This document shows positions 1 to 64,000 of a DNA stretch of 64,000 nucleotides, one piece after another. Under the pieces are notes generated by a model. It worked only from the letters and a program-made list of their open reading frames with translations. It was not told the DNA's origin and did not search any database. The stretch is from the NCBI GenBank assembly GCA_964503145.1, contig CAZCYV010000017.1, positions 16,718 to 80,717 on the forward strand, given 5' to 3'. Position 1 is the stretch's first letter; the number at the start of each line of letters is the position of its first letter. The translations under genes were made by a program, and so were the position numbers. This stretch comes from an uncultured Anaerolinea sp. Its GTDB lineage: Bacteria > Chloroflexota > Anaerolineae > Anaerolineales > UBA4823.

Positions 1-78
1 ACGCTGATCTCGTGCTATCCATATCTGAAGGACAACCTGCGCATCGTGGTGATCGCCCGCCTGCAGACCAGCGGATGA
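1..78 (+). CDS. 3' end of an unidentified CDS truncated by the window edge
   Basis: Frame is open from base 1 (TLISCYPYLKDNLRIVVIARLQTSG) and ends at TGA 76-78. Too short to assign a family. Confidence 0.3.
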   Translation, partial: TLISCYPYLKDNLRIVVIARLQTSG

Positions 79-120
79 TCCTTGCCAATGGAAATCTATC
101 TTTATCTTAGGAGTTCTATC

Positions 121-366
121 ATGCCTCAGAAATCGCGCTCGAAAAAGCAAGCCCGCAAAACCCCGGCGCCCCGCCTGGTTGAGAGCCAGACGCCCACGGC
201 TGTTTCTCAGTCGCCGCAGACGACCTTTACCGGTACAGGGACGCGCTCCTTTGCGACCGAATTCAACCCCGACTACAGCCAGACGATCAAGGATCTGAAG
301 CGCATCGGAATACTGGCAGGGACCTTCTTTGCAGTGTTGATTGTGCTCGCCTTCGTGCTTCCTTGA
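121..366 (+). CDS. Small hypothetical protein with a C-terminal transmembrane helix
   Basis: ATG at 121 is preceded by AGGAG about 8 nt upstream, so the ORF-track TTG start at 82 is less likely. Basic N-terminus (MPQKSRSKKQARK) and hydrophobic tail (ILAGTFFAVLIVLAFVLP). No family recognised. Confidence 0.45.
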   Translation: MPQKSRSKKQARKTPAPRLVESQTPTAVSQSPQTTFTGTGTRSFATEFNPDYSQTIKDLKRIGILAGTFFAVLIVLAFVLP

Positions 367-428
367 TAGGGCTGTACTCAGCAGGGCCATACGCCTGCGC
401 GTCGCCAGACTTTTGGGCAAATCTATAA

Positions 429-470
429 ACGGGGCTGGCCGAGGAAACTCAGCCAGCCCCGTCGGTCTTT
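429..470 (+). terminator. Hairpin terminator candidate after the small CDS
   Basis: Perfect 11-bp stem ACGGGGCTGGC (429-439) / GCCAGCCCCGT (452-462) with a 12-nt loop. The following T-tract is weak (cggtcttt). Confidence 0.55.
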
Positions 471-545
471 GTCCTGGGGTCGTCAGCACGGTCATTTTCT
501 CAGGTCGCCCCATCTAAGAGCAAGAGTTAGGGTAAAATTTCGATC

Positions 546-1760
546 ATGAGTGAAGAAGCTCCTCAACAGGCTGGCGGCTCTCCCCGATGGGGATCGAACA
601 CCAAGCTGATCATTGGATTGACCGTGGTCGCCATGATGGCGGCGCTTCTGATCTATTTCCGCACCATCATCGGCCCGCTGTTGCTGGCTTTCATCCTGGC
701 TTATCTGTTTCAACCCGTCGCCGCCTGGCTGAGTCGCACTTTGCATCTCCCCTGGAGAACCGCGATCAATCTAATCTACCTCTTATCGCTGGTTGTGTTA
801 TTGGGTCTGGCGACCATCGCCGGGCTGGCGTTGATTCAGCAAGCTCAGAGCCTGATCACTTTTATCGACAAGTTCATCGTCAACCTGCCACAGCTTGTAG
901 AAGAACTCACCACTCGACCTTATTATATTGGGCCTTTTCTGCTGGACTTTTCGAAATTCGATCTTGAAGCCCTGGCGCAGCAACTGCTGGGGCTGGTGCA
1001 ACCTCTGGTAGGGCAGGCGGGCAACCTGGTCGCCCGGTTTGCGGCCAGCGCGGCTACGACGCTGGGCTGGTCGTTGTTCGTTTTGCTGATTTCCTATTTC
1101 TTGTTGTCGGAATCGGGGCAGGTGCGCGAAAATTTGGTGCACATTGATATCCCGGGCTACAACGCTGATAGCCAGAGGCTGATTCGAGAACTGACCCGCA
1201 TCTGGGACTCCTTCTTGCGCGGCCAGTTGCTGATCTCGCTAATGATCGTCGCTTCTTATTACATCATGCTGACGATCCTGGACACGCGCCTCTCGATGGT
1301 TATCGCTCTCATGGCAGGAATAGCCGCGTTCGTCCCGTACATAGGCCCTCTGATTACCTGGACCGTCACAGCGATCATCGCCTATTTGCAAACCGGGAAT
1401 TACTTCGGTCTGGAGCCTGTGCCATATGCGCTGCTGGTGTTGGTTTCCTGTCTGGTGCTGAACCAGATCTTCGACAGCTACATCACCCCAAGGATGATGG
1501 GGCGCGCGCTGGGGGTGCACCCGGCGGGCGTCCTGATCGCGGCAATCATCGCCACCGACCTGATTGGTCTGGTAGGTCTGGTATTGGCCGCGCCGGTTTT
1601 GGCCACAGTGCTGCTCCTGGGCCGCTACATCTTCCGCAAGATGCTGGACATGGACCCCTGGCCGCTGGTCGAGGAGCAGCCCCGTCCGGTTATCCCTATA
1701 TGGGTGCGCCTTGGCCGGCAAGTTCAAGCCACCTGGCGCTGGATACAAAACCGAAAATAG
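546..1760 (+). CDS. AI-2E family transporter (PerM/UPF0118-like permease)
   Basis: 404 aa polytopic membrane protein with layout and motifs typical of the AI-2E family (e.g. AAFVPYIGPLITW, long helical C-terminal half). Confidence 0.8.
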   Translation: MSEEAPQQAGGSPRWGSNTKLIIGLTVVAMMAALLIYFRTIIGPLLLAFILAYLFQPVAAWLSRTLHLPWRTAINLIYLLSLVVLLGLATIAGLALIQQAQSLITFIDKFIVNLPQLVEELTTRPYYIGPFLLDFSKFDLEALAQQLLGLVQPLVGQAGNLVARFAASAATTLGWSLFVLLISYFLLSESGQVRENLVHIDIPGYNADSQRLIRELTRIWDSFLRGQLLISLMIVASYYIMLTILDTRLSMVIALMAGIAAFVPYIGPLITWTVTAIIAYLQTGNYFGLEPVPYALLVLVSCLVLNQIFDSYITPRMMGRALGVHPAGVLIAAIIATDLIGLVGLVLAAPVLATVLLLGRYIFRKMLDMDPWPLVEEQPRPVIPIWVRLGRQVQATWRWIQNRK

Positions 1761-1764
1761 GGAA

Positions 1765-1810
1765 AAACGACCAGGGCTGCCCTCCACGGTTTGGGCAGCC
1801 CTGGTTTTAT
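1765..1810. terminator. Bidirectional intrinsic terminator between the convergent AI-2E gene and dnaA
   Basis: Perfect 11-bp stem CCAGGGCTGCC (1771-1781) / GGCAGCCCTGG (1794-1804). An A-tract (gaaaaacga) lies upstream and a T-tract (ttttat) downstream. Confidence 0.75.
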
Positions 1811-1822
1811 CTCCGGTATCGA

Positions 1823-3181
1823 TCAGGCCACTCGCAGCCCAGAAAGTCCGGCCGTGCTGTACAATCGCTCTTTGATCTCGATCACCTGGCGCCGCAAGCG
1901 ATCGTCTTGTTCCAGCATTTCGGCCACCTTCTCGCAGCCATACATGACTGTGGTGTGATCCCGCCCGCCCAAGGCTTCGCCAATCTGCGGCAGCGAGATG
2001 TTGGCCTCTTCGCGCATCAGGTACATGGCGATCTGGCGCGGCAGGGCGACCTGCCGGGAACGATCGCGCCCCAGCATGCTTTCCACGCTGATTCCAAACG
2101 CTTCCGCCACCCGGCGCACGATCTCATCCGGCTGAACTTCGCTGCGGCGAGGCAGCAGGTCAGCCAGCGCCGTCTCCACCAACTGCGGGGTGAGCGGCAG
2201 GCCGACCAGGTCGGCGAAGGCCGCCACACGCGCCAGGCCGCCTTCAAGCTCACGAATATTGGACTGCACCCGGCGCGCAATCAGCCCCATCAATTCGTCC
2301 GGCATCTTACAACCGATGCGTTCGGCCTTGGAGCGTAAGATGGCCAAGCGTGTCTCGAAATCTGGCGGCTGAATATCGGCGGTCAGCCCCCATTCGAACC
2401 GCGAACACAGGCGCTCTTCCAGCGTCACCAGCGCTTTAGGCGGACGATCGGAGGAAATCACGATTTGTTTATTTTGCCCGTGAAGGGTGTTGAACGTGTG
2501 AAAAAATTCTTCCTGCGTCGACTCCTTACCGGCGATGAACTGAATGTCATCCACCAGCAAAACATCCGTGTTGCGGTATTTTTCCCGGAACGCCTGAGTG
2601 GTGTGGGTGCGGATGGCATTGATCAGATCGTTGGTAAACTCTTCTGAGGAGACATACAACACTTGCAGGCCGCGCCGATGGCACAAGTTGCCAATCGCAT
2701 GCAGCAGATGGGTCTTACCCAGGCCCACGCCGCCGTACAGGAAAAGCGGATTATAAGCCTGGGCCGGTTTTTCCGCCACCGCCAGCGAAGCAGCGTGCGC
2801 CAATCGGTTGCTCGGGCCAACGACAAAATTTTCGAACGAATAGCGCGGGTTCAGACTGGGATTCGCCGTGTTGAAGCTCGTCTCTTCGGGTTCGAGGCGA
2901 TCTTCCTGCACGTTAGCTTCAGTTGAGTTATGCCCATTTTGCCAGACGACGAAGCGCACTTCCACTGTGCGGTCCATCATACCCGTCAGCAGGCGGGTCA
3001 CCGTGCTGGACAGACGACTTTGCAGCCAGTCCCGCGCGTAGGCATTGGGAACCCCCACAATAAAGCTACCGTCTTCGTAAGAGATAAATTCAGCGTTGCG
3101 GACCCAGGTATCAAAAGCGGCTTTTGGCATCTCCATTTGGAGTTGCCCTCGAGCGGCTTGCCAGGCCTGTTGTGCATTCAT
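1823..3181 (-). CDS. dnaA: Chromosomal replication initiator protein DnaA
   Basis: 452 aa with Walker A GGVGLGKTHLLHAIGN, AAA+ core and the C-terminal DNA-binding domain (RQIAMYLMRE, LPQIGEALGGRDHTTVMYGCEKV). Confidence 0.97.
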   Translation of the reverse strand: MNAQQAWQAARGQLQMEMPKAAFDTWVRNAEFISYEDGSFIVGVPNAYARDWLQSRLSSTVTRLLTGMMDRTVEVRFVVWQNGHNSTEANVQEDRLEPEETSFNTANPSLNPRYSFENFVVGPSNRLAHAASLAVAEKPAQAYNPLFLYGGVGLGKTHLLHAIGNLCHRRGLQVLYVSSEEFTNDLINAIRTHTTQAFREKYRNTDVLLVDDIQFIAGKESTQEEFFHTFNTLHGQNKQIVISSDRPPKALVTLEERLCSRFEWGLTADIQPPDFETRLAILRSKAERIGCKMPDELMGLIARRVQSNIRELEGGLARVAAFADLVGLPLTPQLVETALADLLPRRSEVQPDEIVRRVAEAFGISVESMLGRDRSRQVALPRQIAMYLMREEANISLPQIGEALGGRDHTTVMYGCEKVAEMLEQDDRLRRQVIEIKERLYSTAGLSGLRVA

Positions 3182-3878
3182 AGCCAGCTACCTCCTCACC
3201 TGTTCGGAAGATAGACAACAATACGCCACCGCATCCTCCGTCAGTCGCGGAGGGCGCCCAAAAAGGCTGTATTGCTTGTCTTTAAGTCACCTGAGAGATT
3301 TTGCTGCCCCTAGCGCCAATAAACTATGGGCTGACCAGTCTGATTGTAGCAGAATCTGCCAATCGTATGCAAGGTGTTTCCCCTACGCTCGCCTAAAAAA
3401 AAACAATACTTTAAGATTAACAAACGTTAAAGAGTATCCGCGCGCGCCGCACCTTTTACCTCAGTGCAGGCCAATTTCCTCGCGGCCCATGCATAGGGGA
3501 AGGCCATTCGGAGACCCCCAGATATAGCCTTTTGGGGGCCACAAACCACCTTACCCCCCATATCAACCCCCCCGACTCTTAAAATAACGGTTAAGGGGAA
3601 CTTAACTCGCTCGGAGATTAAAAACGACAGATTTGAGCGCTACCCAAGATCAGCGCCTTCGACGGCCTGCACCATCACCTTACGCTGGTCATGAGGATGA
3701 GACGAGAACGTTGATAAATATCCTACACACCGTTAATAGATTTCTTGCATTTTATGAGTATGCTATCTGAAGACAATAACAACTTCGAAGCCTGCGCCGG
3801 TTGGGTGCCAGTAAGCATCCATCTACCGGCGGGGCTCGAGTTTTGCGAAAGTTTTGAAAGAAAAAGGAGAATGCAAAG

Positions 3879-5771
<1,893 letters not shown>

Positions 5772-5802
5772 TCCTTCGGCTGAACACCGATCCAAAAAGA
5801 GA

Positions 5803-5837
5803 GTTTTTGCGGCCCGACGGGCCGCAAAAACTTTTTA
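5803..5837 (+). terminator. Rho-independent terminator of dnaK
   Basis: Perfect 13-bp stem GTTTTTGCGGCCC (5803-5815) / GGGCCGCAAAAAC (5819-5831) with a 3-nt loop, followed by TTTTT. Confidence 0.9.
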
Positions 5838-5840
5838 ATC

Positions 5841-6263
5841 ATGTATAATCCAGTTATGGCATCCCGTCCCTCTCCTCCCCCGGTGCGCAGCTTTCTGCCG
5901 GCTGCGTTGATCCTGATCGTGATTGGCTGGGGCGGTCTGACTTACATCCTCCTGGAGACCGAGCCCAGCGGCGGCACGCGCTGGGCGTTCTTCTTCACCG
6001 GCGTGTTGGCGCTCACCGGCCTGGCGCTGCCCATCGTCGCGTACTTGAACCGCCGCTTCCCATCTACGCCTCCGCCATCGCCGTTGGTGATCGTCCGCCA
6101 GGCGATCTGGATCGGCATCTACTTCCCTACCCTGCTCTGGTTGCGCATCGGGCGAGTGGTCAACCTGCCCCTGGCGCTGCTGCTGGCTGCCGGGCTGATC
6201 CTGATCGAATTCTTGCTCCGCCTGCGCGAGCGCAGCCTGTGGAAGCCAGAGTCTCATTCCTGA
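5841..6263 (+). CDS. Hypothetical integral membrane protein
   Basis: 140 aa with 3-4 predicted TM helices (AALILIVIGWGGLTYILL, FFFTGVLALTGLALPIV, LALLLAAGLILIEFLL). An alternative start is ATG 5856. TATAAT at 5844-5849 lies 6 nt upstream of it, which would fit a leaderless mRNA. Confidence 0.55.
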   Translation: MYNPVMASRPSPPPVRSFLPAALILIVIGWGGLTYILLETEPSGGTRWAFFFTGVLALTGLALPIVAYLNRRFPSTPPPSPLVIVRQAIWIGIYFPTLLWLRIGRVVNLPLALLLAAGLILIEFLLRLRERSLWKPESHS

Positions 6264-6299
6264 CCCCCGGCTGGGGTTCATCATCAAACCCATTACTGT

Positions 6300-7658
6300 A
6301 TGACCAGCTTGCGTGATTTGCCCTCGGTGGATCAACTCCTGCAATCCCCGCACGGTCAGGACTGGACCGCCCACTACGGCCGACCGTTGACGTTGGAAGC
6401 GATTCGCCACGCGCTCAACGAAGCCCGCTCGCAATACGCCAGGCGCGCCAGCTTGCCCGAACGTGACATCCTGTTGCAAACGATCGAGCAGACCCTGCAA
6501 TCCTGGACGGCGCCCACTTTGCAGCCGGTAATCAACGCCACTGGCGTGATCTTGCACACCAATCTGGGCAGGGCGCCGCTCAGTCGGGCAGCCTTGCAGG
6601 CAATACAGGATGTTTCGCAGGGCTACTCAACGCTGGAATATGATCTGAAACAGGGAAAGCGGGGCTCCAGGCTGGTGCACACCGAAGCGCTGCTCACCCG
6701 TCTGACCGGCGCTCAGGCCGCCATGGTGGTGAACAACAACGCCGCCGCCGTGTTGCTCACCCTGACCGCCCTGGCCCGCCGCCGCGCCGTGGTGATCGCC
6801 CGCACCCAGCTTGTGGAAATCGGCGGCGGATTTCGCGTGCCCGACGTCATGAAGCAATCTGGCGCTCGCCTGCTCGAGGTGGGCACCACTAACCGCGTCC
6901 ACCTGGCGGATTACCAGGCCGCCCTGGAGGAAGCGCCAGCGCTGTTCTTGCGCGCCCATCGCTCCAATTTTCGCCTGCTGGGCTTCACCAGCGAGCCAGA
7001 ACTGGCGGAAATCGCCGCCGTTGCCCATCAGGCCAACCTGCCGCTTGTGGACGACCTGGGCTCTGGGGCGCTCCTCGATACTTCGCGTTTCGGCCTGGGC
7101 CACGAGCCGATGGTGCAGGAATCGCTGGCAGCCGGCGCCGATCTGGTGTGCTTCTCAGGCGACAAGCTGCTGGGAGGGCCGCAGGCTGGGATCATCGTCG
7201 GTCGCGCCGATCTGGTGGCCAAACTGAAGAAGCACCCCCTGGCGCGCGCCATTCGCGCCGATAAACTGTGCCTGGCAGCGCTGAGCGCCACGTTGCTGCA
7301 CTACCTGAAAGACGAAGCCGAGCGCGAAATACCTGTCTGGCGCATGATTGCAACGCCGGCCAAGCAGGTCTTTTCCCGAGCCGCTGCCTGGGCGGTGGCG
7401 CTGGGTCAGGGCGAAGTGATCTCTGGCGAGTCCACCGTGGGCGGTGGCAGCCTGCCCGGCGAGACGTTGCCGACCTACCTGCTGGCGCTCTCGACGCCCA
7501 GCCCCGATCGCCTGCTGGCCCGTCTGCGCCAGCAAAACCCGCCGGTGATCGCTCGCGTGCAAGACAACCGCCTGGTGCTCGATCCACGCACCGTGCTGCC
7601 CGAACAGGAAGAGGCCTTGCTGCACGCCCTGCAACAGGCGCTCAGAACAGACCCATAG
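6300..7658 (+). CDS. selA: L-seryl-tRNA(Sec) selenium transferase (selenocysteine synthase)
   Basis: 452 aa, colinear with E. coli SelA as I recall it: PVINATGVILHTNLGRAPL, YSTLEYDL, VNNNAAAVLL, VEIGGGFRVPDVM and the PLP-lysine motif FSGDKLLGGPQAGIIVGR. Confidence 0.93.
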   Translation: MTSLRDLPSVDQLLQSPHGQDWTAHYGRPLTLEAIRHALNEARSQYARRASLPERDILLQTIEQTLQSWTAPTLQPVINATGVILHTNLGRAPLSRAALQAIQDVSQGYSTLEYDLKQGKRGSRLVHTEALLTRLTGAQAAMVVNNNAAAVLLTLTALARRRAVVIARTQLVEIGGGFRVPDVMKQSGARLLEVGTTNRVHLADYQAALEEAPALFLRAHRSNFRLLGFTSEPELAEIAAVAHQANLPLVDDLGSGALLDTSRFGLGHEPMVQESLAAGADLVCFSGDKLLGGPQAGIIVGRADLVAKLKKHPLARAIRADKLCLAALSATLLHYLKDEAEREIPVWRMIATPAKQVFSRAAAWAVALGQGEVISGESTVGGGSLPGETLPTYLLALSTPSPDRLLARLRQQNPPVIARVQDNRLVLDPRTVLPEQEEALLHALQQALRTDP

Positions 7659-7678
7659 ATGATTACCATGGATATCCT

Positions 7679-8914
7679 ATGAAAAACGACCTCGATGCCC
7701 TCATGCAAGCTCGCCAGCTCGATGCTCTGTTCGTCATCGGCCCCGGACGCCATAATCCACCCATGACTTACCTGACCAACGGAGCAGACCTGACCAAAGC
7801 GCTGGTGATCAAAAAGCGCGGCGAGACGCCTGTTCTGTTCCACTGGTCTATGGAGCGCGACGAAGCCGCTAAATCCGGGTTGCCCACCCGCAACCTGGAT
7901 GAATTCCGCTACGACCAGCTTGTCCAACAAGCCGGAGGCGATCAGGTGCTGAGCGTGGTTTACCTCTATGAAAAGATCTTGACCGCCCTGGGGATCACCG
8001 CCGGAAGGGTGGGGATCTACGGAAACTCAGACGCCGGCGCCGTCTACGCGATCTTCACCCATCTGCAACGGGCGCTCCCGGAAATCGAGTTGGTCGGCGA
8101 GACCGGCGTCTCGATCTTCCTGGAGGCCATGGCGACCAAGGATCAGACAGAGGTGGAACGCATCCGGCGCATGGGCAAAATCACCACCGAAGTGATCGCA
8201 CAAGCGGCGGACTTCCTGGCCGGCCATCGCGCCCGCGGGCAGGTGCTGGTCAAAGCCAATGGCGAGCCGCTCACCATTGGCGAAGTCAAGCGCTGCATCA
8301 ACCTATGGCTGGCCGAGCGCGGCGCAGAGAACCCCGAAGGCACGATCTTCGCCTGCGGCTACGATGCCGCAGTGCCGCACAGCACTGGCGATGCCAGCGC
8401 TCCGCTGCGACTGGGAGAGACGATCGTCTTCGATATTTTCCCTCGCGAGGCGGGAGGCGGCTATTTCTACGACATCACTCGCACCTGGTGCCTGGGCTAT
8501 GCCACTGACGAAGCGCTAGCTTTGTACGAAGATGTGCGCGCCGTGTACGATCAACTTCGCAGTGAGCTGCGCCTGGGAGAGGTCTGCCGCCTGTACCAGG
8601 AGCGCGCCTGCGAGTTGTTCGAAGCGCGCGGACATGTCACCATCCGCACCAACCCGCAGACCCAGGAAGGCTATGTGCACAGCCTGGGACATGGGGTTGG
8701 GCTGCACCTACACGAAGAACCTTTCTTTCGCCTGAGCGGGCCAGATAGCACGCGCCTGGCGTCGGGAGCAGTGTTCACCGTCGAGCCAGGGCTGTATTAC
8801 CCGGAGCGCAGGATGGGGGTGCGCCTGGAAGACACCCTCTATGCCCGCCCAGATGGCAGCTTCGAGACGCTGGCGGAGTATCCGTTGGACTTGGTCTTAC
8901 CGATACAGGGTTAG
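7679..8914 (+). CDS. Xaa-Pro aminopeptidase / M24 family metallopeptidase
   Basis: Start moved to ATG 7679 (MKNDLDALMQ). The ORF-track N-terminal extension overlaps selA and is Arg/Pro/Ala-rich junk. M24 pita-bread motifs are present: HSLGHGVGLHLHEEP and VFTVEPGLYY...GVRLEDT. Confidence 0.88.
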   Translation: MKNDLDALMQARQLDALFVIGPGRHNPPMTYLTNGADLTKALVIKKRGETPVLFHWSMERDEAAKSGLPTRNLDEFRYDQLVQQAGGDQVLSVVYLYEKILTALGITAGRVGIYGNSDAGAVYAIFTHLQRALPEIELVGETGVSIFLEAMATKDQTEVERIRRMGKITTEVIAQAADFLAGHRARGQVLVKANGEPLTIGEVKRCINLWLAERGAENPEGTIFACGYDAAVPHSTGDASAPLRLGETIVFDIFPREAGGGYFYDITRTWCLGYATDEALALYEDVRAVYDQLRSELRLGEVCRLYQERACELFEARGHVTIRTNPQTQEGYVHSLGHGVGLHLHEEPFFRLSGPDSTRLASGAVFTVEPGLYYPERRMGVRLEDTLYARPDGSFETLAEYPLDLVLPIQG

Positions 8915-8940
8915 CTTCACCTATCTTCGGAGCGCTGAAA

Positions 8941-10014
8941 TTGGTGAAAAAATCGAACCCACCTGGAATTGTTGAAGCCCGTATCCTGGGCATCGAAACC
9001 TCCTGCGACGAGACTGCCGCCTCGATCGTTGAAAACGGGCGCCTGATCCTGGCCAGCACGGTGGCCTCGCAGGTGGACCTGCACGCTCAGTTCGGCGGGG
9101 TGTTCCCAGAAGTCGCTTCGCGGCAGCATATCCGTACTATCTATTCAATCATCGAGACAGCATTGCAACAGGCGCACCTCGGCCTGGCTGATGTGGACGC
9201 CATCGCCGTGACTCGCGGCCCCGGGCTGCCCGGCTCGCTGGTGATCGGCATGAACACCGCCAAAGGGCTGGCGCTGGGCAGCGACCTGCCGATCGTCGGC
9301 GTCAACCACCTGGAAGCGCATATCTATTCCGCCTGGCTGCATTGGCCGCCAGTCGCCGGCGAGGCCAGCGCCCCAACGTTGGCTCCGGAACCCAAATTCC
9401 CCCTGGTGGTGCTGATCGTTTCCGGCGGGCACACCGAACTGATCTTCATGGAAGATCACCTGCGCTACAAGCGCCTAGGTTTCACCCTGGATGACGCCGC
9501 GGGAGAGGCGTTCGATAAAGTCGCCCGGCTGATTGGCCTGGGTTACCCCGGCGGGCCGGCCATTCAAAAAGCCAGCGAAGGGGGCAATCCTAAAGCCTTT
9601 GCCTTCCCCCGCGCCTGGCTGGACGATAGCTGGAATTTCTCCTTCAGCGGGCTGAAGACGGCGGTATTGCGTGAGGTGCGACGCCTGCAACTCTACAAGT
9701 CCGAATTGCCGGTTGCCGATCTGGCGGCCAGCTTCCAGGCAGCGGTGGTGGATGTGCTGGTGGGTAAGACCGTCCGCGCGGCGCAAGAGTTGGGCGCGGC
9801 AGAGATCCTGGTGGCGGGTGGGGTCTCCGCCAATCGGGCGCTGCGGGAGGCCATCCACGCTCAGGCGCCCTGTCCGGTGCATATCCCCCCGATCGCATTG
9901 TGCACCGATAACGCCGCGATGGTCGCTGGCGCGGGTTATTACCGCTTCATCAATGGGCAGCGGAATGACCTGGCGATAGATGTGCTGCCCAACTGGCCGC
10001 TGACCGAAGTCTAA
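8941..10014 (+). CDS. tsaD: tRNA N6-adenosine threonylcarbamoyltransferase TsaD (Kae1/Gcp family)
   Basis: ILGIETSCDETAASIV, the GVNHLEAHIYS His pair and SGGHTEL. Its TAA (10012-14) overlaps the stop of the convergent GT4 gene. Confidence 0.95.
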   Translation: MVKKSNPPGIVEARILGIETSCDETAASIVENGRLILASTVASQVDLHAQFGGVFPEVASRQHIRTIYSIIETALQQAHLGLADVDAIAVTRGPGLPGSLVIGMNTAKGLALGSDLPIVGVNHLEAHIYSAWLHWPPVAGEASAPTLAPEPKFPLVVLIVSGGHTELIFMEDHLRYKRLGFTLDDAAGEAFDKVARLIGLGYPGGPAIQKASEGGNPKAFAFPRAWLDDSWNFSFSGLKTAVLREVRRLQLYKSELPVADLAASFQAAVVDVLVGKTVRAAQELGAAEILVAGGVSANRALREAIHAQAPCPVHIPPIALCTDNAAMVAGAGYYRFINGQRNDLAIDVLPNWPLTEV

Positions 10015-11237
10015 GCCCGGCGGTTTTTCTCTCCCATCTTTTCGACGATCTCCGCCAGACGGCGCGCCAGCGCCGCCCGGTCGAAGTTCGCCTCCACGTA
10101 GCTGCGGGCATTCAGGCCCATCTGGCGCGCCTCAGCCGGGTTTTCCACCAGGCGCAGGATTGCCCCTGCCAGAGCGTCAGGGTCGCCCGGCGGCGTGAAT
10201 ACCCCACCCTGCGCCTGCTCCACCACCTGGCGGATCACGCCATCGATGGCCAGGATCACCGGCCTGGCGGCGGCCATATAGTCGAACACCTTGTTGGGAT
10301 ACACCGTGGCGTAAAGCGGGATGGGTTTCAGGATGGCGATGCAGGCATCCGCCGCCGCCAGCGCATCCGCCATCCCGGCTTTGGGCACCGGCGGAAGGAA
10401 GTGCAGATTGGTCAATCCCATCTCCGCCGCCTGCGCCATCAGGGCAGGTTTCTCCTTGCCATCTCCAAGTAGCACAATGCGGATTTCGGGCCGATCAGCC
10501 AGGCGCTGTGCAGCCTGAAGCACGACGCCCAAATCGTTCGATAGCCCATGCGCGCCAGCGTACAGGGCCACGAAGCGCCCCTCCAAACTGTGCTCCTTGC
10601 GAAAAGCGATCCCGCTGGCGAATGGATCGAACATGCGGGTATCTACTCCGTTGGGCACCAGTTCTATCTCGCGCGCCCCACGCTCGCGCACATGCTCGAT
10701 AAAGCCAGGAGAATTGACCATCACCCGATCGGCGTGGCGATACAGGAAGCGCTCCAACCACAGTGAGAGGCGGATCAGCAGGGGGTTGCACAACACACCG
10801 ACCTGGATGGCGAAGGCCGGCCACAGGTCGCGCACCTCGAACAAGAAGGGGGCGCGTTTCAACCGGGCCAGCAACCAGGCGGTGACACCCTGAAAGATAG
10901 GCGGCGAAGTGCCCCAAACCAGGTCCACCTGGCGCACCTTCAAACCGAGCAGAAAAGAAGACGCCATGAAGCTGAAGAAGCTGATCACACGATGGAAAAA
11001 GCTGCGATGGAGCGCTGAATAGGCGCGGGCGCGCAGCACGGTGACGTTTCCGCCGCCATCCATCTCCTCTATCAGCGCTTCGGCGGCCTCCGATTTGCCG
11101 GTCAGGTAGCTCACCGTGCTGGCGATGACCGTCACGCGGTGGCCGCGCTCTGCCAGATAGCGCGCCAGTTCATGATGGCGGGTACCGCCGGGTTCATCCA
11201 GGGCGACAAAGGCTTGATGAATCAGTAAGATGTGCAT
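10011..11237 (-). CDS. Glycosyltransferase, GT4 (GT-B fold) family
   Basis: 408 aa. N-terminus MHILLIHQAF...EPGGTRHHELARYLAERGHRVTVI and a C-terminal EX7E-like region are typical of GT4 enzymes. Confidence 0.85.
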   Translation of the reverse strand: MHILLIHQAFVALDEPGGTRHHELARYLAERGHRVTVIASTVSYLTGKSEAAEALIEEMDGGGNVTVLRARAYSALHRSFFHRVISFFSFMASSFLLGLKVRQVDLVWGTSPPIFQGVTAWLLARLKRAPFLFEVRDLWPAFAIQVGVLCNPLLIRLSLWLERFLYRHADRVMVNSPGFIEHVRERGAREIELVPNGVDTRMFDPFASGIAFRKEHSLEGRFVALYAGAHGLSNDLGVVLQAAQRLADRPEIRIVLLGDGKEKPALMAQAAEMGLTNLHFLPPVPKAGMADALAAADACIAILKPIPLYATVYPNKVFDYMAAARPVILAIDGVIRQVVEQAQGGVFTPPGDPDALAGAILRLVENPAEARQMGLNARSYVEANFDRAALARRLAEIVEKMGEKNRRA

Positions 11238-11247
11238 GGATTGGCGA

Positions 11248-13383
11248 TTATACCTTTTCCGCGCCTGGAGAGGGCGGAAAGATAAATTCGGAGGTCAGGC
11301 GGATTGGCGACCGCTGGACGACCGTATAGCGCACAGAAAGCGCCGGGGTTTTCACGCCATAAGTGGGCGAGAACCATCCCCAAACCGGCGAAACCGCGCC
11401 GCTTCCATGGAGCAGCTCTCCTGCGCGCACAATCTGGAACGACTCGGATAGGTGCGCTTCGCCAGCCTGATCCCGCTCCATATGCAGGCGCACCTGCCCA
11501 AGAGGCGAATCCAGCATCACGTCATACCCCCACGCGCCAGGGTTATTAGCCAACACCTGCCAGGGCCAATCGGGCAGCAGCCAGTGCAGGCAAACGGTAT
11601 GCGACCGATCGGTGGAGGCAGGTTTCATGGGATAAACCGTATCGATGATTTCCCAATTGCCTGTAGCTCCAACTCGAATATCACGCTGGTGCCACAGGCC
11701 CAGGCGGCGATAGCCGTTGTGCCGGGCGGATAAACAGCGCAGCGAACCATCCTGCCAGCGTTCTTGCTTCAACACCTGCGCCTGCGCCCAATCCACGAAA
11801 AGAAACCGCCCAGCGCGACGCATCTGATCCTGGCCATCGATGATAAGCGTGTTGTGCACCTCGCTGCGCGCCAGGGCATTATCCCACGGCGGTGAGGCGT
11901 TATAAAGATACGTGCCGGCGTCTTGGGCCACGTTCAGCCCATGCCACCACAGGTCGAGATGGAGCTGGTCGGCGTGTCCCGGGCGACCGGAAAATCTTAC
12001 TGCCCGCAGATAGGCCCAGGAGGCCCCGTCTGGCGAGCGCAGCACATGGGGCGTTTCGCCGCTCCCACGTCGCTTCTGGCCCGTCGAACGCGGGCTGCTC
12101 CCATCGGAGCGACCCGCGCCAAACCACAAGCTCATCTCATCCCAGAGACCGGGCGCAAAGGGTTGCTCGCCGAGAAATGCGCGCCCGGCTGCCTGCAACA
12201 CAGGACGATAATCCTCCTGAGGGCAGGCGGTGAGCGGCAGGATATACGCCCCATCGTTAGGCCCCAGATTGGGGACTCGCCCGCTGATCGGATCCACCAG
12301 CGCCTGCAGCCAGCGCGTCGCCGCCGACAGACGTCGCAGGGTCTCCCCTGGCAAGGGCTGCCCCTGGCTTTGTGCCAGATAGTTCATCCACAACGCTGTC
12401 TGCAACATCAGCCGATGGTAATTGGTCGAATGCTGGACATACGCGCCGTCGGGGGATACCTGCGCCAGAACGCCGCGATTGAACCAGCGCCAGCCCAACT
12501 CCCGCCAATGTTTTGCCTGTGGATGAGCCGGAAGGAATAAACCGGCCGTGTATAACCCGGCTGCCTCGGTGAGCAGATGGTTGTTGTTTTGCGCCTGTGC
12601 ATAAATCAATGTGGGCGGGATACGCGCCGCGTGTATGGCTACCGCCTGAATCAGGCGCGCCTTTTGGGCGGCGCTGGCTTTATCCGAAATTCCAAATATT
12701 TGCCGCCCAAAGGTCAGAGCGATCAACCGTATGGCAACTTCCTGCGCCGAAGCCCAGTGCGGCCCCTGATAAGGGGGGTTAGCCTGCAGGAAAGCGCCGA
12801 TGAAACACCAGTATGCGGTCGCATAGCGCTCATCCTGGCTGAGCAGATACGCCCGCCCCAGCGTGTAAGCCCAACCTAAACGGCCTGGCTCCCAAATCCA
12901 TTTGATATCGAAAGCCCCGGCCGGCGCAGCAGGGATTTGACCTTTTTCATACCGCGCCCAATGCTCCAACGGCTCAGGCGGGTTCAGTTGCAGCGCGCCT
13001 GGCGGCCCGCCAAACAGGCGCACCTTTCCGGCGACGATTTCATCCGCTTGTTGAATCAGTTGGTCTTGATCCTGCCGACTCAGGGCTCTCAGCAGTTCAT
13101 CTTTGCTCGGCGGACTCCACAGTGGCTGGGCGCCTTGCGTGGACATCGCCTCTGCGGTGCGCAGCGCCTTCTCAGGATCGCAAGCGCGGCGGAAATATCC
13201 CAGGCGCAAACCCAGGCGGTACGCGGCATACAGCGCGACCTGCCTTATGCCAAGCTCGCGCAGAATCGGCAGCAAATATCTCCCTCGCACCCTCTGGCCG
13301 GCAGACGGGGGTATTTCTCGCATGCGCCGATGATAGCACATTTCGAGCGGCAACAGCGCTTTTCGGAACAACCCTGCAAGCAT
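11248..13383 (-). CDS. Heparinase II/III-like (alginate-lyase superfamily) protein
   Basis: 711 aa, directly upstream of the GT4 gene on the same strand. The central NNNHLLTEAAGLYTAG motif and overall size and layout resemble heparinase II/III family proteins. This is family-level only. Confidence 0.6.
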   Translation of the reverse strand: MLAGLFRKALLPLEMCYHRRMREIPPSAGQRVRGRYLLPILRELGIRQVALYAAYRLGLRLGYFRRACDPEKALRTAEAMSTQGAQPLWSPPSKDELLRALSRQDQDQLIQQADEIVAGKVRLFGGPPGALQLNPPEPLEHWARYEKGQIPAAPAGAFDIKWIWEPGRLGWAYTLGRAYLLSQDERYATAYWCFIGAFLQANPPYQGPHWASAQEVAIRLIALTFGRQIFGISDKASAAQKARLIQAVAIHAARIPPTLIYAQAQNNNHLLTEAAGLYTAGLFLPAHPQAKHWRELGWRWFNRGVLAQVSPDGAYVQHSTNYHRLMLQTALWMNYLAQSQGQPLPGETLRRLSAATRWLQALVDPISGRVPNLGPNDGAYILPLTACPQEDYRPVLQAAGRAFLGEQPFAPGLWDEMSLWFGAGRSDGSSPRSTGQKRRGSGETPHVLRSPDGASWAYLRAVRFSGRPGHADQLHLDLWWHGLNVAQDAGTYLYNASPPWDNALARSEVHNTLIIDGQDQMRRAGRFLFVDWAQAQVLKQERWQDGSLRCLSARHNGYRRLGLWHQRDIRVGATGNWEIIDTVYPMKPASTDRSHTVCLHWLLPDWPWQVLANNPGAWGYDVMLDSPLGQVRLHMERDQAGEAHLSESFQIVRAGELLHGSGAVSPVWGWFSPTYGVKTPALSVRYTVVQRSPIRLTSEFIFPPSPGAEKV

Positions 13384-13487
13384 CCGGCGGCGCTAAAACG
13401 TGATATTATTTATGGGAGTTCGTACCTTCAAGTACAAACTCTGCATCCAGGTCTTGAACATCACACCAGTCTGGAAGGATCACGGTT

Positions 13488-13976
13488 ATGAAAAAGTTCT
13501 TTTGGCTTCTGCCTGTTTTGGCGCTCTTTCTGATGGGGGGATCGGATCCTGTAGAGTTGATTCGCTTCACGATCATTAACAAATCTGAATCAGACATTGC
13601 CATTCAGCTTCGCGGCGTTCCCAAGGTATGTTGCAACAAAGCGGACACCGTCCAGGGGGAATTCTATTACCTGCCCGTCGAGAAGGGGAGCAAAGAGCGC
13701 CCCACAGTCAAGGTATATACGATTGCTAAAGACACCTACTTCATGCAATTGTTCTACATCTCGACCTATGATCCGGTTTACGGCTTTAAGTGCGACCCCA
13801 CTGTGCCGAATAAGCTCAGCGCAGCCCGCAACCTGCGCCTGGTCGTCCTGCCGTGCGATCAGCTTCCAACGGCCTGGAGCGTCGGCGAGCCCTCGATGTG
13901 GAAGTATCTGCCGTATCCCGTGCCCGATCTGGCACGTTTCTTTAACAACTATTGGAAAAGCCGCTTTATCTATTGA
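13488..13976 (+). CDS. Hypothetical secreted protein
   Basis: 162 aa with a signal-peptide-like N-terminus (MKKFFWLLPVLALFLMGG). GC content looks lower than its neighbours. No family recognised. Confidence 0.55.
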   Translation: MKKFFWLLPVLALFLMGGSDPVELIRFTIINKSESDIAIQLRGVPKVCCNKADTVQGEFYYLPVEKGSKERPTVKVYTIAKDTYFMQLFYISTYDPVYGFKCDPTVPNKLSAARNLRLVVLPCDQLPTAWSVGEPSMWKYLPYPVPDLARFFNNYWKSRFIY

Positions 13977-14000
13977 TCCTGTTCCCAGATGATTGGCGAA

Positions 14001-14043
14001 CCAGCCCGGCGCAGGCATGATCTGCGCCGGGCTGGTCATTTTT
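14001..14043 (+). terminator. Rho-independent terminator
   Basis: Perfect 14-bp stem CCAGCCCGGCGCAG (14001-14014) / CTGCGCCGGGCTGG (14022-14035) with a 7-nt loop, followed by tcATTTTT. Confidence 0.85.
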
Positions 14044-14128
14044 CCACGGATTGAGGTTTCAATGCCCCTGGGCTATGATCCATCTGAACCAGGGCAGAAC
14101 ACCAAGGGTCTGGCATCGGTCAGAAAGC

Positions 14129-15151
14129 CTAGTAGATACTCCCATCCGGCTGGGTCGAATACAGCACACCCTCAATTGCCGAGAGGTTGTACGCCGTCAC
14201 ATTGCTGCCCGTCCAGTTTCTCAAGTTGAAGGTCGAACCGGCCCCGCTCAAACGGTAAACTTCGACATCTCTGAAAGTCAGCGGTTCGTTCTTCCGGCAA
14301 ACCTCAGGGAAGGTGGTGGTGCGCAGGAAATAAACCGCGCCCACGCCATGCAGCGTGGCAATACCGTTCCCTTCGACCGTCAGGGCAGTCTTGCCGTCAA
14401 TGCCGATGCCGCGGGCCTGAGTAGCCCAGCCATCTTGCAGAATGCGCGCCAGGAAGGTCACCAGACGCCCCATACGGTCGCGTTCGACAAAATGACTGTC
14501 GGTGATCGTCCCTTGCAGGTACGGCAGGTGCAAGAAATCCCGCTCCAAGGTCAGGCGCGGGTTGTAAGGGTTTTTCAGCGCCTCGTAGGAGTAGATCGTG
14601 TTGCGTTCAGCAGAGAAGGAAAACTCGCCCAGGATCGCCAGCCCGGCGCTGGTGCCGCCCACGGGCACACCGCGGGCGATCAACGTGTGGATGGCATCCT
14701 CGACCGGCGTCCCCTTCCACAGGCGCACGTAATCCCACTGATTGCCGCCAGCGATGAACAGAGCTTCGGCTTTGAGGATTTGACCGATAACGAATGGATC
14801 GTAGGCGGCGCGCTCCTGCTGAAAGATGATCGTCTCGGCCGAGTCCACACCGCCCAACTCCTGATACACATACGGATTATAGGCATCGGTGCCGGAGGCG
14901 CGAATGACGACAAAATCGCCGCCGCCCGATTTTTCGATCAGCCATCGCATGGCCGAATCGACATCGGTATTGCCGCCCATCAGCAGGAAACCCGGCGAAG
15001 TCCTGGTCGCCGCATCGCCTTCGTTCCCCAGCAAGTAATATTCGTAACCGTCTGGCTTGGCCTGTGCCATGCCGCCCGGCGTCAGGACGGCCAATATGAG
15101 CACCAGCGCTATTGAGAATTGTAAGAACGAACTAAACTGCTTCATGATCAT
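14129..15151 (-). CDS. Secreted peptidase S51 family protein (cyanophycinase-like)
   Basis: 340 aa with a signal peptide (SIALVLILAVLTPGGMAQA). S51 hallmarks are IAGGNQWDY and the nucleophile motif GGTSAGLAILGE. Confidence 0.7.
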   Translation of the reverse strand: MIMKQFSSFLQFSIALVLILAVLTPGGMAQAKPDGYEYYLLGNEGDAATRTSPGFLLMGGNTDVDSAMRWLIEKSGGGDFVVIRASGTDAYNPYVYQELGGVDSAETIIFQQERAAYDPFVIGQILKAEALFIAGGNQWDYVRLWKGTPVEDAIHTLIARGVPVGGTSAGLAILGEFSFSAERNTIYSYEALKNPYNPRLTLERDFLHLPYLQGTITDSHFVERDRMGRLVTFLARILQDGWATQARGIGIDGKTALTVEGNGIATLHGVGAVYFLRTTTFPEVCRKNEPLTFRDVEVYRLSGAGSTFNLRNWTGSNVTAYNLSAIEGVLYSTQPDGSIY

Positions 15152-15253
15152 CCCTCCTTTGTGAAACTAAAATCGAATGAAACGGATTGCTGACCAGTTG
15201 CATAAATTATACAATGGTTTGCGACCCAAGAAGGGCATATCTCTTCATAAGCA

Positions 15254-15262
15254 TGATATAAT
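15254..15262 (+). promoter_or_regulatory. Extended -10 promoter candidate for the M29 aminopeptidase gene
   Basis: TGaTATAAT at 15254-15262 in an AT-rich intergenic region, about 43 nt upstream of the TTG start at 15305. Confidence 0.4.
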
Positions 15263-15304
15263 GAAATCCCTTAATCTAATCTTAAGTTATTTCGAGAGTT
15301 CACC

Positions 15305-16414
15305 TTGGCCGACATTCGTTATCAAAAATTCGCCCAAATTCTGGTCGATTATTCCACCGCGATCAAGCCCGGCGAACGGGTTGCCATCACCGCCACGACG
15401 GAGGCCATTCCGGTCGTGCGCGAGCTGTTCACGCTGATCCTGCAGCGCGGCGCCTATCCTCACTTGCTGCTGGATATCCCCGACCAGGAAGAGCTATACT
15501 TCGCCCATGCCAGCGATGAGCAGCTCGATTTCATCCCCACTTTCCACAAAATTGCCTTCGAAGAGTTCCAGGTCTTGATCAAGATACGCAGCGAGACCAA
15601 TACGCGCGCCCTGACCGACGTCCCCCCTGAACGGCTAACCCGTCGGCAGAAGGGCCTCTCTCCGCTCCTCGCTGCCCAGATGCGCCGCGGCGCAGATCGC
15701 TCCCTGCGCTGGATGGCGACCCTCTTCCCCACCCGCGCCTACGCTATGGAAGCCAGCATGGGCTATGAGGAATATCAGGACTTCTTCTACCGCGCTTGCA
15801 AGGCCGATGAGGCCACGGCTGACCCGGTCGCCGAATGGCAGGCGGTCAGAGCACAGCAACAGACCTACATCAACCGGCTAGAGGGTCACGACCAGGTGAC
15901 GTTGCGCGGCCCCAACGTGGACCTGACTCTGTCGATCAAAGGCCGCAAGTTTGTCAACGCCTGTGGCCTGGTCAACCTCCCCGATGGCGAAATCTACACC
16001 GGGCCGGTGGAGGACTCCGTCAACGGCTGGGTGCGCTACACCTATCCGGCTGTGTATCAGGGGCGGGTCGTTTCGGGCATCGAGTTGAAGTTCGAAAACG
16101 GCAGGGTCGTCCAGGCGACCGCTGAGAAGAACCAGGATCTGCTCTTGCGCACCCTGGACAGCGACGCCGGGGCGCGCTATGTCGGCGAGTTCGCCATCGG
16201 CACCAACTTTCAAATCGACCGCTTCACTCACAACATTTTGCTGGACGAGAAGATTGGCGGCAGCTTCCACATGGCGCTGGGCGCAGGCTATCCCGAGACC
16301 GGCAGCCAGAACAAGAGCGTCGTGCATTGGGACATGATCTGCGACATGCGCCAGGACGCCGAAATCCTGGTGGATGGCGAGGCGATCTACCGTAACGGTG
16401 TTTTCCTGGTCTGA
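15305..16414 (+). CDS. Aminopeptidase, M29 family (AmpS/PepS/aminopeptidase T type)
   Basis: 369 aa. The N-terminus (KFAQILVDYSTAIKPGERVAI) and C-terminal region (LLDEKIGGSFHMALG...HWDMI) are typical of M29 thermophilic metalloproteases. TTG start. Confidence 0.85.
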   Translation: MADIRYQKFAQILVDYSTAIKPGERVAITATTEAIPVVRELFTLILQRGAYPHLLLDIPDQEELYFAHASDEQLDFIPTFHKIAFEEFQVLIKIRSETNTRALTDVPPERLTRRQKGLSPLLAAQMRRGADRSLRWMATLFPTRAYAMEASMGYEEYQDFFYRACKADEATADPVAEWQAVRAQQQTYINRLEGHDQVTLRGPNVDLTLSIKGRKFVNACGLVNLPDGEIYTGPVEDSVNGWVRYTYPAVYQGRVVSGIELKFENGRVVQATAEKNQDLLLRTLDSDAGARYVGEFAIGTNFQIDRFTHNILLDEKIGGSFHMALGAGYPETGSQNKSVVHWDMICDMRQDAEILVDGEAIYRNGVFLV

Positions 16415-16435
16415 TAAGCGTCAGTTTTGTCGCTC

Positions 16436-19400
16436 TTATCCCAGCAAAACCTGGTTCTGTAAGTCCCACATCTGGCGATACAGGCCTCCTGCTCGCAACA
16501 GTTCGTCTTGCCGCCCGCGCTCGACCACCCGCCCTTGATCCAGCACCACGATCTCATCCATCGATTCCAGCTCAACCAGGCGATGGGTGATCACCAACAG
16601 CGAGCGGTCGTGCGCCAGGGCCAGGATCGAGCGCAGCACCTCGCGCTCGGTGAGCGCGTCCAGATTCGCAGTGGCTTCATCCAAGACCAGCAAGGGAGCG
16701 TCTTGCAAAAGCGCCCGGGCGACCGCCAGGCGCTGACGCTCGCCGCCGCTTAGACGCAACCCTTGCTCGCCGATCCAGGTATTGTACCCCTGCGGCAGCG
16801 ATTGGATGAAATCGTGGATCTGAGCGCGCTGCGCCGCCTCGTAGATCTCGGCCTGGCTGGCCTGGGGTCGGGCGATTCGCAGGTTATCCCATACCGAGGC
16901 GCTAAAAAGATAGGCGTTCTGCGAGATCACCCCCACGCAGCGGCGCACATCCTGCTGGGCGTAGCGACGGATATCCTCTCCCGCCAGCAAAATCTGGCCC
17001 TCCTGAAGCTCCCAGAAGCGTACCAGCAGGTTCACCAGTGTGGATTTGCCTGCGCCGCTTGGGCCGACAACCGCCACCCGACCGCCCACAGGGAGGTCAA
17101 AGGAGACATCGGCCAGCGCCAGGGGACTCCCCGATGCGTTTGGGTAGCGGAAACTCAAATGGCGGATGGATAGGTGGGGCCGCTGTGGGGCGGGCAGCGG
17201 CGTCGGCGGATCCTGGACTTCGGCCGGGGCATCAACCAGTTCGAACAGGCGTCGGGCGGATTGCAAATTGCTTCCGAGGTACTGGGCAGCCAATGGCAGG
17301 GGCGCCACGGCCTCGAAGCTGGTCAGCGCAATCAGCGACAAAACAGCCAGATAGACGCCCTGAACCTCGCCCTGGCTCACCAGGGAAATAGCGAACGCCA
17401 GGACCAGCCATGATCCCAGGTTGGACAGCAACCCAACCAGGGCGCTCTGCAACGCGCTGATCGCTGCCATGCGCCATTGCGCAGCCGCCAGCGCACGGCT
17501 GAGTTGATCGATCCGGGCGGCATGCGCCGCGCTACGCCCATAGGCGATTAATTCTGATAACCCCTGGAGGTCTTCGACAATGGCGACCTGCAATTGGGCG
17601 CGCAGCACGACCATTTGCTTTGCGGCCCGGCGGCTCAGCCAGCGCGCCAGTAGCGGGATTCCCAGCCCTGCTGTCAGCCAGACCGCCAGCCAGGCGCGCG
17701 CCAGCGGCGCCGCAAAACCCGCCAGCAACCCATAGATCCCCGCCCCTACCAGCAGCGCCGTCAGAGGCGGCGCTGCCACACGCACATAGAAGCTCTCCAA
17801 CCCTTCGATGTCGCCCAGAATGCGCGCCAGCAGGTCGCCGCTGCGCAACATCATCAGCCGCGCGGGCGCCAGCGGTTCCAGCGCCTGGTAGAACCAGACG
17901 CGCAGGCGCGCCAGCAAACGGAAGGTGACCTGGTGGGACACATATCGCTCCAGATAGCGAAAAAGCCCGCGCGCAATCCCAAAGAAACGCACCCCCACAA
18001 TCGCCACCTGCAACTCAGCGATCGATGGGTGTTGCGCAGCAGCGGAGATAATATAAGCCGAGGTCGCCATCAGGCCAACTCCGCTCAGGGTCGTCGCCGC
18101 CCCCATCAACGCAGAGAGGGCCACCAACCCCCTGAAGGGCCACAGAAAGCCAAGCAGGCGCCCGGATAAACGTAGAGCAACCAATCCAGTAGGGCGTTCT
18201 ACCGACTCGCCAGCGCTCAATACTCCAGCGGGCGGCGAAGATGGCAAGAGCGCAGCAAAGCCAACCGGCGCTGGCTTCTGTCCGCCAGACGATATGGGCG
18301 ACATCTGGTGGATGGTTGATGCTCCCGCAGCCGGGGCGGCGCCATCGGCATAAGCCCGCGCCAGACGTCGGTACAGGCCATCGCGCTGCAGCAGTTCGGG
18401 ATGCGTCCCGCTCTCTACCACCCGCCCCTGATCCAGGACGATGATTTGATCCGCGTCCCGCGCAGTAGTCAGGCGATGGGCGATGATCAGCGCCGTGCGG
18501 CCCTTCAGAAGCCGCGCCAGCGAAATTTGCACCAGCGCCTCGCTCTGCGGATCCAAGTTGGCCGTCGCTTCATCCAGCACCACCAGCGGCGCATCCACCA
18601 GAAAAGCTCGCGCCAGGGCGATGCGCTGTGCCTGGCCCGCGCTCAATCGCGCGCCGCGCTCCCCGATGATCGTCTGGTATCCTTGCGGCAGCGTCTGAAT
18701 GAATTCGTGCGCCTCTGCCTGGCGGGCGGCCCGCTCGACTTCTTCCTGACTGGCCTGCGGGCGCCCCAGGCAAATATTCGCCAGGACGGTATCGTTGAAC
18801 AGGTAGGGATTCTGAGAAACCCAGGCCACCTGGGAACGCCACACCTCTGGATCCAGCGCGGACAGCGGCACGCGGTTCACCCTGATCTCGCCGGCCTGCG
18901 GTTGGATGAAACCGAGCAGCATAGCGGCCAGGGTGCTCTTTCCGCCGCCGCTGGGGCCGACCAACGCAGTTTTCTGACCGGCCAACATGCGGAAGGTGAC
19001 CCCTGCAAGGGAAAGGCGCTCCTCGCCCTGCCCGGCGTAAGAGAAACTCACGTTCTCGAATTCAATACTCGGCGGCGAGCGGTGAAGGAAAGGGAGCGAA
19101 GCCGGGCGGATTTCACCCGGTTGGGACGATTCGCCCATCACCGGCGGGGGCATTTCCAGAATGGCAAAGATGCGTTGCGCCGCAGCCACCCCTGACATCC
19201 CGGCATGGAAACGCGTGCCCAAGAGGCGCAACGGCAGGTAAAATTCCGGCGCCAGCAACAGCACAAAAAGAGCCTGCTCGAACGGCAATCGGCCATACAG
19301 CAAGCGCAACCCCACCTCCACCGCCACCACTGCTGTGCTCAGCGTGGCGACCATCTCCAAAACCAGGGCCGAAAGAAAGGTCACCCGCAAAACGCTCATC

Positions 19401-20098
19401 GTGCGCTGACGGAAACGGTCGCTAACTTCGGCGATCACGCTGGCCTGGGCTGTGCTGCGCCCTAACAGCTTGAGAGTCGTCAGGCCCTGCAACACGTCCA
19501 GGAAATAAGCGCTCATCCGACTGAGAGCCTGCCACTGGCGGCGGGTGAGCGCCTGGGCGAGGTTGCCAATCAAGATCATGAACAAGAGGATCAAGGGCGC
19601 GGTGAGCAAAAGCACCAGGCCAGATAGAGGGTCCAGGGGGAAGACTACAAGCAGGAACGTTAATGGAACCAGGGCGGCCAGCGCCAGGCCGGGGAGGTAC
19701 TGACTGTAATAGGCGTCCAGAGCGTCGATGCCCTCTAAAGCAACGCTAGCCAGTTCGCCAGTGCGTTCATCACGCGCGTAAAGTGGACCTAACTCCAGAA
19801 GGCGCCGAAAAACAGCGGAGCGCAAGTCGGTTTTGATGCGCCTGGCGACAACGCCGGCGGCCAGTTCACTCCCCCAGGTCAGCGCGGCGCGCAAGGACAT
19901 CACCCCCAATAAGAGCCACAGCATGGGTAGCGCATCCGCCAGCGTCCAGCCTGCCAGGTAAACTCGATCCACCACCTGGCTGAACAGGCCAGCCTGCGCT
20001 ACGGTGAAAACGCCTGCTGCAAGCCCCAAGAGGATGGTGAGCGATAAACTCAATCCTCTCTTACGGGCCAATCGCAGCAGGCGCTGATCTAAATTCAT
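16436..20098 (-). CDS. cydDC: Fused CydD-CydC thiol-reductant ABC exporter (TMD-NBD-TMD-NBD in one polypeptide)
   Basis: Two full ABC half-transporters in one frame, with two Walker A motifs (GPSGGGKST, GPSGAGKST) and two signature motifs (LSAGQAQR, LSGGERQR). It lies immediately downstream of cydAB. Start moved to ATG 20098 (MNLDQRLL) so it does not overlap cydB. Confidence 0.88.
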   Translation of the reverse strand: MNLDQRLLRLARKRGLSLSLTILLGLAAGVFTVAQAGLFSQVVDRVYLAGWTLADALPMLWLLLGVMSLRAALTWGSELAAGVVARRIKTDLRSAVFRRLLELGPLYARDERTGELASVALEGIDALDAYYSQYLPGLALAALVPLTFLLVVFPLDPLSGLVLLLTAPLILLFMILIGNLAQALTRRQWQALSRMSAYFLDVLQGLTTLKLLGRSTAQASVIAEVSDRFRQRTMSVLRVTFLSALVLEMVATLSTAVVAVEVGLRLLYGRLPFEQALFVLLLAPEFYLPLRLLGTRFHAGMSGVAAAQRIFAILEMPPPVMGESSQPGEIRPASLPFLHRSPPSIEFENVSFSYAGQGEERLSLAGVTFRMLAGQKTALVGPSGGGKSTLAAMLLGFIQPQAGEIRVNRVPLSALDPEVWRSQVAWVSQNPYLFNDTVLANICLGRPQASQEEVERAARQAEAHEFIQTLPQGYQTIIGERGARLSAGQAQRIALARAFLVDAPLVVLDEATANLDPQSEALVQISLARLLKGRTALIIAHRLTTARDADQIIVLDQGRVVESGTHPELLQRDGLYRRLARAYADGAAPAAGASTIHQMSPISSGGQKPAPVGFAALLPSSPPAGVLSAGESVERPTGLVALRLSGRLLGFLWPFRGLVALSALMGAATTLSGVGLMATSAYIISAAAQHPSIAELQVAIVGVRFFGIARGLFRYLERYVSHQVTFRLLARLRVWFYQALEPLAPARLMMLRSGDLLARILGDIEGLESFYVRVAAPPLTALLVGAGIYGLLAGFAAPLARAWLAVWLTAGLGIPLLARWLSRRAAKQMVVLRAQLQVAIVEDLQGLSELIAYGRSAAHAARIDQLSRALAAAQWRMAAISALQSALVGLLSNLGSWLVLAFAISLVSQGEVQGVYLAVLSLIALTSFEAVAPLPLAAQYLGSNLQSARRLFELVDAPAEVQDPPTPLPAPQRPHLSIRHLSFRYPNASGSPLALADVSFDLPVGGRVAVVGPSGAGKSTLVNLLVRFWELQEGQILLAGEDIRRYAQQDVRRCVGVISQNAYLFSASVWDNLRIARPQASQAEIYEAAQRAQIHDFIQSLPQGYNTWIGEQGLRLSGGERQRLAVARALLQDAPLLVLDEATANLDALTEREVLRSILALAHDRSLLVITHRLVELESMDEIVVLDQGRVVERGRQDELLRAGGLYRQMWDLQNQVLLG

Positions 20099-20148
20099 GC
20101 TTGCCAGGCGCAGCCACTCCCGGCGTAAAGGCGTAAGCCAGCCGTGCG

Positions 20149-21180
20149 CTAATACACCAGGGGCGAGCGGGTGGTGAGCCGCTTGCGGAACACCCAATAG
20201 CTCCAGGCCTGATACGCCAGGACGATCGGCACGAAGATCAAAGCCACGATGGTCATTACCTGCAGCGTGTAGGGGCTGGATGAGGCGTTGTAGATGGTCA
20301 GACTATACTCCGGGTTGATCGAAGAGATCATCACCCTGGGGAACATGATCATAAACGCCGTGACCACAGAAAAGGCGATCGTCACTGCGGTGGTCAAAAA
20401 GGCCCAGCCATAGCGCTCTCTGCGCAAGAAGAAGCCGGTCAACAGGATGGACGCCATGCCGGTGATAGGGACAATCCCGGGATTTACGCCCAGGCGCTGA
20501 TAAATATCGGTGGCGAAATAAGTGGCAACCAACAACGCCAGCAACACCAGGACAACCGCCGGCCATAGACGGCTGGCGGCCGCCTGTGCCATCTCCTTTA
20601 TCTCGCCGTCGGTCTTAAGGCTAAGGAAGATCGCCCCATGCAAGGTAAAGGTCAACAAGGTCGCCACGCCTGCCAGTAAGGCGTAGGGGTTGAGCAGGTT
20701 AAAGAAACCGCCGACATAATTCATCTGCGCGTCGATGGGCATGCCGCGCACCAGGTTGCCGAATGCCACCCCCAGGAGCAGCGCCGGGATAGCGCTCCCC
20801 AGGAAGATCAACCAGTCCCACAGATTGCGCCAGCGGGGGTTTGCATCTTTGCTGCGGTACTCAAGGGCCACGCCACGCCCAATCAGGGCCAGCAAGAGCA
20901 GGAAAAGCGCCAGGTAAAAGCCGCTGAACAGCGTCGCATACCACTGCGGAAAAGCGGCGAAGGTCGCCCCACCAGCGGTCAGAAGCCAGACCTCATTGCC
21001 ATCCCAATGCGGGCCGATGGTATTGATCATCAAACGGCGCTTGACATCCACCGTCTCGGGGTCCTTGCTTCGGCTCAGGAAAGGCAACAGGATACCCACG
21101 CCAAAATCGAAGCCCTCCAGCACGAAGAAACCGATATACAGCACTGCGATGAGCACAAACCAGATGATGTTAAGATCCAT
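20149..21180 (-). CDS. cydB: Cytochrome bd ubiquinol/menaquinol oxidase subunit II
   Basis: 343 aa polytopic protein. The N-terminus MDLNIIWFVLIAVLYIGFFVLEGFDFGVGIL is typical of CydB. It follows cydA. Confidence 0.93.
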   Translation of the reverse strand: MDLNIIWFVLIAVLYIGFFVLEGFDFGVGILLPFLSRSKDPETVDVKRRLMINTIGPHWDGNEVWLLTAGGATFAAFPQWYATLFSGFYLALFLLLLALIGRGVALEYRSKDANPRWRNLWDWLIFLGSAIPALLLGVAFGNLVRGMPIDAQMNYVGGFFNLLNPYALLAGVATLLTFTLHGAIFLSLKTDGEIKEMAQAAASRLWPAVVLVLLALLVATYFATDIYQRLGVNPGIVPITGMASILLTGFFLRRERYGWAFLTTAVTIAFSVVTAFMIMFPRVMISSINPEYSLTIYNASSSPYTLQVMTIVALIFVPIVLAYQAWSYWVFRKRLTTRSPLVY

Positions 21181-21201
21181 CTCTCGCCTCCATCCTGTGG
21201 A

Positions 21202-22596
21202 TCAATCCTGCGCGCCTACCAGAGAAGGCATCGCATCGGAGACATCGGGTGAAGCGGTTGGACCGCTTTCGGGGCCAGCCTTGGCAAACTTGAGCGTCAG
21301 GTACACCATAGCGACCATCAAGGCGCCATAAACCAATGTGTAACCCACCAGGCTGATCAGCACCTGACCGGTTGAAACGACCGAAGACACGCCCTCTTCG
21401 ATCCGCATCAACCCATACACTACCCAGGGGACGCGCCCCAGTTCCGTCAAGGTCCACCCGGCAGTGTTTGCCACGTAAGGCACGAACACTGCCCATTGAA
21501 AGACTTTCAAGGCTTTGGGGCGGTCTTCGAGGATTTCCGCCATCACCAGGAACAGGCCATATAGCGCCAGACCGATCATCAGAAAGCCTACGCCGACCAT
21601 AATCCGAAAGCTCCAATAGATGACAGCCACCGGAGGGATGTAATCCCCTGGACCGTGCTGCTGCTCGAAGGCCGCCTGCAGGTTGTTGATCCCCTGGATC
21701 TCGCAATCCAGTTGGTTATAGGCCAGCAGGCAGAGCAGCCGTGGAAGGCGGATCGAGAACACTTCTTCTCGCTGTGAAAGGTCGCCGATGGTCAACAGCG
21801 AAAACGATGCTGGCGACTCGGTGTACCACAGCGCTTCGGCGGCCGCCATTTTCATCGGCTGCGATTCGACCATGTGCTGCGCCTGGCTGTGCCCGTTCAG
21901 CGCCACCAGAATGGTCGCCATCGTGCCAACCACTGCGCCGATCTGGAACGAACGGCGGAAGAGATCCACGTGGTTCTTGCGCAGCAGGTGGTAGGCGCTG
22001 ATGCTCATCACGAAGAAAGCCGCCGTAGCAAAGCCTGCGGAGATGGTGTGAGGAAACATCACCCACACATTCGGGTTGAGCACCAGGTCGAAGAAATTGG
22101 TCATCTCGGCGCGCCCGTTCGCCAGGGTATATCCCACAGGCTCTTGCATGAACGAGTTGGCAATCAGGATCCATAAGGCGGACACATTGCTGCCGAGCGC
22201 CACCATCCACATCGCGGCCGCGTGCATTCCCTTGGAGAGCTTATCCCAGCCGAAGATCCAGATACCCAGGAAAGTCGACTCCAGGAAGAAGGCCAGCAGC
22301 GCTTCGATTGCCAGCGGCGCCCCAAAGATATCTCCCACAAAACGGGAATATTCCGACCAGTTCATCCCAAACTGGAATTCCTGGACGATGCCCGTAACCA
22401 CTCCCAGCGCAAAGTTGATCACGAAGAGCTTGCCCCAGAATTTCGTCATCCGCAGGTAGAGCTCATTCCCGGAACGAACATAGATGGTCTCCATGAGCGC
22501 CACCAGGAAGGACAGTCCCAGGGTCAGGGGTACGAAAAAGAAGTGGTAAATCGTGGTGGTAGCAAACTGCAAGCGGGAAAGCACAAGTACATCCAT
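21202..22596 (-). CDS. cydA: Cytochrome bd oxidase subunit I
   Basis: LSRLQFATTTIYHFFFVPLTLG, GWTLTELGRVPWVVYG and a Q-loop region. Start set to ATG 22596, which has AAGGAG 6 nt upstream. The ORF-track GTG at 22614 adds 6 aa. Confidence 0.95.
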   Translation of the reverse strand: MDVLVLSRLQFATTTIYHFFFVPLTLGLSFLVALMETIYVRSGNELYLRMTKFWGKLFVINFALGVVTGIVQEFQFGMNWSEYSRFVGDIFGAPLAIEALLAFFLESTFLGIWIFGWDKLSKGMHAAAMWMVALGSNVSALWILIANSFMQEPVGYTLANGRAEMTNFFDLVLNPNVWVMFPHTISAGFATAAFFVMSISAYHLLRKNHVDLFRRSFQIGAVVGTMATILVALNGHSQAQHMVESQPMKMAAAEALWYTESPASFSLLTIGDLSQREEVFSIRLPRLLCLLAYNQLDCEIQGINNLQAAFEQQHGPGDYIPPVAVIYWSFRIMVGVGFLMIGLALYGLFLVMAEILEDRPKALKVFQWAVFVPYVANTAGWTLTELGRVPWVVYGLMRIEEGVSSVVSTGQVLISLVGYTLVYGALMVAMVYLTLKFAKAGPESGPTASPDVSDAMPSLVGAQD

Positions 22597-22770
22597 AGAC
22601 AGCTCCTTATCCACACAAAGGGCTAAACAGCTCGGGGGGCGCAGCCATTTTAGACGGCCGGCCCATTCTCTAATGGTAAGGAGATTTTACAGAAATACCA
22701 GATACAATTTATCCTGTTCAAAAGGTGGCAAATGTCATCTTTAGTTAACCCCACTAACATCACCCCATTG

Positions 22771-22812
22771 GAAAAAAACCGGAGCTATGGGCAGGAGCAC
22801 CCATAGCTCCGG
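22771..22812 (-). terminator. Rho-independent terminator of the UPF0316 gene
   Basis: Perfect 13-bp stem CCGGAGCTATGGG (22779-22791) / CCCATAGCTCCGG (22800-22812), followed on the minus strand by T7 (plus-strand gaaaaaaacc at 22771-22780). Confidence 0.85.
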
Positions 22813-22821
22813 AAGGTCGGC

Positions 22822-23361
22822 TCAGGCGCGCCAGAAACCCCGTCGCACCGAACGCACATCCTCGGCGGTAATGAAAGCCGAGTCGTCCACTTCGTTGACC
22901 AGTTGTTGCACTTTAGCGACATTTTTGCGCAGCACGCTACAACTGAGCAAAGTCACCACGCCGTCCTTGCCGCGGGCGGAGATCTCCGTGATGGCATAAC
23001 CCTCGGCGCGCAGGCGTTCGGCGAGCGCTGCGCCGCGCCGGGGGCTGATGATGCTGAGCTGGATATGACCAATCGCCAGGCGCTCCTCGATCAGCATCCC
23101 GACGACATTGCCTGTGGCAAAGCCAGCGGCATAGCCCAGGATGTTCAATGGGTTGTCCAGGTTGCTCAACACCGTGCTGATGGCGATCACAAAGATCAGG
23201 GCTTGACAGAAGCCCAGAACCCAGGCGATGCCCTTGCGTCCCCGCATCACTACCAGGACGCGCAGCGTGTCCAGGGTCATATCCGACACGCGCAAAGCAA
23301 AGATCAGCCCTGCGCCAAGTAAGGCCGATGACGAAAGCCAGCTTGCCATATTCGTATCCAA
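22822..23361 (-). CDS. UPF0316 / DUF2179-domain membrane protein
   Basis: 179 aa with three N-terminal TM helices and a C-terminal DUF2179-like domain (HIQLSIISPRRG...ITEISARGKDG...). Family-level call. Confidence 0.7.
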   Translation of the reverse strand: MDTNMASWLSSSALLGAGLIFALRVSDMTLDTLRVLVVMRGRKGIAWVLGFCQALIFVIAISTVLSNLDNPLNILGYAAGFATGNVVGMLIEERLAIGHIQLSIISPRRGAALAERLRAEGYAITEISARGKDGVVTLLSCSVLRKNVAKVQQLVNEVDDSAFITAEDVRSVRRGFWRA

Positions 23362-25533
23362 TTACTCTTTGACTTGTTCCGCCTCAGCCGCCTGCATGGC
23401 GGGGATGTACATGCGATCCAGGTATTCTCGCACCATGCGCCGCATGCTGAACTGCGGGCCGATGGTGCGGATCGACTCTTTCATGCGGGCAATCCACTCG
23501 CCGGGCAGACCATCCGAAGAGCGCAGTTGATAGTAGAGCGGCACGATCTCTTTCTCGAGGGTATCGTACAGATTCTGGGCATCCTCGGCGTCTTGCTTTT
23601 CAGAGTCTTCGTAGTCGATATCCTTGCCAATCGCCCAACCGTTCTGGCCGTTGTAGCCTTCGCGCCACCAGCCGTCCAGCACCGAGAAGTTCAGCACCCC
23701 GTTCAAAGCCGCCTTCTGCCCCGAAGTTCCCGAAGCCTCGTTCGGGCGGCGCGGCGTATTCAGCCACACATCCACACCCTGCACCAGATAGCGCGCCAGG
23801 TTCATGTCATATTCTTCCAGGAACACCAGCCGACCGCCGCTATCCGAGCGCTTGACCGCCCGATACACCTCCTGGATCAGCAGTTTTCCGCCCTCGTGGT
23901 CAGGGTGCGACTTACCGGCAAAGATGATTTGCACCGGTTTATCCGGCACATTGATAATCTTCAGCAAACGGTTCAGGTCGCTCAGCACCAGATTGGCGCG
24001 CTTGTACGGGGCGAAGCGGCGCGCGAAACCGATCGTCAACGCATACGGGTCGAGCAGCACGCCTGAGGCGACTACCTGGGAAGGATGCCAACCGCCGCCC
24101 ATCCAGCGCTGCCGGGCGCGCTCACGGATGTAAGCGACCAGCTTGCGTTTCAGGTGCAGCCGCACTGTCCAGAGTTGTTCATCCGGGATGTTGTTCACCA
24201 ATTCCCACACATCCGGCTCATCGACGTGTTCCAGCCAGTCTGGGCCAAGATAGCGCTCGTAGAGATGGAGCAGGCGGCGCGCCAGCCAGGTGCCGGTGTG
24301 AACGCCATTGGTGATATGGATAATGGGCACATCCTCCACCTTCCGGTCGGGCCACAAATGACGCCACATCCGGCGCGCCACCTGGCCATGCAATTCGGAG
24401 ACGGCGTTGCAGTGTTCGGACAGGCGCAAGGCCAGCGCCGGCATGCTGAACGTCTCGCCCCAGCTCACGGTATGGCGCGCCAGGGTGATGAACTGATCTC
24501 GCGTCAGGCCCAACTTCGGCCAGTAGTTGGCGAAGTATTTATCGATCAGCCACAGGCCAAATTCGTCGTTGCCTGCGGGCACGGGCGTATGGGTGGTGAA
24601 TACGTTCGAGGCATATACCTGCTCAGCAGCGTGCTCGAAAGTATCGCCAGCCTCCATGTATTCCCGGATGCGCTCCAGGGTCAAGAACGCCGAATGGCCC
24701 TCGTTCATGTGCCAGACCACTGGCGAATATCCCAGTTTACGCAAGGCGCGCACGCCTCCAATGCCCAGCAGAATTTCCTGGGAAATGCGCAAATCAGGAT
24801 CGCTGCTATACAGGCGGGCCGTCAGCAGCCGGTCGAAGGCGGAATTTTCTTCGACATCAGCATCTATAAGATAGAGCGGTACCCTTCCGACCTGGATCTG
24901 CCACAGGCGAACAAACACCTCACGACCAGGAAGCTCAACCGAAACCATCATCGGTTTGCCTTTATCGTCCAGGAGCGGAAGGACAGGCAACTGATCGAAA
25001 GGATGGGTGTCGTAGTGCGCTTCCTGCCAGCCATCCTCGGTAATGCGTTGGATGAAGTAGCCCTGGTTATAGAAAAAACCAACCGCCACGAAGGGCAGCC
25101 CCAGGTCGCTGGCTTCCTTGGCATGGTCGCCAGACAAAACCCCCAAACCACCCGCATAGATGGGGATAGTCTCATGCAGGCCAAACTCCATCGAAAAATA
25201 GGCGATCAGTTTATCGGTCAAATCCGGGTAATTGCGCGAGAACCACAAATCCGTGGCCTCTATATACTGATCGAAAGAGCGAATGATGCGATCATAGAAC
25301 TCAAGGTAATAACGGTTATTCATGACCGCATTCAACTTCGCCCGCTCCACCTGCCGTAAAAAGAGCACCGGATTGTGATAAACGCGCTCCCATAGCTCCT
25401 TGTCGATCCGCGTAAACAGGCGTTGGGCCTCTGGATTCCAGGTCCACCATAAGTTATAAGCCAGCTCCGCCAGGCGATGGATGCGCCGCGGCAGGCTGAA
25501 ATTGTTGGGAATTTGTGTACGATGATATTGCAT
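23362..25533 (-). CDS. glgP: Alpha-glucan phosphorylase (GT35, maltodextrin/glycogen phosphorylase type)
   Basis: 723 aa. N-terminal LAYNLWWTWNPEAQRLF and GGLGVLSGDHAKEASD, plus the PLP-lysine region EASGTSGQKAALNGVLNFSVLDGWW. Confidence 0.92.
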   Translation of the reverse strand: MQYHRTQIPNNFSLPRRIHRLAELAYNLWWTWNPEAQRLFTRIDKELWERVYHNPVLFLRQVERAKLNAVMNNRYYLEFYDRIIRSFDQYIEATDLWFSRNYPDLTDKLIAYFSMEFGLHETIPIYAGGLGVLSGDHAKEASDLGLPFVAVGFFYNQGYFIQRITEDGWQEAHYDTHPFDQLPVLPLLDDKGKPMMVSVELPGREVFVRLWQIQVGRVPLYLIDADVEENSAFDRLLTARLYSSDPDLRISQEILLGIGGVRALRKLGYSPVVWHMNEGHSAFLTLERIREYMEAGDTFEHAAEQVYASNVFTTHTPVPAGNDEFGLWLIDKYFANYWPKLGLTRDQFITLARHTVSWGETFSMPALALRLSEHCNAVSELHGQVARRMWRHLWPDRKVEDVPIIHITNGVHTGTWLARRLLHLYERYLGPDWLEHVDEPDVWELVNNIPDEQLWTVRLHLKRKLVAYIRERARQRWMGGGWHPSQVVASGVLLDPYALTIGFARRFAPYKRANLVLSDLNRLLKIINVPDKPVQIIFAGKSHPDHEGGKLLIQEVYRAVKRSDSGGRLVFLEEYDMNLARYLVQGVDVWLNTPRRPNEASGTSGQKAALNGVLNFSVLDGWWREGYNGQNGWAIGKDIDYEDSEKQDAEDAQNLYDTLEKEIVPLYYQLRSSDGLPGEWIARMKESIRTIGPQFSMRRMVREYLDRMYIPAMQAAEAEQVKE

Positions 25534-25560
25534 AGTCGATCAACCTCGAAACAGAATGCA

Positions 25561-25580
25561 TCTGGCGCAATTGCGCCAGA
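25561..25580. promoter_or_regulatory. Perfect 20-bp palindrome, an operator candidate between divergent glgP and lutA
   Basis: TCTGGCGCAATTGCGCCAGA is exactly self-complementary. A second inverted repeat TGCATTT-N7-AAATGCA lies at 25633-25653, and TACAAT is at 25664-25669. Confidence 0.4.
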
Positions 25581-25676
25581 GCGGAATAAATCTTACCACA
25601 AGCCAGGGGTGTTTTTGCTTAACAAACGTATTTGCATTTTTCTTAGAAATGCAGATTTTGGGATACAATTGCCATC

Positions 25677-26408
25677 ATGAGCATCACCGTCCAGCTCTTC
25701 GTCACTTGCATTATCGACACGCTTTACCCCAAGGTCGGCGAGGCGGTCGTCAAAGTCCTGCAACGCGCCGGGGCTTCGGTGGAGTTTCCGGCGGGACAAA
25801 CCTGTTGCGGGCAGCCCGCTTTCAACGCCGGGATGCGCTCCCAGGCGCGGCCAATCGCCATGCACACCATCCAGGTTTTCGAAAAAACCAGCGGGCCTGT
25901 CGTAGTGCCCTCCGGTTCTTGCGCGGCGATGATGCGGCATGGCTATCTGGAATTGTTCGCCAAAGACCAGGAATGGCTCACCCGCGCCCGAGCCCTGGCC
26001 GAGCGTACCTTCGAACTGACCGAATTTCTGGTGGATCGACTGGGGGTGACCGACCTAGGGGCGAGCTTCCCTGGCAAGCTCACCTACCATGCTTCCTGCC
26101 ATTTGCTGCGCGACCTGGGCGTCGATTCACAGCCGCGGGCGCTGTTGGCAAAGGTGCGCCAGGCTGAACTGGTCGAATTGCCCTACGCTACCGACTGTTG
26201 CGGTTTCGGGGGCGTCTTCTCCGCCGAACATCCGGAGATCTCCACGGCCATGCTGGAACGCAAGATCGCCAATATCGAAGCCAGCGGCGCGCCGGTGGTC
26301 GTCTCCTGCGATGGCGGCTGCATCACCAACATCAACGGCGGTCTGCACCGGATGGGAAAAGCGCCGCACGCTGTGCATATCGCCGAAATTCTGGCGCGTT
26401 TCGACTAA
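25677..26408 (+). CDS. lutA: Lactate utilization protein A (CCG-domain Fe-S oxidoreductase, LutA/YkgE)
   Basis: 243 aa with two CCG motifs (QTCCGQPAFNAG and TDCCGFGG) and the typical N-terminus VQLFVTCIIDTLYP. Confidence 0.88.
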   Translation: MSITVQLFVTCIIDTLYPKVGEAVVKVLQRAGASVEFPAGQTCCGQPAFNAGMRSQARPIAMHTIQVFEKTSGPVVVPSGSCAAMMRHGYLELFAKDQEWLTRARALAERTFELTEFLVDRLGVTDLGASFPGKLTYHASCHLLRDLGVDSQPRALLAKVRQAELVELPYATDCCGFGGVFSAEHPEISTAMLERKIANIEASGAPVVVSCDGGCITNINGGLHRMGKAPHAVHIAEILARFD

Positions 26409-26443
26409 GGTCGTTGAATTGGACCGCCTCTCCAGGTGCATCG

Positions 26444-28519
26444 ATGCCCAACGTCTTCCACGAACAAATTCGCACTGCGCTGGATAATCCGGTTTTACAA
26501 TCGGCCCTGGATGGCAACGCCGAGCGCCGCTTGAAAGCGCTGAACCAGGCATTCGCCTCTTTACCCGAGGGGCGCGAGATTTTGCGCCAGCGCGCCCACG
26601 CGGTGCGCGCCGATACCATTGCCAATCTGGATCGCTACCTGGATCAATTCATCGCCAATGTCCAGGCCAATGGCATCATCGTGCATCACGCGCAGAGCGC
26701 CAGGCAGGCGGTCGAGATCGTGATCCAGATCGCCCGCCGCGCGAACTCGAAAATCATCGCCAAATCCAAATCCATGGTCAGCGAGGAAATCCACCTGAAT
26801 CCGGCTTTGGAAGCCGCCGGATTTACCCCCGTGGAGACCGACCTGGGCGAGTACATCATTCAACTGCGCGGCGAACCGCCTGCCCACATCATCACCCCGG
26901 CCGTACACCTCACCCGCGCTCAGGTAGGCCAGACCTTCGCCGAGAAATTGGGCATCCCTTTCACGGAGGACATCCCCATCCTCACCACGACCGCCCGCCG
27001 CGTGCTGCGCCAGACCTTCCTGAACGCCGGGGTGGGCCTGTCGGGGGTTAATTTCGGCGTCGCTGAAAGCGGGACGCTGACTCTGGTGACCAACGAGGGC
27101 AACGGGCGGATGTGCACCACGTTGCCAGCCATCCACATCGCCTTGATGGGCATCGAGCGCCTGGTGCCAACGCTCGAAGACCTGGCGTTGATGCTCTATC
27201 TGCTGCCGCGCTCGGCCACCGGGCAAAAGCTCAGCGTTTACACCAGCCTGATCCACAGCCCGCGCCGCCCTGGCGAGGTGGATGGGCCACAAGAGAGACA
27301 CCTGATCCTGGTCGATAACGGACGCCGCGCCATGCGCCAATCGGCGCTGAGCGAAGCGCTGTACTGCATCCGCTGTGGGGCGTGCTTGAACGCCTGTCCG
27401 GTTTTCCGCGAGATTGGCGGCCACGCCTATCAGGCTGTGGATGGGCACATCACCCCTTACCCTGGCCCGATCGGATCGGTCGTCTCGCCCGGCCTGTTCG
27501 GCGTGCCCGAGTTCGGACATCTGGCGCGAGCTTCCAGCCTGTGCGGGGCATGCAAAGAGGCCTGTCCGGTGGATATTGATCTGCCCAAGTTGCTGCTGCG
27601 GGTGCGCGCCGCCGGCGCAGACCTGCAAGCGCAGAAACCGACCCCCACACCAGCCGCTCCAGAGCCTGCTCACGACCAGGGCGCGCATCGGGTACGCTCC
27701 CATGTGCCGGGCGGGCTGCGCCTGGGCCTGCAAGGCTTCACCTGGATCGCCCGCTCGCCGCGGCGGTTCGCGCTGGCGCAGCGACTGGCGGGGCTATTTA
27801 GTCGAATCCTCTCGCCCCGCTCGGAATGGCTGCGCCCGCCGGCGTTCACCGGCTGGGGATATTCCAGGGACATACCCCGCCCTGCCGCCCGGCCCTTCCG
27901 CGATCGCTTTGCCTCTCTCGCCCCTGTCTCGCCGCTGCCCGCCCGACAGGCCGCTCAGCCGCTCCCTACCTCGCCGCCAACGCCCGAAGAAGCCAGGTTT
28001 AGCCTCTCACTCGACCAAAGGGTGAATCGCTTCGTTGAGGAACTGACGGCTCTGGGCGGTATGGCGACGGTCTGCCCGGCCGATCGCCTGGCCGAACGCC
28101 TGCTGCAGGATTTGGGCGAATTGGGTATCACAGCCCTTCAGGCCTGGGACGAAGCGTATCTACCCCCCGGCTTGATCGAGGCGCTGCGCGCCGGCAATGT
28201 TCGGGTGCAATCCGATCCCGACCCAACTCTGCGGGCAGGGTTGACCGGGGCGCTGGCAGGGATCGCCGAGACCGGCACCCTGGTGATGCCTGGCGACATT
28301 GGCAAGCCGCAGACGGCCTCGCTGCTGCCCGAAATCCACTTCGCTATTCTGCGCCAGGCCGATTTGCTGGACTCCCTGGTTGAAGCCTTACGGCTGCCTG
28401 CGCTGAAGGATTTTTCGACGGTTGTCCTGATCAGCGGACCTTCGCGCACCGCAGATATCGAGATGACACTAACGATTGGGGTGCATGGTCCCGGCCAGCT
28501 CAGGGTTTATGTCGTTTGA
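26444..28519 (+). CDS. lutBC: Fused LutB-LutC (4Fe-4S lactate utilization protein plus LUD/DUF162 domain)
   Basis: Start moved to ATG 26444 (MPNVFHEQIR). The N-terminal ~470 aa are LutB-like with CIRCGACLNACPV and CGACKEACPV. The C-terminal ~200 aa are LutC/LUD-like (GIAETGTLVM...ISGPSRTADIE). One continuous frame. Confidence 0.85.
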   Translation: MPNVFHEQIRTALDNPVLQSALDGNAERRLKALNQAFASLPEGREILRQRAHAVRADTIANLDRYLDQFIANVQANGIIVHHAQSARQAVEIVIQIARRANSKIIAKSKSMVSEEIHLNPALEAAGFTPVETDLGEYIIQLRGEPPAHIITPAVHLTRAQVGQTFAEKLGIPFTEDIPILTTTARRVLRQTFLNAGVGLSGVNFGVAESGTLTLVTNEGNGRMCTTLPAIHIALMGIERLVPTLEDLALMLYLLPRSATGQKLSVYTSLIHSPRRPGEVDGPQERHLILVDNGRRAMRQSALSEALYCIRCGACLNACPVFREIGGHAYQAVDGHITPYPGPIGSVVSPGLFGVPEFGHLARASSLCGACKEACPVDIDLPKLLLRVRAAGADLQAQKPTPTPAAPEPAHDQGAHRVRSHVPGGLRLGLQGFTWIARSPRRFALAQRLAGLFSRILSPRSEWLRPPAFTGWGYSRDIPRPAARPFRDRFASLAPVSPLPARQAAQPLPTSPPTPEEARFSLSLDQRVNRFVEELTALGGMATVCPADRLAERLLQDLGELGITALQAWDEAYLPPGLIEALRAGNVRVQSDPDPTLRAGLTGALAGIAETGTLVMPGDIGKPQTASLLPEIHFAILRQADLLDSLVEALRLPALKDFSTVVLISGPSRTADIEMTLTIGVHGPGQLRVYVV

Positions 28520-29783
28520 ACCCATGCCCAAACCAGACTTCATCCAGCAGGCTGCCCAGGCGCTGAAATCCGGGGAGCAAGCGCGCGCCCAGAGCATCCT
28601 GGCGGAGCTTCTGGCGAACGAACCCAACAACGATCAGGCATGGTTGTTGCTGGCCGTATCCATTGGCGACCGCGAGAAGAAGCGCTATTGCCTGAACCGG
28701 GCGCTCTCGATTCGCCCCGATAATGAACTGGCGCGCCGGGCGCTGGATCGACTCGACCGCTCCGAAACCCCCAGACCAGAAAAACGCCCCGGCTTCAGCC
28801 GCATGCAGATCTTTCTGATGATCCTGATGGCCTTCATCGGCCTGATGGCTATGGTTGCCTTGGCGCTGATGGCATTCCAACACCAGGAGTTGAGGGCGTC
28901 AGCGGCCTCGGCGCCGCTCGGGCAGGCGCCGGCCTTTGACCCACCGGTGACTTACCTGCAGCTTCCTGCTACGTGGACGCCTACGCCCACAGCATCCCCC
29001 GTAGGGCAGAACAGCCTCGATCCGATTTATACGCCTGCTCCGAACGTTTCCCCCACTCCCATTCCTTCCCTCACACCCATTGCCTCCGAAAGGCTGATCA
29101 TCATCGGGCGATCGGTGCAGAATCGGCCAATCGAGGTCTATCGCTTTGGCAGCGGCCCCAGGGAGCGCATGATCATCGCCGGCATCCACGGCGGGGATGA
29201 AGGAAATACCATCGCCCTGGCGGAGCAGTTGATCGCCCATCTGCGCCGCCACCCGCGCCTCGTGCCTGCCAGTTACACGCTGTACATCTTGCGCTCACTC
29301 AACCCGGATGGCGAGGTGCTGGGCAATGTCCCCGAGGCCCGGCTCAACGCCAACGGCGTGGACCTGAACCGCAATTTCGACGTCGGCTGGAAAGCGGTCT
29401 GGAGGAGCACCGGCTGCTCTTCCAAACCCGGAACCGCTGGGGTTGGCCCCGGCTCTGAGCCGGAGACCAGGGCCTTGAAGGAGTTTTTGCGTTCCCGTCA
29501 GGTGGAGGCGCTGATCAGCTACCACAGCGCCTACCTGGGGGTTTTCCCCAGCGGCGAGCCTGCGCACCCGCCCTCGGTGCGCCTGGCCGAGGCGATCCAT
29601 GCTATCAGTAATTACCCCTATCCGCCGGTGCGGAATGGGTGCGAATACACTGGCACGCTGGTGGACTGGGCGACCAGCAACGACGTCATCGCCGCAGTGG
29701 ACCTGGAGCTGAACAGCGGCGTGGATACCGAGTTCGAGACCAACCTCAGGGTGTTATCCTTACTGCTGAGTTTCGAGCCATAG
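28509..29783 (+). CDS. Membrane-anchored TPR plus M14 zinc carboxypeptidase (MpaA-like)
   Basis: N-terminal TPR-like repeats, one TM helix (MQIFLMILMAFIGLMAMVALALMAF), then M14 motifs IIAGIHGGDEGNT, LNPDG and NANGVDLNRNF. The start is uncertain (28476, 28509 or 28524). Confidence 0.75.
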   Translation: MSFEPMPKPDFIQQAAQALKSGEQARAQSILAELLANEPNNDQAWLLLAVSIGDREKKRYCLNRALSIRPDNELARRALDRLDRSETPRPEKRPGFSRMQIFLMILMAFIGLMAMVALALMAFQHQELRASAASAPLGQAPAFDPPVTYLQLPATWTPTPTASPVGQNSLDPIYTPAPNVSPTPIPSLTPIASERLIIIGRSVQNRPIEVYRFGSGPRERMIIAGIHGGDEGNTIALAEQLIAHLRRHPRLVPASYTLYILRSLNPDGEVLGNVPEARLNANGVDLNRNFDVGWKAVWRSTGCSSKPGTAGVGPGSEPETRALKEFLRSRQVEALISYHSAYLGVFPSGEPAHPPSVRLAEAIHAISNYPYPPVRNGCEYTGTLVDWATSNDVIAAVDLELNSGVDTEFETNLRVLSLLLSFEP

Positions 29784-29824
29784 GCGCCAGCATCTTCGCC
29801 ATTCTCTCTGCCCGAAGCCATCGG

Positions 29825-30244
29825 TCACTCCTCGATCCTGCGTCGCAAGCGCTTGATCTCGCTGCGGCGGCGTTTCTCCTCTAGGCGTCTCAGCCTGGAT
29901 TCGGCGGTGGGACGGGTTTTCTTGCGCAGCCTGGGCCTCTCGCAGGCTTTGCGGATCATGGCAACCAGGCGCTCTACGGCATCCCGGCGATTGCGCTCCT
30001 GGGTGCGGAAACGGCGCGCTTCGATAATCAGAACGCCGTCTTCGCTCAGGCGCCTGCCAGCCAATCGCTCCAGCCGCAGCCGGACATCCTCTGGCAACGA
30101 AGGCGAGCGGCGTACATCGAAGCGAAGTTGAACGGCGGTGGCCACCTTGTTGATATTCTGCCCGCCCGGCCCCGAGGATTGAATATAGTCGAAACTGAGC
30201 TCGGCGTCATCGATTGCGCACCGGTCGTTGATCCAGATCTGCAT
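29825..30244 (-). CDS. arfB: Alternative ribosome-rescue factor ArfB (peptidyl-tRNA hydrolase, YaeJ family)
   Basis: 139 aa with the GGQ motif (SSGPGGQNINKVATAV) and a basic C-terminal tail (RLRRLEEKRRRSEIKRLRRR). Confidence 0.9.
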   Translation of the reverse strand: MQIWINDRCAIDDAELSFDYIQSSGPGGQNINKVATAVQLRFDVRRSPSLPEDVRLRLERLAGRRLSEDGVLIIEARRFRTQERNRRDAVERLVAMIRKACERPRLRKKTRPTAESRLRRLEEKRRRSEIKRLRRRIEE

Positions 30245-30317
30245 GAACTTATTTTACGCCTCATCCAACAATCGAAACGTAAAAACTGCAATCGATTCCG
30301 ACACCAGTTTAGACAAA

Positions 30318-30341
30318 TATAGTCCATTTTTGGACTATAAT
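30318..30341 (+). promoter_or_regulatory. Inverted repeat overlapping a TATAAT box, a promoter/operator candidate for the SBP-kinase operon
   Basis: TATAGTCCA (30318-30326), spacer TTTT, then TGGACTATA (30331-30339), a perfect 9-bp inverted repeat. TATAAT sits at 30336-30341, 53 nt upstream of ATG 30394. Confidence 0.4.
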
Positions 30342-30393
30342 ATGTTTCTATTTCTCGATGAAAGCAGATCCCGGCGAGACAAGGAGAAAATCC

Positions 30394-31770
30394 ATGTATC
30401 TATCCAAGAGCAATCTTTCTCGGCGTGATTTTCTCCGACTGGCAGGGATCACCGCCGCCGGCGCGCTGTTGACGGCTTGCGAAGCCAGGGCGCCGAAAAC
30501 CACCTCGGTCGGTTCCGGGGCGGTGCAACTGGTCTATCAGGATTGGCGCACCGAATGGTTCCCCGCCATGGCGCAAGAAATGCTGACAAAATTCAACAGC
30601 GAGCATCCAAATATCCGCGTCTTCTATACCCCCGATCCGGACAATCTGGAAGTCAAAATGCCCGCCGATATGGCCGCCGGCACTGCGCCCGATGTCCTTT
30701 CGGGGTGTTGCGATTTTTTCCCCGCCTGGGCAAACGCCGGCCACCTGCTCGACTTGCGCCCATATGTCGAGGCTGACCTGGATCAGGAGACTATCAATGA
30801 TTGGTCTCCGGCGCAGTACCAGGCGCTCTTCACGCGGGACGGAAAACAATTCGGATTGCCCAAATATCACGGGGCATTGGCGCTCTATTACAACAAAGAT
30901 CTCTTCGATGCAGCCGGAGTGGATTACCCCACGGATCAATGGACTTACGACGATTACCTGGAGGCGATGAAAAAGCTGACCGTCCAGAAAGGGAACCAGA
31001 TCGTACAATGGGGCAGCATGTTCGACATCGCCTGGGACCGCATTCAGATCCACGTCAACGGGTTCGGCGGGCACTTCGTCAACCCCGATGATCCAACTCA
31101 ATGCGAGATGAGCTCCCCGCCAGCGTTAGAGGCAATGGAATGGCTACGGCAGCGCATGTGGGACGACAGAGTCATGGCGACCTTTCTCGACGTGCAAAAT
31201 GCCGAAACCCGCCAGGCCTTCGTCCAACAGAAGATTGCCATGGTCGAGGACGGTTCTTGGGCGTTGCGGGATATCCTCGAAAACGCGGCTTTCCGCATCG
31301 GAGTGGCGCCCTTCCCAACCGGCCCCAAGCGCCACGCCACGCTGGCGACCACCGATGGCTTTGGGATTTACGCCGGGACGAAACACCCTGAGGCGGCCTG
31401 GGAGCTGCTGAAATTCCTGGTGAGCAAAGAATATGGTCGCGCCATGGCGCGCACGCATTTCCTGCAGCCCGCCCGCGCCTCTCTGGTGCACGAATGGGCC
31501 GACTACGTGCGCCAGGAATATCCCCAAAAGGCCCGAGAAGTCAACATCGAAGCCTTCGCCGATGGGCAGACCAAAGGCTACTCTGTTACAGCAGAGATTT
31601 TCCCCAACATGGTTGGCGTTGGAAAGCTCGCTAAAGACGCGTGGGACCAGATCTACACCTTGGGCAAAACCCCGGTGTCTGCCATGCAAGATGTCTGTCG
31701 GCAGATCGAAGCGCTGCAAAATTCTGGCGGCCAATCGCTGGCGCCATGCAATTGTGATCCGGAAATGTAA
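30394..31770 (+). CDS. Extracellular solute-binding protein (ABC family 1, sugar-type) with Tat/lipoprotein-like signal
   Basis: Start set to ATG 30394 with AAGGAGA upstream. Signal sequence SRRDFLRLAGITAAGALLTAC. Body is typical of family 1 carbohydrate SBPs. No permease or ATPase genes are adjacent. Confidence 0.85.
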   Translation: MYLSKSNLSRRDFLRLAGITAAGALLTACEARAPKTTSVGSGAVQLVYQDWRTEWFPAMAQEMLTKFNSEHPNIRVFYTPDPDNLEVKMPADMAAGTAPDVLSGCCDFFPAWANAGHLLDLRPYVEADLDQETINDWSPAQYQALFTRDGKQFGLPKYHGALALYYNKDLFDAAGVDYPTDQWTYDDYLEAMKKLTVQKGNQIVQWGSMFDIAWDRIQIHVNGFGGHFVNPDDPTQCEMSSPPALEAMEWLRQRMWDDRVMATFLDVQNAETRQAFVQQKIAMVEDGSWALRDILENAAFRIGVAPFPTGPKRHATLATTDGFGIYAGTKHPEAAWELLKFLVSKEYGRAMARTHFLQPARASLVHEWADYVRQEYPQKAREVNIEAFADGQTKGYSVTAEIFPNMVGVGKLAKDAWDQIYTLGKTPVSAMQDVCRQIEALQNSGGQSLAPCNCDPEM

Positions 31771-31782
31771 CGGAGCAGATAG

Positions 31783-34275
31783 GTGAATTTTCAGCGCGTT
31801 CGGTCCAGGCTGCGCAACAAGATCATTGCCTGGTCGTTTGTCCCAACGGCGATCATCCTGTTTCTGGTGGCGCTTTCGCTCTATTTTGCCTATCAAAAGG
31901 TCACCGAAGATCTGGTCTTTAAACGGGACGAAGAATTAACCCGGCTCTCGGCCAGCGAAATCTCGGCCAGCTTCGAAGAATACATCGACCGATTGACCGC
32001 CCTGGCGCGGCTGCCCGATGTCTATCTGGGCCAACCCCGAGACCAGCGCCTGGCGTTGATGCGATCCAGGAATCAGATGTTCCTTTTCGATGGTGGGGTT
32101 TACATCATTGATAACCTGGGAACCGTCATTGCTGCCATTCCCGAAAACCCGCGCGTATTGGGACAAAACTGGTCGGACCGCACATTCTTCAGCGGTATGG
32201 TGCGCGTGGCCGGCCTGATCATCACCGATATCGAGCCAAACGGTCCGGACGGCGAGGAGGTCATTGCGATTGCCGTGCCGATCATCGGCGCGCGCGAAGA
32301 ATTCAATGGCGTCCTGGTAGGCATGTTCCGTCTGAACGCGACCTCGCTCAGCCCCTTCTATGGCACACTGATCAAGCTGCGCATCGGACGCACCGGCGAT
32401 GCCTATCTGGTGGATGGTTCGCGCCGCATCATTTTCTCGAACCACCCGGAGCTGACCGGCGAGCTATTTACAGATCATCCGGTCGCTGAAACAGCGTTCA
32501 CGGGCCGGGTGGGCGTCTTGCGCACACGTGATATCAACGGCCAGGAAATCCTGGCCGGCTATGCTCCGATACCGCGCACGAACTGGACACTGGTGGTGGA
32601 GGAGGATTGGAATAATCTGGTGCGCACCAGCCAGGGGATTCTGCAGTCGCTGTGGGTGTTGCTGGTGCTCGGCGTTGCCATCCCGACTATTGTAGTGATG
32701 GTGGGCGTGCGGCGGATTACCGGACCGATTACCGATTTCATCGCCGCCGCTCAACGCATCGCCGGAGGCGACTTCAGCCATCCGATCACCGTCGAAACGG
32801 GCGATGAACTCGAGGAGCTGGCGCATCAGTTCAACACCATGGCGGTGAATCTAAAAGACCTCTATGAAAACCTGGAGACGCGCGTCGCTCAACGCACCCA
32901 GGAATTAACCGCGCTTAACTCAGTCGCCGCGGTGGTCAGCCGATCGCTCGACCTGGAGCAAATCTTGCGGGACGCATTGACCAAGACCATCGAAGTTCTG
33001 GATATGGACGCCGGTGCGGTGTTTCGCTTTCATCCAGAGACCGGCGACCTAATCCTGGTGGATCAGCAAGGTCTGAGCACAGAGATGACCGCTCTGATCA
33101 GCAACCTCTCGGTTGAGTCCAGCATCATCGCTGATGTGCTTCACAACCGACGGCCTGCGGCCCGCCTGGTGAAAGACTACCCCGAAGGCCCGCTAAAGGA
33201 TGTCATGCAGCGAGATCGGTTGGTCACCGTGGTCAGCATCCCCTTGGTCGCCCATGAGACTGTGCTGGGCGCCATCAACGTCACCAGCCATTCTCTGATC
33301 TGGCCGACTACCGAAGCGCTGGCAGTGCCGGCATCGATCGGCCAACAGATCGGCGTCGCCATGGATAACGCCCGGCTGTACAACCAGACGGTCGAGTACG
33401 CCCGGGAGATGGAAATCGCCCGCCAGGCCGCAGAAGAAGCCCGCGCCATCGCAGAAGCGGCAAACGCAGCCAAGAGCGACTTTTTAGCCAACGTCAGCCA
33501 TGAGTTGCGCACGCCGCTGGTCTCGATTTTCGGATTTGCCAGAATCATCCAGCGGCGACTGGACGAACGCATCTATCCGCTCCTGCTGCCCGGTGCGGAT
33601 GAAAACATCCAGCGAATGTTCGGCCAGATCGATGAAAACCTGAAGATCGTCCTGGATGAGGGTCAGCGGTTGATGAAGCTGATCGATGACCTGCTGGACC
33701 TCGAAAAGATCGAGGCGGGCAAGATGGAATGGCAGCAACAGCCATTTGCCATCGGCGATGTCATTTGCCAGGCTACGGCCGCCACGTCTGCGCTGGTGGA
33801 GGGACGCGGCCTGGAATACGCTTTCAGCGTCCCAGACGACCTGCCGCTGGTGAACGGCGATCCGGATCGCATCATGCAGGTGGTGATCAATCTGGTCTCC
33901 AATGCGGTAAAATTTACCCAACAGGGCGCCATCTCAGTCTGTGCTCGGAGCGACGGCGCGGAGGTCGTCGTCGATGTCATCGACCAGGGCATCGGGATCG
34001 CCGTATCCGACCAGGCATACCTTTTCGAGAAATTCAGCCAGGTGGGTGATACGCTGACTGCCAAACCCAAGGGCACCGGCCTGGGCCTGGCGATCAGCAA
34101 AGAGATCATCGAGCATCATGGCGGGCGTATCTGGGTGGAGAGCGAACCCGGAAAAGGCAGCAAATTTTCCTTCACCTTGCCCATATACAAGCCCGAAGAA
34201 GCCCTTGCCGTGAACTTACGTGTAGATGAGCATTCAGCCAGTCGTTCAGTAGGAGAAAATGAAGATGCCAAGTGA
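31783..34275 (+). CDS. Sensor histidine kinase (TM-dCache-TM-HAMP-GAF-HisKA-HATPase)
   Basis: 830 aa with a periplasmic Cache-like region between two TM helices, a HAMP domain ([15 protein letters not shown]), a GAF domain, the H-box [15 protein letters not shown] and the G-box [16 protein letters not shown] start. Confidence 0.92.
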
Positions 34276-34651
34276 ATCGGACAGAAAAATCCTGATCGTT
34301 GAGGATGAAGCCTATATTCGTTTACTCATCGAGCAGACTCTGGAAGAGCTTGAGGAGCAAGGCGTGGATATCCTCGAAGCAGATAACGGCCAGGATGCTC
34401 TGCGCCTGATTCAAGAAGAGACCCCTCAACTGGTTTTCTTAGATGTGATGATTCCTAAGATCAACGGTTTCGAAGTCTGCCGAACGGTCAAGCGAGAGCT
34501 TGGTATGAAGGACGTCACGATCGTGATCCTGACCGCGAAGGGCCAGGAATATGATTATCAGACCGGTAAAGAGGCCGGCGCGGATCTGTACATGACCAAG
34601 CCCTTCGACCCGGATGAGCTGCTGGAGCTGGCGAAAAAGGTATTGCGCTGA
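34259..34651 (+). CDS. Single-domain response regulator (CheY-like receiver)
   Basis: 130 aa with ILIVEDE, the phospho-acceptor context [14 protein letters not shown], and LTAKG. Overlaps the kinase gene by 17 nt. Confidence 0.9.
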
Positions 34652-34653
34652 CG

Positions 34654-36189
34654 ATGACCCAAACGAACTTAAGCAAATTTATCCGCAAGAACGCTGAGCC
34701 ATTCCTGTCCACTTTCCTGGCCTCTACCGGCGAAGAGATAGAAGTCCTGGATGTCGATGGCGCGATACTCTTGGGCGAAGTATCCGCAGGCGTATCGAAT
34801 GCTACAGTTCGTGTCCCCATTCAACACAGCGACGTCCCATGCGGTTGGGTGGTCGGCCCAGCCGGCTCCAAATGGACCGGGCAAGTCGCTAATCTGATCT
34901 CCTTCTTGCTGGCGCAGGAGAGCGAGAAACGGGCGCTGGCGGGCGAAGTGCTGGAGAAGTACCGCGAACTACACCTGCTGTATCGCTTATCTGAAAGGCT
35001 GATCGCATCACCAAAACCCGAAGTCATCGGTCAGATGGCATTGAACGAGGTCTGCTCGGCCTCGCAGTCCTCCAGTGGACTGCTGGTGCTCATCACCGAG
35101 GATGGGCCGCAGGTGATCGCCACCTGTGGCTGTTCTTGCATCCTCAAACCCGAAGCCTTCGAGGCGGACAGGATTATTGGGAGAGTGATTGCAAGCGGCA
35201 ATGCCGAGGTCTCGAACGAACTGCCCGCCAGCAATTTCTTCGAAGGCCGAAACGAAACGATCTCCGTGATGTGCGCCCCGCTTAAGGCAGAGAATCGCGT
35301 TTTCGGGGTTTTCATTATGATCGGCGACGACACCCGGCCATTCATGGCCGGCGACCTCAAGCTGCTCAACACTATTGCCTTGCAGACCGCCCCGGCCATC
35401 GAGATCGCCCATCTGCATCAGGTCGAACTGGAGAACGCCTGGCTGGAGCGCGATCTGCAGATGGCTCAGAAGGTGCAATCTGGACTGTTGCCCGGCCAGA
35501 TGCCCCAGTTGCCGGGCTGGCAGGTGGCGGCCTTCTGGCAGCCCGCGCATGTCGTCAGCGGCGACCTTTACGATTTCATTCACTTTCCCGATGGCAAGTT
35601 GGGACTGGTGGTCGCGGATGTCACCGATAAAGGCATGCCGGCTGCATTGCTCATGGCGAACGCGCGCAGCGTGCTACGCGGCGTGGCTGCCAGCGCCGGG
35701 CGCATCGGGATGGACTCGCCTGGCCGACTGCTGGCGCAGGTCAATGATGTGCTAAGCGAGGAAATGCCGATGGACATGTTCGTGACCTGTCTGCTGGCAG
35801 TGCTGGATCCTGTAAGCGGGCATCTGCGCTATGCCAACGCCGGGCACAATCCCCCGTACTTGTGCAGCGCCCAGCATGCCCTCGAATTACGCGCCACCGG
35901 CATGCCCCTGGGTATATTCCCCGACCTGGAATACGAGGAGAAAGAGGCCTTCCTGAATAGCGGCGATAGCCTGCTGATGTACAGCGATGGGCTGGTAGAA
36001 GCGCACAACCCGAACCGACAGATGTTCGGCTTCCCCAGGCTGCACCAGGTTCTGTCTTCCTTGCCAGCAGAAACCCGCCTGGATGTTGATGCCCTGATTC
36101 GCCACTTGATGGATCAGTTGACCGACTTCGCTACCCCCGGCTGGGAGCAGGAAGATGATATTACGATGATCGCTGTGCGGCGAATCTAG
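34654..36189 (+). CDS. GAF-domain PP2C-type (SpoIIE/RsbU-like) serine phosphatase
   Basis: 511 aa. PP2C/SpoIIE motifs are VSGDLYDF, VVADVTDKGMPAAL, YANAGHNPP, LLMYSDGLVEA and EDDITMIAV. Starts 3 nt after the response regulator stop. Confidence 0.9.
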   Translation: MTQTNLSKFIRKNAEPFLSTFLASTGEEIEVLDVDGAILLGEVSAGVSNATVRVPIQHSDVPCGWVVGPAGSKWTGQVANLISFLLAQESEKRALAGEVLEKYRELHLLYRLSERLIASPKPEVIGQMALNEVCSASQSSSGLLVLITEDGPQVIATCGCSCILKPEAFEADRIIGRVIASGNAEVSNELPASNFFEGRNETISVMCAPLKAENRVFGVFIMIGDDTRPFMAGDLKLLNTIALQTAPAIEIAHLHQVELENAWLERDLQMAQKVQSGLLPGQMPQLPGWQVAAFWQPAHVVSGDLYDFIHFPDGKLGLVVADVTDKGMPAALLMANARSVLRGVAASAGRIGMDSPGRLLAQVNDVLSEEMPMDMFVTCLLAVLDPVSGHLRYANAGHNPPYLCSAQHALELRATGMPLGIFPDLEYEEKEAFLNSGDSLLMYSDGLVEAHNPNRQMFGFPRLHQVLSSLPAETRLDVDALIRHLMDQLTDFATPGWEQEDDITMIAVRRI

Positions 36190-36198
36190 TCTTTCGGT

Positions 36199-37005
36199 TC
36201 AGCCTTCGATCCCCAACAGCTTGTTGAGCTTGTCCACGTCGAAGCTCAAGACGATATTTCCTCCGACGTCGAACACCGGGGTGGATTCGGGCCCCCCCGT
36301 CCAGGAACGCACACGCGCTGCGGCGGCGCGATCACGGGTGATATTGATCTCCTCAAAGGGGATATCGTTCACTTTCAAATAGGCGCGCGCCCGGCGGCAA
36401 GCAGGGCACCAATCGGTGCAATACAATACTACGCGCACCGGCTTCGGGGCATCTACAGGGCTGGGCAAAGCGCCAGACGCCGCCAGCGCCGGCTGAGCGG
36501 CTACCGCAGCGCCTTCGGGAACGATTTCCTGGGGCACAGGCACGCCTTCGATCTCTGCCAGCTCGCGGAACAGCACTTCGTTATCGGGTTGCTCGTCGAT
36601 GTTGTGCACGTCAACGTAACGGATGATACCGGTGCGATCCACGATGAAAATTGCCCGCTCGCTGTAACCCTCGGGGCGCAACACGCCATACTTCTGCGCC
36701 ACCTGCCCATGCGGCCAGAAATCCGACAACAGCGGATAGGTGATCCCCCCAAAGCTTTCTGCCCAGGCGCGCAGGCAATGCTTGCTATCTACGGAAATAC
36801 CCAGAACCTGGGTATTGACCCTCTCGAACCGGTCTAAGGCGACCTGATACGAGGGGATCTGCGCCGTTCATATCGGCGTCCAGGCCAGGGGGAAGAAAGC
36901 GATAACTACGTTTTTCCTGCCTAAGAAATCGCTCAGGCGAACTTTATCCCCAAGGTGTGACTCGAGGACAAAGTCAGGGGCATATTGCCCTACTCTCAGC
37001 GCCAT
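36199..37005 (-). CDS. Selenocysteine-containing AhpE-like peroxiredoxin fused to a glutaredoxin/NrdH-like domain (in-frame TGA at 36868-36870)
   Basis: My own translation of the minus strand from ATG 37005 (AAGGAG 6 nt upstream) gives MALRVGQYAPDFVLESHLGDKVRLSDFLGRKNVVIAFFPLAWTPI[TGA]TAQIPSYQVALDRFERVNTQVLGISVDSKHCLRAWAESFGGITYPLLSDFWPHG... This runs straight into ORF-track entry 36199..36729. The TGA occupies the peroxidatic Cys of the universal PxxxTxxC motif. The C-terminus carries a CPAC Grx-like domain (VVLYCTDWCPACRRA). Confidence 0.8.
36796..36857 (-). promoter_or_regulatory. Candidate bacterial SECIS region downstream of the in-frame UGA
   Basis: In the mRNA after the UGA there are two stem-loops. 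The first pairs CCCUC with GAGGG and encloses GGUC-GCCUUA-GACC, with its apical loop about 28-33 nt after the UGA. The second is a perfect 9-bp hairpin AAUACCCAG-GUU-CUGGGUAUU (36816-36796). Neither was scored with a SECIS model. Confidence 0.3.
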
Positions 37006-37196
37006 AATGCTCTCCTTGAGTGTCAGCAACAGGGCTTATTTTCTATTTTGTCAGAGGATAACAGAGAATCGCCTATACGACAAGGAAATTTGACAAGGCT
37101 TAACGTTTGCCAGGCGAAGGGCAACCGACGCCGATCCGCCCCCATTTTGGTGGCGGATCGGCTGAAAAAAAACCGATTCCCGGGGTGGCATCGGGC

Positions 37197-37224
37197 TTGA
37201 TTTATCGCTGGAAAGTGGTAAAAT
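37197..37224 (+). promoter_or_regulatory. Sigma-70-type promoter of the tRNA-Arg gene
   Basis: TTGATT (37197-37202), a 16-nt spacer, then TGgTAAAAT (extended -10, 37216-37224). The tRNA 5' end is 24 nt downstream. Confidence 0.55.
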
Positions 37225-37247
37225 AACCGTCGCTCAGTTGAGAGCCT

Positions 37248-37321
37248 GCCCTCGTAGCTCAGTGGATTAGAGCACTTGCTTGCGGAGCAAGGGGTCGCGT
37301 GTTCGAGTCGCGCCGGGGGCG
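37248..37321 (+). tRNA. tRNA-Arg (anticodon GCG)
   Basis: Hand-folded cloverleaf. Acceptor stem GCCCUCG/CGGGGGC with one G-U pair, D-arm GCUC-AGUGGAUUA-GAGC with A20, anticodon arm CUUGC-UUGCGGA-GCAAG with anticodon GCG at 37282-37284. Variable loop GGGUC, T-arm GCGUG-UUCGAGU-CGCGC, discriminator G. CCA is not encoded. Confidence 0.9.
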
Positions 37322-37330
37322 CTCGATTTT

Positions 37331-38530
37331 TTAACGCATCTTCACCAGCCAGGCGCTGACGAAGCCAACCAGACACACCCCAATCAGCAGATTCCCTGCT
37401 GAGACCCATCCCAGACCATCCACCAATCGGCCGAACAACACCGGACCGACCAACTGCCCCAGATTCTGGCCGATCAGAACGACCGCCAGCCCCAACCCGG
37501 CCCATTGTGGTCTGCGCATTACCTCGGGCGCGGCGGCAAACGTCGCCGTAGGCACGGCTCCGGCGATCAGCCCTTGAACGATCATCACGGCGACGATCGC
37601 CCCGCCCTCGACGCGGAAGGGAAACACAAGCAGCACTGCCAGCGCCAGGAATGGGAGCGAAAACACAAGACGGCGCGAGCCAATGCGATCAGAAAACCAA
37701 CCCGCTAGCGGCGCAGAAAATAAGACCATTATCGTGCCGATGCTGGCGACAAAGGCAGCCCGCCCCAGAGCAAAACCCCTGACCTCGTTCAGGAAGGTGG
37801 GATAGTATGTGCCCAGCGAGACCAGAGCCAGGTTGAAGCAACCGAATTCGAGCGCCAGCAGCCAGATATTCCGGTTCGCCAGGGCGCTGCGCAGATCGAG
37901 CAGCTCAGTAGCAGATCGATCGCCGGCCTGCTGCGCTGGTGGACGGCGGACAAAAACGGCATAAGCGGCAAACATCAGCACGGCGAACCCCGCTCCAAAC
38001 CACCATACTGCCGACAAGCCCTGCCAGGCCGTCAAAACCGGCGCCAGGAGATACATCATCACCGTGCCAACCGGCACCCAGGTGGCCCAGATGCCCATCG
38101 GCCCACCCTGACGCTCCGGCGGGAACCACATGGCGATGGTAGCAGGCGCCACCACGCCGATCAGCCCAATCCCAATCCCCTCGATCACCCGGCCGGTCAT
38201 CAGGGCGCCATAGTTGTTCGATAGGGCGCCCACGCTCGCGCCTGCGGCCATGCAGCCCAGGGCGACCAGCCCAGTGAGCCGAGGGCCCCAGCCTTGCAGG
38301 ATGACCCCCGCCGGCAACGCCAGGATCAGGCCCACCAGCGCGATGACAGACATCAATGCGCCCGCCTGCGCCAGATCGATCTGCAAGGTCTGCATTAAGA
38401 CGGGCATGACCGGCGGGACTTTGAACTGATTTAGCGGCGCAGCTACGCTGGCAAAATACACCACCCATAAGATCACCCAGGCATAGGGCAGCACAACTGC
38501 TAAAGGTCTGGAGGGAACGTTTTCGCTCAT
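37331..38530 (-). CDS. MFS transporter
   Basis: Start moved to ATG 38530 (MSENVPSRPL). About 12 TM helices with an MFS loop 2-3-like motif (LPAGVILQGWGPRL). It is the last gene of the corrinoid methyltransferase operon. Confidence 0.85.
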   Translation of the reverse strand: MSENVPSRPLAVVLPYAWVILWVVYFASVAAPLNQFKVPPVMPVLMQTLQIDLAQAGALMSVIALVGLILALPAGVILQGWGPRLTGLVALGCMAAGASVGALSNNYGALMTGRVIEGIGIGLIGVVAPATIAMWFPPERQGGPMGIWATWVPVGTVMMYLLAPVLTAWQGLSAVWWFGAGFAVLMFAAYAVFVRRPPAQQAGDRSATELLDLRSALANRNIWLLALEFGCFNLALVSLGTYYPTFLNEVRGFALGRAAFVASIGTIMVLFSAPLAGWFSDRIGSRRLVFSLPFLALAVLLVFPFRVEGGAIVAVMIVQGLIAGAVPTATFAAAPEVMRRPQWAGLGLAVVLIGQNLGQLVGPVLFGRLVDGLGWVSAGNLLIGVCLVGFVSAWLVKMR

Positions 38531-38658
38531 GGGCGCAATTTCCCGGGGCGCGCCGCCAAAAGTCCGGGCGGTCGAGGCAAACCTTCTCCGCCCGGCAACG
38601 GCTCCGCGGCGCAGCTTGTAGCCGGGATCGCTCTGATCCCGGCAACAAGCCAATCAGG

Positions 38659-39999
38659 TTAATATTTGCCGTATTCCTTGCCCGCTTCGATCATCGCGTG
38701 CAGGTTCTCGGCCTCAGCGTCATCGAGCACGGCGCCGGTGGAGAGGATATAACCGCCGTCCTGTCCGACTTCGTCGATCAGCTTCTTGACGTAATCTCGG
38801 ACATCCGCCGGCGTGCCCGCTTTGAGCATGGAAACCGGCACATTGCCCCCGAAGCAAGCCCAGCCGCTGAAGCGCTTCTTCACTTCTTTCATGTCGGACT
38901 GGTCGAAGATCCAGATGGTCGAGCCTTTGGGGATATCGTAATCGGCGATGATGTCCAGGCGCTGGTTGTAGCCGCCCTCGACGAACAGATAGGGTACGAT
39001 GCCCTCTTCGATCAGCCCGATGACCACCGCCTTCAAGGTCGGCCAATAGAAGGTCTGGTAGTCCTTGTTGGACATGAACCCATCGGCGCCTTTGTGCAGC
39101 GGGATGAAGCAGATAGGGTTTTTGTTGGTGGTCGCAGAGCGCACGCCCATCTCGATGGCGATCGGCACCAACCGCTCCATCGCCGCCAGCAGCTTCTTGG
39201 GCTGGCGGAACATATCCAGCATGATGGCGCGCGTGCCCCGCAGCGTATCGCCCAGGGTATCGAATGGCGCTTTGGTGAAGCCGCCAATCAGCGGCGGGAT
39301 GCCAAGGGTGGTGATGGTGGCGGCGTCAACGGCCAGAGCAGCCTGAATCCATTCCATCGCCGCCTCGCCCGCCTGGATCAGTTTCTTGAAGGCTTCCAAC
39401 ACCGGCGGGATGCCCACCGGCACCATGAAGCCGCCAATGAAGGGCAGTTCGAGGATGTCCGTGAAGGGCGCCAGCATCGACCACGGAGCGAAAGCGCCGA
39501 AGATGCGCGGCAGGTAGGTGCGCATAAAGAAATCCGACGGATCGCGCAGGAATTGGTCGTAATCCTCGGCCTTCATGTATTCCGCTTCCACGCACTGATA
39601 AGGCGAGGTGGAGGGCACACCATGTCCGGGCCAGCGGTAGAGCTTGTAATCCAGCATCTCGAAGACTTTGCCTGGGCCGTAGATCGGCGCGCTGGAGAGC
39701 GAGTCGGGCTGGAAGTCCTGGTGATATTTTTTCAGCGCGTAGCCCAGTTTATCGTAATCGTACATCGCCTCTTCGGGCGTCACCCCCGTGTAGGCAAAGG
39801 GATAAAATCCGACGGTGGGGCACACAGGCACGCGAACCGGCTTCTTGAGTTGCACCACATCCTTGATCATTTGCACGCGCTCTTTGTAGGCGCGTTCAGC
39901 TTCAGGGCTGGCAAATTGCACACCCTCGGGCGAAAGCCAGGCCTGAAAGCGGGCTTCCTGTTTCTCGGCTGGGGTAAGTTTGCTCCAGTTAGCGTCCAT
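38659..39999 (-). CDS. Uroporphyrinogen-decarboxylase (URO-D) superfamily methyltransferase, the candidate substrate:corrinoid methyltransferase (MT1)
   Basis: 446 aa. The C-terminal region GGNVPVSMLKAGTPADVRDYVKKLIDEVGQDGGYILSTGAVLDDAEAENLHAMIEAG is typical of URO-D/MtaA-like TIM barrels. No HxC zinc motif is seen. It lies 3 nt downstream of the corrinoid protein gene. Confidence 0.75.
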   Translation of the reverse strand: MDANWSKLTPAEKQEARFQAWLSPEGVQFASPEAERAYKERVQMIKDVVQLKKPVRVPVCPTVGFYPFAYTGVTPEEAMYDYDKLGYALKKYHQDFQPDSLSSAPIYGPGKVFEMLDYKLYRWPGHGVPSTSPYQCVEAEYMKAEDYDQFLRDPSDFFMRTYLPRIFGAFAPWSMLAPFTDILELPFIGGFMVPVGIPPVLEAFKKLIQAGEAAMEWIQAALAVDAATITTLGIPPLIGGFTKAPFDTLGDTLRGTRAIMLDMFRQPKKLLAAMERLVPIAIEMGVRSATTNKNPICFIPLHKGADGFMSNKDYQTFYWPTLKAVVIGLIEEGIVPYLFVEGGYNQRLDIIADYDIPKGSTIWIFDQSDMKEVKKRFSGWACFGGNVPVSMLKAGTPADVRDYVKKLIDEVGQDGGYILSTGAVLDDAEAENLHAMIEAGKEYGKY

Positions 40000-40002
40000 G
40001 GG

Positions 40003-40629
40003 TCACACTCCATACCATCCCTTGGCCAGGTTGACGGCGGTCATGGCATCTTTACCGTAGGCGTCCGCCCCGGTGTATTCCTTGATTTGGGCGTCGATCT
40101 GCCCACCCCCGATCATCACTTTGACATCTGTCAGCCCGGCGGCCTTCAGCGCCTCCACGGTGGCCTTCATCGGGTCATAAGCCAGGGTCAGGAATCCGCT
40201 CAAGCCGACCACCTTTGCGCCGGTCTGCTTTGCCGCCTCGACGAATTTGGCCGGCGGCACATCCACCCCCAAATCGGTGACCTCGAAACCGTTCACATCC
40301 AGCATGAAGGCCACAATGTCCTTGGCGATGTCATGGATATCGCCTTCCACCGTGCCGATGACCACCTTGCCCAGCTTTGTCGCTTCGGCGGTCTGCTGCA
40401 GGCGCGGCTTGATGATTTCCGTGACCTGGCGGAGCATCTCGCCCGCCAGGATCAACTCGGGGATGAAACAATCCCCCGCTTCGAAGCGCTTGCCGATCAC
40501 TTCCATCGCCTGGCGGCAGTCCTCCAGCACCTCCAGCGGAGAGACCCCCGCCTCCAGCATCTGGTTGGTGATCTTCAATGCATCTTCCTCACGCATATCT
40601 GTGATCGCATCGATCAATTCTTGGGACAT
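40003..40629 (-). CDS. Corrinoid (cobalamin-binding) protein, MtaC/MtbC-like
   Basis: 208 aa with an N-terminal helical cap domain and a Rossmann B12-binding domain. The His-on motif is GTVEGDIHDIAKD (DxHxxA variant of DxHxxG), with GLSGFLT and MIGGGQ. Confidence 0.92.
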   Translation of the reverse strand: MSQELIDAITDMREEDALKITNQMLEAGVSPLEVLEDCRQAMEVIGKRFEAGDCFIPELILAGEMLRQVTEIIKPRLQQTAEATKLGKVVIGTVEGDIHDIAKDIVAFMLDVNGFEVTDLGVDVPPAKFVEAAKQTGAKVVGLSGFLTLAYDPMKATVEALKAAGLTDVKVMIGGGQIDAQIKEYTGADAYGKDAMTAVNLAKGWYGV

Positions 40630-40675
40630 GTTTTCGGAACTCCTTTCTTTTGCTTTGGGCCGATTAAAACAAGGT

Positions 40676-41482
40676 TTATTCGCCGGATCTATCGAAAATC
40701 CCTTTGCGGGAGGCGCGAATGAAGTTCATACAGTAGGCGTCTCGACCGAGCAGCAGTTCAGTGGTCAGAATGGCGGCCTGAATCTCACGGTCGAGCGGAT
40801 CCAAGATGGCGCTATCCAATCCATTCTGAATCGCCAGGCTCAGGAAGTAGCGATTGATAAAGGAGCGCGCCGGCAGGCCGAAAGAAATATTGCTCAGCCC
40901 GATCGTCAGGTGCGCCTGCGGGAACTCCTGACGCACCAGGCGCATGGTGTCGAAGGCGATCACGGCGCTCTGAGTGTTGGTGGAGATGGTCATCGCCAAG
41001 GGGTCGATGTACAGATGATCGTCCGGCACCCCCATCTGGCGCGCTTCTGCGACCACCTTGCAGATCACCTCGAAGCGTTTTTCGCTGGTCTCGGGGATCT
41101 TCTTCTCGTCCATCGCCAGGGCGATCACCGGACAACCATGTTCGGCGACGATCGGCAGGACATGGGTCAGCCGATCCGGCTCGCCGCTGATCGAATTGAT
41201 CATCGGCGTCTGCTTCACCGCTTCCACGGCGATTTTCAAAGCTTGCGGATTGGCGCTATCCAGACACAGAGGGGTGTCCACGACAGCCTGGATGGTATCG
41301 ATCAGCCAGAGCAGATCCTCCGGCTCCCGGCTGGGATGCGTGCCCGCGTTCACATCCAGCCAGGCCGCTCCGGCTTCGCTCTGCTTTTTGGCCAGGCCAG
41401 CAATGTAATCGGCGTCGCGCTCGGCGATGGCCTGGGCAACGCGCTTGCGAGTGCCATTGATTTTTTCTCCGATGATTTTCAT
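40676..41482 (-). CDS. Methyltetrahydrofolate:corrinoid methyltransferase (pterin-binding, MeTr/AcsE/MtgA-like), the candidate MT2
   Basis: 268 aa pterin-binding TIM barrel: IIGEKINGTRK, LDVNAG, PLCLDSANP, INSISGE, YIDPL and GLSNISFGLP. Confidence 0.85.
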   Translation of the reverse strand: MKIIGEKINGTRKRVAQAIAERDADYIAGLAKKQSEAGAAWLDVNAGTHPSREPEDLLWLIDTIQAVVDTPLCLDSANPQALKIAVEAVKQTPMINSISGEPDRLTHVLPIVAEHGCPVIALAMDEKKIPETSEKRFEVICKVVAEARQMGVPDDHLYIDPLAMTISTNTQSAVIAFDTMRLVRQEFPQAHLTIGLSNISFGLPARSFINRYFLSLAIQNGLDSAILDPLDREIQAAILTTELLLGRDAYCMNFIRASRKGIFDRSGE

Positions 41483-41488
41483 GCGACT

Positions 41489-43327
41489 TCAATTCTCCCT
41501 GGGTGGGAATAGCATTGCCAGCGCAAACTGGCGGCTGAAATTGGGATAGGTGGTCAATTCCAGGTAGCGTGTGCGGCGAGCGATTTCCTGGGCGCGCTGG
41601 CGGGCGGCGCGCGAGATCAGGATCCATTTCGCCCCCAACGCGGCGGCGTTGCCCACCTGGCGATAGCGGGCATTTGGCAGGTGAGGAAACAACCCCATGT
41701 CGATCGCATTCTGGATGTTCAGGAAAGAACCAAACGCTCCGGCGACGATCACCTGTTGCACCGCCTCTGGCGGCGTACCGGTGGTTTCCAGCAAAATGTT
41801 CAACCCTGCCTGGATGGCGCCTTTGGCAAGCTGTATCTCGTTGACATCCTCTTGGGTAATCGAGATATCCCGGCCGCTGCCGCTGCGTTTTGCGGGTACG
41901 AGCACAAATTCGAGCCCGTGATCGCCCTGGCGGATGCCATCGCGATCGCGTTGAAAGCGCCCTCGCGCGTTCAGGTATCCCGCCTTGTACAGTTCAGCCA
42001 CCGCATCCAGGATGCCCGAGCCGCATAGCCCTACGGCCGGCTGATCTTCCACAGTGGTCAACTCCGGGCCGCGAGCGCTGATGCGCACTTTCTCGATCGC
42101 CCCTGCAGCAGCGCGCATGCCATCCCGAATGTGAGCGCCCTCGAAAGCTGGACCCGAAGCGCAAGAGACCGCAGTCAGGAAGGGTTGCGCGGGCAGGCGC
42201 AGGCTGATCTCGGTATTAGTGCCGATGTCCAATCCCAGGGTTACCTGATCGCTCTGATCCAGGTCGCTCGCCAACACCATCGCCACATGGTCGGCGCCGA
42301 CGAATCCGCCAATGCTGGGCGGGATATGGATAGTTGCGCCGGGCGCCATCTCCAACCCAATCTCGCTGGCGGGCACATCCAGCGCCGAGGAGGCGGCCGC
42401 CACGTAGGGCGCAGTGGCGAGCTGGCGCACGGGGAATTGCAGCAACAGGTGGATCATCGCAGTATTGCCCACAATGCAGGCTTCTGCTACCTGCTCTCTG
42501 CTTGCGCCAGCCCGGCGCAGCAAGTCGCCAAGCATTTCGTCCAGCGCCTGGCGCACCTTTTCGGCCAGAAGTTGTCCGCCATTGGCATTGCGCACGACGT
42601 GGTTCAGGCGGCTGATCACATCCTCGCCGTAACTGATCTGCGGATTTGGCGCGCCGGCCGAGGCCAGATCGGCGCCTGTTTCCAGATCCACCAGGAAAGC
42701 GGCGATCTTGGTCGTCCCCAGGTCGATCGCCAGGCCGAGCGGCCTTTCGCCAGCTGGTCGCACGCCCAGGATCGCGCCATCGCGCACGAAGACGCTGGCG
42801 CGCCAGCCCGTCGAACGCAGCGCGCCCGGCAGGCTGCGGATCAGCGATGCGCTGGCCTGTAACCCGCTGAGGCCATACCGGCTTTCCAATTCATCTGTGA
42901 GGCGGGTCAGATCCGAGCGCACATCCTCTAGCTTCGGCGGTTCAAGCTCTACCGCATAAGCGCGCACCAGCGGATCGGGCGGCGCCGGGCGCAGGTTGCT
43001 TTCGACCTGCAATCGCTGGCCGGTAATCAGAGAATCTTTGGGGAGATGGAGTTTGACATCGCTCAAAACCCGGGCGCAACAGGCCAGCCGGTAACCGTTG
43101 AGCTGGTCGGCTTCGTCGAGCAAAAAGTTTTCGTCTGCATTCAGCGGGCTGACTTCCCCGGCAAGCAGCACCACCCGGCACTGCCCGCAATCCCCTTCAC
43201 CGCCGCAAGCCGAAGCCAGGTCGATGCCGGCCTGGCGGGCGGCATCCAGGATAGTCGCCCCCGCGGCCACCCGAACGCGTTTGCCCAGCGGCTGGAATTG
43301 AACCTGCAGCGTCTGCGGCGCGTCCAT
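41489..43327 (-). CDS. Reductive activator of corrinoid enzymes (RACE/RamA-like: N-terminal 2Fe-2S ferredoxin plus ASKHA ATPase)
   Basis: 612 aa with a plant-type ferredoxin motif (CGGEGDCGQCRV...YRLACCARV) followed by an actin/sugar-kinase-like fold (GLAIDLGTTKIAAFLVD, GLDIGTNTEI, LCGSGILDA). Confidence 0.85.
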   Translation of the reverse strand: MDAPQTLQVQFQPLGKRVRVAAGATILDAARQAGIDLASACGGEGDCGQCRVVLLAGEVSPLNADENFLLDEADQLNGYRLACCARVLSDVKLHLPKDSLITGQRLQVESNLRPAPPDPLVRAYAVELEPPKLEDVRSDLTRLTDELESRYGLSGLQASASLIRSLPGALRSTGWRASVFVRDGAILGVRPAGERPLGLAIDLGTTKIAAFLVDLETGADLASAGAPNPQISYGEDVISRLNHVVRNANGGQLLAEKVRQALDEMLGDLLRRAGASREQVAEACIVGNTAMIHLLLQFPVRQLATAPYVAAASSALDVPASEIGLEMAPGATIHIPPSIGGFVGADHVAMVLASDLDQSDQVTLGLDIGTNTEISLRLPAQPFLTAVSCASGPAFEGAHIRDGMRAAAGAIEKVRISARGPELTTVEDQPAVGLCGSGILDAVAELYKAGYLNARGRFQRDRDGIRQGDHGLEFVLVPAKRSGSGRDISITQEDVNEIQLAKGAIQAGLNILLETTGTPPEAVQQVIVAGAFGSFLNIQNAIDMGLFPHLPNARYRQVGNAAALGAKWILISRAARQRAQEIARRTRYLELTTYPNFSRQFALAMLFPPREN

Positions 43328-43329
43328 GG

Positions 43330-44043
43330 CTACGCAGCGGAGTTATCCGGGAAAAAGCTGGCGTTGCCTGTGCTGGCGCCAGCGGCGCGAAAATCCAGGT
43401 AACTGATGGTCTGCCCTGGCGGGACGACTAGAAAATCATCGTCCCAGGGGCCGGTGAGCAACTTCAAGACCAGGGCGTTCGAGCCAGGGATCTCCTCGAA
43501 GCGCAGGTTGAACTTCTCCGCCGTCTTGCGCGCGTAATCCACATAGGCCTGCTTATCGCCGCGACCTGTATCGATGTACACCAGCCGGGTGTAGTTCTTG
43601 AGCATGGCGTGCATGATCCAATCGGCGCGTTCCTGACCGTATTGAGCCACCAGGCGCTCATATTCGTCGAACGGCGTGTCGGCGACTTCGATCCAACCTT
43701 TGGTCAGGTAATAGGTGCCAGGTTCTTTCCTTGACTGCTCAGAATAAGCCTCTCGGGAACCCAGGAATATGGCAATGCAATCGTCCACCCGCGGGATGAC
43801 CAATGTACAGTTGTTGGCCTTCAGGCCAATCACCGCCATGGAACACAGCCCATAGCCCAAAAGCAGGGTATCAAAAGAATCGCAGGAAGCGTCCACTGCT
43901 TCCTGCAATTTTTCCTTCAGAGTTCCTGGAGAGAGGTGAAGGCCGAAGTCCAGCACCTGGTAAGCCATGCCTTCGGGCATGAAGGGCAGCATCTCTTCGA
44001 TCACCGTAGCGCAGGCGATAATTTTTGTGCGGTCTGGGTTCAT
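43330..44043 (-). CDS. DUF1638 domain protein
   Basis: 237 aa. The pattern KIIACATVIEEM...LLLGYGLCS...IPRVDDCIAIFLGS...YYLTKGW matches what I recall of DUF1638, a family seen next to corrinoid methyltransferase genes. Its stop is 2 nt from the RACE start. Confidence 0.75.
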   Translation of the reverse strand: MNPDRTKIIACATVIEEMLPFMPEGMAYQVLDFGLHLSPGTLKEKLQEAVDASCDSFDTLLLGYGLCSMAVIGLKANNCTLVIPRVDDCIAIFLGSREAYSEQSRKEPGTYYLTKGWIEVADTPFDEYERLVAQYGQERADWIMHAMLKNYTRLVYIDTGRGDKQAYVDYARKTAEKFNLRFEEIPGSNALVLKLLTGPWDDDFLVVPPGQTISYLDFRAAGASTGNASFFPDNSAA

Positions 44044-44051
44044 CCTATTAA

Positions 44052-44091
44052 CCTATATAGTTATATAGGGAAGTCAGGAATATAGTATAAT
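44052..44091. promoter_or_regulatory. AT-rich divergent control region with an inverted repeat, a candidate GntR operator
   Basis: CCTATATA-GT-TATATAGG is a perfect 8-bp inverted repeat at 44052-44069. A further ATATAG lies at 44080-44085 and TATAAT at 44086-44091. The region sits between divergent DUF1638 and gntR genes in an otherwise GC-rich sequence. Confidence 0.45.
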
Positions 44092-44137
44092 ATGTCTGCG
44101 CAATAATTGTCAAGGCCAAAGCCACCCTGGCGATCTT

Positions 44138-44905
44138 ATGACACTCGGAAGGCGAAGTACCACAAAAAACGCGTATCAGATTGATCGCGACTCTTTCGAA
44201 CCCGCCTATCTACAACTGGCGAATATCTTACGCCGCCAGATTGCTGAGGGCGTCTTTCGGCCAGGCGATCAACTCCCTTCAGAAGCGCAGTTGGTCAGCC
44301 GTTATGGCGTCAGCCCGATGACGGTGCGCCGTTCGATCAATCTGCTGGCAGATCAGGGCGTGGTGAGCACTGCTCAGGGACGCGGCACCTTCGTCAAGGC
44401 GCTGGAGCTGAGCACGGCAATCTTCGACCTGCAAGACCTGGCCGATCTGTTTAAGGACGCCCCCGAAGACAGCATCCGGCTGCTGGATGTGCGCGTGGTC
44501 TCTGCAGACGAACGCACGGCGCGCAAGCTCGACCTGAAACCCGGCGATCCGGCGATCTACATCCGCCGCCTGTTCACCCGCGAGGATCTGCCGATCTTCT
44601 ATCATCGCGCCTATCTGATTTATGATCCCACCCGCCCCATCGTCGAGGCCGAGATGGACGTGACCTCTCTTCAAGGCCTGTTCACCAATGCGAACAACAG
44701 CCTGCTCAAATGCGGTCACTTGAAGATCGAAGCCACTCTGATGACCGAAGAAGAGGCCCGGCTGCTCAAGAAACCTCTGCCGGCGGCCGCGTTTCTCCTG
44801 GAGCACGTTTTCTTCGACTTCGACGGCCGGCCGATCAGTTGGGGCTGGTTCATTTTCCCGGGAGATCGCCTGCGCTTTCAGACCAAAGTGGGGATCGACG
44901 CCTAA
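44138..44905 (+). CDS. GntR family transcriptional regulator (HutC subfamily, UTRA effector domain)
   Basis: 255 aa with a winged HTH (LPSEAQLVSRYGVSPMTVRRSINLLADQGVVSTAQGRGTFV) and a UTRA-like C-terminal domain. Confidence 0.9.
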   Translation: MTLGRRSTTKNAYQIDRDSFEPAYLQLANILRRQIAEGVFRPGDQLPSEAQLVSRYGVSPMTVRRSINLLADQGVVSTAQGRGTFVKALELSTAIFDLQDLADLFKDAPEDSIRLLDVRVVSADERTARKLDLKPGDPAIYIRRLFTREDLPIFYHRAYLIYDPTRPIVEAEMDVTSLQGLFTNANNSLLKCGHLKIEATLMTEEEARLLKKPLPAAAFLLEHVFFDFDGRPISWGWFIFPGDRLRFQTKVGIDA

Positions 44906-44937
44906 ACCTTTCACCCTGCGACTTCGAAAAGGCAACT

Positions 44938-45609
44938 ATGGAACGACCTTTGAATGATAACGATCTCAGCAGCCAGCTCATTCGCTATGTGGCCGACTTG
45001 AAAGAGCAGGAAGCTCTGGCGCTGGTGCGGGAGCGGGTGGCTCAAAACGACGATCCGTTGTTGCTGGTGGAAAATTGCCAGGAAGGGTTGCGCATCGTCG
45101 GCGAACGCTATGAGCGCCAGGAGTACTATCTTTCTGGTCTGATTATGGCCGGAGAAATCTTCCGCGAGGTCATGGAAATCCTGGCCCCGATCATCGAGGG
45201 GCGCTTTTCGGGCAGCGAAAGCGGGGTCATCCTGCTGGGCACCGTGGAAGGGGATATCCACGACATCGGCAAGAACAACCTGAGCCTGCTGCTGACCTGT
45301 TACGGCTTTACTGTGAACGACCTGGGGGTAGATGTGCCTCCTGGGGAGTTTTTGTCTCAGGCGATGCAGCTCAAACCGGATATCATCGGCCTTTCCGGCC
45401 TGCTGACCAGTTCATACGATAGTATGCGCGCCACCGTGCAGTTACTGCGCTCGGCTTCGGATCACAGCGTCGCTGCCATCCCAATCGTCATCGGCGGCAA
45501 CCAACTCAACGAACAGGTATGCCAGTATGTGGGCGCTGACGCCTGGGTGACAGATGCCATGTCGGGTGTGCGCCTGTTCCAGAAGCTGATCGCTCAGCGG
45601 CAACAATAG
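44938..45609 (+). CDS. Second corrinoid (cobalamin-binding) protein
   Basis: Start moved to ATG 44938 (MERPLNDND). Cap domain plus B12-binding domain with the canonical GTVEGDIHDIGKN (DxHxxG), GLSGLLT and VIGGNQ. It lies 32 nt downstream of gntR on the same strand. Confidence 0.9.
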   Translation: MERPLNDNDLSSQLIRYVADLKEQEALALVRERVAQNDDPLLLVENCQEGLRIVGERYERQEYYLSGLIMAGEIFREVMEILAPIIEGRFSGSESGVILLGTVEGDIHDIGKNNLSLLLTCYGFTVNDLGVDVPPGEFLSQAMQLKPDIIGLSGLLTSSYDSMRATVQLLRSASDHSVAAIPIVIGGNQLNEQVCQYVGADAWVTDAMSGVRLFQKLIAQRQQ

Positions 45610-45810
45610 ACCGCGCATGACGGAAATTCGGTGAGTCTGGCCAACGGCGACAGCATCGAATCCCCCGGCTCCGCAGCGCGCACCTCAGGGTGAGCCTATC
45701 AGAAGGGTCTGCCGCTGCAACAGCCTGGATTTCGCCGATCCCTCGGCCCAGAAGGGCACAGCCAGGGTTCACAAGAAGTTGGGGGTAGCCCCTTTCACCA
45801 ACACATTTCC

Positions 45811-45838
45811 TTGACTCCGGCAAATGTTGTGGTAAAAT
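45811..45838 (+). promoter_or_regulatory. Strong sigma-70-type promoter candidate about 330 nt upstream of glpF
   Basis: TTGACT (45811-45816), a 16-nt spacer, then TGgTAAAAT (45830-45838). Architecture and the GTGGTAAAAT 10-mer are the same as in the tRNA-Arg promoter at 37197-37224. Confidence 0.5.
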
Positions 45839-45965
45839 CTGCCTGACAATAAACTTGCATTACTGTAAGGATGAGGCCGTCGTATGCTTGGTGATCGAAC
45901 TCGTCTGTGCAGGATTTCAAATTGGGTATCAGTCAGGGAATGGCCCTGGCTTGTCTCTCTAGAAA

Positions 45966-46005
45966 GGCTATCTTTGGACATTCACGTCCAGGGGTAGCTT
46001 TTTTT
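45966..46005 (+). terminator. Intrinsic terminator/attenuator inside the glpF leader
   Basis: 14-bp stem GGCUAUCUUUGGAC (45966-45979) / GUCCAGGGGUAGCU (45986-45999), including several G-U pairs, with loop AUUCAC, followed by U6 (46000-46005). Confidence 0.55.
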
Positions 46006-46167
46006 GTCGGAAGGGTATCCCGATCAATCTGCCTGATCATGGGTATCTGGATCCGTTTCAGGAGGTGCGCTCGAACAAAAGACAATCCTAGTTTCTAACC
46101 TGCCCCCTAACTATTCTATTTCTATCCCCTGTAATTCCAAATCCAGTGATCGAAGGAGAGTGATCGA

Positions 46168-46962
46168 ATGAAATCGAAAGGCTTGACCGCAGAATTGATC
46201 GGAGAGGTGTTCGGCACCTTCATCCTGATCCTGTTGGGCGACGGCGTAGTGGCGAACGTGGGCCTTGCGCCGCGCCTGGCCGCACCCGCGTATAACTGGA
46301 ACACCATTACCTTCGGTTGGGCGTTCGCGGTTATCGTGGCAGTGTACGTGTCGGCGGGCGTCTCCGGGGCTCATCTGAACCCGGCCGTGACCCTGGCCCT
46401 GGCCGTGAAGCGCGGCTTCCCGTGGGGCAAAGTTCTGCCCTATATGGTGGCGCAGGTCTTTGGTTGCTTCCTGGGCGCTGCGGGCGTGTACCTGGCCTAT
46501 GGAGATGGTCTGCGCGCCGCGGGTATGCCCAACGTCTGGTGCACCGGCCCTGGCTCGGTCTTCGCTTCCGCTTTCTGGGGCGGCGCTGCCGGCTCGGCCA
46601 TTGGCCCTTACTCGCTGACAGGGGCGATCCTGACCGAAATCCTGGGCACCGCAGTGTTGTTGTGGGGCGTCCTGGCCAGCGGCGACTCGCGCAACATCGG
46701 CCTGATGCACAACTTGGGCCCCTTCCTGGTCGGCGGCACCGTTCTGGCAGTCGGCCTCTCCCTGGGCGGCCCGAGCGGTTACGCGATCAACCCCGCCCGC
46801 GACCTGGGTCCGCGCCTCTTTGGGACGCTGGTTGGAACGAAAGGCCTGTTCGATGGCCTCTACTGGTTGGTGGCGCCGATCATCTCCACTCTCATCGGCG
46901 GTTTGGTGGGTGTGTTCACTTACGACTGGTTCATCACAAGCGGACTGCCGGAGAAAAAGTAA
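46168..46962 (+). CDS. glpF: Glycerol uptake facilitator (aquaglyceroporin)
   Basis: 264 aa MIP-family protein with both NPA boxes (SGAHLNPAVTLA, GYAINPARDLGPR). GGAG RBS upstream. Confidence 0.93.
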   Translation: MKSKGLTAELIGEVFGTFILILLGDGVVANVGLAPRLAAPAYNWNTITFGWAFAVIVAVYVSAGVSGAHLNPAVTLALAVKRGFPWGKVLPYMVAQVFGCFLGAAGVYLAYGDGLRAAGMPNVWCTGPGSVFASAFWGGAAGSAIGPYSLTGAILTEILGTAVLLWGVLASGDSRNIGLMHNLGPFLVGGTVLAVGLSLGGPSGYAINPARDLGPRLFGTLVGTKGLFDGLYWLVAPIISTLIGGLVGVFTYDWFITSGLPEKK

Positions 46963-47030
46963 GTCAGGCTTTTCTGCAACTCACGAGATGAGCCAGGATC
47001 AGCGGTCCGTTAGGAGAAGGATAAAGCTCG

Positions 47031-48032
<1,002 letters not shown>

Positions 48033-48097
48033 TCACTTAACATCAGGGGCCAGGTCTTCCCCTGGCCCCAATCTTGCCATCTGGATCAAGAGACAAT

Positions 48098-48733
48098 ATG
48101 CCAATTTCTCGCGATGACACCTTGAATTGGATCAAGACCTGCGCCGACGTCCTGGCAGAGAATCGCGACTACCTGACTCAGCTCGACGCGGCGATCGGCG
48201 ACGCAGACCACGGCGCCAACATGGACCGCGGCTTCAAAGCGTTCATGAACAAAATGCCGGAGGTCGCCGATAAAGACATCGGTACCATCCTCAAGACCCT
48301 CGGAATGACGCTGATATCCACCGTGGGTGGAGCTGGCGGCCCGCTTTACGGGACTTTCTTCTTGCAAGCTGGCATGAAATCTGCCAACAAGATGGAGTTG
48401 ACCCTGGAGGATTGGGTGGCAGCGATGGACGCCGCCCTGGCAGGCGTGATCATGCGCGGCAAGGCAGAGCTGGGAGACAAGACCATGGTCGACGCGCTAA
48501 CTCCGGCTCTGAATGCCCTGAAGCAGGCCAGCCTGAACGGCGCGTCGATTGGAAAGGCCTTGCAGCTATCGGCCGAAGCAGCCCGAGAGGGCATGGAGGG
48601 GACGATTCCGCTGGTCGCCCGAAAAGGCCGGGCGAGCTACCTGGGCGAACGTAGCGCAGGACACCAGGACCCCGGAGCAACCTCATCATACCTGATCCTG
48701 AAAGCAGCTGCCGATACGTGGGCAGACAAGTAA
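48098..48733 (+). CDS. dhaL: Dihydroxyacetone kinase, ADP-binding DhaL subunit
   Basis: Start at ATG 48098. Motifs are LTQLDAAIGDADHGANMDRGF, GGAGGPLYGTFF, GDKTMVDAL and ARKGRASYLGERS. Confidence 0.93.
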   Translation: MPISRDDTLNWIKTCADVLAENRDYLTQLDAAIGDADHGANMDRGFKAFMNKMPEVADKDIGTILKTLGMTLISTVGGAGGPLYGTFFLQAGMKSANKMELTLEDWVAAMDAALAGVIMRGKAELGDKTMVDALTPALNALKQASLNGASIGKALQLSAEAAREGMEGTIPLVARKGRASYLGERSAGHQDPGATSSYLILKAAADTWADK

Positions 48734-48775
48734 CCTCATATCTGTACGAAACCAACTTTTGAAGGAGATAAGACT

Positions 48776-50275
48776 ATGGCTAAGTACGCAGCAGCAGTCG
48801 ATCAAGGGACTACCAGCACCCGCTTCATGATCTTTGATCACAGCGGCAAGGTTGTCTCGGTAGCACAGAAAGAACACGAGCAGATCTACCCGAAGCCTGG
48901 GTGGGTCGAGCACGATCCAATGGAAATCTGGGCCCGCACCCAGGAAGTGATTAAAGAGGCGCTGGCCAAGGCGAACGTCGACCCCAAGGACATCGCCGCT
49001 GTGGGCGTCACCAACCAACGCGAGACGACCGTTATATGGGAAAAGGCGACTGGCAAGCCGGTTTACAACGCCATTGTCTGGCAGGATACGCGCACCGACA
49101 GGATCTGCAATGACCTGGCTAAGGATGGCGGTCAGGATCGCTTCCGCCCCAAAGTTGGCCTGCCTCTGGCGACCTACTTCTCTGGCCCGAAGATCAAGTG
49201 GGTCCTGGATAACATCGAGGGCGTGCGCGAGAAGGCGGAAAAAGGTGAGGTGTTGTTCGGCAACATCGACACCTGGGTGATCTGGAATCTGACCGGCGGG
49301 CCCAATGGCGGCGTGCATGTGACCGATGTCTCCAACGCCTCCCGCACCATGCTGATGAACCTGGAAACACTCGACTGGGATCCAGAAATCTTGCAGCTTA
49401 TGGGTGTGCCCCGCGCCATGCTGCCGGCGGTCCGCGCCTCCAGCGAAGTGTACGGCACTGCGGTGGGCGATCTGGCAGGCGTTCCCGTAGCCGGCGACCT
49501 GGGCGACCAGCAGGCGGCGCTCTTTGGGCAGACCTGCTTCAGCGTCGGCGAGGCCAAGAACACCTATGGCACCGGCTGCTTCATGCTGCTCAACACCGGC
49601 ACCAACGCAGTCCAATCCAAGAACGGCCTGCTGACCACGCTGGCCTACAAGATCGGCAGCCAGCCGGCGGTCTATGCCCTGGAAGGCTCCATCGCCATCA
49701 CCGGCGCTCTGGTGCAGTGGCTGCGCGACAACATGGGCCTGGTCGAGAAGTCGGCGGATGTCGAAGCGCTGGCCAACACCGTGGAAGATAACGGCGGCAT
49801 CTACTTCGTACCCGCCTTCTCCGGTCTGTTCGCCCCCTACTGGAAGAGCGACGCCCGCGGCGTGATCGTTGGCCTGACCCGCTACGTCAACAAGGGCCAT
49901 ATCGCCCGCGCTGCCCTGGAAGCCACCGCTTACCAGACTCGCGAAGTCCTGGACGCGATGAATAAGGACTCGGGCGTCAACCTGACCGCCCTGAAGGTCG
50001 ATGGCGGCATGGTGTACAACGACACCCTGATGCAATTCCAGGCCGACATCCTGGGCGTGCCGGTCGTTCGCCCCACCGTTGCCGAAACGACCTCGCTGGG
50101 CGCGGCTTACGCCGCCGGCCTGGCCGTGGGCTTCTGGAAAGAGGTGGAAGACCTGCGCGAGAATTGGGGCAAGGATAAAGAGTGGCTGCCCAAGATGGAT
50201 GCGGAACACCGCGAAAAGCTGTACAAAGGCTGGCTTAAGGCGGTCACCCGCACCTTCGACTGGGTCGAACAATAA
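48776..50275 (+). CDS. glpK: Glycerol kinase
   Basis: 499 aa with [39 protein letters not shown] and [20 protein letters not shown]. Confidence 0.97.
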
Positions 50276-50291
50276 TCGGCGAGCGGTATCG

Positions 50292-50324
50292 GATCAGAGG
50301 GGGAGCTGGTTTACCCCTCTGATC
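50292..50324 (+). terminator. Hairpin after glpK (possible terminator or processing site, no U-tract)
   Basis: Perfect 11-bp stem GATCAGAGGGG (50292-50302) / CCCCTCTGATC (50314-50324). It is followed by tgatgg, not a T-run. Confidence 0.4.
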
Positions 50325-50458
50325 TGATGGAACCCGCCTCGCCCGGCATCCAGGCGACATACCTGCGATGACCCAGGTATGTCGCCTGGTACTTCTAACA
50401 CATGATCTGGTTACCGCTTTCAACGAATTCGATGATATTGGTGGTGAATGGTGAGTTC

Positions 50459-50728
50459 ATGACAAAGCAGACAAAAAAATCCTCCGATCATCCAAAAGAG
50501 AAACGCATAAAGCTGCCCTCGCAACCCGCTGGCGCGTGGATTTCCATGAGAACAGGGATCATCGTGATCAGCATTGTCAGCCTGGGGATGGCTGTGCTTA
50601 CAGCCTGGCAGGCTGTGCCAATCAAGGGTTGGCTCGAGGGGATCCTATGGGGATTGTTGTTCGGCGGCTCGATCTGGGTCATCTTTCTGGGTTTTCTGCT
50701 CTACGGTCGGCTGTTCCGAAAAGGTTGA
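50459..50728 (+). CDS. Small hypothetical membrane protein (two TM helices)
   Basis: Likely start is ATG 50459 (MTKQTKKSSDHPKEKR), followed by two hydrophobic helices. No family recognised. It sits inside the glycerol cluster. Confidence 0.4.
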   Translation: MTKQTKKSSDHPKEKRIKLPSQPAGAWISMRTGIIVISIVSLGMAVLTAWQAVPIKGWLEGILWGLLFGGSIWVIFLGFLLYGRLFRKG

Positions 50729-50757
50729 CCACTCCAAGCCGACCTTCCTAAAGGGCG

Positions 50758-51351
50758 ATGGCAATGGATGCCATTCAGGATAAGCTCGATCGTTGGGAAG
50801 CGTCCTGGGCGGCTTACGACGAGGCGACTTACCAGGATGTTCTGGCAGCTATTGGCCGCCAGGATATCGTCTATGAGATCGGCGCCGGCGACTTGCGCCT
50901 GGCCCGGCGCATGGCGGCAATCGCCAGGCGCGTCTACGCCATAGAAATCCAAGAACCTTTGTTGGCGCAAGCCTGTCGCTCGCAAGAGCCGCTCCCCGCT
51001 AACCTGATCATCCAATGCGGGGATGCCCGGAGGATGCCAGTGCCGACAGGCACGACGGTGGGTGTGCTGCTGATGCGCCATTGCACACATTTCCAGCTTT
51101 ATGCTCAGAAATTAAAGCTGGCCGGCGCTCATACCTTGATCACGAACGCCCGCTGGAAGATGGCTGTGGAACGGGTGCTGCTCCAGCAGCGACGTCTGCT
51201 CTATCAGGACATAGACATGGGATGGTATGCCTGCTGGTGCGGCGCGGTTGGATTCAAGCCCGGGCCGGCAGAAAGGTTAACTCCAGAGTTGGAGGCTGCC
51301 GTTTACGAAGTTCAGGATTGCCCGCAGTGCTCCAACGCCTTGAGAAAATAG
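50758..51351 (+). CDS. Class I SAM-dependent methyltransferase-like protein with a C-terminal Cys4 cluster
   Basis: 197 aa with motif I-like VYEIGAGDLRLA and a post-I acidic residue (YAIEIQ). The C-terminal CWCG...CPQC suggests a zinc ribbon. Function unknown. Confidence 0.55.
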   Translation: MAMDAIQDKLDRWEASWAAYDEATYQDVLAAIGRQDIVYEIGAGDLRLARRMAAIARRVYAIEIQEPLLAQACRSQEPLPANLIIQCGDARRMPVPTGTTVGVLLMRHCTHFQLYAQKLKLAGAHTLITNARWKMAVERVLLQQRRLLYQDIDMGWYACWCGAVGFKPGPAERLTPELEAAVYEVQDCPQCSNALRK

Positions 51352-51416
51352 GTTAAAATTTATTTTGGCGTACATTTGTGCAACCTTGATTAGCTTGAAA
51401 ACGGAAGTGACAAAAA

Positions 51417-52586
51417 ATGACCAAACCACATGTGATCATCATCGGCGCAGGGTTCACCGGGGTTGCCACAGCCCACGACCTGGCCCTGCGCGGCTTTGAC
51501 GTCACCGTCGTCGAGCGTGGGCCGATTGCGAACGGCACTTCAGGCCGGACCCACGGCCTGCTGCACAGCGGCGGTCGCTACGCCGTTAAGGACAAAGAAT
51601 CGGCTGTCGAATGCATCGAGGAAAACATGATCTTGCGCAAGATCGTCCCCAATGTCATCGAGCCGAACGGCGGTTTGTTCATCGCCCTGACAGAGAGCGA
51701 CCTGGCTTACGGCGAGGATTTCATCGAAGGCTGCCAGGAGTGTAACATCCCCATCGAAGAATTGACCCCCAAGCAGGCTTTGGAACTGGAGCCTAACCTG
51801 AACCCGAAGCTGCTTTCGGCCTTCATCATACCCGACGGCACGTTTGATCCTTTGCGCCTGGCGCTCTCCTTTGCCGCCACCGCCAAATCCAACGGCGCCC
51901 GCTTTCGACTGTACACCGAAGTGGAACAAATGATCCTGGACGGGAAGGGCAACGTCGTCGGGGTAAAGATCTGGGATCGCAAAACCGGCCAACGCGGCGA
52001 GATTCGCGCAGATCTTGTGGTCAATGCCACCGGCGCCTGGGCAGGGGAGATCGCAGCCATGGCTGGCGGTTCAGTGCCGATCAAGCCAACGCCCGGAATC
52101 ATGGTCGCCTATGACCAGCGTCTGGCCCAACGGGCGATCAACCGCCTCTGCCCGCCCAGCGATGGCGATATCATCCTGCCTCAGCGGCGGATGATGGTCG
52201 TTGGCACGACCTCCTATGAAGTGGACAACCTGGATTACGTGCCCGTGATCGAAGAGCAGATCGAGATGATGCTCGAGCGCGGCGCCGAAATGGTGCCCGG
52301 CATCCGCCAGGCCAAAGTGCGCGGCGTGTACACTGCGACCCGTCCGCTGATCGGCGCTGGCTCCACCGGGCGCAGCATTGCGCGCACGTTCAAGTGCTTC
52401 GACCACAAGGAATCTGACAATGTCGATGGCCTGATCACCATCACCGGCGGCAAGGCCACCACCTTGCGGGCAATGGCAGAGAAAACCGCGGACATGGCTT
52501 GCGCTAAGCTGGGCGTCTCTGCACCATGCATGACCAAAGAAGTCCCGCTCATCAGCTATCGCCAATTCTATGCTCTACCCGACTAG
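51417..52586 (+). CDS. glpA: FAD-dependent glycerol-3-phosphate dehydrogenase, GlpA-like flavoprotein (short form)
   Basis: 389 aa with the dinucleotide fold VIIIGAGFTGVATAHDLALRG. GRTHGLLHSGGRYAVKD and ITITGGKATTLRAMAE are colinear with E. coli GlpA residues ~1-400 as I recall them. It ends where GlpA's C-terminal BFD-like domain would begin. Confidence 0.82.
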   Translation: MTKPHVIIIGAGFTGVATAHDLALRGFDVTVVERGPIANGTSGRTHGLLHSGGRYAVKDKESAVECIEENMILRKIVPNVIEPNGGLFIALTESDLAYGEDFIEGCQECNIPIEELTPKQALELEPNLNPKLLSAFIIPDGTFDPLRLALSFAATAKSNGARFRLYTEVEQMILDGKGNVVGVKIWDRKTGQRGEIRADLVVNATGAWAGEIAAMAGGSVPIKPTPGIMVAYDQRLAQRAINRLCPPSDGDIILPQRRMMVVGTTSYEVDNLDYVPVIEEQIEMMLERGAEMVPGIRQAKVRGVYTATRPLIGAGSTGRSIARTFKCFDHKESDNVDGLITITGGKATTLRAMAEKTADMACAKLGVSAPCMTKEVPLISYRQFYALPD

Positions 52587-52595
52587 AGAGGCCTT

Positions 52596-53324
52596 ATGAT
52601 CAACAACTGGACGGTTACTTTCCTGGTTTACCGGCAAAAGGGCGAAGAGCCAGGACATTTCGACAGCTTCAAAGTGGATGTCAACCCAGATGAGTACGTC
52701 CTGGATGCCATCGAGCGCATCTGGGCCTTCCAGGACCGTTCGCTCACCTTTGCCCATGCCTGCCACCACTCGACCTGCGGCGCGTGCGGTATGCGGGTCA
52801 ACGGTGTAGAAAAACTGACCTGCATCACCCCAATCCGCAGCGTTACCGAAAACGGCGGCACGATCCAGGTCGAGCCGATGCGCAATTTTCCGGTAGTAAG
52901 CGACCTGGTGGTGGATCTCGGCGTGATGTTCCGCCGCATGGAGGCCGTAGGCCACCGGCCAGTGCTGCCGCTGGCGGAGGAACCTGCTCCCACATCGGGC
53001 AACCCGCCCAGGCCGGAAGACATGCAGATCATCCGGCTGGCCGATTGCATCGAATGCGGGCTGTGCATCAGCGCCTGTCCCATAGCGCTGACCACTCCGA
53101 CCTATTTGGGGCCGGCGGTCCTGGCCGGAGCGCAGCAGCACGGTCTGGATGGCAACCGCTCCCTGCTGGCGCTCGTGGATAGCCAGGATGGCGTGTGGCG
53201 TTGCCACAGCGCATTCGAGTGCAGCGCCGTCTGCCCTTCCAATGTTGACCCGGCGCGCCGGATCATGGACCTGCGCAAACAGGTCATCCGCGCTCGGATC
53301 ATGAGTTTCTTCCGCCGGGATTGA
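52596..53324 (+). CDS. Succinate dehydrogenase/fumarate reductase-type iron-sulfur subunit (SdhB-like)
   Basis: 242 aa with all three Cys clusters intact: CHHSTCGACGMRVNGVEKLTC (2Fe-2S), CIECGLCISACP and CHSAFECSAVCP (4Fe-4S and 3Fe-4S). Confidence 0.88.
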   Translation: MINNWTVTFLVYRQKGEEPGHFDSFKVDVNPDEYVLDAIERIWAFQDRSLTFAHACHHSTCGACGMRVNGVEKLTCITPIRSVTENGGTIQVEPMRNFPVVSDLVVDLGVMFRRMEAVGHRPVLPLAEEPAPTSGNPPRPEDMQIIRLADCIECGLCISACPIALTTPTYLGPAVLAGAQQHGLDGNRSLLALVDSQDGVWRCHSAFECSAVCPSNVDPARRIMDLRKQVIRARIMSFFRRD

Positions 53325-53343
53325 TTGAGAAAAGGAACCCATC

Positions 53344-53736
53344 ATGAGCAATCCACGAAACACACCCACACCCTCTAACTGGCTTAAGTGGTTCGACCCT
53401 CGAGGGCGCAATATCGGCACCTATGCTTTCATCCTGAACCGGATCACCGCAATAGGGCTGACATTCTATTTGTTTCTCCATTTGATAGTGCTTGGTCAAC
53501 TGGCAAAGGGGCCTGAAGGCTATGACAACTTCCTCAGGATGATCGACAGCCCGCTATATCTTTTCGGTGAGTTATTGGTCATCGCCGCGGTGCTGATCCA
53601 CGGTCTGAATGGTATTCGCGTCGCCCTGACCAGTTTTGGCATCGGCGTGAACGCCCAGAAACAAGCCTTTTACGCCGTGATGGTGGTGGCGATCGTCGGC
53701 AGTCTGATCTTCGCCGTGCGCATGATCATCGGCTAG
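53344..53736 (+). CDS. SdhC-like membrane anchor (cytochrome b subunit type)
   Basis: 130 aa with three TM helices. FILNRITAIGLTFYLFLHL and LIHGLNGIRV resemble SdhC heme/quinone-site helices. Confidence 0.7.
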   Translation: MSNPRNTPTPSNWLKWFDPRGRNIGTYAFILNRITAIGLTFYLFLHLIVLGQLAKGPEGYDNFLRMIDSPLYLFGELLVIAAVLIHGLNGIRVALTSFGIGVNAQKQAFYAVMVVAIVGSLIFAVRMIIG

Positions 53737-53771
53737 CTCCGAGTTGCCTTGAAAACATGAAGGAATGAGCT

Positions 53772-54146
53772 ATGACAAACATGACTTCAGAACGACCCTC
53801 TAGCGAGAGCGGCTGGCTCTGGCTGTTCAAAATTGTTTCGGGGCTGTTGCTCGTCTTGATCCTGTTGATCCATCTGATCGTCAATCACATGCTGGGCACA
53901 GAGGGCGGTTTGCTCACCTTTGCCGAGGTGGTCAAGTACTATCAGAACCCGATCATCCCCATTATGGAAGGCGCCTTCCTGATCTTTGTCGTCTCCCATT
54001 CGCTGATTGGACTGCGGAGCATCATCCTGGATCTCAACCCATCGCCAAAGGTCTTGAGCGGCGTCACCTGGGTGTTGACCGGCGTGGGCGCAGTTTCCAT
54101 CATCTACGGCATCTGGCTGCTCCTGGCGATCGTCGCCCAGGGTTGA
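53772..54146 (+). CDS. SdhD-like membrane anchor subunit
   Basis: 124 aa with three TM helices and conserved-looking His residues (LILLIHLIVNHM, VVSHSLIGLRSIILD). It directly follows the SdhC-like gene. Confidence 0.6.
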   Translation: MTNMTSERPSSESGWLWLFKIVSGLLLVLILLIHLIVNHMLGTEGGLLTFAEVVKYYQNPIIPIMEGAFLIFVVSHSLIGLRSIILDLNPSPKVLSGVTWVLTGVGAVSIIYGIWLLLAIVAQG

Positions 54147-54175
54147 CCCGCTCCACAGTTAGAGACAACTGATCG

Positions 54176-56710
54176 ATGGTTGGGTTAGTGATCGTATCGC
54201 ACAGCCGGGCTCTGGGAGAAGCGCTGGCCGGTTTAGTCGGCCAGATCGCTTCTCAAGGGGTCCCTATCGCCGTCGCAGGAGGGGTAGGCCCAGACCGTCA
54301 GGAGTTTGGGACCGACGCGGTAGAGATCATGGAAGCCATCCAGTCGGTGGACGGCCCCGATGGGGTGGTCGTGTTGATGGACCTGGGCAGCGCTGTGCTC
54401 AGCGCAGAAATGGCCTTGGAATTCTTACCGCCGGAAACCGCGGAAAGGGTCTCGCTTTGCGCCGCGCCGCTGGTCGAAGGCGCCATTGCGGCTGGGGTTC
54501 AGGCCAGTTTGGGGATGGATCGAGAAACAATCTGCAAAGAGGCGATGACCGCCCTGCTGCCGAAGACGGATCACCTGTTGCCAGGCGCAGAAACAGCCCA
54601 GCCAGTGGCGGAAGCGGTGAGCGCGCTGCAACAGGTCGAAGAACGCGTGGTGTTGACTCTGCACAACCTGCACGGGTTACACGCCCGCCCGGCGGCGCGC
54701 TTCGTGCAGACCGCGGCGAGCTTCCCCGCCGATATCCGCGTCCGGAACCTGACGACCGGAAAAGGCCCGGTCACGGCGAAGAGCCTGAACGCCCTGGTGA
54801 CATTGGGCGCGGTGAAAGATCACCAGATCGAGATCACCGCCAGCGGCCCGCAATCGGAGCAAGCCATCCAGGCGCTGCAAAAGCTGGTGGAAGACAGCTT
54901 CGGCGAGGCAATAGAACCTGCTCCCCCACGACCGGAGCGCATCAGGCCGACCGAAGGCGCGGCGGGCTCGCAGCCAGCCGTCCCGGTATCTGACGGCGTT
55001 GCCCTGGGGCCGTTCTTTCGTTTCCAGGCTCCCCCGCCGCCGGTAGTGGAAGGCAAGACCGACCACCCCGAACAGGACTGGGAGCAGTTGCAGCGCGCCC
55101 TGGAAACGACTCGCCTGGCCATTCGCCAGCGCCAGGGGCTGCTAGCAGCAACCTTGGGGCCAGAAGAAACGGCGATATTCGACGCCCATTTGCTCATTCT
55201 GCAAGACCCAGACCTGCTCGAAGCGGTCAAAGAGCGCATCCTGGTTCAGGGCGAGAATGCCGCCTGGGCCTGGCAGACCTGCATCCATTCGGTCGCGTCC
55301 ACTTATCAGGGGCTTGACGACCCCTATTTCCAGCAGCGCGCCATTGATGTGCTCGATGTGGGCAACCAGGTGCTGTTCGCCCTGGCAGGCAAAGCGCCCG
55401 CTGCAGAAATCCAGCTCTCGCAGCCGGTGGTCTTGTTCGCCGAAGACCTGACCCCCACAGAAACCGCCCAATTGGACATGAACCAGGTGTTGGGGATCAT
55501 CACGGTGGGTGGGGGGCCCACATCTCACAGCGCTATCCTGGCGCGCTCGTTGGGCATACCGGCCGTCTCTGGAGCCAGCCCCAATCTTGAAAGGGTGCAA
55601 GATGGCACGCTGGTAGGGGTGGATGGCGCCCGAGGGGCAATTTGGGTCGAGCCTGCGCCGGAGGTGCAGGAAGAATTGAAACAGCGCCGCGAGAAATGGC
55701 TCAGCGAGCGACAACGCTTGCAGAAGGTCAGCCATGCGTTGGCAATGACCCGTGACGGCCGACGCGTCGAAATCGTTGCCAACGTAGGGAACATCCTGGA
55801 TGCGAAGGCAGGATTACAAAACGGCGCTGAAGGCATTGGCTTGCTGCGAACTGAGTTTCTATACCTGACTCGCGAGACGGCGCCTGAGGAGGACGAGCAG
55901 GCTCATTCGCTAAGGCAGATCGCTGAAGCGCTGGCAGAAGATGGAAATCAAAACCGGCCGATCGTCGTGCGCACGATGGACATCGGCGGTGATAAAGCGC
56001 TGCCCTACCTGCCAATGCCGCCAGAAGCCAATCCCTTCCTGGGTGTGCGGGCGTTGCGGCTTTCCCTGCGCAATCCAGAGATTTTCTCCTCGCAGCTCAA
56101 AGCCATCCTCAGGGCGGGGTTGGGCTTCAATTTCAAAGTGATGTTTCCAATGGTTGCCAACCTGGACGAAGTTCGGCAAGCCAGACAATGGCTGGAAAAG
56201 GCCCACCAGGAATTGGCGGATAAGAACATCCCCCATATCTGGCCGATTGAAACCGGCATCATGGTCGAGATCCCTTCCGCAGCCCTGATCAGCAACGTGT
56301 TAGCGCCGAACGTCGATTTCTTCAGCATCGGCACCAATGATCTGACCCAGTACACCCTGGCGGCCGAGCGGGGAAACCCGGCGCTTTCGGGCTTCGCGGA
56401 TGGATTGCACCCAGCCGTTTTGCGGCTGATCCAGATGGTGACAGATTCCGCTCACAAACACGGCAAATGGGTGGGCGTCTGTGGAGAACTGGCTGGCGAC
56501 CCCCTGGCAGGGCCGATCTTAGTGGGACTGGGCGTGGATGAGCTGAGCATGAACCCGGGCAGCATCCCTCGGATGAAAGAAATCCTGCGGAAGATCGACC
56601 TGGCAGAGGCTCAATCGCTGGCCCGGTCGGCGCTAGAAATGGTGGACGCGGCTCAGGTTCGCCAGATGGCGCGCAAATTTGCTGAAGACAAGTTACTCGA
56701 GCTACTGTGA
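54176..56710 (+). CDS. dhaM: Multidomain phosphotransfer protein: DhaM (EIIA-Man-like), HPr-like and full-length Enzyme I (PtsI)
   Basis: 844 aa. N-terminal EIIA-like domain GLVIVSHSRALGE...LMDLGSAV, HPr-like domain LHNLHGLHARPAARFV, and EI with the phospho-His region GGPTSHSAILARSLGIPAV. The C-terminal PEP-binding barrel has IGTNDLTQYTLA and CGELAGDP. Confidence 0.9.
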   Translation: MVGLVIVSHSRALGEALAGLVGQIASQGVPIAVAGGVGPDRQEFGTDAVEIMEAIQSVDGPDGVVVLMDLGSAVLSAEMALEFLPPETAERVSLCAAPLVEGAIAAGVQASLGMDRETICKEAMTALLPKTDHLLPGAETAQPVAEAVSALQQVEERVVLTLHNLHGLHARPAARFVQTAASFPADIRVRNLTTGKGPVTAKSLNALVTLGAVKDHQIEITASGPQSEQAIQALQKLVEDSFGEAIEPAPPRPERIRPTEGAAGSQPAVPVSDGVALGPFFRFQAPPPPVVEGKTDHPEQDWEQLQRALETTRLAIRQRQGLLAATLGPEETAIFDAHLLILQDPDLLEAVKERILVQGENAAWAWQTCIHSVASTYQGLDDPYFQQRAIDVLDVGNQVLFALAGKAPAAEIQLSQPVVLFAEDLTPTETAQLDMNQVLGIITVGGGPTSHSAILARSLGIPAVSGASPNLERVQDGTLVGVDGARGAIWVEPAPEVQEELKQRREKWLSERQRLQKVSHALAMTRDGRRVEIVANVGNILDAKAGLQNGAEGIGLLRTEFLYLTRETAPEEDEQAHSLRQIAEALAEDGNQNRPIVVRTMDIGGDKALPYLPMPPEANPFLGVRALRLSLRNPEIFSSQLKAILRAGLGFNFKVMFPMVANLDEVRQARQWLEKAHQELADKNIPHIWPIETGIMVEIPSAALISNVLAPNVDFFSIGTNDLTQYTLAAERGNPALSGFADGLHPAVLRLIQMVTDSAHKHGKWVGVCGELAGDPLAGPILVGLGVDELSMNPGSIPRMKEILRKIDLAEAQSLARSALEMVDAAQVRQMARKFAEDKLLELL

Positions 56711-56746
56711 GAGGTCAAATCGGCTCGCTTTGAGATGACCACCTCT

Positions 56747-56784
56747 AAGCCCAGCAACGCGGCCTGGATCACGCTGCTGGGCTT
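56747..56784. terminator. Hairpin between convergent dhaM and the IMPase gene (no U-tract)
   Basis: 10-bp stem AAGCCCAGCA (56747-56756) / TGCTGGGCTT (56775-56784). There is no T-run on either strand. Confidence 0.35.
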
Positions 56785-56862
56785 ACACCATAACAAACAT
56801 CTCTACTGGTCGTGCTGTAACTCACCAGCCCTGAAATGCTCCGATGGCGTTAGGTCTCAACG

Positions 56863-57657
56863 TTAAGCCACGGCTGGCGGCAAATTGCCATTGAGCACCG
56901 CCAGCATTTGGGCATGGATGCCCGGCGCGCAGGCCAGGATCGAACAGGGGGCGCTCAGATAGTCGGGCCCGCCATGGGTGTCGCTGACTGTCGCCCCGGC
57001 TTCCTCGGCGATCAACCCGCCGGCGGCCACGTCCCATGGCTTGAGCCGCACCTCCCAGAAACCATCCAGCCGCCCTGCCGCCACATAACACAAGTCTAGC
57101 GCCGCCGAGCCCAACCGGCGCACGCCCTGGCTGAGCAGCATGAAACGAGTAAACTGCTCCAGGTTGTTCTCCGGATGAGTGCGAATGTCATAGGGGAAGC
57201 CGGTGACCAGCAGGCTCTGATCCAGGCTATCCACCGTCGAGGCGTGGATCGGCCGCCCATTCAGCCAGGCGCCGCGGCCGCGCTCTCCCAGATACATCTC
57301 GTCGCGCAGCGGGTCGTACACCGCGCCCAGGCGCAGCACGCCGCCCTCCGCATAGCCGATCGAGACGGTGAAGAGCGGCAAGCCATGGGCGAAATTCACC
57401 GTGCCGTCCAGCGGGTCGATGTACCAGACGCAACAATCTTGCCCAGCGAGATGGCCGCTCTCCTCGGTGAAAATGGTGTGTCCAGGAAAGCGACGCCGGA
57501 TTTCACCGAGCAGAAAATCTTCGGATTGGTGATCCACATCGGTGACCAGGTCGATCACCCCTTTGTAGTGGATCTGAGGGCGGCGGCCGTAGCCGGCGCG
57601 TAAAATCTCCCCGGCCTGGCGCGCCAGGGTTTCGAGGTCGTCTAATTCAGGCGGCAT
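56863..57657 (-). CDS. Inositol monophosphatase family protein (SuhB-like)
   Basis: 264 aa with IMPase motifs FTEESG, WYIDPLDGTVNFAHG and WDVAAGGLIAEEAG. Confidence 0.9.
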   Translation of the reverse strand: MPPELDDLETLARQAGEILRAGYGRRPQIHYKGVIDLVTDVDHQSEDFLLGEIRRRFPGHTIFTEESGHLAGQDCCVWYIDPLDGTVNFAHGLPLFTVSIGYAEGGVLRLGAVYDPLRDEMYLGERGRGAWLNGRPIHASTVDSLDQSLLVTGFPYDIRTHPENNLEQFTRFMLLSQGVRRLGSAALDLCYVAAGRLDGFWEVRLKPWDVAAGGLIAEEAGATVSDTHGGPDYLSAPCSILACAPGIHAQMLAVLNGNLPPAVA

Positions 57658-57660
57658 GGC

Positions 57661-58287
57661 TTATCCAGGGGGATACTGCTCCAGCAAGCGATAGAGTTCG
57701 TCGAGTTCCATCTCGATTTCTCGGCGGTGCGCGCGGGCTTCTTCTAGTAAAGCCCGAAAAGCCGGTTTCTGGTCTTCGGGCAGCGTTTCGAGCAGTCGCT
57801 CGGTGCGCTGAATCTGGCTGATCTTATGTCGCAGCTTGTTCTCCAGCCGATCGCGATAACCGCGGTAAAACTGCTCATCGTCCAGAGCCTTGGGCATGGT
57901 GGATGGCCCCTGCGTGAGCACCTCCGCCACGGTAAGCAAGAACTCCTCGGTGTCCACCGGTTTTTCCAGGAAGCGCACCACGCCCAGGCTCATCGCAAAG
58001 GCTTTGTCCTCCGGAGTGACATACGTCGCCGAGAGAAAGATGATCGGTATCCTCGACGTCTTGGGATTAGAACGCAGGCGATGCACCAGGGCGAAACCGT
58101 CCAGCTTGGGCATCAGGATATCGGTGATGACCAGCGCCGGATGTTCCTGGGAGATGTACTCCAGAGCTTCTTGTCCATTGCGCGCCGTAACGACCGGATA
58201 ACCCTTGAAACGCAGGGTCACTTCCAACAATTCGAGGATGTGTGGCACATCCTCGACAACCAGAATCGGGCCATAAGGTATGCTCAT
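57661..58287 (-). CDS. Response regulator with a receiver domain and a helical C-terminal extension (no recognised output domain)
   Basis: Likely start is ATG 58287 (MSIPYGPILVVEDV). The phospho-acceptor context is LVITDILMPKLDGF. The C-terminal ~90 aa are coiled-coil-like. Confidence 0.8.
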   Translation of the reverse strand: MSIPYGPILVVEDVPHILELLEVTLRFKGYPVVTARNGQEALEYISQEHPALVITDILMPKLDGFALVHRLRSNPKTSRIPIIFLSATYVTPEDKAFAMSLGVVRFLEKPVDTEEFLLTVAEVLTQGPSTMPKALDDEQFYRGYRDRLENKLRHKISQIQRTERLLETLPEDQKPAFRALLEEARAHRREIEMELDELYRLLEQYPPG

Positions 58288-58372
58288 GGGGCGTATTGTA
58301 GTCCTTTTTCGGAGCAGGAGCAATGCCGCCCGACCGCTTTTAACGCTGCGCTTATGTCACCCAACAGAATTG

Positions 58373-59026
58373 TTAGCCGACCCTACGCCCGCTGGCCTCC
58401 TCCGCCAGGCGCTCAAAGAAATCGACCATCATTTGATGGCGCTCTTCGGCGATCTGCCTGGCCGACGAGGTGAACAGGCGCTCTCTCAGCTTCACCAGCT
58501 TGAAACGGTATTCATGATATGCGCTGTGCGGCTCATCAGGCCCGGTTTGGCCACTGCGCAGGAACTGCTCCGAAGGCGGGGCATAGACGGGCTGTCCAGC
58601 GCGCAAGGCAAAGGCCAGCGCTCGCGCCGCTCCGATGGCACCGATGGCATCCAGCTTGTCGGCGTCGAAGAGCACCTTGGCCTCCAGAGTAGCTGGCGGC
58701 TCGGAATCATCTCGAAAGCGGTGCGCTCGAATGCAGTGCAGCACGGCGGAGACGCGCGCCTCAGGCCAACCTTCGAGGCGCAGCACACGGGCGGCGAATT
58801 CGGCCGAGGCATGCTGATGGCCCTGGCGCAGGGCAGGGTCGTCCGCCTGGGAAGCGAATCCATCGCCAGCGTCGTGCAGCAAAGCTGCAGCGCGCACGAT
58901 CTCCAGGTCGGCGCCTTCCGCTTCGGCCAGGCGTTCAGCCATGGCATAAACCCTCAGCACATGATCGAATCCATGCACCGCATCGTCTGACGGATACCAG
59001 TCTCGGGCCTGCTCAATCGTCGGCAT
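58373..59026 (-). CDS. HD-domain metal-dependent phosphohydrolase
   Basis: 217 aa with HGFDHVLRV...AALLHDAG (H...HD) and a downstream FDADKLDAIGA. Confidence 0.8.
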   Translation of the reverse strand: MPTIEQARDWYPSDDAVHGFDHVLRVYAMAERLAEAEGADLEIVRAAALLHDAGDGFASQADDPALRQGHQHASAEFAARVLRLEGWPEARVSAVLHCIRAHRFRDDSEPPATLEAKVLFDADKLDAIGAIGAARALAFALRAGQPVYAPPSEQFLRSGQTGPDEPHSAYHEYRFKLVKLRERLFTSSARQIAEERHQMMVDFFERLAEEASGRRVG

Positions 59027-59029
59027 GCG

Positions 59030-60280
59030 CTATACGGGGTAAATGCGCCCCTTCTTGATCACCGTTTGCACCAGGTTGATGCCGAAGCGGTAGCCCAGAT
59101 GACGATAATCGGCTACCGAGAGGATCAGCAGATCGGCCTGTTTGCCCGGCTCCAGTGAGCCAATGCGATCGGCGCGGCCGATCGCCGCCGCAGCGTTGAT
59201 CGTCGCCGCGGCGATGGCTTGAGCTGGCGTCAGGCGCATGTAGCGGCAGGCCAGCGCCAGCGCGAACTGCATGTTCTCGCACCAGGCTGTGCCCGGGTTG
59301 AGGTCGGTGGCCAGGGCAAACAATCCGCCTGCCTCCAATATCGCTTGCGCTGGCGTGTATTCCCTCTCCGCCAGTCCAAACGGCGTGCAGGGTAAGGCGA
59401 CTGCCACCGTATTGCTCTTCGCCAGAGCCTGGATATCCTCTGGCGAGGTCTTGACGAGATGATCCGCAGAGACAGCGCCCAATTCGGCAGCCAGTCTTGC
59501 CCCACCCAGATTATCGAATTCGTCCGCATGGATTTTGAGCGGGAAACCCAACTCCTTGGCCCGGGTCAGAATGGCGGCCGATTGTTCCAGAGTGAAGGCG
59601 CCGGTCTCGCAGAACACATCCACAAAGGGCATCTCATGGTAAGGCGCCTGGTGAGGCCACCATTCCTTCAGGATCGGCAGCATAGTGTTGCAGATCAGCG
59701 CAGTGTAGTCCTCTGGGCGGTCGTGAAATTCGGGCGCAATGGCATGCGCGCCTAAAAAGGTCGGCGCGATCTCGAGTGGTCCTTCCTTGTCCAAAGCAAG
59801 CAAGGCTTGGAGCATGCGTAATTCGGCCGCAGTGCGCAGGCCATAGCCGGTTTTGACCTCTGCCGTGGTGGTCCCGCAGGTGAACATGCTCCACAGGCGG
59901 GGGCGCGTCTCCGACATCAGTTTCTCCAGCGAGCCAGTGCGCGTGGCGCGCACTGTAGAGAGAATGCCTCCGCCCTCGGCCAGGATTTCGAGATAACTTT
60001 TACCTTGCAGGCGCAGCTCGAACTCTGCAGCACGATCGCCCGCCCAGATGGCGTGGGTGTGCGGATCGACAAAGCCCGGCATGACCACCCGCCCACCCGC
60101 GTCCAAATCGGGTTCGTTGGGAAAAGCGGCGCGCAACTCCCGCGTTGTGCCCACTGCAACGATCTTTTCATCCTGGATGAGCACGGCTCCATCCTGGATC
60201 AATCCCAATTGGCCCAGATCCCGACCGCGTTGAGGGCCGCCGGCCAGGGTGAGCAATTGCGAAGCATTGTAGATGAGCAT
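59030..60280 (-). CDS. hutI: Imidazolonepropionase (amidohydrolase superfamily)
   Basis: 416 aa with PGFVDPHTHAIWAG, YLEILAEGGGILSTVRATR, LKIHADEF and ADHL, all typical of HutI. Confidence 0.88.
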   Translation of the reverse strand: MLIYNASQLLTLAGGPQRGRDLGQLGLIQDGAVLIQDEKIVAVGTTRELRAAFPNEPDLDAGGRVVMPGFVDPHTHAIWAGDRAAEFELRLQGKSYLEILAEGGGILSTVRATRTGSLEKLMSETRPRLWSMFTCGTTTAEVKTGYGLRTAAELRMLQALLALDKEGPLEIAPTFLGAHAIAPEFHDRPEDYTALICNTMLPILKEWWPHQAPYHEMPFVDVFCETGAFTLEQSAAILTRAKELGFPLKIHADEFDNLGGARLAAELGAVSADHLVKTSPEDIQALAKSNTVAVALPCTPFGLAEREYTPAQAILEAGGLFALATDLNPGTAWCENMQFALALACRYMRLTPAQAIAAATINAAAAIGRADRIGSLEPGKQADLLILSVADYRHLGYRFGINLVQTVIKKGRIYPV

Positions 60281-60491
60281 CGAGACTGAGCCTCTCTATG
60301 GTGATCGGTTTGGACTGCGCAGGCAACCCAGCGCCTCTAGAGTAAGACGCCCTGACTTCCTGGGGAGAATTTTACCATCCTTGCAAGCGAACCGGCGATC
60401 AGCCAGATCAGGCAAACGCCTGCAGTGGAGTGCGTAATTCCCGATATTTTTCGACAAAATAGGTATAATTTACTTCAGGAGGTAGTGAAGC

Positions 60492-61937
60492 ATGCAATAT
60501 CGAATTGAACGCGATTCGCTCGGCGAGGTTCGCGTCCCGATAGATGCGCTATATGGCGCGCAGACCCAGCGGGCAGTGCAGAATTTCCCCATATCGGGCC
60601 TCAGGCCGTGGAGGGCGTTTATCTGGTCGATGGCGACGATCAAGCGCGCCGCTGCCGAAGTCAATCGCGACCTGGGGCTGCTGGATGCGGAGCGCGCTGA
60701 TGCCATTGTCCAGGCCGCCCAGGAGGTCATCGACGGGCGCTGGGATGACCAGTTCGTCGTCGATCCCTTTCAAGCGGGCGCCGGCACCAGTCACAACATG
60801 AACACCAATGAGGTGATCGCTAACCGGGCCACCCAGTTCATGGGCGGCAGGCTGGGTGAATATCGGGTGCTGCCTAATGATCATGTCAACATGTCTCAAT
60901 CCACCAACGACACAATCCCCACTGCCATCCGCCTGGGCGCCCTGTGGCGGTTGGAAGAACTACTCGGAGTGGTGGATCGATTAGCCGAAGCGCTGCGCCA
61001 GAAATCCGTGGAATTCGATGACATTGTCAAGTCTGGTCGCACGCATTTGCAAGACGCCGTCCCCGTGCGGCTGGGCCAGGAGTTCAGCGGCTATGCTCGC
61101 GCAGTGGAGCGCGATGCCGAGCGCATTCGCCGTTCGGCGGAAGGCTTGCGCCGTCTGGGCATCGGAGGCACCGCTGCCGGCACCGGCTTGAACGCACATG
61201 TGGAATACCACCCGCGCACGGTCAGACGCCTCTCAGAGCTGACCGGTCTGGCGCTCTATACCTCCGATAACCTGTTCGAGAGCATGCAATCGATGGCCGA
61301 CGCAGCGGACTTTTCCGCCGCGCTGCGCACCCTGGCGATCACGCTGACGCGGGTTGCCAACGATTTCCGCTTGCTGGCCTCCGGTCCATCCACCGGCCTG
61401 GACGAATTACGTTTGCCGCCGGTGCAACCAGGCTCGAGCATTATGCCGGGCAAAGTGAACCCGGTGTTGGCGGAGATGCTCAACATGGCGATGTTCCACG
61501 TGCAGGGTTGCGACCTGACCATCTCCCTGGCGGCGCAGGCCGGGCAACTCGAACTGAACGTGATGATGCCGATCATCGCCCATAACCTGTTCGAGAGCAT
61601 GCAGGTGTTGATCGGCGCCGTGGATGCATTTACGGAAAAGTGCGTGCGTGGAGTGCAGGCCAATCGCGCCCGCGCCGAAGTCTGGCTGGAGAAGAACGCC
61701 ATCATCGTCACCGCGCTCAATCCCTTGATCGGCTACGCCGCCGGAGCAAAGCTGGTGAAACAGGCGCTCGCAGAGGATGTCACGGTGCGTCAGTTAGCCA
61801 TGGCCAAAGCCGCAGCGGGCGAATTACGTCATCTGAGCGAAGATCGCTTGGTCACCGCGACAGAGATCGAGGCCGCGCTCAGCGACCTGAGACGCCTGAC
61901 GGAAGGCGGCATTCTCGGCGGCGCAAATATCGGCTGA
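60492..61937 (+). CDS. aspA: Class II aspartate ammonia-lyase (aspartase/fumarase superfamily)
   Basis: 481 aa. QAGAGTSHNMNTNEV is closer to the aspartase GGAGTSxNMNxNEV than to the fumarase TGSGTQxNMN. SS-loop GSSIMPGKVNPV. AGGAGG RBS. Aspartase versus fumarase is not fully resolved by eye. Confidence 0.8.
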   Translation: MQYRIERDSLGEVRVPIDALYGAQTQRAVQNFPISGLRPWRAFIWSMATIKRAAAEVNRDLGLLDAERADAIVQAAQEVIDGRWDDQFVVDPFQAGAGTSHNMNTNEVIANRATQFMGGRLGEYRVLPNDHVNMSQSTNDTIPTAIRLGALWRLEELLGVVDRLAEALRQKSVEFDDIVKSGRTHLQDAVPVRLGQEFSGYARAVERDAERIRRSAEGLRRLGIGGTAAGTGLNAHVEYHPRTVRRLSELTGLALYTSDNLFESMQSMADAADFSAALRTLAITLTRVANDFRLLASGPSTGLDELRLPPVQPGSSIMPGKVNPVLAEMLNMAMFHVQGCDLTISLAAQAGQLELNVMMPIIAHNLFESMQVLIGAVDAFTEKCVRGVQANRARAEVWLEKNAIIVTALNPLIGYAAGAKLVKQALAEDVTVRQLAMAKAAAGELRHLSEDRLVTATEIEAALSDLRRLTEGGILGGANIG

Positions 61938-61960
61938 CCGCCCCAGCTCCTGACAGACAT

Positions 61961-61985
61961 GTAAAGCTGTGCGCTTTACTTTTAC
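61961..61985 (+). terminator. Small terminator hairpin after aspA
   Basis: 7-bp stem GTAAAGC/GCTTTAC with loop TGTGC, followed by TTTTAC. Confidence 0.5.
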
Positions 61986-62074
61986 ACATACTTTATGGAT
62001 TTTCTGGCCGTCCCGGCTTATGATATGCCTCTGAATATATCGTGCGGTCCGATGAAAGCCTGGGGCGCCCAACC

Positions 62075-62290
62075 ATGGAGCAACGATCAAATCTCACCCA
62101 CCAGAAGCTCACCTTGCTCACCGCCAATGAAGCGGCCGAATATCTGCGAGTGAGCCTTTCGACGCTTAACCGCCTGGAGCGGCGCGGCCTGCTTCATCCG
62201 CTGCGCACGCCCGGAGGCCATAGGCGTTATACTTTGGAGATGCTGAACGAATGCCTCACTCACCGCAACTTAAGAGCGGAGATGCGGTAA
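62075..62290 (+). CDS. Excisionase/MerR-superfamily helix-turn-helix DNA-binding protein
   Basis: Start at ATG 62075. LLTANEAAEYLRVSLSTLNRLERRGLLHPLRTPGGHRRY is typical of the excisionase-type HTH_17 family. Confidence 0.7.
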   Translation: MEQRSNLTHQKLTLLTANEAAEYLRVSLSTLNRLERRGLLHPLRTPGGHRRYTLEMLNECLTHRNLRAEMR

Positions 62291-62293
62291 ACT

Positions 62294-63100
62294 ATGGAAC
62301 CATGGTACATCCTGGTCATCGAAGACGATGACATCGTCGCCCGCACCATCGAGCGCAGCTTACGCGGGGATGAATTCCGCGTGCTGATAACCAACAGCGG
62401 TGTCGAAGGCCTCAAGGCTGCCCGCCGCCGTACACCCGACCTGGTCATCCTGGATATCATTATGCCGGGGATGGATGGTTATACCGTCTGCCGTGAGATG
62501 CGCTCCGATCCCATCCTGAAGGACATTCCCATTCTGTTTCTGACTGCAAAGATCAAAGACGAAGACAAGATCGCCGGCTTCAAGGCTGGCGCCGATGACT
62601 ATCTGTCTAAGCCGTTCAATATTGATGAGTTGATCCTGCGGCTGCGAGCCATCTTGCGCCGGGCAAAGAAGCCCGAACTGGCGTTCCCTGATAATGGAAA
62701 TGTGGCCGCTGCGGCAGCCCCCTCGCCGACCGCCCCGACCGAGGCCGGAGAAGCCCAGGCAAAAGCCGGCCTAGCCGATAAATACCGCATCGAAATCAGC
62801 GGCTATGTTCTTGACACCCGTTCCTATGAACTGATGACCCCTACACGTGGCAAAGTGCGCTTGACGCCGGTGCAATATGAACTGCTCCACCATTTGATGT
62901 CCCATCCGGGGGAAATTTTTTCGCCCAACCGACTGCTCGATGAAGTATGGGATTATCCTTCCGATACAGGCAGTCCCGACCTGGTGCGCGTGCATATCAA
63001 GAACCTGCGAGAACGCATCGAAGAAGACCCGCGTTCACCCAGTTTCATCCGCACAGTGCCCGGTTATGGCTACACCGTCGGCCCAGAGCCCGAAGCGTAA
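62294..63100 (+). CDS. OmpR/PhoB-family response regulator with an unusually long Ala/Pro-rich linker
   Basis: 268 aa with a receiver domain (ILVIEDDD, LVILDIIMPGMDG, LTAK) and a winged-helix output domain (LTPVQYELLHHL...FIRTVPGYGYTV). Confidence 0.92.
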   Translation: MEPWYILVIEDDDIVARTIERSLRGDEFRVLITNSGVEGLKAARRRTPDLVILDIIMPGMDGYTVCREMRSDPILKDIPILFLTAKIKDEDKIAGFKAGADDYLSKPFNIDELILRLRAILRRAKKPELAFPDNGNVAAAAAPSPTAPTEAGEAQAKAGLADKYRIEISGYVLDTRSYELMTPTRGKVRLTPVQYELLHHLMSHPGEIFSPNRLLDEVWDYPSDTGSPDLVRVHIKNLRERIEEDPRSPSFIRTVPGYGYTVGPEPEA

Positions 63101-63105
63101 AAATG

Positions 63106-63135
63106 GGCGCGGTCATCGCCGCGCCGCTATTTTAT
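63106..63135 (+). terminator. Terminator hairpin after the response regulator gene
   Basis: 7-bp GC stem GGCGCGG (63106-63112) / CCGCGCC (63119-63125), followed by gcTATTTTATT. Confidence 0.6.
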
Positions 63136-63270
63136 TCAATCTTTACCCTGGTTTCACAGTCAATTTATTCAAAATCTGCGGCGGATGTGTTAAATTCTAG
63201 CCTAGATATTGGCCTGCTTTCGACGGCTGATCCATATCTACACCGTATCATCCGGTATGAGAGACTGCTG

Positions 63271-64000
63271 ATGCCGACACACGAGAACGATCTAAAAGCG
63301 CTCGCTGGCCTGCTGGTCAAGGAATTTCGCGCCTGCCAGGCCCTGTTGAACCTGACTCAGGAGGAACGCCAGGCGTTGGCCCAGGGAGATGTCCTGCGCC
63401 TGTTAGCCCTTGCCGAGCATAAGGACGCGCTGCTCGATCGGCTGAACACACTGGCCAGCGCTCGCCAGCTTCAGATCGCGAAACTTTCTGCATTGAAATC
63501 AACCGAAGATGAAACAGTCATCGACCATCTAAAAACGCTGGATCCAGACGCCGAACTGCAACTCGTCACCCTGTTCGAGGGCATACAGGTCTTGAAGAGT
63601 CAGGTGCGCGAGCTGGCTTTGGGCAACCGGGCGCTGGCAGCCACCGCTTTGAATCAGGCGGCTGCACTGCAGGCCGGTTTGGTCAGCAATACACAGACGA
63701 GCTTGCCGGCGTTGTTCGCCGCCATTCTGGCGGCGCGCGATGCACTGGATGCCCAGGACAGCGCGGCCATCTCGGCTGCATTGGGAGAGCTACAAAACGC
63801 TCTGAACACAAGCAATTATGCCTCCGTAAGCGGCCCGGCGCGCTTGGCGCCAGCCACATCTGAAGCGGTTCAGGTGCGTCTCGAACCATCATCCATCAAA
63901 GCTGGAACCAACATGATCGAATACATGGCAAACCTGTACCGCCAGGAGAAAGCCTACCGAGCGGTGCTTAAGGTCAGCAGCCGCATGCTCGCCAGCGCCT
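63271..64000 (+). CDS. Hypothetical helical protein with a FlgN-like N-terminus, 3'-truncated by the window end
   Basis: My own translation from ATG 63271 is open to the window end. MPTHENDLKALAGLLVKEFRACQALLNLTQEERQALAQGDVLRLLALAEHKDALLDRLNTLA resembles the FlgN chaperone family pattern. It is not in the ORF track because there is no stop in the window. Confidence 0.5.
   Translation, partial: MPTHENDLKALAGLLVKEFRACQALLNLTQEERQALAQGDVLRLLALAEHKDALLDRLNTLASARQLQIAKLSALKSTEDETVIDHLKTLDPDAELQLVTLFEGIQVLKSQVRELALGNRALAATALNQAAALQAGLVSNTQTSLPALFAAILAARDALDAQDSAAISAALGELQNALNTSNYASVSGPARLAPATSEAVQVRLEPSSIKAGTNMIEYMANLYRQEKAYRAVLKVSSRMLASA

Follow-up and report, generated by a model that had tools for sequence, protein, structure and literature searches.

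Peroxiredoxins (Prxs) that carry selenocysteine (Sec) in a TxxU motif constitute a long-known and abundant selenoprotein family (PMC1088965, PMC9312934). The prototype of the bacterial Sec-Prxs is PrxU of Eubacterium acidaminophilum; homologues with Cys are common, and the SECIS element, which is part of the coding sequence, closely follows the UGA codon (PMC9312934, PMC1088965, PMC1794560). Small redoxins are known as partners of Prxs in two arrangements. The physiological reductant of AhpE is mycoredoxin-1 together with mycothiol, and the Prx5-Grx hybrid (PGdx) contains a glutaredoxin (Grx) domain that serves as a built-in electron donor (PMC8113037). Sec-Prxs and Prx-Grx hybrids are thus both already known, and the locus described here does not represent a new kind of system. 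Our literature searches turned up no account of an AhpE-type Prx(U)-Grx fusion or of selenoproteins in Anaerolineae, and BSepDB (57,630 entries, PMC13326102) may already include these proteins as 'Prx'.

Here, we analysed a 64,000-nucleotide stretch of DNA from an uncultured Anaerolinea sp. (hereafter, the window; all coordinates refer to it). The minus-strand locus at 36199..37005 is very probably a single functional gene that encodes a selenoprotein of 268 residues, consisting of a Prx domain with Sec46, a linker and a Grx-like domain, which annotation pipelines split at an internal TGA codon.

Gene structure and annotation

The minus-strand frame is open from the ATG at 37005-37003 to position 36199, and its sole interruption is a TGA codon at 36870-36868. 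An AAGGAG Shine-Dalgarno sequence (37012..37017, minus strand) is located 6 nt upstream of the ATG. These features, which had been proposed in a first-pass annotation, were confirmed in the sequence, and the N-terminal and C-terminal sequences quoted there are exact. The TGA was also correctly located, but its residue number, given as 45, is wrong by one: 45 codons precede it ((37005-36870)/3), and the TGA is therefore codon 46, corresponding to U46 in the 268-aa product. The gene's own stop codon is a TGA as well (36201-36199). The list of open reading frames contains only a 176-aa, TTG-started fragment (36199..36729), the TTG of which is Leu93 of the long frame.

Full-length orthologous frames are present in 80 genomes, and nearly all of these loci have an ATG with a GGAG-type motif 44-45 codons 5' of the TGA. 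Public records miscall the gene either as a pair of a 45-aa product and a 'glutaredoxin' of ~203 aa or with W or G at the Sec site; the truncation by standard gene callers that had been anticipated is thus seen in practice, as is splitting of the gene.

Conservation of the TGA codon and selection on its two sides

Among the 80 species-representative Chloroflexota genomes (identity down to 52%), codon 46 is TGA in 76 and TGC or TGT in 4. This recurrence of TGA in the same column is far above what is expected by chance. Five further Cys forms were fetched, yielding a set of nine Cys-type homologues, and the column thus contains the Cys codons that the first-pass annotation had suggested looking for. 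The TGA (36868..36870, minus strand) occupies the peroxidatic position of the PxxxTxxC motif (P39, T43 and U46), as had been claimed. It corresponds to Cys45 of AhpE, and in more distant homologues a Cys is likewise found there. The surrounding motif, F-P-L-A-W-T-P-[VI]-U/C-[TS]-x-Q-I, is conserved across homologues, in which the catalytic column contains Cys and never W or G from a sense codon. The Prx-Grx clade is restricted to Chloroflexota among the genomes sampled.

Purifying selection on the 45 codons 5' of the TGA matches in strength that on the rest of the gene. The pN/pS ratios are 0.16 (codons 1-45) and 0.14 (codons 47-150) in the close set, and 0.35 and 0.27, respectively, over all sequences. 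A higher ratio was obtained for the interdomain linker (0.54-0.73 versus 0.14-0.42 in the domains). The N-terminal half of the orthologues, for which decay had been considered as a sign of a pseudogene, is conserved and selected without decay, and the TGA, for which a sequencing error had been considered, recurs in 76 species.

Domain organization

The N-terminal domain (residues 5-131; 36613..36993, minus strand) matches the Pfam family AhpC-TSA (PF00578) with 132.5 bits against a cut-off of 26. Because this match spans model positions 1-124 of 124, the domain crosses the TGA without a break. Residues P39, T43, U46 and R117 are conserved in at least 95% of the sequences. Among six Prx subfamilies, the domain belongs with AhpE both by sequence and by fold, consistent with the first-pass assignment. 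AhpE is the closest relative in the PDB by sequence (E=2.6e-30), its chains scoring 106-109 bits versus 83 bits or less for other Prxs. For the fold comparison, we used the predicted model of a natural Cys homologue (P0059; 55% identical; pLDDT 91.4), for which Foldseek ranked AhpE first (TM 0.88-0.91, rmsd 1.8 A). The score against the PrxU equivalog NF040737 was 61.8 bits, below its cut-off of 270. Other than the peroxidatic residue, the Prx domain has just one Cys, C77, which 67 of 79 sequences carry and which is S or T in the others. It is non-essential, but in most members it might serve as a resolving residue, in which case the recycling scheme discussed below would have to change.

The two domains are joined by an Ala/Pro-rich linker (about residues 151-188; 36442..36555, minus strand), which had been noted previously and is fast-evolving, being variable in both length and sequence. 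The C-terminal domain matches Pfam Glutaredoxin (PF00462) at residues 192-251 (36253..36432, minus strand; 51.9 bits versus a cut-off of 22.9) and extends to residue 268, and the strand-helix pattern of the P0059 model fits the glutaredoxin fold. It contains the motif C196-T-D-W-C200-P-A-C203 (36397..36420, minus strand), that is, a CPAC dithiol motif with a third Cys; all 79 sequences analysed share C196, C200 and C203. The closest solved chains are the small CPxC redoxins 7c10 and 3zit and mycoredoxin-1 (2lqo). The domain had been described as 'Grx/NrdH-like'. The glutaredoxin fold with an invariant CPxC stands, but the narrower label does not, because the scores of the domain fall short of the NCBIfam cut-offs for YruB (69.7 versus 88.55), mycoredoxin (47.2 versus 89.5) and NrdH (26 versus 85.75). 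The fusion is kept in all 80 loci, together with the invariant CPxC.

RNA hairpins downstream of the UGA

Two hairpins that form a SECIS-like element follow the UGA, and both are supported by pairing and covariation among orthologues. Hairpin 1 (36817..36859, minus strand) starts 8 nt past the UGA and consists of ~17 pairs, interrupted by internal mismatches. The window has GCCUUA as the apical loop, the sequence of which is not conserved. Hairpin 2 (36796..36816, minus strand) abuts hairpin 1 and is composed of an 8-9 bp stem and a GUU triloop (AAUACCCAG-GUU-CUGGGUAUU). RNAalifold detected no consensus structure in the ungapped alignment of 75 sequences, because hairpin 1 uses two pairing registers (58 versus 17 sequences); the pairs of hairpin 1 were therefore counted on the register-72 subset of 58 sequences. 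In these 58 orthologues, 79% of the cells are paired, and sliding the partner lowers this to 55% or less. The pair 21-51, which joins a Pro wobble position to a Glu/Asp wobble position, occurs as UA (18), CG (14), AU (8) and GC (4). In hairpin 2, the eight core pairs are ~99% paired across 77 orthologues with compensatory changes (UA41/GC34 and AU55/GC20), and all 77 aligned TGA sequences have a GUN triloop, in which G67 and T68 are invariant.

Codon usage in this region is also restricted. Synonymous codons are almost frozen at T65, Q66 and L68, within hairpin 2, and the synonymous-codon entropy is 0.56-0.67 in codons 47-72 versus 0.76-0.85 elsewhere. The 84-nt fold of the window sequence has an energy of -35.1 kcal/mol (z = -3.8). 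In eight of the nine Cys-type homologues, hairpin 2 is absent and hairpin 1 is absent or weak: their energies for hairpin 1 range from -3 to -13 kcal/mol versus a mean of -20, and those for hairpin 2 from 0 to -6 versus -11. A covariance model matched the element in every TGA locus and matched the Cys loci weakly or not at all, a result that is dominated by coding conservation and hence does not count as independent evidence. The Rfam search of the window at gathering thresholds returned only a tRNA-Arg; neither a bacterial SECIS family nor any curated RNA family at the UGA was matched. A further helix of 3-4 bp that would close both hairpins (columns 7-10 pairing with 80-83) can be drawn but lacks covariation support and was not retained.

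The top of hairpin 2 lies about 60 nt past the UGA, a distance greater than the usual bacterial SECIS rule allows. One tentative explanation, to which we give rather less than even weight, is that a two-hairpin (bipartite) SECIS is typical of this lineage, with hairpin 2 bound by SelB and the long hairpin 1, which is conserved in structure but not in sequence, acting as a folded spacer. The predicted SelB target would be the nearly invariant hairpin 2, with its 8-bp stem and a CAG-GUN-CUG top that resembles the SelB-binding part of fdhF. Folding of hairpin 1 would bring hairpin 2 effectively to ~10 nt from the UGA despite the ~53 nt in sequence. The same layout is found at the Sec-type selD of a related locus (L125), where a 12-nt linker separates the UGA from a short hairpin, and GGCGCAG-GUC-CUGCGUC follows after 1 nt. 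At the selD of another locus (L028), the fold of the UGA context was no better than those of shuffled sequences, so that the selD of L125 alone supports a common two-hairpin layout. If the bipartite reading is correct, the protein, with its fused redoxin, would be a clade-wide, self-contained selenoperoxidase whose atypical recoding signal current SECIS models may miss.

Selenocysteine machinery

The window encodes L-seryl-tRNA(Sec) selenium transferase, SelA (6300..7658, plus strand), as stated in the first-pass annotation; the match to NCBIfam TIGR00474 is full length (554.7 bits versus a cut-off of 267.9). No selB, selD or tRNA-Sec was found in the window and 10 kb on either side, and tRNA-Sec and a Sec-type selD were located only in related contigs. 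A tRNA-Sec was detected by ARAGORN and by Rfam (RF01852, 65 bits) in a relative that shares the selA-peptidase-tsaD synteny. In L028, a Sec-containing selD immediately follows the orthologue, and in L125 one is found 4.5 kb from selA. A tblastn search with E. coli SelB of the window, its flanks and the loci of the relatives yielded no selB match. A scan of the window for ORF pairs joined by one TGA identified no second selenoprotein gene; those pairs that involve real genes are neighbours that share a frame by chance, such as cydA/cydB, RACo/pterin-binding and B12-binding/URO-D.

These data suggest a scheme in which translation would start at the ATG at 37005 and a Sec-specific elongation factor with Sec-tRNA(Sec) would insert Sec at the UGA 36870-36868. 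Insertion would be directed by the downstream RNA, comprising the 8-nt linker, the long hairpin and the abutting hairpin of 8-9 bp with its GUN triloop. Sec insertion is here deduced from comparison of the sequences.

Alternative interpretations of the UGA codon

The truncated 'glutaredoxin' reported by gene callers could suggest a pseudogene, or a sequencing or assembly error, that inactivates an ordinary Cys-Prx. This is extremely improbable, because 76 of the 80 genomes, each from an independent species, share the same TGA, the orthologues retain their start codons and ribosome-binding sites, purifying selection 5' of the TGA equals that 3' of it, and the UGA-specific hairpins show covariation. 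An equally negligible probability is assigned to an alternative genetic code in which UGA specifies Trp or Gly (codes 4 and 25) and the residue is not Sec, as might be read from the W or G shown at this column in five public records (P0010, P0015, P0036, P0044 and P0019). However, UGA is the normal stop codon of the Prx-Grx gene and of several neighbouring genes, each of which is followed by well-defined downstream genes. Moreover, homologues have the catalytic Cys and never a sense-coded W or G, either of which would kill a Prx at this position, and the lineage possesses selA, tRNA-Sec and a Sec-type selD.

It is also conceivable that the UGA mostly terminates translation, yielding a 45-aa peptide and an internally initiated stand-alone glutaredoxin. 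In-frame start-type codons that gene callers use do exist downstream, and, to our knowledge, bacterial Sec insertion is never fully efficient, so that some truncated peptide is likely. However, the internal starts vary among orthologues (167-212 aa; ATG, GTG or TTG at different positions), neither half has a whole Prx fold by itself, purifying selection acts equally on the two halves, and the hairpins are specific to UGA. We therefore consider predominant termination very unlikely, if somewhat less so than the two preceding explanations.

Predicted recycling of Sec46

In the recycling scheme that we favour, Sec46 of the AhpE-type, 1-Cys-like Prx would reduce a hydroperoxide and be converted to a selenenic acid. 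Cys200 of the Grx domain, in the same or a partner subunit, would most likely attack this intermediate to form a selenenylsulfide, which Cys203 would resolve, generating a Cys200-Cys203 disulfide that an external reductant would then reduce. This self-recycling by the Grx domain is proposed by analogy with known systems, and a function for either the invariant Cys196 or the largely conserved Cys77 is likewise conjectural. No reductase partner is conserved beside the orthologues, the neighbourhoods of which differ (coaBC is upstream in two).

An alternative that we judge unlikely, though far from negligible, is that Sec is inserted, but the Grx domain serves a redox relay or metal binding (C196-x3-C200-x2-C203), with the selenenic acid being reduced by an external thiol or thioredoxin. 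The third invariant Cys, in a CX3CX2C arrangement, would be superfluous for simple dithiol exchange, the mostly conserved Cys77 could resolve Sec-OH inside the Prx domain, and AhpE is also reducible by small thiols or H2S (PMC8113037). By contrast, conservation of the fusion in every locus with an invariant CPxC, and the precedents of the H. influenzae Prx5-Grx hybrid and of mycoredoxin-1 reducing AhpE (PMC8113037), argue for recycling of Sec46 by the fused Grx domain.

Significance and comparison with known systems

This analysis recovers the actual product of a gene for which the annotation is wrong in hundreds of genomes of Anaerolineae and other Chloroflexota and in metagenomes. With Sec as the predicted residue, selenium-dependent peroxide defence would be a near-universal trait of a group that is abundant in anaerobic digesters and sediments. 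The protein is a natural single-chain pairing of a Sec-Prx with its presumed reductant, and the close Cys-type relatives allow a Sec-versus-Cys comparison. Furthermore, the 77 orthologous UGA contexts and 9 Cys controls provide a clean training set for bacterial SECIS models, and the same set would allow the two-hairpin SECIS variant to be tested for function.

Like the E. coli fdhF SECIS, the element described here is formed within the coding sequence after the UGA and has a G/C-rich top with a small G-U-containing loop (GCA-GGUC-UGC in fdhF and CCAG-GUN-CUGG here). However, fdhF has one hairpin that starts at the UGA, whereas two conserved hairpins are placed side by side here, with the fdhF-like top on the second, ~53 nt past the UGA. 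Like the bacterial Sec-Prxs, the protein has an AhpC/TSA fold in which the peroxidatic position of the T-x-x-U/C motif is occupied by Sec rather than Cys. It differs from them in being AhpE-like rather than PrxU- or Bcp-like, in its fused Grx fold and in its restriction to Chloroflexota in the sampled genomes.

The best match in both sequence and fold is AhpE of M. tuberculosis (Rv2238c), in which the motif FPLAFTGIC corresponds to FPLAWTPIU. The reductant of AhpE is a small CxxC redoxin of the Grx fold (PMC8113037), and mycoredoxin-1 is among the nearest solved relatives of the fused domain. AhpE, however, uses Cys45 and a separate, mycothiol-dependent reductant, whereas the present protein has Sec and a fused redoxin that scores below the mycoredoxin cut-off. 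The domain order, with an N-terminal Prx and a C-terminal Grx, is the same as that of H. influenzae PGdx (1NM3). The structures superpose poorly (TM 0.47-0.49, rmsd 11 A, 21% identity), and PGdx is a glutathione-dependent Cys enzyme of the Prx5 subfamily, in contrast to the AhpE-like Sec form found here. The Prx-Grx fusion of these Chloroflexota thus appears to be independent of PGdx.

Gene structure and domain organization

The peroxiredoxin (prx) gene is read on the minus strand, where an AAGGAG motif (37017-37012) and a 6-nt spacer precede an ATG at 37005-37003. The frame ends at TGA 36201-36199, and its sole interruption is another TGA at 36870-36868. The mechanical ORF list contains only a 176-aa fragment (36199-36729), whose TTG start is Leu93 of the long frame. 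When Cys was substituted at the TGA codon, the product matched Pfam AhpC-TSA at residues 5-131 (model positions 1-124 of 124, 132.5 bits) and Pfam Glutaredoxin at residues 192-251. The first-pass annotation had therefore described the ATG, AAGGAG, single TGA, ORF-list fragment and both domains exactly. Its interpretation of the gene as a selenoprotein was also supported, with minor corrections only; for example, the TGA that it counted as residue 45 is actually codon 46.

The assignment of the N-terminal domain to AhpE-like peroxiredoxins was borne out by both sequence and fold. Its best solved matches are Mycobacterium tuberculosis AhpE entries (E = 2.6e-30, 106-109 bits), and the next-best peroxiredoxin class scored 83 bits or less. 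An AlphaFold model of the natural Cys homologue P0059 (55% identical; pLDDT 91.4, pTM 0.79) superposed on AhpE with a TM score of 0.88-0.91 and an rmsd of 1.8 Å. U46 aligns with AhpE Cys45 (FPLAFTGIC), which places the TGA on the peroxidatic residue as had been claimed; P39, T43, U46 and R117 are conserved. A possible resolving residue in most members is Cys77, which 67 of the 79 sequences carry. No NCBIfam model reached its cut-off on the prx product, including the PrxU equivalog model (61.8 bits versus 270).

The C-terminal domain, which had been called Grx/NrdH-like, has a glutaredoxin fold with an invariant CPxC motif, but the NrdH part of that label proved too specific: the domain scored below the curated cut-offs of the YruB, mycoredoxin and NrdH families. 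Among solved structures, it comes closest to the small CPxC redoxins 7c10 and 3zit and to mycoredoxin-1 (2lqo). A third invariant Cys (36397-36420, minus strand) extends the motif to C196-x3-C200-x2-C203, a spacing that is also typical of Fe-S ligands.

Origin of the in-frame TGA

The nearest relatives found by protein search (66-86% identity) are all N-truncated proteins of about 167-212 aa that start just past the TGA column, and JGI labels them 'glutaredoxin'. As the first-pass annotation had proposed checking, Cys occupies this column in remoter relatives that are full-length (about 52% identity). In a few records given as 'full-length', the column holds W (P0010, P0015, P0036 and P0044) or G (P0019); judging from the protein sequences, these residues probably arose when metagenome genes were called with codes 4 or 25, and such records would mislead homology-based annotation.

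A DNA scan of one genome per species yielded 80 loci, all from Chloroflexota and mostly from Anaerolineae. Codon 46 is TGA in 76 of these and TGC or TGT in the remaining four, and this recurrence at the same codon excludes a sequencing error. A pseudogene would be expected to show a decayed N-terminal half, which the first-pass annotation had named as a refuting observation. However, in nearly all loci an ATG lies 44-45 codons 5' of the TGA and is preceded by a GGAG-type ribosome-binding site, and in two long assemblies a separate 45-aa ORF with an AhpC-TSA match was called right before the truncated gene. By Nei-Gojobori counts, pN/pS was 0.16 in the six closest sequences and 0.35 in all 75 for codons 1-45, 0.14 and 0.27 for codons 47-150, and 0.54 and 0.73 for the linker. 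Codons 1-45 are thus translated, under constraint similar to that on the remainder of the enzyme, and the recurrent TGA, intact starts and purifying selection 5' of it exclude a pseudogene. Code reassignment is likewise excluded: because UGA terminates the prx gene itself and several neighbouring genes, it cannot here encode a standard amino acid. We consider it very probable that the prx locus is a functional Sec-encoding gene.

Selenocysteine machinery

The reported presence of selA in the window was confirmed (6300-7658, plus strand; TIGR00474, 554.7 bits versus a cut-off of 267.9). The gene is located near the replication origin, adjoining dnaA (1823-3181, minus strand) and dnaK (3879-5771), and is followed by genes for an M24 peptidase and tsaD, not by selB, an order repeated in relatives' loci L081 and L142. 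No selB, selD or tRNA-Sec was found in the window, where the sole tRNA is tRNA-Arg, or within 10 kb of JGI metagenome contig flanking it on either side.

Of 80 selA loci from relatives, L142 contains a tRNA-Sec (20922-21017, minus strand; anticodon TCA) that was detected by ARAGORN and Rfam RF01852 (65.2 bits versus a threshold of 47), 9.5 kb from selA. A tblastn search with E. coli SelD located selD at two loci. In L125 it (6529-7560, minus strand) is 4.5 kb from selA, and in L028, a Thermoflexales MAG locus, it (3779-4825, plus strand) begins about 30 nt beyond the prx(U)-grx orthologue's stop codon. Each of the two has an in-frame TGA at the Cys17-equivalent within CAG-U-ASK (SACAG-U-ASK in L028, TGA at 3824-3826); gene callers would place the L028 start at GTG 3860. 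While selB was not found in any of the DNA gathered (window, 10-kb flanks and relatives' loci), selA, tRNA-Sec and Sec-type selD indicate that the lineage is Sec-competent, with selA alone seen in this genome.

RNA structure downstream of the UGA

Two hairpins follow the UGA on the minus strand: hairpin 1 (36859-36817), beginning 8 nt past it, and the abutting hairpin 2 (36816-36796; AAUACCCAG-GUU-CUGGGUAUU). The 84-nt UGA context folds at -35.1 kcal/mol (z = -3.8). RNAalifold found no structure in the plain alignment, since hairpin 1 has two pairing registers, used by 58 and 17 sequences. Among the 58 main-register sequences, 79% of hairpin 1 cells are paired, compared with no more than 55% for slid partners, and pair 21-51, which links the wobble bases of Pro51 and Glu/Asp61, occurs as UA (18), CG (14), AU (8) and GC (4). 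In hairpin 2, pairing across 77 sequences is about 99% at the eight core pairs, with compensatory pairs UA41/GC34 and AU55/GC20, the latter a Thr-to-Val/Ala change offset by a synonymous change from GGU to GGC. At codons 47-72, synonymous-codon entropy is 0.56-0.67, versus 0.76-0.85 elsewhere, and hairpin 2 codons are nearly frozen (Thr65 ACC in 54/55, Gln66 CAG in 72/73 and Leu68 CTG in 70/75).

The two hairpins go with the UGA: both are missing in eight of nine Cys-type homologues. The TGC orthologue at L062 (2807-2896, plus strand) keeps both (-19.2 and -9.3 kcal/mol), which suggests a recent Sec-to-Cys replacement.

Either hairpin may be the one that contacts SelB. Hairpin 1 occupies the usual SECIS position, but its top is variable in sequence. 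The G/C-rich stem of hairpin 2 is capped by an invariant G-U loop, and its top resembles that of the E. coli fdhF SECIS (GCA-GGUC-UGC; sequence verified and folded); however, it sits about 53 nt past the UGA. In the L125 selD, a 12-nt linker separates the UGA from a 5-bp hairpin, and a 7-bp hairpin (GGCGCAG-GUC-CUGCGUC) comes 1 nt after that; this gene and prx have in common the two-hairpin layout and a CAG-GUN-CUG top. Given the fdhF-like hairpin 2, the variable top of hairpin 1 and the L125 selD layout, we retain, as a tentative and rather doubtful reading, that the recoding signal is a bipartite SECIS.

Genomic neighbourhood

Directly upstream of prx is a corrinoid-dependent methyltransferase cluster (37331-43327, minus strand) encoding a RACo-type activase (41489-43327), a pterin-binding protein (40676-41482), a B12-binding protein (40003-40629), a URO-D/MtaA-like protein (38659-39999) and an MFS transporter (37331-38653), with tRNA-Arg(GCG) (37248-37322, plus strand) between the cluster and prx. 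Relatives' loci L085 (2816-3879) and L086 (2906-3670) contain a peptide-chain release factor gene; the L085 call divides it into a PCRF-domain and an RF-1-domain piece, a split that may reflect a prfB programmed +1 frameshift or an assembly error.

Proposed mechanism and comparison with known systems

In the scheme that we consider most likely, Sec46 would reduce a hydroperoxide and so form a selenenic acid, which the tethered CPAC domain would reduce via a Sec46-Cys200 selenenylsulfide and then a Cys200-Cys203 disulfide, to be re-reduced by some external system. Recycling of Sec46 by the Grx domain is inferred from two precedents: AhpE, whose reductant is mycoredoxin-1 with mycothiol, and the Haemophilus influenzae Prx5-Grx hybrid, whose own Grx domain is the electron donor (PMC8113037). 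The structure of this hybrid (1NM3) was found in the fold comparison but superposed poorly, and the fusion in the window thus appears to be independent of it.

The TxxU peroxiredoxins are an experimentally established selenoprotein family, among the most abundant in bacteria (PMC9312934, PMC1794560, PMC1088965), and the large selenoprotein catalogue BSepDB holds 57,630 entries (PMC13326102). Hybrids joining Prx and Grx are known too. Our literature search returned no description of an AhpE-type Prx(U)-Grx fusion or of Anaerolineae selenoproteins. Therefore, prx(U)-grx represents a new, clade-wide and systematically mis-annotated protein rather than a new type of system, in which the two-hairpin recoding element is the sole part that might be unusual.

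Follow-up and report, generated by a model that had tools for sequence, protein, structure and literature searches.

The six-gene operon on the minus strand of the window (the whole 64-kb stretch of DNA analysed here), which comes from an Anaerolineae bacterium, probably constitutes a corrinoid-dependent phenyl-methyl-ether O-demethylase module of the MtvABC type. Its gene content, homology and fold were observed directly, as were its conserved synteny and a conserved operator, and the assignment as an O-demethylase is based on the identities of the components, the phylogenetic placement of the URO-D-like methyltransferase (MT1), the aromatic gene context of its homologs in Acidobacteriota, the conserved gene order and the promoter and operator elements. 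The operon itself is a typical example of a system whose kind is already known. Its new part is the operator together with the link between a divergent GntR-type regulator and a second corrinoid protein (CP2), a pair that was hitherto undescribed.

The genes were identified by an open reading frame listing combined with Pfam and NCBIfam profile scans. From the upstream end, the operon encodes a DUF1638 protein (43330-44043, minus strand, as for all six genes; Pfam PF07796, E 5e-49), a RACo/RamA-type ATP-dependent reductive activator with 2Fe-2S and ASKHA regions (41489-43327; Pfam Fer2, RACo_linker, Raco_middle and RACo_C_ter), a pterin-binding TIM barrel of the methyl-corrinoid:tetrahydrofolate methyltransferase type (MT2, 40676-41482; NF005719, 334 bits against a cutoff of 259), the cognate corrinoid protein (CP, 40003-40629), with a cap and a Rossmann B12-binding domain (B12-binding_2, PF02607, and B12-binding, PF02310; NCBIfam), the long-type, MtvB-like MT1 of 446 aa (38659-39999; PF01208, E 2e-18, covering residues 227-443 only) and an MFS transporter called as 399 aa (37331-38530; MFS_1, E 3.5e-50). 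The genes are tightly packed, with intergenic gaps of 2, 6, 46, 3 and 128 nt. These values, recomputed from the ORF coordinates, match exactly the order and spacing given in an earlier sequence-only reading of the window, and each component named there was recovered by the profile searches. The three-component logic proposed in that reading holds as well, with MT1, a corrinoid protein, a tetrahydrofolate-directed MT2 and an ATP-dependent reductive activator all present; so do the divergent regulator, a HutC-type GntR protein with a winged-helix and a UTRA effector domain (44138-44905, plus strand; Pfam GntR, E 5e-21, UTRA, E 3e-20), and a cytochrome bd encoded in the same window (cydA 21202-22614, cydB 20149-21180). 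The suggestion that the host may not be a strict acetogen-type anaerobe fits its assignment, by DnaA, to the Anaerolineae, but cytochrome bd alone says little on this point. Many Anaerolineae MAGs and metagenome contigs show the same gene order, so the arrangement is not a chance juxtaposition. The 128-nt spacer between MT1 and the MFS gene can form two strong RNA hairpins (38545-38651, minus strand; MFE -71.9 kcal/mol, z -3.6), a possible attenuator or mRNA-stabilising element. A tRNA-Arg gene lies 9 nt from the MFS stop codon; both this gene and CP2 (44938-45609) had been missed by the sequence-only reading.

MT1 is a substrate:corrinoid methyltransferase which, judged from its sequence, belongs to a distinct and strongly conserved MtvB-like subfamily. 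[quoted passage not shown] MT1 and MtvB have the motifs GFTKAPFDTLGDTLRG and LH(K/R)GA in common, and MT1 lacks an insertion of ~25 aa that is present in the chloromethane methyltransferase CdmB and in MtoB, to which it is 23–25% and 24–27% identical, respectively. In a tree rooted on UroD, the window MT1 family forms a separate clade (92% bootstrap) within a larger clade that it shares with MtvB, MtoB and CdmB (94%). CdmB and MtoB group together outside the window family (95.5%), while the sister relation between this family and MtvB has a bootstrap value of 29%, which counts against the phenyl-ether assignment. An AF2 model of MT1 (pLDDT 97.2) shows the URO-D/MtaA fold. With the phylogeny and the structure prediction suggested in the sequence-only reading, MT1 is by clade and fold a member of the URO-D superfamily, homologous to the ether-cleaving MtvB. 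That reading had also considered whether the protein might be a true uroporphyrinogen decarboxylase; this identity is rejected by a HemE score (TIGR01464) of 20 bits against a cutoff of 303 and by the position of UroD as a distant outgroup. A thiol methyltransferase of the MtaA/MtbA/MtsA type is likewise rejected: the HxC zinc motif is absent from MT1, as had been noted before, TIGR01463 scores 26 bits against a cutoff of 235, and residue Cys381 of MT1 is an alanine in the Natroniella orthologue. Nor is MT1 an orthologue of CdmB, given the low identity and the separate clades; the conservation set of the CdmB paper used at least 40% identity. A relative with 50% identity is fused to a corrinoid-binding domain (a CP-MT1 fusion).

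The partner proteins of MT1 agree with this placement by profile matches and by homology. The CP carries the DxHxxG motif as EGDIHDIAK and falls in the clade of MT1-adjacent corrinoid proteins. MT2 is 43–44% identical to MtvA and to bacterial MtaA, 42% to CdmA and 35% to AcsE, and is predicted from the NF005719 match and the homology with MtvA to form methyl-THF. The activator is AcsV-like (442 bits) and is 29% identical to the activating enzyme of Acetobacterium dehalogenans (E 2e-48). Genetic evidence indicates that DUF1638 acts together with a RamA-like activase (PMC5764234; PMC12478193), and the DUF1638 protein, whose gene comes first on the divergent side in 43 of 52 regulator-anchored loci, is probably a helper in the reductive reactivation of the corrinoid.

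Among known systems, the operon most resembles MtvABC of Moorella thermoacetica, in which MtvB is the MT1, MtvC the corrinoid protein and MtvA the MT2. The two share the three-component logic, an MT1 that is similar over nearly its full length, including the shared motifs, and an MT2 with 43% identity. Moorella thermoacetica also has a cytochrome bd, as does the host of the window. Unlike MtvB, the window MT1 belongs to a separate, well-supported subfamily with an N-terminal extension of ~33 aa and an internal insertion of ~20 residues. In addition, the window host is an Anaerolineae bacterium and not an acetogen, and its operon adds RACo, DUF1638, the MFS importer and the GntR-CP2 pair. MtoABCD of Methermicoccus shengliensis and Archaeoglobus fulgidus likewise combines a long-type URO-D MT1 for methoxylated aromatics with a corrinoid protein and an activator, but its MT1 is distant (see above) and the reference sequence of its archaeal MT2, MtoA, differs from those of the bacterial MtvA/CdmA type, which the window MT2 matches. 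The OdmABD/VdmABD systems of Acetobacterium dehalogenans and Desulfitobacterium hafniense share the pathway to methyl-THF, an MT2 with 37–40% identity and a homologous activator. In contrast, their MT1s are short-type URO-D proteins of about 320–340 aa without detectable BLAST similarity to the window MT1.

The mechanism that we infer, from the substrate class and the direction of methyl flow to what becomes of methyl-THF and the demethylated product, would start with the import of a methylated, probably anionic compound by the MFS transporter, most likely a methoxylated aromatic acid that derives from lignin, such as vanillate, syringate or 3-O-methylgallate. MT1 would bind this compound and expose its O-methyl group to the CP corrinoid in the Co(I) state, yielding methyl-Co(III)-CP and a phenol, after which MT2 would transfer the methyl group from the CP to tetrahydrofolate to form methyl-THF. 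Upon accidental oxidation to Co(II), the corrinoid would be re-reduced by RACo at the expense of ATP, with DUF1638 assisting. The divergent GntR protein is expected to repress the operon at the CTTCCCTATATAACTATA operator just 3' of the promoter, and CP2 may take part either in regulation or in methyl transfer.

The substrate, which the sequence-only reading had left open, may be narrowed to the phenyl methyl ether class of MtvB-like enzymes. An identity of 38% to MtvB does not by itself fix the substrate specificity, because CdmB acts on chloromethane although it lies in the same clade as the O-demethylases (PMC13222342). There is nevertheless a precedent in which the use of methoxylated aromatics was predicted from MT1 identities of 28–44% and growth on syringate was then confirmed (PMC13564433). 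The gene context in Acidobacteriota points to aromatic compounds as well. The MT1s found there (63–67% identical) lie beside genes for a LigB extradiol dioxygenase, two RraA/LigK-like proteins, two Amidohydro_2 proteins (LigI/LigJ-like), an MFS transporter and a CoA-transferase, and also near those for a thiolase, a CoA ligase, an enoyl-CoA hydratase and phenol-hydroxylase-type monooxygenases. In environmental studies, such genes have already been counted as methyltransferases for methoxy compounds that Acidobacteriota express (PMC10805028). Against the phenyl-ether assignment counts that no catabolic gene for a demethylated aromatic product adjoins the operon, either in the window or in Natroniella, and that no genes for cobamide supply or THF C1 metabolism are found within the 64-kb window.

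It is rather unlikely, though conceivable, that the same machinery serves a donor other than a phenyl methyl ether, namely an aliphatic ether, an S-methyl acid or an N-methyl compound that is imported by an MFS anion-type transporter; a methylated sugar acid (4-O-methylglucuronate from xylan) and methylmercaptopropionate are examples. The transporter, which is presumed to import the methylated substrate and whose gene lies 3' of the MT1 gene in 20 of 80 loci and recurs in the regulator-anchored ones, is not an aromatic-acid symporter of the PcaK/VanK type (TIGR00895, 29 bits), which counts against a phenyl ether. It shows sub-threshold profile matches only, the best being galactonate-type anion:cation symporters, the nitrate carrier NarK and a lactate transporter. 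The profile matches of the regulator include PhnF, HutC and the trehalose repressor, and HutC-type GntR proteins often sense sugar derivatives. Furthermore, the MT1 family is very highly conserved across phyla (55–89% identity). O-demethylase MT1s usually form a diverse swarm of paralogues, so that this conservation argues against an O-demethylase and is what a single common small substrate would lead one to expect. Anaerolineae live mainly by fermenting carbohydrates, and an operon for methylmercaptopropionate in Methanosarcina, mtpCAP, reportedly described by Fu and Metcalf in 2015, is said to comprise a corrinoid protein, a URO-D-type methyltransferase and an MFS protein. On the other hand, all characterised close relatives of MT1 act on methoxylated aromatics, with the exception of CdmB, which shows that the clade can switch substrate class; the HxC...C zinc site of the thiol-directed URO-D methyltransferases is absent, the matches to the MtaA and MtbA profiles are negligible, and the Acidobacteriota contexts contain genes for aromatic ring cleavage and side-chain beta-oxidation, not for sugar acids.

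The operon could also work in an anabolic or thiol-directed sense, in which methyl-THF would load the CP via MT2 and the URO-D-like protein would pass the methyl group to an acceptor; in one version, MT1 would replace the homocysteine-binding module of a split MetH-like methionine synthase. According to genetic evidence, the split methionine synthase of Phaeobacter inhibens consists of the same set of a DUF1638 protein, a RACo/RamA-like activator and separate pterin-binding and B12-binding proteins (PMC5764234), MetE is among the weaker Foldseek matches of MT1, and genes for PF02574 homocysteine S-methyltransferase, Meth_synt_2 and SAM synthetase neighbour MT1 in Acidobacteriota and Syntrophomonadaceae. 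However, the window operon has no homocysteine-binding domain (PF02574), a domain that neighbours the MT1 family in some other phyla only; its position is filled by an MtvB-like MT1 together with an importer and a regulator. MT1 lacks the thiolate-activating zinc motif, the homologue nearest to it, MtvB, acts by demethylation, and catabolism accounts better for a dedicated importer and a repressor-type regulator, which makes this arrangement quite improbable.

A haloalkane (chloromethane) dehalogenating system is very improbable: although CdmB of Acetobacterium dehalogenans (PDB 9rui; PMC13222342) is the best, and nearly the only, sequence match of MT1 among solved structures (E 3e-43), neither MT1 has the zinc motif and the set of MT1, CP, MT2 and activator equals cdmBCA with its activating enzyme, MT1 is 23–25% identical to CdmB versus 38–40% to MtvB, lies in another clade without the insertion, retains polar motifs of MtvB at positions that differ in CdmB, and is encoded together with a regulator and an MFS importer that a gas does not need.

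Upstream of the DUF1638 gene lies a promoter-like site, TTGACA-18-TATACT (44084-44113, minus strand), which matches the consensus in 11 of 12 positions and whose TTGACA is found at the same place in homologous loci. Between its -10 box and the DUF1638 start codon, an operator-like element (44052-44073, minus strand) contains the motif CTTCCCTATATAACTATA (44056-44073), which is unique in the window (0 expected), and a perfect 8+8 palindrome, CCTATATA-nn-TATATAGG (44052-44069). The motif is present in 19 of 86 loci, in Anaerolineae and Bacillota, always just 5' of the first operon gene. Orthologues of the GntR protein (58–78% identical) are encoded next to this module in 80 metagenome loci. CP2 (223 aa; B12-binding_2 and B12-binding) is encoded on the plus strand, 32 nt past the GntR stop codon, and is 39% identical to the operon CP, with the DxHxxG motif intact and all cofactor-binding residues kept. 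A corrinoid protein gene follows the GntR gene in all 57 of 57 loci, and these GntR-adjacent proteins all fall in one clade, apart from the MT1-adjacent ones. Each MT1 already has its own CP besides CP2, and the same chassis of regulator, CP2 and operator carries different MT1 types. The invariable pairing, the separate clade, the CP belonging to each MT1 and the variety of MT1 types allow the speculative and unlikely proposal that GntR and CP2 form a substrate-agnostic sensor, in which CP2 would be a decoy methylated by the MT1 of the module as soon as the substrate of that MT1 is available, and the GntR protein would read its cofactor state, leading to derepression. Transcription is under B12-dependent control in the AerR/PpaA antirepressors and in CarH, where, as with CP2 and GntR, a B12-binding protein is genetically tied to a transcription factor. 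In contrast to those, CP2, with its DxHxxG motif, is a canonical corrinoid protein of the methyltransferase type, its partner is a HutC-type GntR and the link is known from the genes. If correct, the proposal would describe a new kind of B12-protein-based regulatory switch, AerR/PpaA-like in spirit. With its regulator, its operator and its second corrinoid protein, the module also offers a compact test bed for the way in which expression of such operons is turned on.

The MT1 subfamily, with at least 579 copies in species-representative genomes, mainly of Anaerolineae, Acidobacteriota and Bacillota, ranks with the most widespread and most conserved MtvB-like enzymes, and its carriers, mostly Anaerolineae and Acidobacteriota, are not acetogens. 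The methoxy groups of lignin are a large pool of methyl groups in soils, peat and digesters. If the enzymes are O-demethylases, abundant fermenters and facultative soil bacteria would obtain methyl groups from lignin through a B12 route that needs no oxygen and that in Acidobacteriota would appear to sit beside oxygen-dependent ring cleavage.

The methyl-transfer operon comprises six co-directional genes on the minus strand, encoding a DUF1638 protein (43330-44043), a RACo-type reductive activator of 612 residues (41489-43327), a pterin-binding methyltransferase of 268 residues (MT2; 40676-41482), a corrinoid protein of 208 residues (CP; 40003-40629), a URO-D-superfamily protein of 446 residues (MT1; 38659-39999) and an MFS transporter of 399 residues (37331-38530; gene call of the source contig). 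The ORF list and profile scans bear out this arrangement, which had been proposed by the sequence-only reading, and the same gaps of 2, 6, 46, 3 and 128 nt were obtained. MT2 matches NF005719, 'methyltetrahydrofolate:corrinoid/iron-sulfur protein methyltransferase', with 334 bits (cutoff 259), and shares 43-44% identity with MtvA and with bacterial methyl-corrinoid:THF methyltransferases of the MtaA type, and 35% with AcsE. The activator contains 2Fe-2S ferredoxin, RACo linker, middle and ASKHA domains, and is homologous to the activating enzyme of Acetobacterium dehalogenans (29% identity, E 2e-48). For DUF1638, genetic evidence supports a function in the reactivation of corrinoids alongside a RamA-like activase (PMC5764234), and DUF1638 and RamA are co-induced in glycine betaine demethylation (PMC12478193); the location of the DUF1638 gene, 2 nt upstream of the activator gene, fits such a reactivation-partner role.

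The 128-nt spacer between the MT1 and MFS genes contains two strong hairpins (38545-38651, minus strand; MFE -71.9 kcal/mol, z -3.6), with a short U run after the second. Possible roles are those of an internal attenuator or of an element that stabilises the mRNA, and the hairpins may set the ratio of enzyme to transporter expression. A tRNA-Arg gene (anticodon GCG; 37248-37322, plus strand) is 9 nt away from the stop codon of the MFS gene. The idea that the module, adjoining this tRNA gene, is a mobile island was rejected, as no att-like direct repeats pair with the other module end.

The sole meaningful sequence match of MT1 among solved structures is CdmB (9rui; E 2.8e-35 for the single sequence and 3e-43 for the family profile), while HemE matches only marginally. 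CdmB is the chloromethane:corrinoid methyltransferase of A. dehalogenans, which has been assigned to the UroD superfamily, beside MtvB, OdmB, VdmB and MtoB, the MT1s of O-demethylases (PMC13222342). Compared to the reference MT1 sequences in Supplementary Data 3 of that paper, the window protein is closest to MtvB from Moorella thermoacetica (38% identity over 413 aligned residues, E 3e-88, 262 bits), whereas MtoB and CdmB share 24-27% and 23% identity with it, respectively, and the short-type OdmB and VdmB show no BLAST similarity. The supplements of the CdmB paper make no mention of Chloroflexota or Acidobacteriota. MtvB has no NCBIfam model and shows the same weak MtaA/HemE matches as MT1, so that the missing curated-family match of the latter is uninformative. 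In the alignment, the GFTKAPFDTLGDTLRG and LH(K/R)GA motifs are common to MtvB and the window family, i.e. the conserved MtvB-like subfamily that contains the window MT1, and an insertion of ~25 residues found in CdmB and MtoB is lacking from the window family. Its own features are an N-terminal extension of ~33 residues and an internal insertion of about 20 residues. In a neighbour-joining tree (200 bootstraps, UroD root, capped distances) the window family is monophyletic (92%) and belongs to a long-type clade together with MtvB, MtoB and CdmB (94%), within which CdmB and MtoB form a group (95.5%); support for a sister relation between the window family and the MtvB group is weak (29%).

An AlphaFold2 model of MT1 based on a 90-sequence alignment has a pLDDT of 97.2 and a pTM of 0.94 (pLDDT 57.8 with a 19-sequence alignment at ≥65% identity). 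The model matches UroD and the MtaA-like methyltransferase of Methanosarcina mazei with a target-normalised TM score of about 0.7, and a Foldseek search against the PDB returned UroD, MtaA and MetE folds only; CdmB is not among the matches to entries up to 8 April 2026, a set which may predate its release. The modelled URO-D/MtaA-like fold identifies MT1 as a URO-D-fold methyltransferase. It is not a true HemE, an identity that would contradict the original proposal, as judged from this model and from its clade with MtvB, MtoB and CdmB. Independent evidence that the window family acts directly on a corrinoid domain comes from a natural fusion of B12-binding_2, B12-binding and URO-D domains (P0123; L087 1495-3573), the MT1 part of which shares 50% identity with the window protein. 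The sequence of MT1 indeed lacks an HxC motif, as had been noted. A zinc triad of His301, Glu340 and Cys381, considered by analogy to the spacing in MtaA and MetE, was dropped because the Natroniella protein has Ala in place of Cys381 and because zinc is not bound by CdmB, none being reported for its structure (PMC13222342).

Relatives of MT1 number in the thousands in a large protein database, where the best 120 are 65-89% identical; the taxon-named proteins among these 120 are all from MAGs and are labelled 'uroporphyrinogen decarboxylase' or 'hypothetical'. Of the clusters in a 50%-identity library, 385 match with E-values of at most 1e-30. When each species was represented by one genome, a scan revealed at least 579 encoded relatives, the best 80 of which (55-84% identity) are labelled as Chloroflexota (32), Acidobacteriota (27), Bacillota-type (15) and others (6). 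The Bacillota-type labels comprise Syntrophomonadaceae, Moorellales, Halanaerobiales, the isolate Natroniella sulfidigena AHT3 and one Mollicutes-labelled record, and the others Gemmatimonadota, Ignavibacteriales, Gammaproteobacteria, UASB270 and one Xanthobacteraceae-labelled bin.

In 80 loci, the partners of MT1 are CP (49), MT2 (31), the RACo activator (31), GntR (25), DUF1638 (25) and MFS (20). The order in Anaerolineae is CP2<-GntR <> DUF1638-RACo-MT2-CP-(extra CP-MT1 paralogue pairs)-MT1-MFS, where CP2 is a second corrinoid protein, and in Syntrophomonadaceae-type Bacillota CP2<-GntR <> CP-MT1-DUF1638; in Natroniella the genes form a self-contained block, MT2-CP-MT1-MFS-GntR-CP-DUF1638, whose flanks are unrelated. 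Upstream of the window-type MT1, many Anaerolineae modules contain one or two further CP-MT1 pairs, with paralogue MT1s that are 35-41% identical to the window protein (L005, L008, L010, L012, L023, L079 and other loci). The window itself contains a single MT1, and examination of the operon flanks revealed no synteny with other loci.

Clues to the substrate are provided by the neighbours of MT1 in Acidobacteriota and in an Acidiferrales MAG. The MT1 of the latter (67% identical) adjoins an MFS transporter, CoA-transferase A/B and a Meth_synt_2 protein, and the same locus encodes two Amidohydro_2 proteins (LigI/LigJ family), a LigB-type extradiol dioxygenase and two RraA-like proteins (LigK aldolase family). 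A Pfam census of 126 neighbouring ORFs, from loci mostly of Acidobacteriota, includes thiolase (9), CoA-transferase III (5), AMP-dependent ligase (5), enoyl-CoA hydratase (4), phenol-hydroxylase-type flavin monooxygenase (4-5), homocysteine S-methyltransferase (5) and SAM synthetase (2). Such genes encode the enzymes that shorten hydroxycinnamate side chains and cleave the ring of protocatechuate or gallate, and point to vanillate- or syringate-type substrates. There are also hints that methionine and SAM may receive methyl groups from lignin, and that Acidobacteriota may combine O2-independent demethylation with O2-dependent ring cleavage.

In Acidobacteriota, members of the MT1 family are surrounded by ring-cleavage genes of the LigB, LigI/J-like and LigK-like kinds. 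Homocysteine S-methyltransferase genes (PF02574) adjoin the MT1 family in several phyla, and Meth_synt_2 (L084/L085) and SAM synthetase (two census ORFs) are located nearby. The loci with these contexts are L084/L085 (1332-11350), L041, L043, L045, L048, L054, L059, L065, L069 and L070. At Stordalen Mire, Acidobacteriota express methyltransferase genes assigned to methoxylated compounds, the mtxB genes being called from a table labelled 'BLAST_bitscore > 200' (PMC10805028), to be compared with the 262 bits of the window MT1 against MtvB. A precedent is Tepidanaerobacter acetatoxydans, for which syringate use was predicted from MT1s 28-44% identical to MtoB, and growth on syringate, with consumption of the methyl groups alone, was then shown (PMC13564433).

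Taken together, the system is best filed as a corrinoid-dependent O-demethylase of the MtvABC type, in support of the overall interpretation given in the sequence-only reading; we infer its substrate and direction, and with moderate confidence it most likely acts on a methoxylated aromatic acid. Each of the readings as a chloromethane, thiol-methyl, methionine-synthase-like or HemE system is at odds with one or more of the features that were tested.

The operon is preceded on its own strand by a near-consensus promoter, TTGACA-18-TATACT (44113-44084, minus strand). A perfect palindrome, CCTATATA-nn-TATATAGG (44052-44069), is located between this promoter and the start codon of DUF1638; it is overlapped by the motif CTTCCCTATATAACTATA (44056-44073), which occurs once in the window. 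The exact palindrome was found in other loci only as copies of the same contig. A degenerate form of the motif is present in 19 of 86 loci, from Anaerolineae and Bacillota, always directly 5' of the first operon gene, often occupying the whole spacer between the two boxes of a TTGACA...TATA(C/A)T promoter, and in some cases duplicated. It is a conserved operator-like element, presumably the operator of GntR. A cobalamin riboswitch or other Rfam element was not found, the tRNA alone being detected.

The divergent gene, correctly recognised as a GntR regulator, encodes a GntR/HutC protein with GntR and UTRA domains (44138-44905), and is followed after 32 nt by the gene of CP2 (44938-45609, plus strand), which the earlier description did not include. 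CP and CP2 are 39% identical, with an intact DxHxxG cobalamin-binding motif in both. In a tree, the 73 corrinoid proteins of the loci split into two clades, one with CP2 and all 22 GntR-adjacent proteins, the other with CP and all 49 MT1-adjacent proteins; in the CP2 clade all cobalamin-binding motifs are kept at 100%, next to class-specific substitutions. The pairing also emerges from an independent start at the regulator, a profile scan of metagenome contigs. Among the best 80 of 417 relatives, a corrinoid protein directly follows the GntR gene in all 57 loci with downstream room, and a divergent module gene is present in 45 of the 52 with upstream room (DUF1638 in 43). One regulator chassis accompanies several MT1 types, i.e. 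the window type (67-81%), a 50-57% type and the paralogue type alone (37-42%). No description of a GntR-corrinoid protein pairing was found in the searchable literature, and a regulatory role of CP2 is put forward as a hypothesis.

The window lies within the 107-kb JGI metagenome contig Ga0484935_000108 (3300043267). Its DnaA (1823-3181, minus strand) is 80-84% identical to DnaA of Anaerolineales-, Anaerolineae- and Chloroflexota-named MAGs, an identity which indicates that the host is an Anaerolineae bacterium. The dnaK gene (3879-5771) is near dnaA. The window is probably near the chromosomal replication origin; its cumulative GC skew does not show a sharp switch. Other genes include cydAB, in agreement with the cytochrome bd oxidase reported before, a fused cydDC-like ABC transporter and a succinate-dehydrogenase-like set; genes of the THF C1 pathway or cobamide biosynthesis are absent from the 64-kb window. 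Directly 3' of CP2 is a glycerol/dihydroxyacetone utilisation cluster (46168-56710, plus strand), encoding a GlpF-like MIP, DhaK, DhaL, GlpK, a DAO-type flavoprotein with Fe-S subunit and a DhaM-like EIIA-HPr-EI fusion, an adjacency that is not kept in other loci. A peroxiredoxin-glutaredoxin fusion (36199-37005, minus strand), broken by gene callers into pieces of 45 and 176 residues, is a probable selenoprotein. Its in-frame TGA (36870-36868) is exactly at the position of the peroxidatic Cys (FFPLAWTPI-U-TAQIP), a hairpin begins 11 nt past it (-21.8 kcal/mol, z -2.4), and the same window contains selA (6300-7658).

What extends beyond the known picture is the breadth and conservation of the window MT1 subfamily in non-acetogens and, in addition, the trio of GntR, CP2 and operator.

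Follow-up and report, generated by a model that had tools for sequence, protein, structure and literature searches.

The region investigated in this study is found within a window of 64 kb, the entire stretch of DNA that was analysed, where the interval 45610-46167 between the end of a gene for a B12-binding (corrinoid) protein at 45609 and the start of glpF at 46168 is intergenic. These 560 bp constitute a conserved control leader, which precedes a glycerol-uptake operon whose genes were assigned by Pfam matches and which, judged from their orientation and spacing, probably form a single operon. The last of these genes, dhaM, encodes an EIIA-HPr-EI fusion. An open reading frame at 50402-50728 received no support for any function from Pfam. 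The features discussed in the following, all of which are located on the + strand, are:

45811..45838, + strand: sigma-70-type promoter, consisting of TTGACT (45811-45816), a 16-nt spacer and TAAAAT (45833-45838), with TG at 45830-31 (consensus scan)
45863..45912, + strand: hairpin P1, with a 5' arm CTGTAAGGATGAG containing the Shine-Dalgarno sequence of the upstream open reading frame (uORF), a loop containing its ATG and a 3' arm CTCGTCTGTGCAG corresponding to its codons 6-10 (folds)
45884..45997, + strand: uORF of 37 codons, MLGDRTRLCRISNWVSVREWPWLVSLERLSLDIHVQG, a putative leader peptide (ORF listing, and membership in a class of uORFs in Anaerolineae glpF leaders)
45932..45950, + strand: hairpin P2, GTCAGGG / AATGG / CCCTGGC, within the uORF (folds)
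45966..46005, + strand: predicted intrinsic terminator, with a 14-bp stem including three G·U pairs and a 6-nt loop (45966-45999, GGCTATCTTTGGAC / ATTCAC / GTCCAGGGGTAGCT), followed by a T7 run ending at 46005 (RNA fold)
46008..46055, + strand: hairpin P3, CGGA-GGGTATCC-GATCA / loop ATCTGCC / TGATC-GGGTATCT-TCCG (folds, relatives)
46060..46075, + strand: perfect Shine-Dalgarno-like AGGAGG (46060-46065) that is not followed by a usable start codon, then TCGAA (46071-46075) (clade alignment)
46131..46167, + strand: conserved block GTAATTCCAAATCCA (46131-46145) and glpF Shine-Dalgarno sequence AAGGAGAG (46153-46160), before the ATG at 46168 (alignments A1 and A2)
46168..56710, + strand: controlled operon, comprising glpF, dhaK, dhaL, glpK, two small genes, the genes of a DAO-type dehydrogenase with Fe-S and cytochrome-b subunits, and dhaM (Pfam matches)

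The promoter scores 10 of 12 in the consensus scan and carries the extended -10 element TGgTAAAAT. It is found exactly where the original prediction had placed a TTGACT-N16-TGgTAAAAT promoter, and the proposed relationship to the tRNA-Arg promoter at 37197-37224 was equally confirmed, since both contain the 10-mer GTGGTAAAAT at equal spacing. Transcription would thus start near 45845, about 7 nt past the end of the -10 box at 45838. The resulting putative transcript of 166 nt folds with an energy of -63 kcal/mol (z = -5.0 compared to shuffled sequences), and this fold reproduces the 14-bp-stem hairpin and U-run that had been predicted at the end of a transcript of about 160 nt. The same hairpin was missed by a simple terminator scan, which in our reading reflects the ability of its stem to extend through the upstream A-run into the T-run.

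The key feature of the leader is the 37-codon open reading frame that ends within the terminator. Its start at 45884 follows the Shine-Dalgarno sequence GGATGAGG (45869-45876) at a distance of 7 nt, and its stop codon TAG (45995-97) is part of the 3' arm of the terminator. The sequence contains three Trp codons at 45923-25, 45941-43 and 45947-49 (codons 14, 20 and 22). Although all of these boundaries, including a GAGG 7 nt upstream of the ATG, were correctly located in the original prediction, its view that the region holds no credible ORF has to be abandoned, as the 37-codon frame belongs to a class of uORFs with a clear coding signature. We infer that it is translated; in the window itself, the remaining reading frames of the leader are also fairly open.

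The promoter, P1, the uORF, the terminator and P3 are all retained in about eight related metagenome lineages, whose GlpF proteins are 80-98% identical and where three different sets of genes are found upstream. All relatives with a full-length leader preserve TTGAC...TGGTAAAAT, irrespective of whether the upstream genes code for GntR and the corrinoid protein, SurE or other proteins. This joint conservation of promoter, leader and terminator despite differing upstream genes supports the assignment as regulatory leader. As a sequence, the leader is confined to this close clade, since nhmmer profiles detected it at none of the other approximately 150 glpF loci and blastn revealed no direct DNA similarity to 80 genome loci. 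The terminator is paired in 100% of the alignment cells, with a 5' arm that is invariant except for one change in the relative L161 and a 3' arm that varies solely by transitions between G·U, A-U and G-C pairs, such that 8 of 13 pairs show exclusively one-sided changes that maintain pairing. P1 folds alike in every relative (97% of cells paired), and 10 of its 12 pairs are invariant and devoid of covariation. In our reading, this invariance, which includes three G·U pairs, reflects a double constraint imposed by pairing on one side and by the Shine-Dalgarno or coding function on the other. P2 is paired in 79% of the cells and weak in half of the clade. All members of the clade possess an equivalent uORF, with two of them (L171 and L117) having lost the usual ATG and using instead another one in the same frame, which is located three codons further downstream and preceded by a poor Shine-Dalgarno sequence, and with L161 having lost Trp14 but kept Trp20 and Trp22. 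The peptide sequences are poorly conserved and, as judged by eye, most substitutions between close pairs alter the amino acid.

The signature of coding emerges from a wider comparison, where, as judged from sequence, an arrangement of predicted uORF and predicted terminator recurs in leaders across Anaerolineae glpF loci. Of 129 loci, 72 display a hairpin followed by a T-run at 100-280 nt 5' of glpF and in the orientation of this gene, compared to 19 and 14 in controls that used the reverse complement and coding sequence, respectively. Upstream reading frames were counted if they started with ATG, contained at least 18 codons and stopped either within the hairpin or no more than 12 nt ahead of it. 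Such uORFs were found in 35 of 63 leaders (11.5±2.9 in shuffles) and in 22 of the 39 sequence-cluster representatives that define independent leader types, where shuffles yielded 6.9±2.4 and a maximum of 15 in 300 trials. Among the 17 leader types that do not contain an ATG uORF under these criteria, some offer GTG or TTG candidates. Every qualifying uORF is preceded by a stop codon in its own frame at a distance of no more than 95 codons, and thus none is the tail of a gene. Within them, TGG occurs 38 times in frame but only 12 times in either of the other two frames, amounting to 5.7% of codons compared to 1.9% in shuffles, and Trp is the sole strongly enriched residue (about 3-fold). The same enrichment distinguishes the uORFs of glpF leaders (5.5% Trp) from those ending at other terminator-like sites of the same loci (1.7%). 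By eye, we also recognised an S/N-W motif in the middle of the peptides, in which serine is encoded by AGT as well as TCC. In four leader types, including those of Thermanaerothrix and Bellilinea, a TTGACN-N17-TACAAT promoter ends exactly 8 nt before the ATG, suggesting leaderless translation, and the uORF measures 39-42 codons although its DNA is only 62-77% identical. Little weight as coding evidence was given to the location of stop codons in the terminator loop, because GNRA-like loops (GUGA, GUAA) by themselves account for part of it. Trp and the stop are 5 to 26 codons apart, with a mild mode at 12, and related lineages encode the C-terminal residues in three different frames of the same terminator stem sequence. 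Within the 64-kb window, we found no convincing example of a further leader combining a uORF with a terminator.

Folding of the leader with the footprint of a ribosome indicates at which positions translation could influence termination. The predicted probability of the terminator is at least 0.7 at every stall position except for the last 6-12 codons, where it drops to about zero. In these calculations, no stall at the Trp codons lowered the probability of the terminator or raised the pairing of its 5' arm. An alternative structure was considered since the 5' arm of P2 resembles the 3' arm of the terminator and can pair with its 5' arm, making it a weak candidate for an antiterminator. Across relatives, this alternative is paired in 76% of cells, with slid controls reaching 40-55%, but in six of eight lineages its duplexes are energetically not superior to those of shuffles. 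In light of these energies, the modest pair counts and the lacking dependence on the stall position, we consider an antiterminator of the trp type improbable. RNAalifold applied to the whole leader recovered the terminator alone, because many contigs are truncated.

Collectively, the promoter, the uORF and the terminator overlapping its stop codon are conserved, the class displays a coding signature and, in the folding, only a late ribosome removes the terminator. We thus consider it probable that the leader acts as a ribosome-mediated attenuator, in which translation of the uORF decides on the transcription of the glycerol operon. In the proposed mechanism, transcription would begin about 7 nt past the -10 box and a ribosome would load on the 37-codon uORF, with its Shine-Dalgarno sequence in the 5' arm of P1 and its ATG at 45884, and translate towards the intrinsic terminator at 45966-46005. 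A ribosome that keeps pace with RNA polymerase and resides on the last codons would cover the 5' arm of the terminator and prevent formation of the hairpin, which would allow the polymerase to continue through a structured 160-nt spacer into glpF-dhaKL-glpK...dhaM. If the uORF is untranslated or the ribosome lags behind, the hairpin would form and a transcript of about 160 nt would be released. The in-frame Trp codons offer a likely site where ribosome progress would be modulated, either by the supply of Trp-tRNA or by contacts between the exit tunnel and the nascent peptide. Such direct occlusion by a late-positioned ribosome is the only route that works in silico, and both the termination at the hairpin and the direction of the switch would follow this scheme. 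Tryptophan and glycerol catabolism have no obvious physiological link and, according to Pfam, the glpF-dhaKL-glpK-...-dhaM operon does not contain any gene related to tryptophan, so the regulatory amino acid is neither product nor substrate of the operon.

A more specific version of this model, in which the Trp-containing peptide would arrest the ribosome in response to a metabolite, appears doubtful though conceivable. Such a peptide would sense glycerol, dihydroxyacetone, glycerol-3-phosphate or another compound in the exit tunnel and keep the ribosome positioned over the 5' arm of the terminator, thereby switching on the operon. If true, it would represent an analogue in bacteria of TnaC or of the uORF for sucrose control in plants, operating at an intrinsic instead of a Rho-dependent terminator and being widespread in Anaerolineae. 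An arrest peptide of the TnaC type itself was rejected, since TnaC has a fixed spacing W12...D16...P24-stop, whereas here the distance between Trp and stop is variable and the C-terminus is read in three frames.

The uORF would be incidental if the terminator were instead controlled by an RNA-binding protein, perhaps in complex with glycerol-3-phosphate, that attaches to P1 or to the 5' arm of the terminator, as in case of GlpP in Bacillus. Leader terminators preceding glp genes are a hallmark of GlpP (PMC9604022), and the near-invariance of P1 and of the terminator 5' arm amid diverged surroundings is expected for a protein-binding site. Also the fact that footprint folding did not reveal a ribosome-dependent antiterminator structure would fit this explanation. 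However, among about 45 ORFs from the 64-kb window, which comprised all neighbours of the operon, Pfam analysis did not identify GlpP (PF04309), ANTAR, PRD/CAT or any other RNA-binding regulator, in agreement with the earlier remark that no GlpP gene is visible. An ANTAR domain considered for the response regulator at 57661-58323 was likewise not supported by Pfam. Such antitermination would leave the frame-specific enrichment of Trp, the ATG located 8 nt past the -10 element and the stop at the terminator all unexplained, and a shared binding site is not recognisable among leaders whose sequences have nothing in common from one Anaerolineae lineage to the next. We thus regard control by such a protein as unlikely.

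The segment from promoter to terminator is a self-contained unit of about 160 nt and could thus also be viewed as an independent gene for a small RNA or a small protein, with glpF being expressed from a separate promoter past the terminator. This would be compatible with the separate conservation of the region past the terminator and with a DhaR-like activator that is encoded upstream in some lineages and implies control at the level of the promoter. However, inspection of the sequence between terminator and glpF in the clade and in other lineages did not reveal a conserved -35/-10 or sigma-54 element that would qualify as second promoter, the unit invariably adjoins glpF upstream in the same orientation, and the peptides diverge at a rate that is not compatible with a functional small protein, with three frames being read across the same stem. 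We consider such independence distinctly improbable, and a free-standing small RNA as possible only as by-product, namely as the terminated leader transcript.

Still less probable appears a riboswitch, where a metabolite derived from glycerol would bind to an aptamer made of P1, P2 and their junction and thereby control the terminator. The stability of the leader fold far above shuffled sequences (z = -5), the presence of invariant sequence blocks and the location 5' of an operon for transport and catabolism would all be expected for such an element. However, a search of the Rfam 15 covariance models at gathering score matched only tRNA in the window and, with E-values up to 10, nothing better than E = 4.9 in the region 45500-46300, while the matches in 18 related loci were tRNAs only. 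The leader thus does not match a known RNA family, for which a search had been suggested. The lack of covariation in P1, the weakness of P2 in half of the clade and the frame-specific TGG signal, which indicates coding, equally speak against an aptamer, and in other Anaerolineae lineages the part before the terminator shares neither sequence nor fold, with the uORF-terminator arrangement being the only common feature.

Least credible of all is the interpretation of five copies of GGGTA(T/G)C as sites where a regulator would bind to DNA or RNA. These are located on the + strand at 45783, 45924, 45992, 46013 and 46041, and their presence within 265 bp, compared to 17 copies on both strands of the whole 64-kb window (9.35 expected), constitutes a real local excess. 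The claim of five repeats in the same orientation above chance, with one in the 3' arm of the terminator, was therefore correct, whereas their proposed role as conserved functional motif was not: a relative with 98% identical GlpF keeps a single copy (46013), other leaders of the clade contain none, and 80 more distant glpF loci do not show any cluster 5' of glpF, with four of them containing one isolated copy, in one case on the other strand. The original prediction had itself named missing conservation of the motif in related genomes as a refuting outcome, and for the repeats this outcome applies. Moreover, three copies are accounted for as arms of helices, those at 46013 and 46041 as opposite arms of P3 that pair together and the one at 45992 as the G·U-rich 3' arm of the terminator. 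From the original proposal of a leader attenuator gating the glycerol operon, we thus retain the conserved leader with its internal terminator but neither the repeats, nor a GlpP-type protein, nor a known RNA family.

The region past the terminator displays features that the leader-peptide attenuator model leaves unexplained, including the conservation of P3 and the AGGAGG box, and its DNA is better conserved than that of the uORF. P3 with its conserved loop TCTGCC (46028-46033) forms in all eight relatives that reach that far, although the stem sequences differ (z = -1.9 to -4.4). Both AGGAGG and TCGAA are invariant in 11 of 11 clade sequences, and among 39 independent leader types from Anaerolineae, 31 contain AGGAGG at 64-140 nt 5' of glpF, compared to 1.2±1.1 in shuffles. 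A small ORF behind this box was ruled out, since no consistent start codon follows, with only 6 of the 31 leader types offering one 4-12 nt after AGGAGG (background 32%). Closer to glpF, TCAAATCC is found again in other leader types. With respect to its perfect Shine-Dalgarno sequence in a 5' UTR that is not followed by a start codon, the AGGAGG box alone resembles STAB-SD, the 5' mRNA stabilisers described for Bacillus thuringiensis cryIIIA and in B. subtilis. In contrast to these, it is located 64-140 nt 5' of glpF, past a terminator and a hairpin.

The arrangement of a short leader ORF, whose translation is here presumed, and an intrinsic terminator before the first structural gene relates the glpF leader to trpL, hisL, leuL, pheL, thrL and ilvL of Enterobacteria. 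It shares with these amino-acid attenuators the in-frame enrichment of codons for a single amino acid, in this case Trp, sometimes in tandem, and presumably also the dependence of the terminator on the position of the ribosome. In contrast, the operon is not devoted to Trp biosynthesis but to the catabolism of glycerol and dihydroxyacetone, and the uORF enters the terminator instead of ending before a 2:3 antiterminator. As the folding did not reveal a stall-dependent antiterminator, stalling at Trp codons would favour termination, with a polarity opposite to trp. A further relationship exists to pyrBI of E. coli, where the leader ORF spans the attenuator hairpin, a ribosome following closely physically blocks the terminator and the signal is provided by UTP-dependent pausing of the polymerase. 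In our case, the leader ORF also extends into the terminator and a similar block by a ribosome following the polymerase is proposed, although it is the Trp codons rather than UTP-dependent pausing that are the conserved feature. TnaC of the tnaCAB operon is a Trp-sensing arrest peptide (PMC8429421, PMC8450073). As in this system, a short peptide with conserved Trp precedes a catabolic operon and would prevent termination by means of a ribosome that stays at the end of the uORF, but termination in TnaC is Rho-dependent whereas the terminator found here is intrinsic. With the leaders of glpFK, glpD and glpTQ in Bacillus subtilis, which are subject to antitermination by GlpP and glycerol-3-phosphate, the glpF leader shares a promoter-proximal intrinsic terminator ahead of glycerol genes that has to be overcome for expression (PMC9604022), whereas it differs by the absence of GlpP in the window, the conserved uORF and the lack of sequence similarity. 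A literature search for leader-peptide attenuators of glycerol or dihydroxyacetone genes in any phylum did not identify an example, and gene regulation in Chloroflexota (Anaerolineae) is an almost unstudied field. The arrangement is present in the cultured organisms Thermanaerothrix daxensis GNS-1 and Bellilinea caldifistulae GOMI-1 and is thus directly testable. The leaderless versions in leaders of the Thermanaerothrix and Bellilinea types, which constitute a compact and portable module of promoter, uORF and terminator, bear resemblance to mycobacterial attenuators with leaderless polycysteine uORFs, as far as these are outlined in the cited preprint (bioRxiv 10.1101/834739), in that a short uORF located right at the 5' end of the transcript is enriched in one residue and would control the operon that follows. 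Compared to this account, the residue is Trp instead of Cys, the operon is functionally unrelated to the amino acid and the uORF in the clade of the window is preceded by a Shine-Dalgarno sequence. A Trp-rich uORF on a carbon-catabolic operon breaks the rule found in amino-acid attenuators that the codon matches the product, which would point either to a coupling of carbon uptake to the status of translation and amino acids or to a new nascent peptide that senses a ligand.

The leader preceding glpF in the window appears rather likely to act as a ribosome-mediated attenuator, a reading that we favour from its sequence organisation. It resides in the gap upstream of a row of co-oriented genes headed by glpF (assigned by Pfam), which contains the following features:

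45610-46167, intergenic gap between glpF (ATG at 46168) and the gene of a B12-binding (corrinoid) protein, the stop of which ends at 45609
45811-45838, promoter TTGACT-N16-TGgTAAAAT, from a consensus scan
45863-45912, hairpin P1
45884-45997, short upstream reading frame (uORF) of 37 codons, with its TAG inside the hairpin 3' arm of the terminator
45932-45950, hairpin P2
45966-46005, terminator, a 14-bp hairpin followed by T7, from folding
46008-46055, hairpin P3
47031-48032, dhaK, downstream of glpF and co-oriented
48074-48733, dhaL, after dhaK
48776-50275, glpK, after dhaL and followed by two small genes
Between these two small genes and dhaM, a DAO-type dehydrogenase with Fe-S and cytochrome-b subunits
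54176-56710, dhaM, an EIIA-HPr-EI fusion, last of the listed row

Promoter, terminator hairpin and 37-codon frame were all part of the original prediction and were recovered in our analysis, as was the match of the promoter in GTGGTAAAAT and spacing to that of the tRNA-Arg gene. The putative 166-nt leader transcript is predicted to fold with -63 kcal/mol (z = -5.0). A simple terminator scan misses the clear terminator at 45966-46005, in our reading since its stem can be extended via an upstream A-run into the T-run, which leaves too few T in the tail, and its negatives are thus unreliable for hairpins flanked by an A-run. Upstream of the leader, a corrinoid methyltransferase-type cluster (41489-45609) encodes a RACo-like reductive activator, DUF1638, a GntR/UTRA regulator and the B12-binding protein, with its pterin-binding protein at 40676-41482. 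The B12 protein comprises 299 codons from 44710 in the ORF list, overlapping the GntR gene, and starts at about 44938 (223 aa) in the gene calls of identical contigs. The window also contains dnaA (1823-3181, minus strand), which places it probably near the chromosomal replication origin, and dnaK (3879-5771).

Comparison of GlpF assigns the window to the Anaerolineae (Chloroflexota). The best matches in species-representative genomes show 70-82% identity, and the intergenic DNA of the window is found in none of 80 species-representative glpF loci. Closer relatives, with 80-98% identical GlpF and the same leader, were supplied by metagenome contigs (numbered with the prefix L), whose alignments (A1-A3) define as conserved pieces the promoter (TTGAC-N-TGGTAAAAT), P1 (AACTGTAAGGATGAG ... 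CTCGTCTGTGCAG), the terminator (5' arm GCTATCTTTGGAC), the long hairpin P3 located 3' of the terminator (loop TCTGCC), an invariant AGGAGG, TCGA, GTAATTCCAAATCCA and the glpF SD. Throughout the window-clade alignment, the terminator is paired in 100% of cells, with its 5' arm invariant except for a single change in L161 and changes in the 3' arm confined to transitions that keep pairing. The genes preceding the promoter encode GntR plus the corrinoid protein in the window, L161 and L162, SurE in L163-L168 and L175 and another protein in L171, and this variation by lineage implies that the leader unit travels with glpF and not with its upstream neighbour. In one sub-lineage (L171 at about 1150-1300, L117 and L083; A1, A2), some 110 nt are inserted between AGGAGG and the glpF SD, which shows that a far longer spacer at this point is compatible with the element. 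tRNA genes are located within 1-1.5 kb 5' of the leader in L163 (1521-1594), L165 (1523-1596) and L171 (643-715), and the tRNA-Arg of the window, with its near-identical extended -10 promoter, 8.5 kb 5' of it. About 42 of 160 glpF contigs (L082-L160, L002, L003, L014) end less than 480 bp 5' of glpF, far above expectation for uniform placement, and all five first-found relatives are cut within the leader, each elsewhere, which suggests that assemblies break at this site via strain-variable upstream context or hairpins.

On a broader scale, a hairpin with T-run is found 100-280 nt 5' of glpF on the same strand at 72 of 129 loci, compared to 19/129 for the reverse complement and 14/129 for coding sequence, and among the 72 are those of Thermanaerothrix daxensis, T. 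solaris and Bellilinea caldifistulae, which are in culture. The commonest words preceding these hairpins are TTGACA/TTGACT and TACAAT. At the T. daxensis locus, TTGACA-N17-TACAAT follows a DhaR-like gene (GAF-PAS-sigma54 AAA-HTH domains), the terminator lies behind a leader of about 110 nt, and a further 130 nt or so separate it from glpF. The leaders form 39 clusters of unrelated primary sequence, and it is the arrangement rather than the sequence that they share. A DhaR-like activator gene (GAF/PAS, sigma-54 AAA, HTH_8) directly precedes the leader in L176, L179 and L025 (1650-3635), more distant Anaerolineae, and is not found at that position in the clade of the window; in DhaR-bearing lineages the attenuator would constitute a second layer over promoter control. 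Action of a protein antiterminator on such a leader is unlikely, as Pfam scans of about 45 window ORFs found neither GlpP, ANTAR, PRD/CAT, CsrA nor Hfq.

A feature overlooked in the original prediction is the richness of the uORF in Trp. A uORF defined by an ATG start, at least 18 codons and a stop either within the hairpin or at most 12 nt ahead of it is present in 35 of 63 leaders, compared to 11.5±2.9 after shuffling of the pre-terminator part, and in 22 of 39 cluster representatives, compared to 6.9±2.4 (maximum 15) in shuffles. Each has an in-frame upstream stop within 95 codons and is thus not the tail of a gene. A separate small gene in the leader region is quite unlikely. TGG is found 38 times in frame and 12 times in either other frame, and accounts for 5.7% of uORF codons compared to 1.9% in shuffled ORFs. 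Relative to off-frame translations, Trp is enriched 3-fold and Met 2.3-fold, with other residues at most 1.5-fold, and Trp content amounts to 5.5% in the uORFs compared to 1.7% in uORF-like frames at terminator-like sites elsewhere in these loci. Many peptides carry S/N-W in their middle (ISNWVS in the window, QGSWVM, IASWPL, GGSWPI, QASWLS, QNSWLN), with AGT as well as TCC used for the serine. The end of TTGACN-N17-TACAAT precedes the ATG by exactly 8 nt in four clusters comprising 13 loci, hence these uORFs, 39-42 codons long at a DNA identity of just 62-77%, are leaderless or nearly so. At least one Trp is kept in each peptide listed below for the window clade, and the RLCR codons show two substitutions, both synonymous (CGT to CGC, AGG to AGA), one of which disrupts a P1 pair.

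uORF peptides of the window clade
Window: MLGDRTRLCRISNWVSVREWPWLVSLERLSLDIHVQG
L161: MIGDRTRLCRISNCVSAREWPWLVSLE
L163: MIGTQARLCRSTNKFWFGGWFLFELLRVAIFGQ
L165: MFGAQTRLCRSSNRFSSRGWFGFELLRVAIFGP
L171: MQARLCRFPNWFVSGLDPGL

These comparative statistics support the attenuator interpretation of the original prediction. When a ribosome footprint was imposed codon by codon on ten leaders, the computed terminator probability fell to about 0 within the last 6-12 codons and was at least 0.7 at all other positions, in 10/10 leaders. In the simplest model, a ribosome located at the uORF end during transcription of the 3' arm would block the hairpin by direct occlusion, and an absent or late ribosome would lead to termination. 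In the clade of the window, P1 is predicted by folds to pair the uORF SD with codons 6-10, which would turn uORF initiation into a kinetic competition. The Trp codons are placed 5' of the zone of occlusion. Termination would be promoted by slow decoding or by effects of the nascent chain at these codons, unless the peptide arrests late. In folds of nascent RNA before the 3' arm, a ribosome at the Trp codons caused no consistent rise in 5'-arm pairing. The alternative antiterminator fold envisaged earlier has a sole candidate in the window, the P2 5' arm, which resembles the terminator 3' arm and is weakly supported. A riboswitch is very unlikely, as the proposed search for known RNA families returned no Rfam match in the region at E-values up to 10.

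The original prediction was largely correct. The five copies of GGGTA(T/G)C among its signals are present in a real local excess but do not form a conserved motif. Of their aligned positions, 46013 alone is kept in L161/L162 (GlpF 98% identical); the remaining window-clade leaders contain none, and 80 genome loci show no cluster 5' of glpF. The copies at 46013 (GGGTATCC) and 46041 (GGGTATCT) are both arms of the P3 middle helix, a near-palindrome self-pairing through G·U, and that at 45992 is part of the terminator 3' arm, G·U pairing with GCTATCTTT in the window genome alone, with AGATAG(C/T) as equivalent in all relatives. A functional repeat is thus most unlikely given its lack of conservation, with three copies being arms of RNA helices.

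The region between terminator and glpF falls outside what the attenuator model explains. P3 is found in 8/8 relatives reaching that far, with differing stems and a constant TCTGCC loop. Of the 39 leader types, 31 have a perfect SD-like AGGAGG 64-140 nt 5' of glpF, compared to 1.2±1.1 after shuffling, in the form (A)AAGGAGG(TG) (window 46060-46075, L025 at about 3910-3920 and many other loci) and followed in several lineages by (T)ATCGAA. Only 6 of these 31 boxes have a start codon in range, at a background of 32%, and in this respect they resemble STAB-SD stabilisers. In the Thermanaerothrix and Bellilinea groups, the post-terminator DNA is 74-89% identical compared to 62-77% for the uORF. The region could serve in mRNA stabilisation, as ribosome standby site or as second control point. 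The invariant P3 loop UCUGCC (46028-46033) is complementary to GCAGA in codons 8-9 of glpF (ACC GCA GAA, 46189-46195), a complementarity spotted by eye that makes a contact with the coding region possible.

Full-text literature searches have matched TnaC as a known leader-peptide system and retrieved no leader peptide or attenuator 5' of glpF in Chloroflexota. Related precedents include the GlpP-dependent leader system of glycerol genes in Bacillus (PMC9604022), RNA thermometers in its glycerol permease genes (PMC10573289) and, as outlined in 10.1101/834739, leaderless Cys uORFs in mycobacteria. Next to these systems, the Trp-rich uORF leader would, based on comparative statistics, represent a new form of leader-peptide attenuation.
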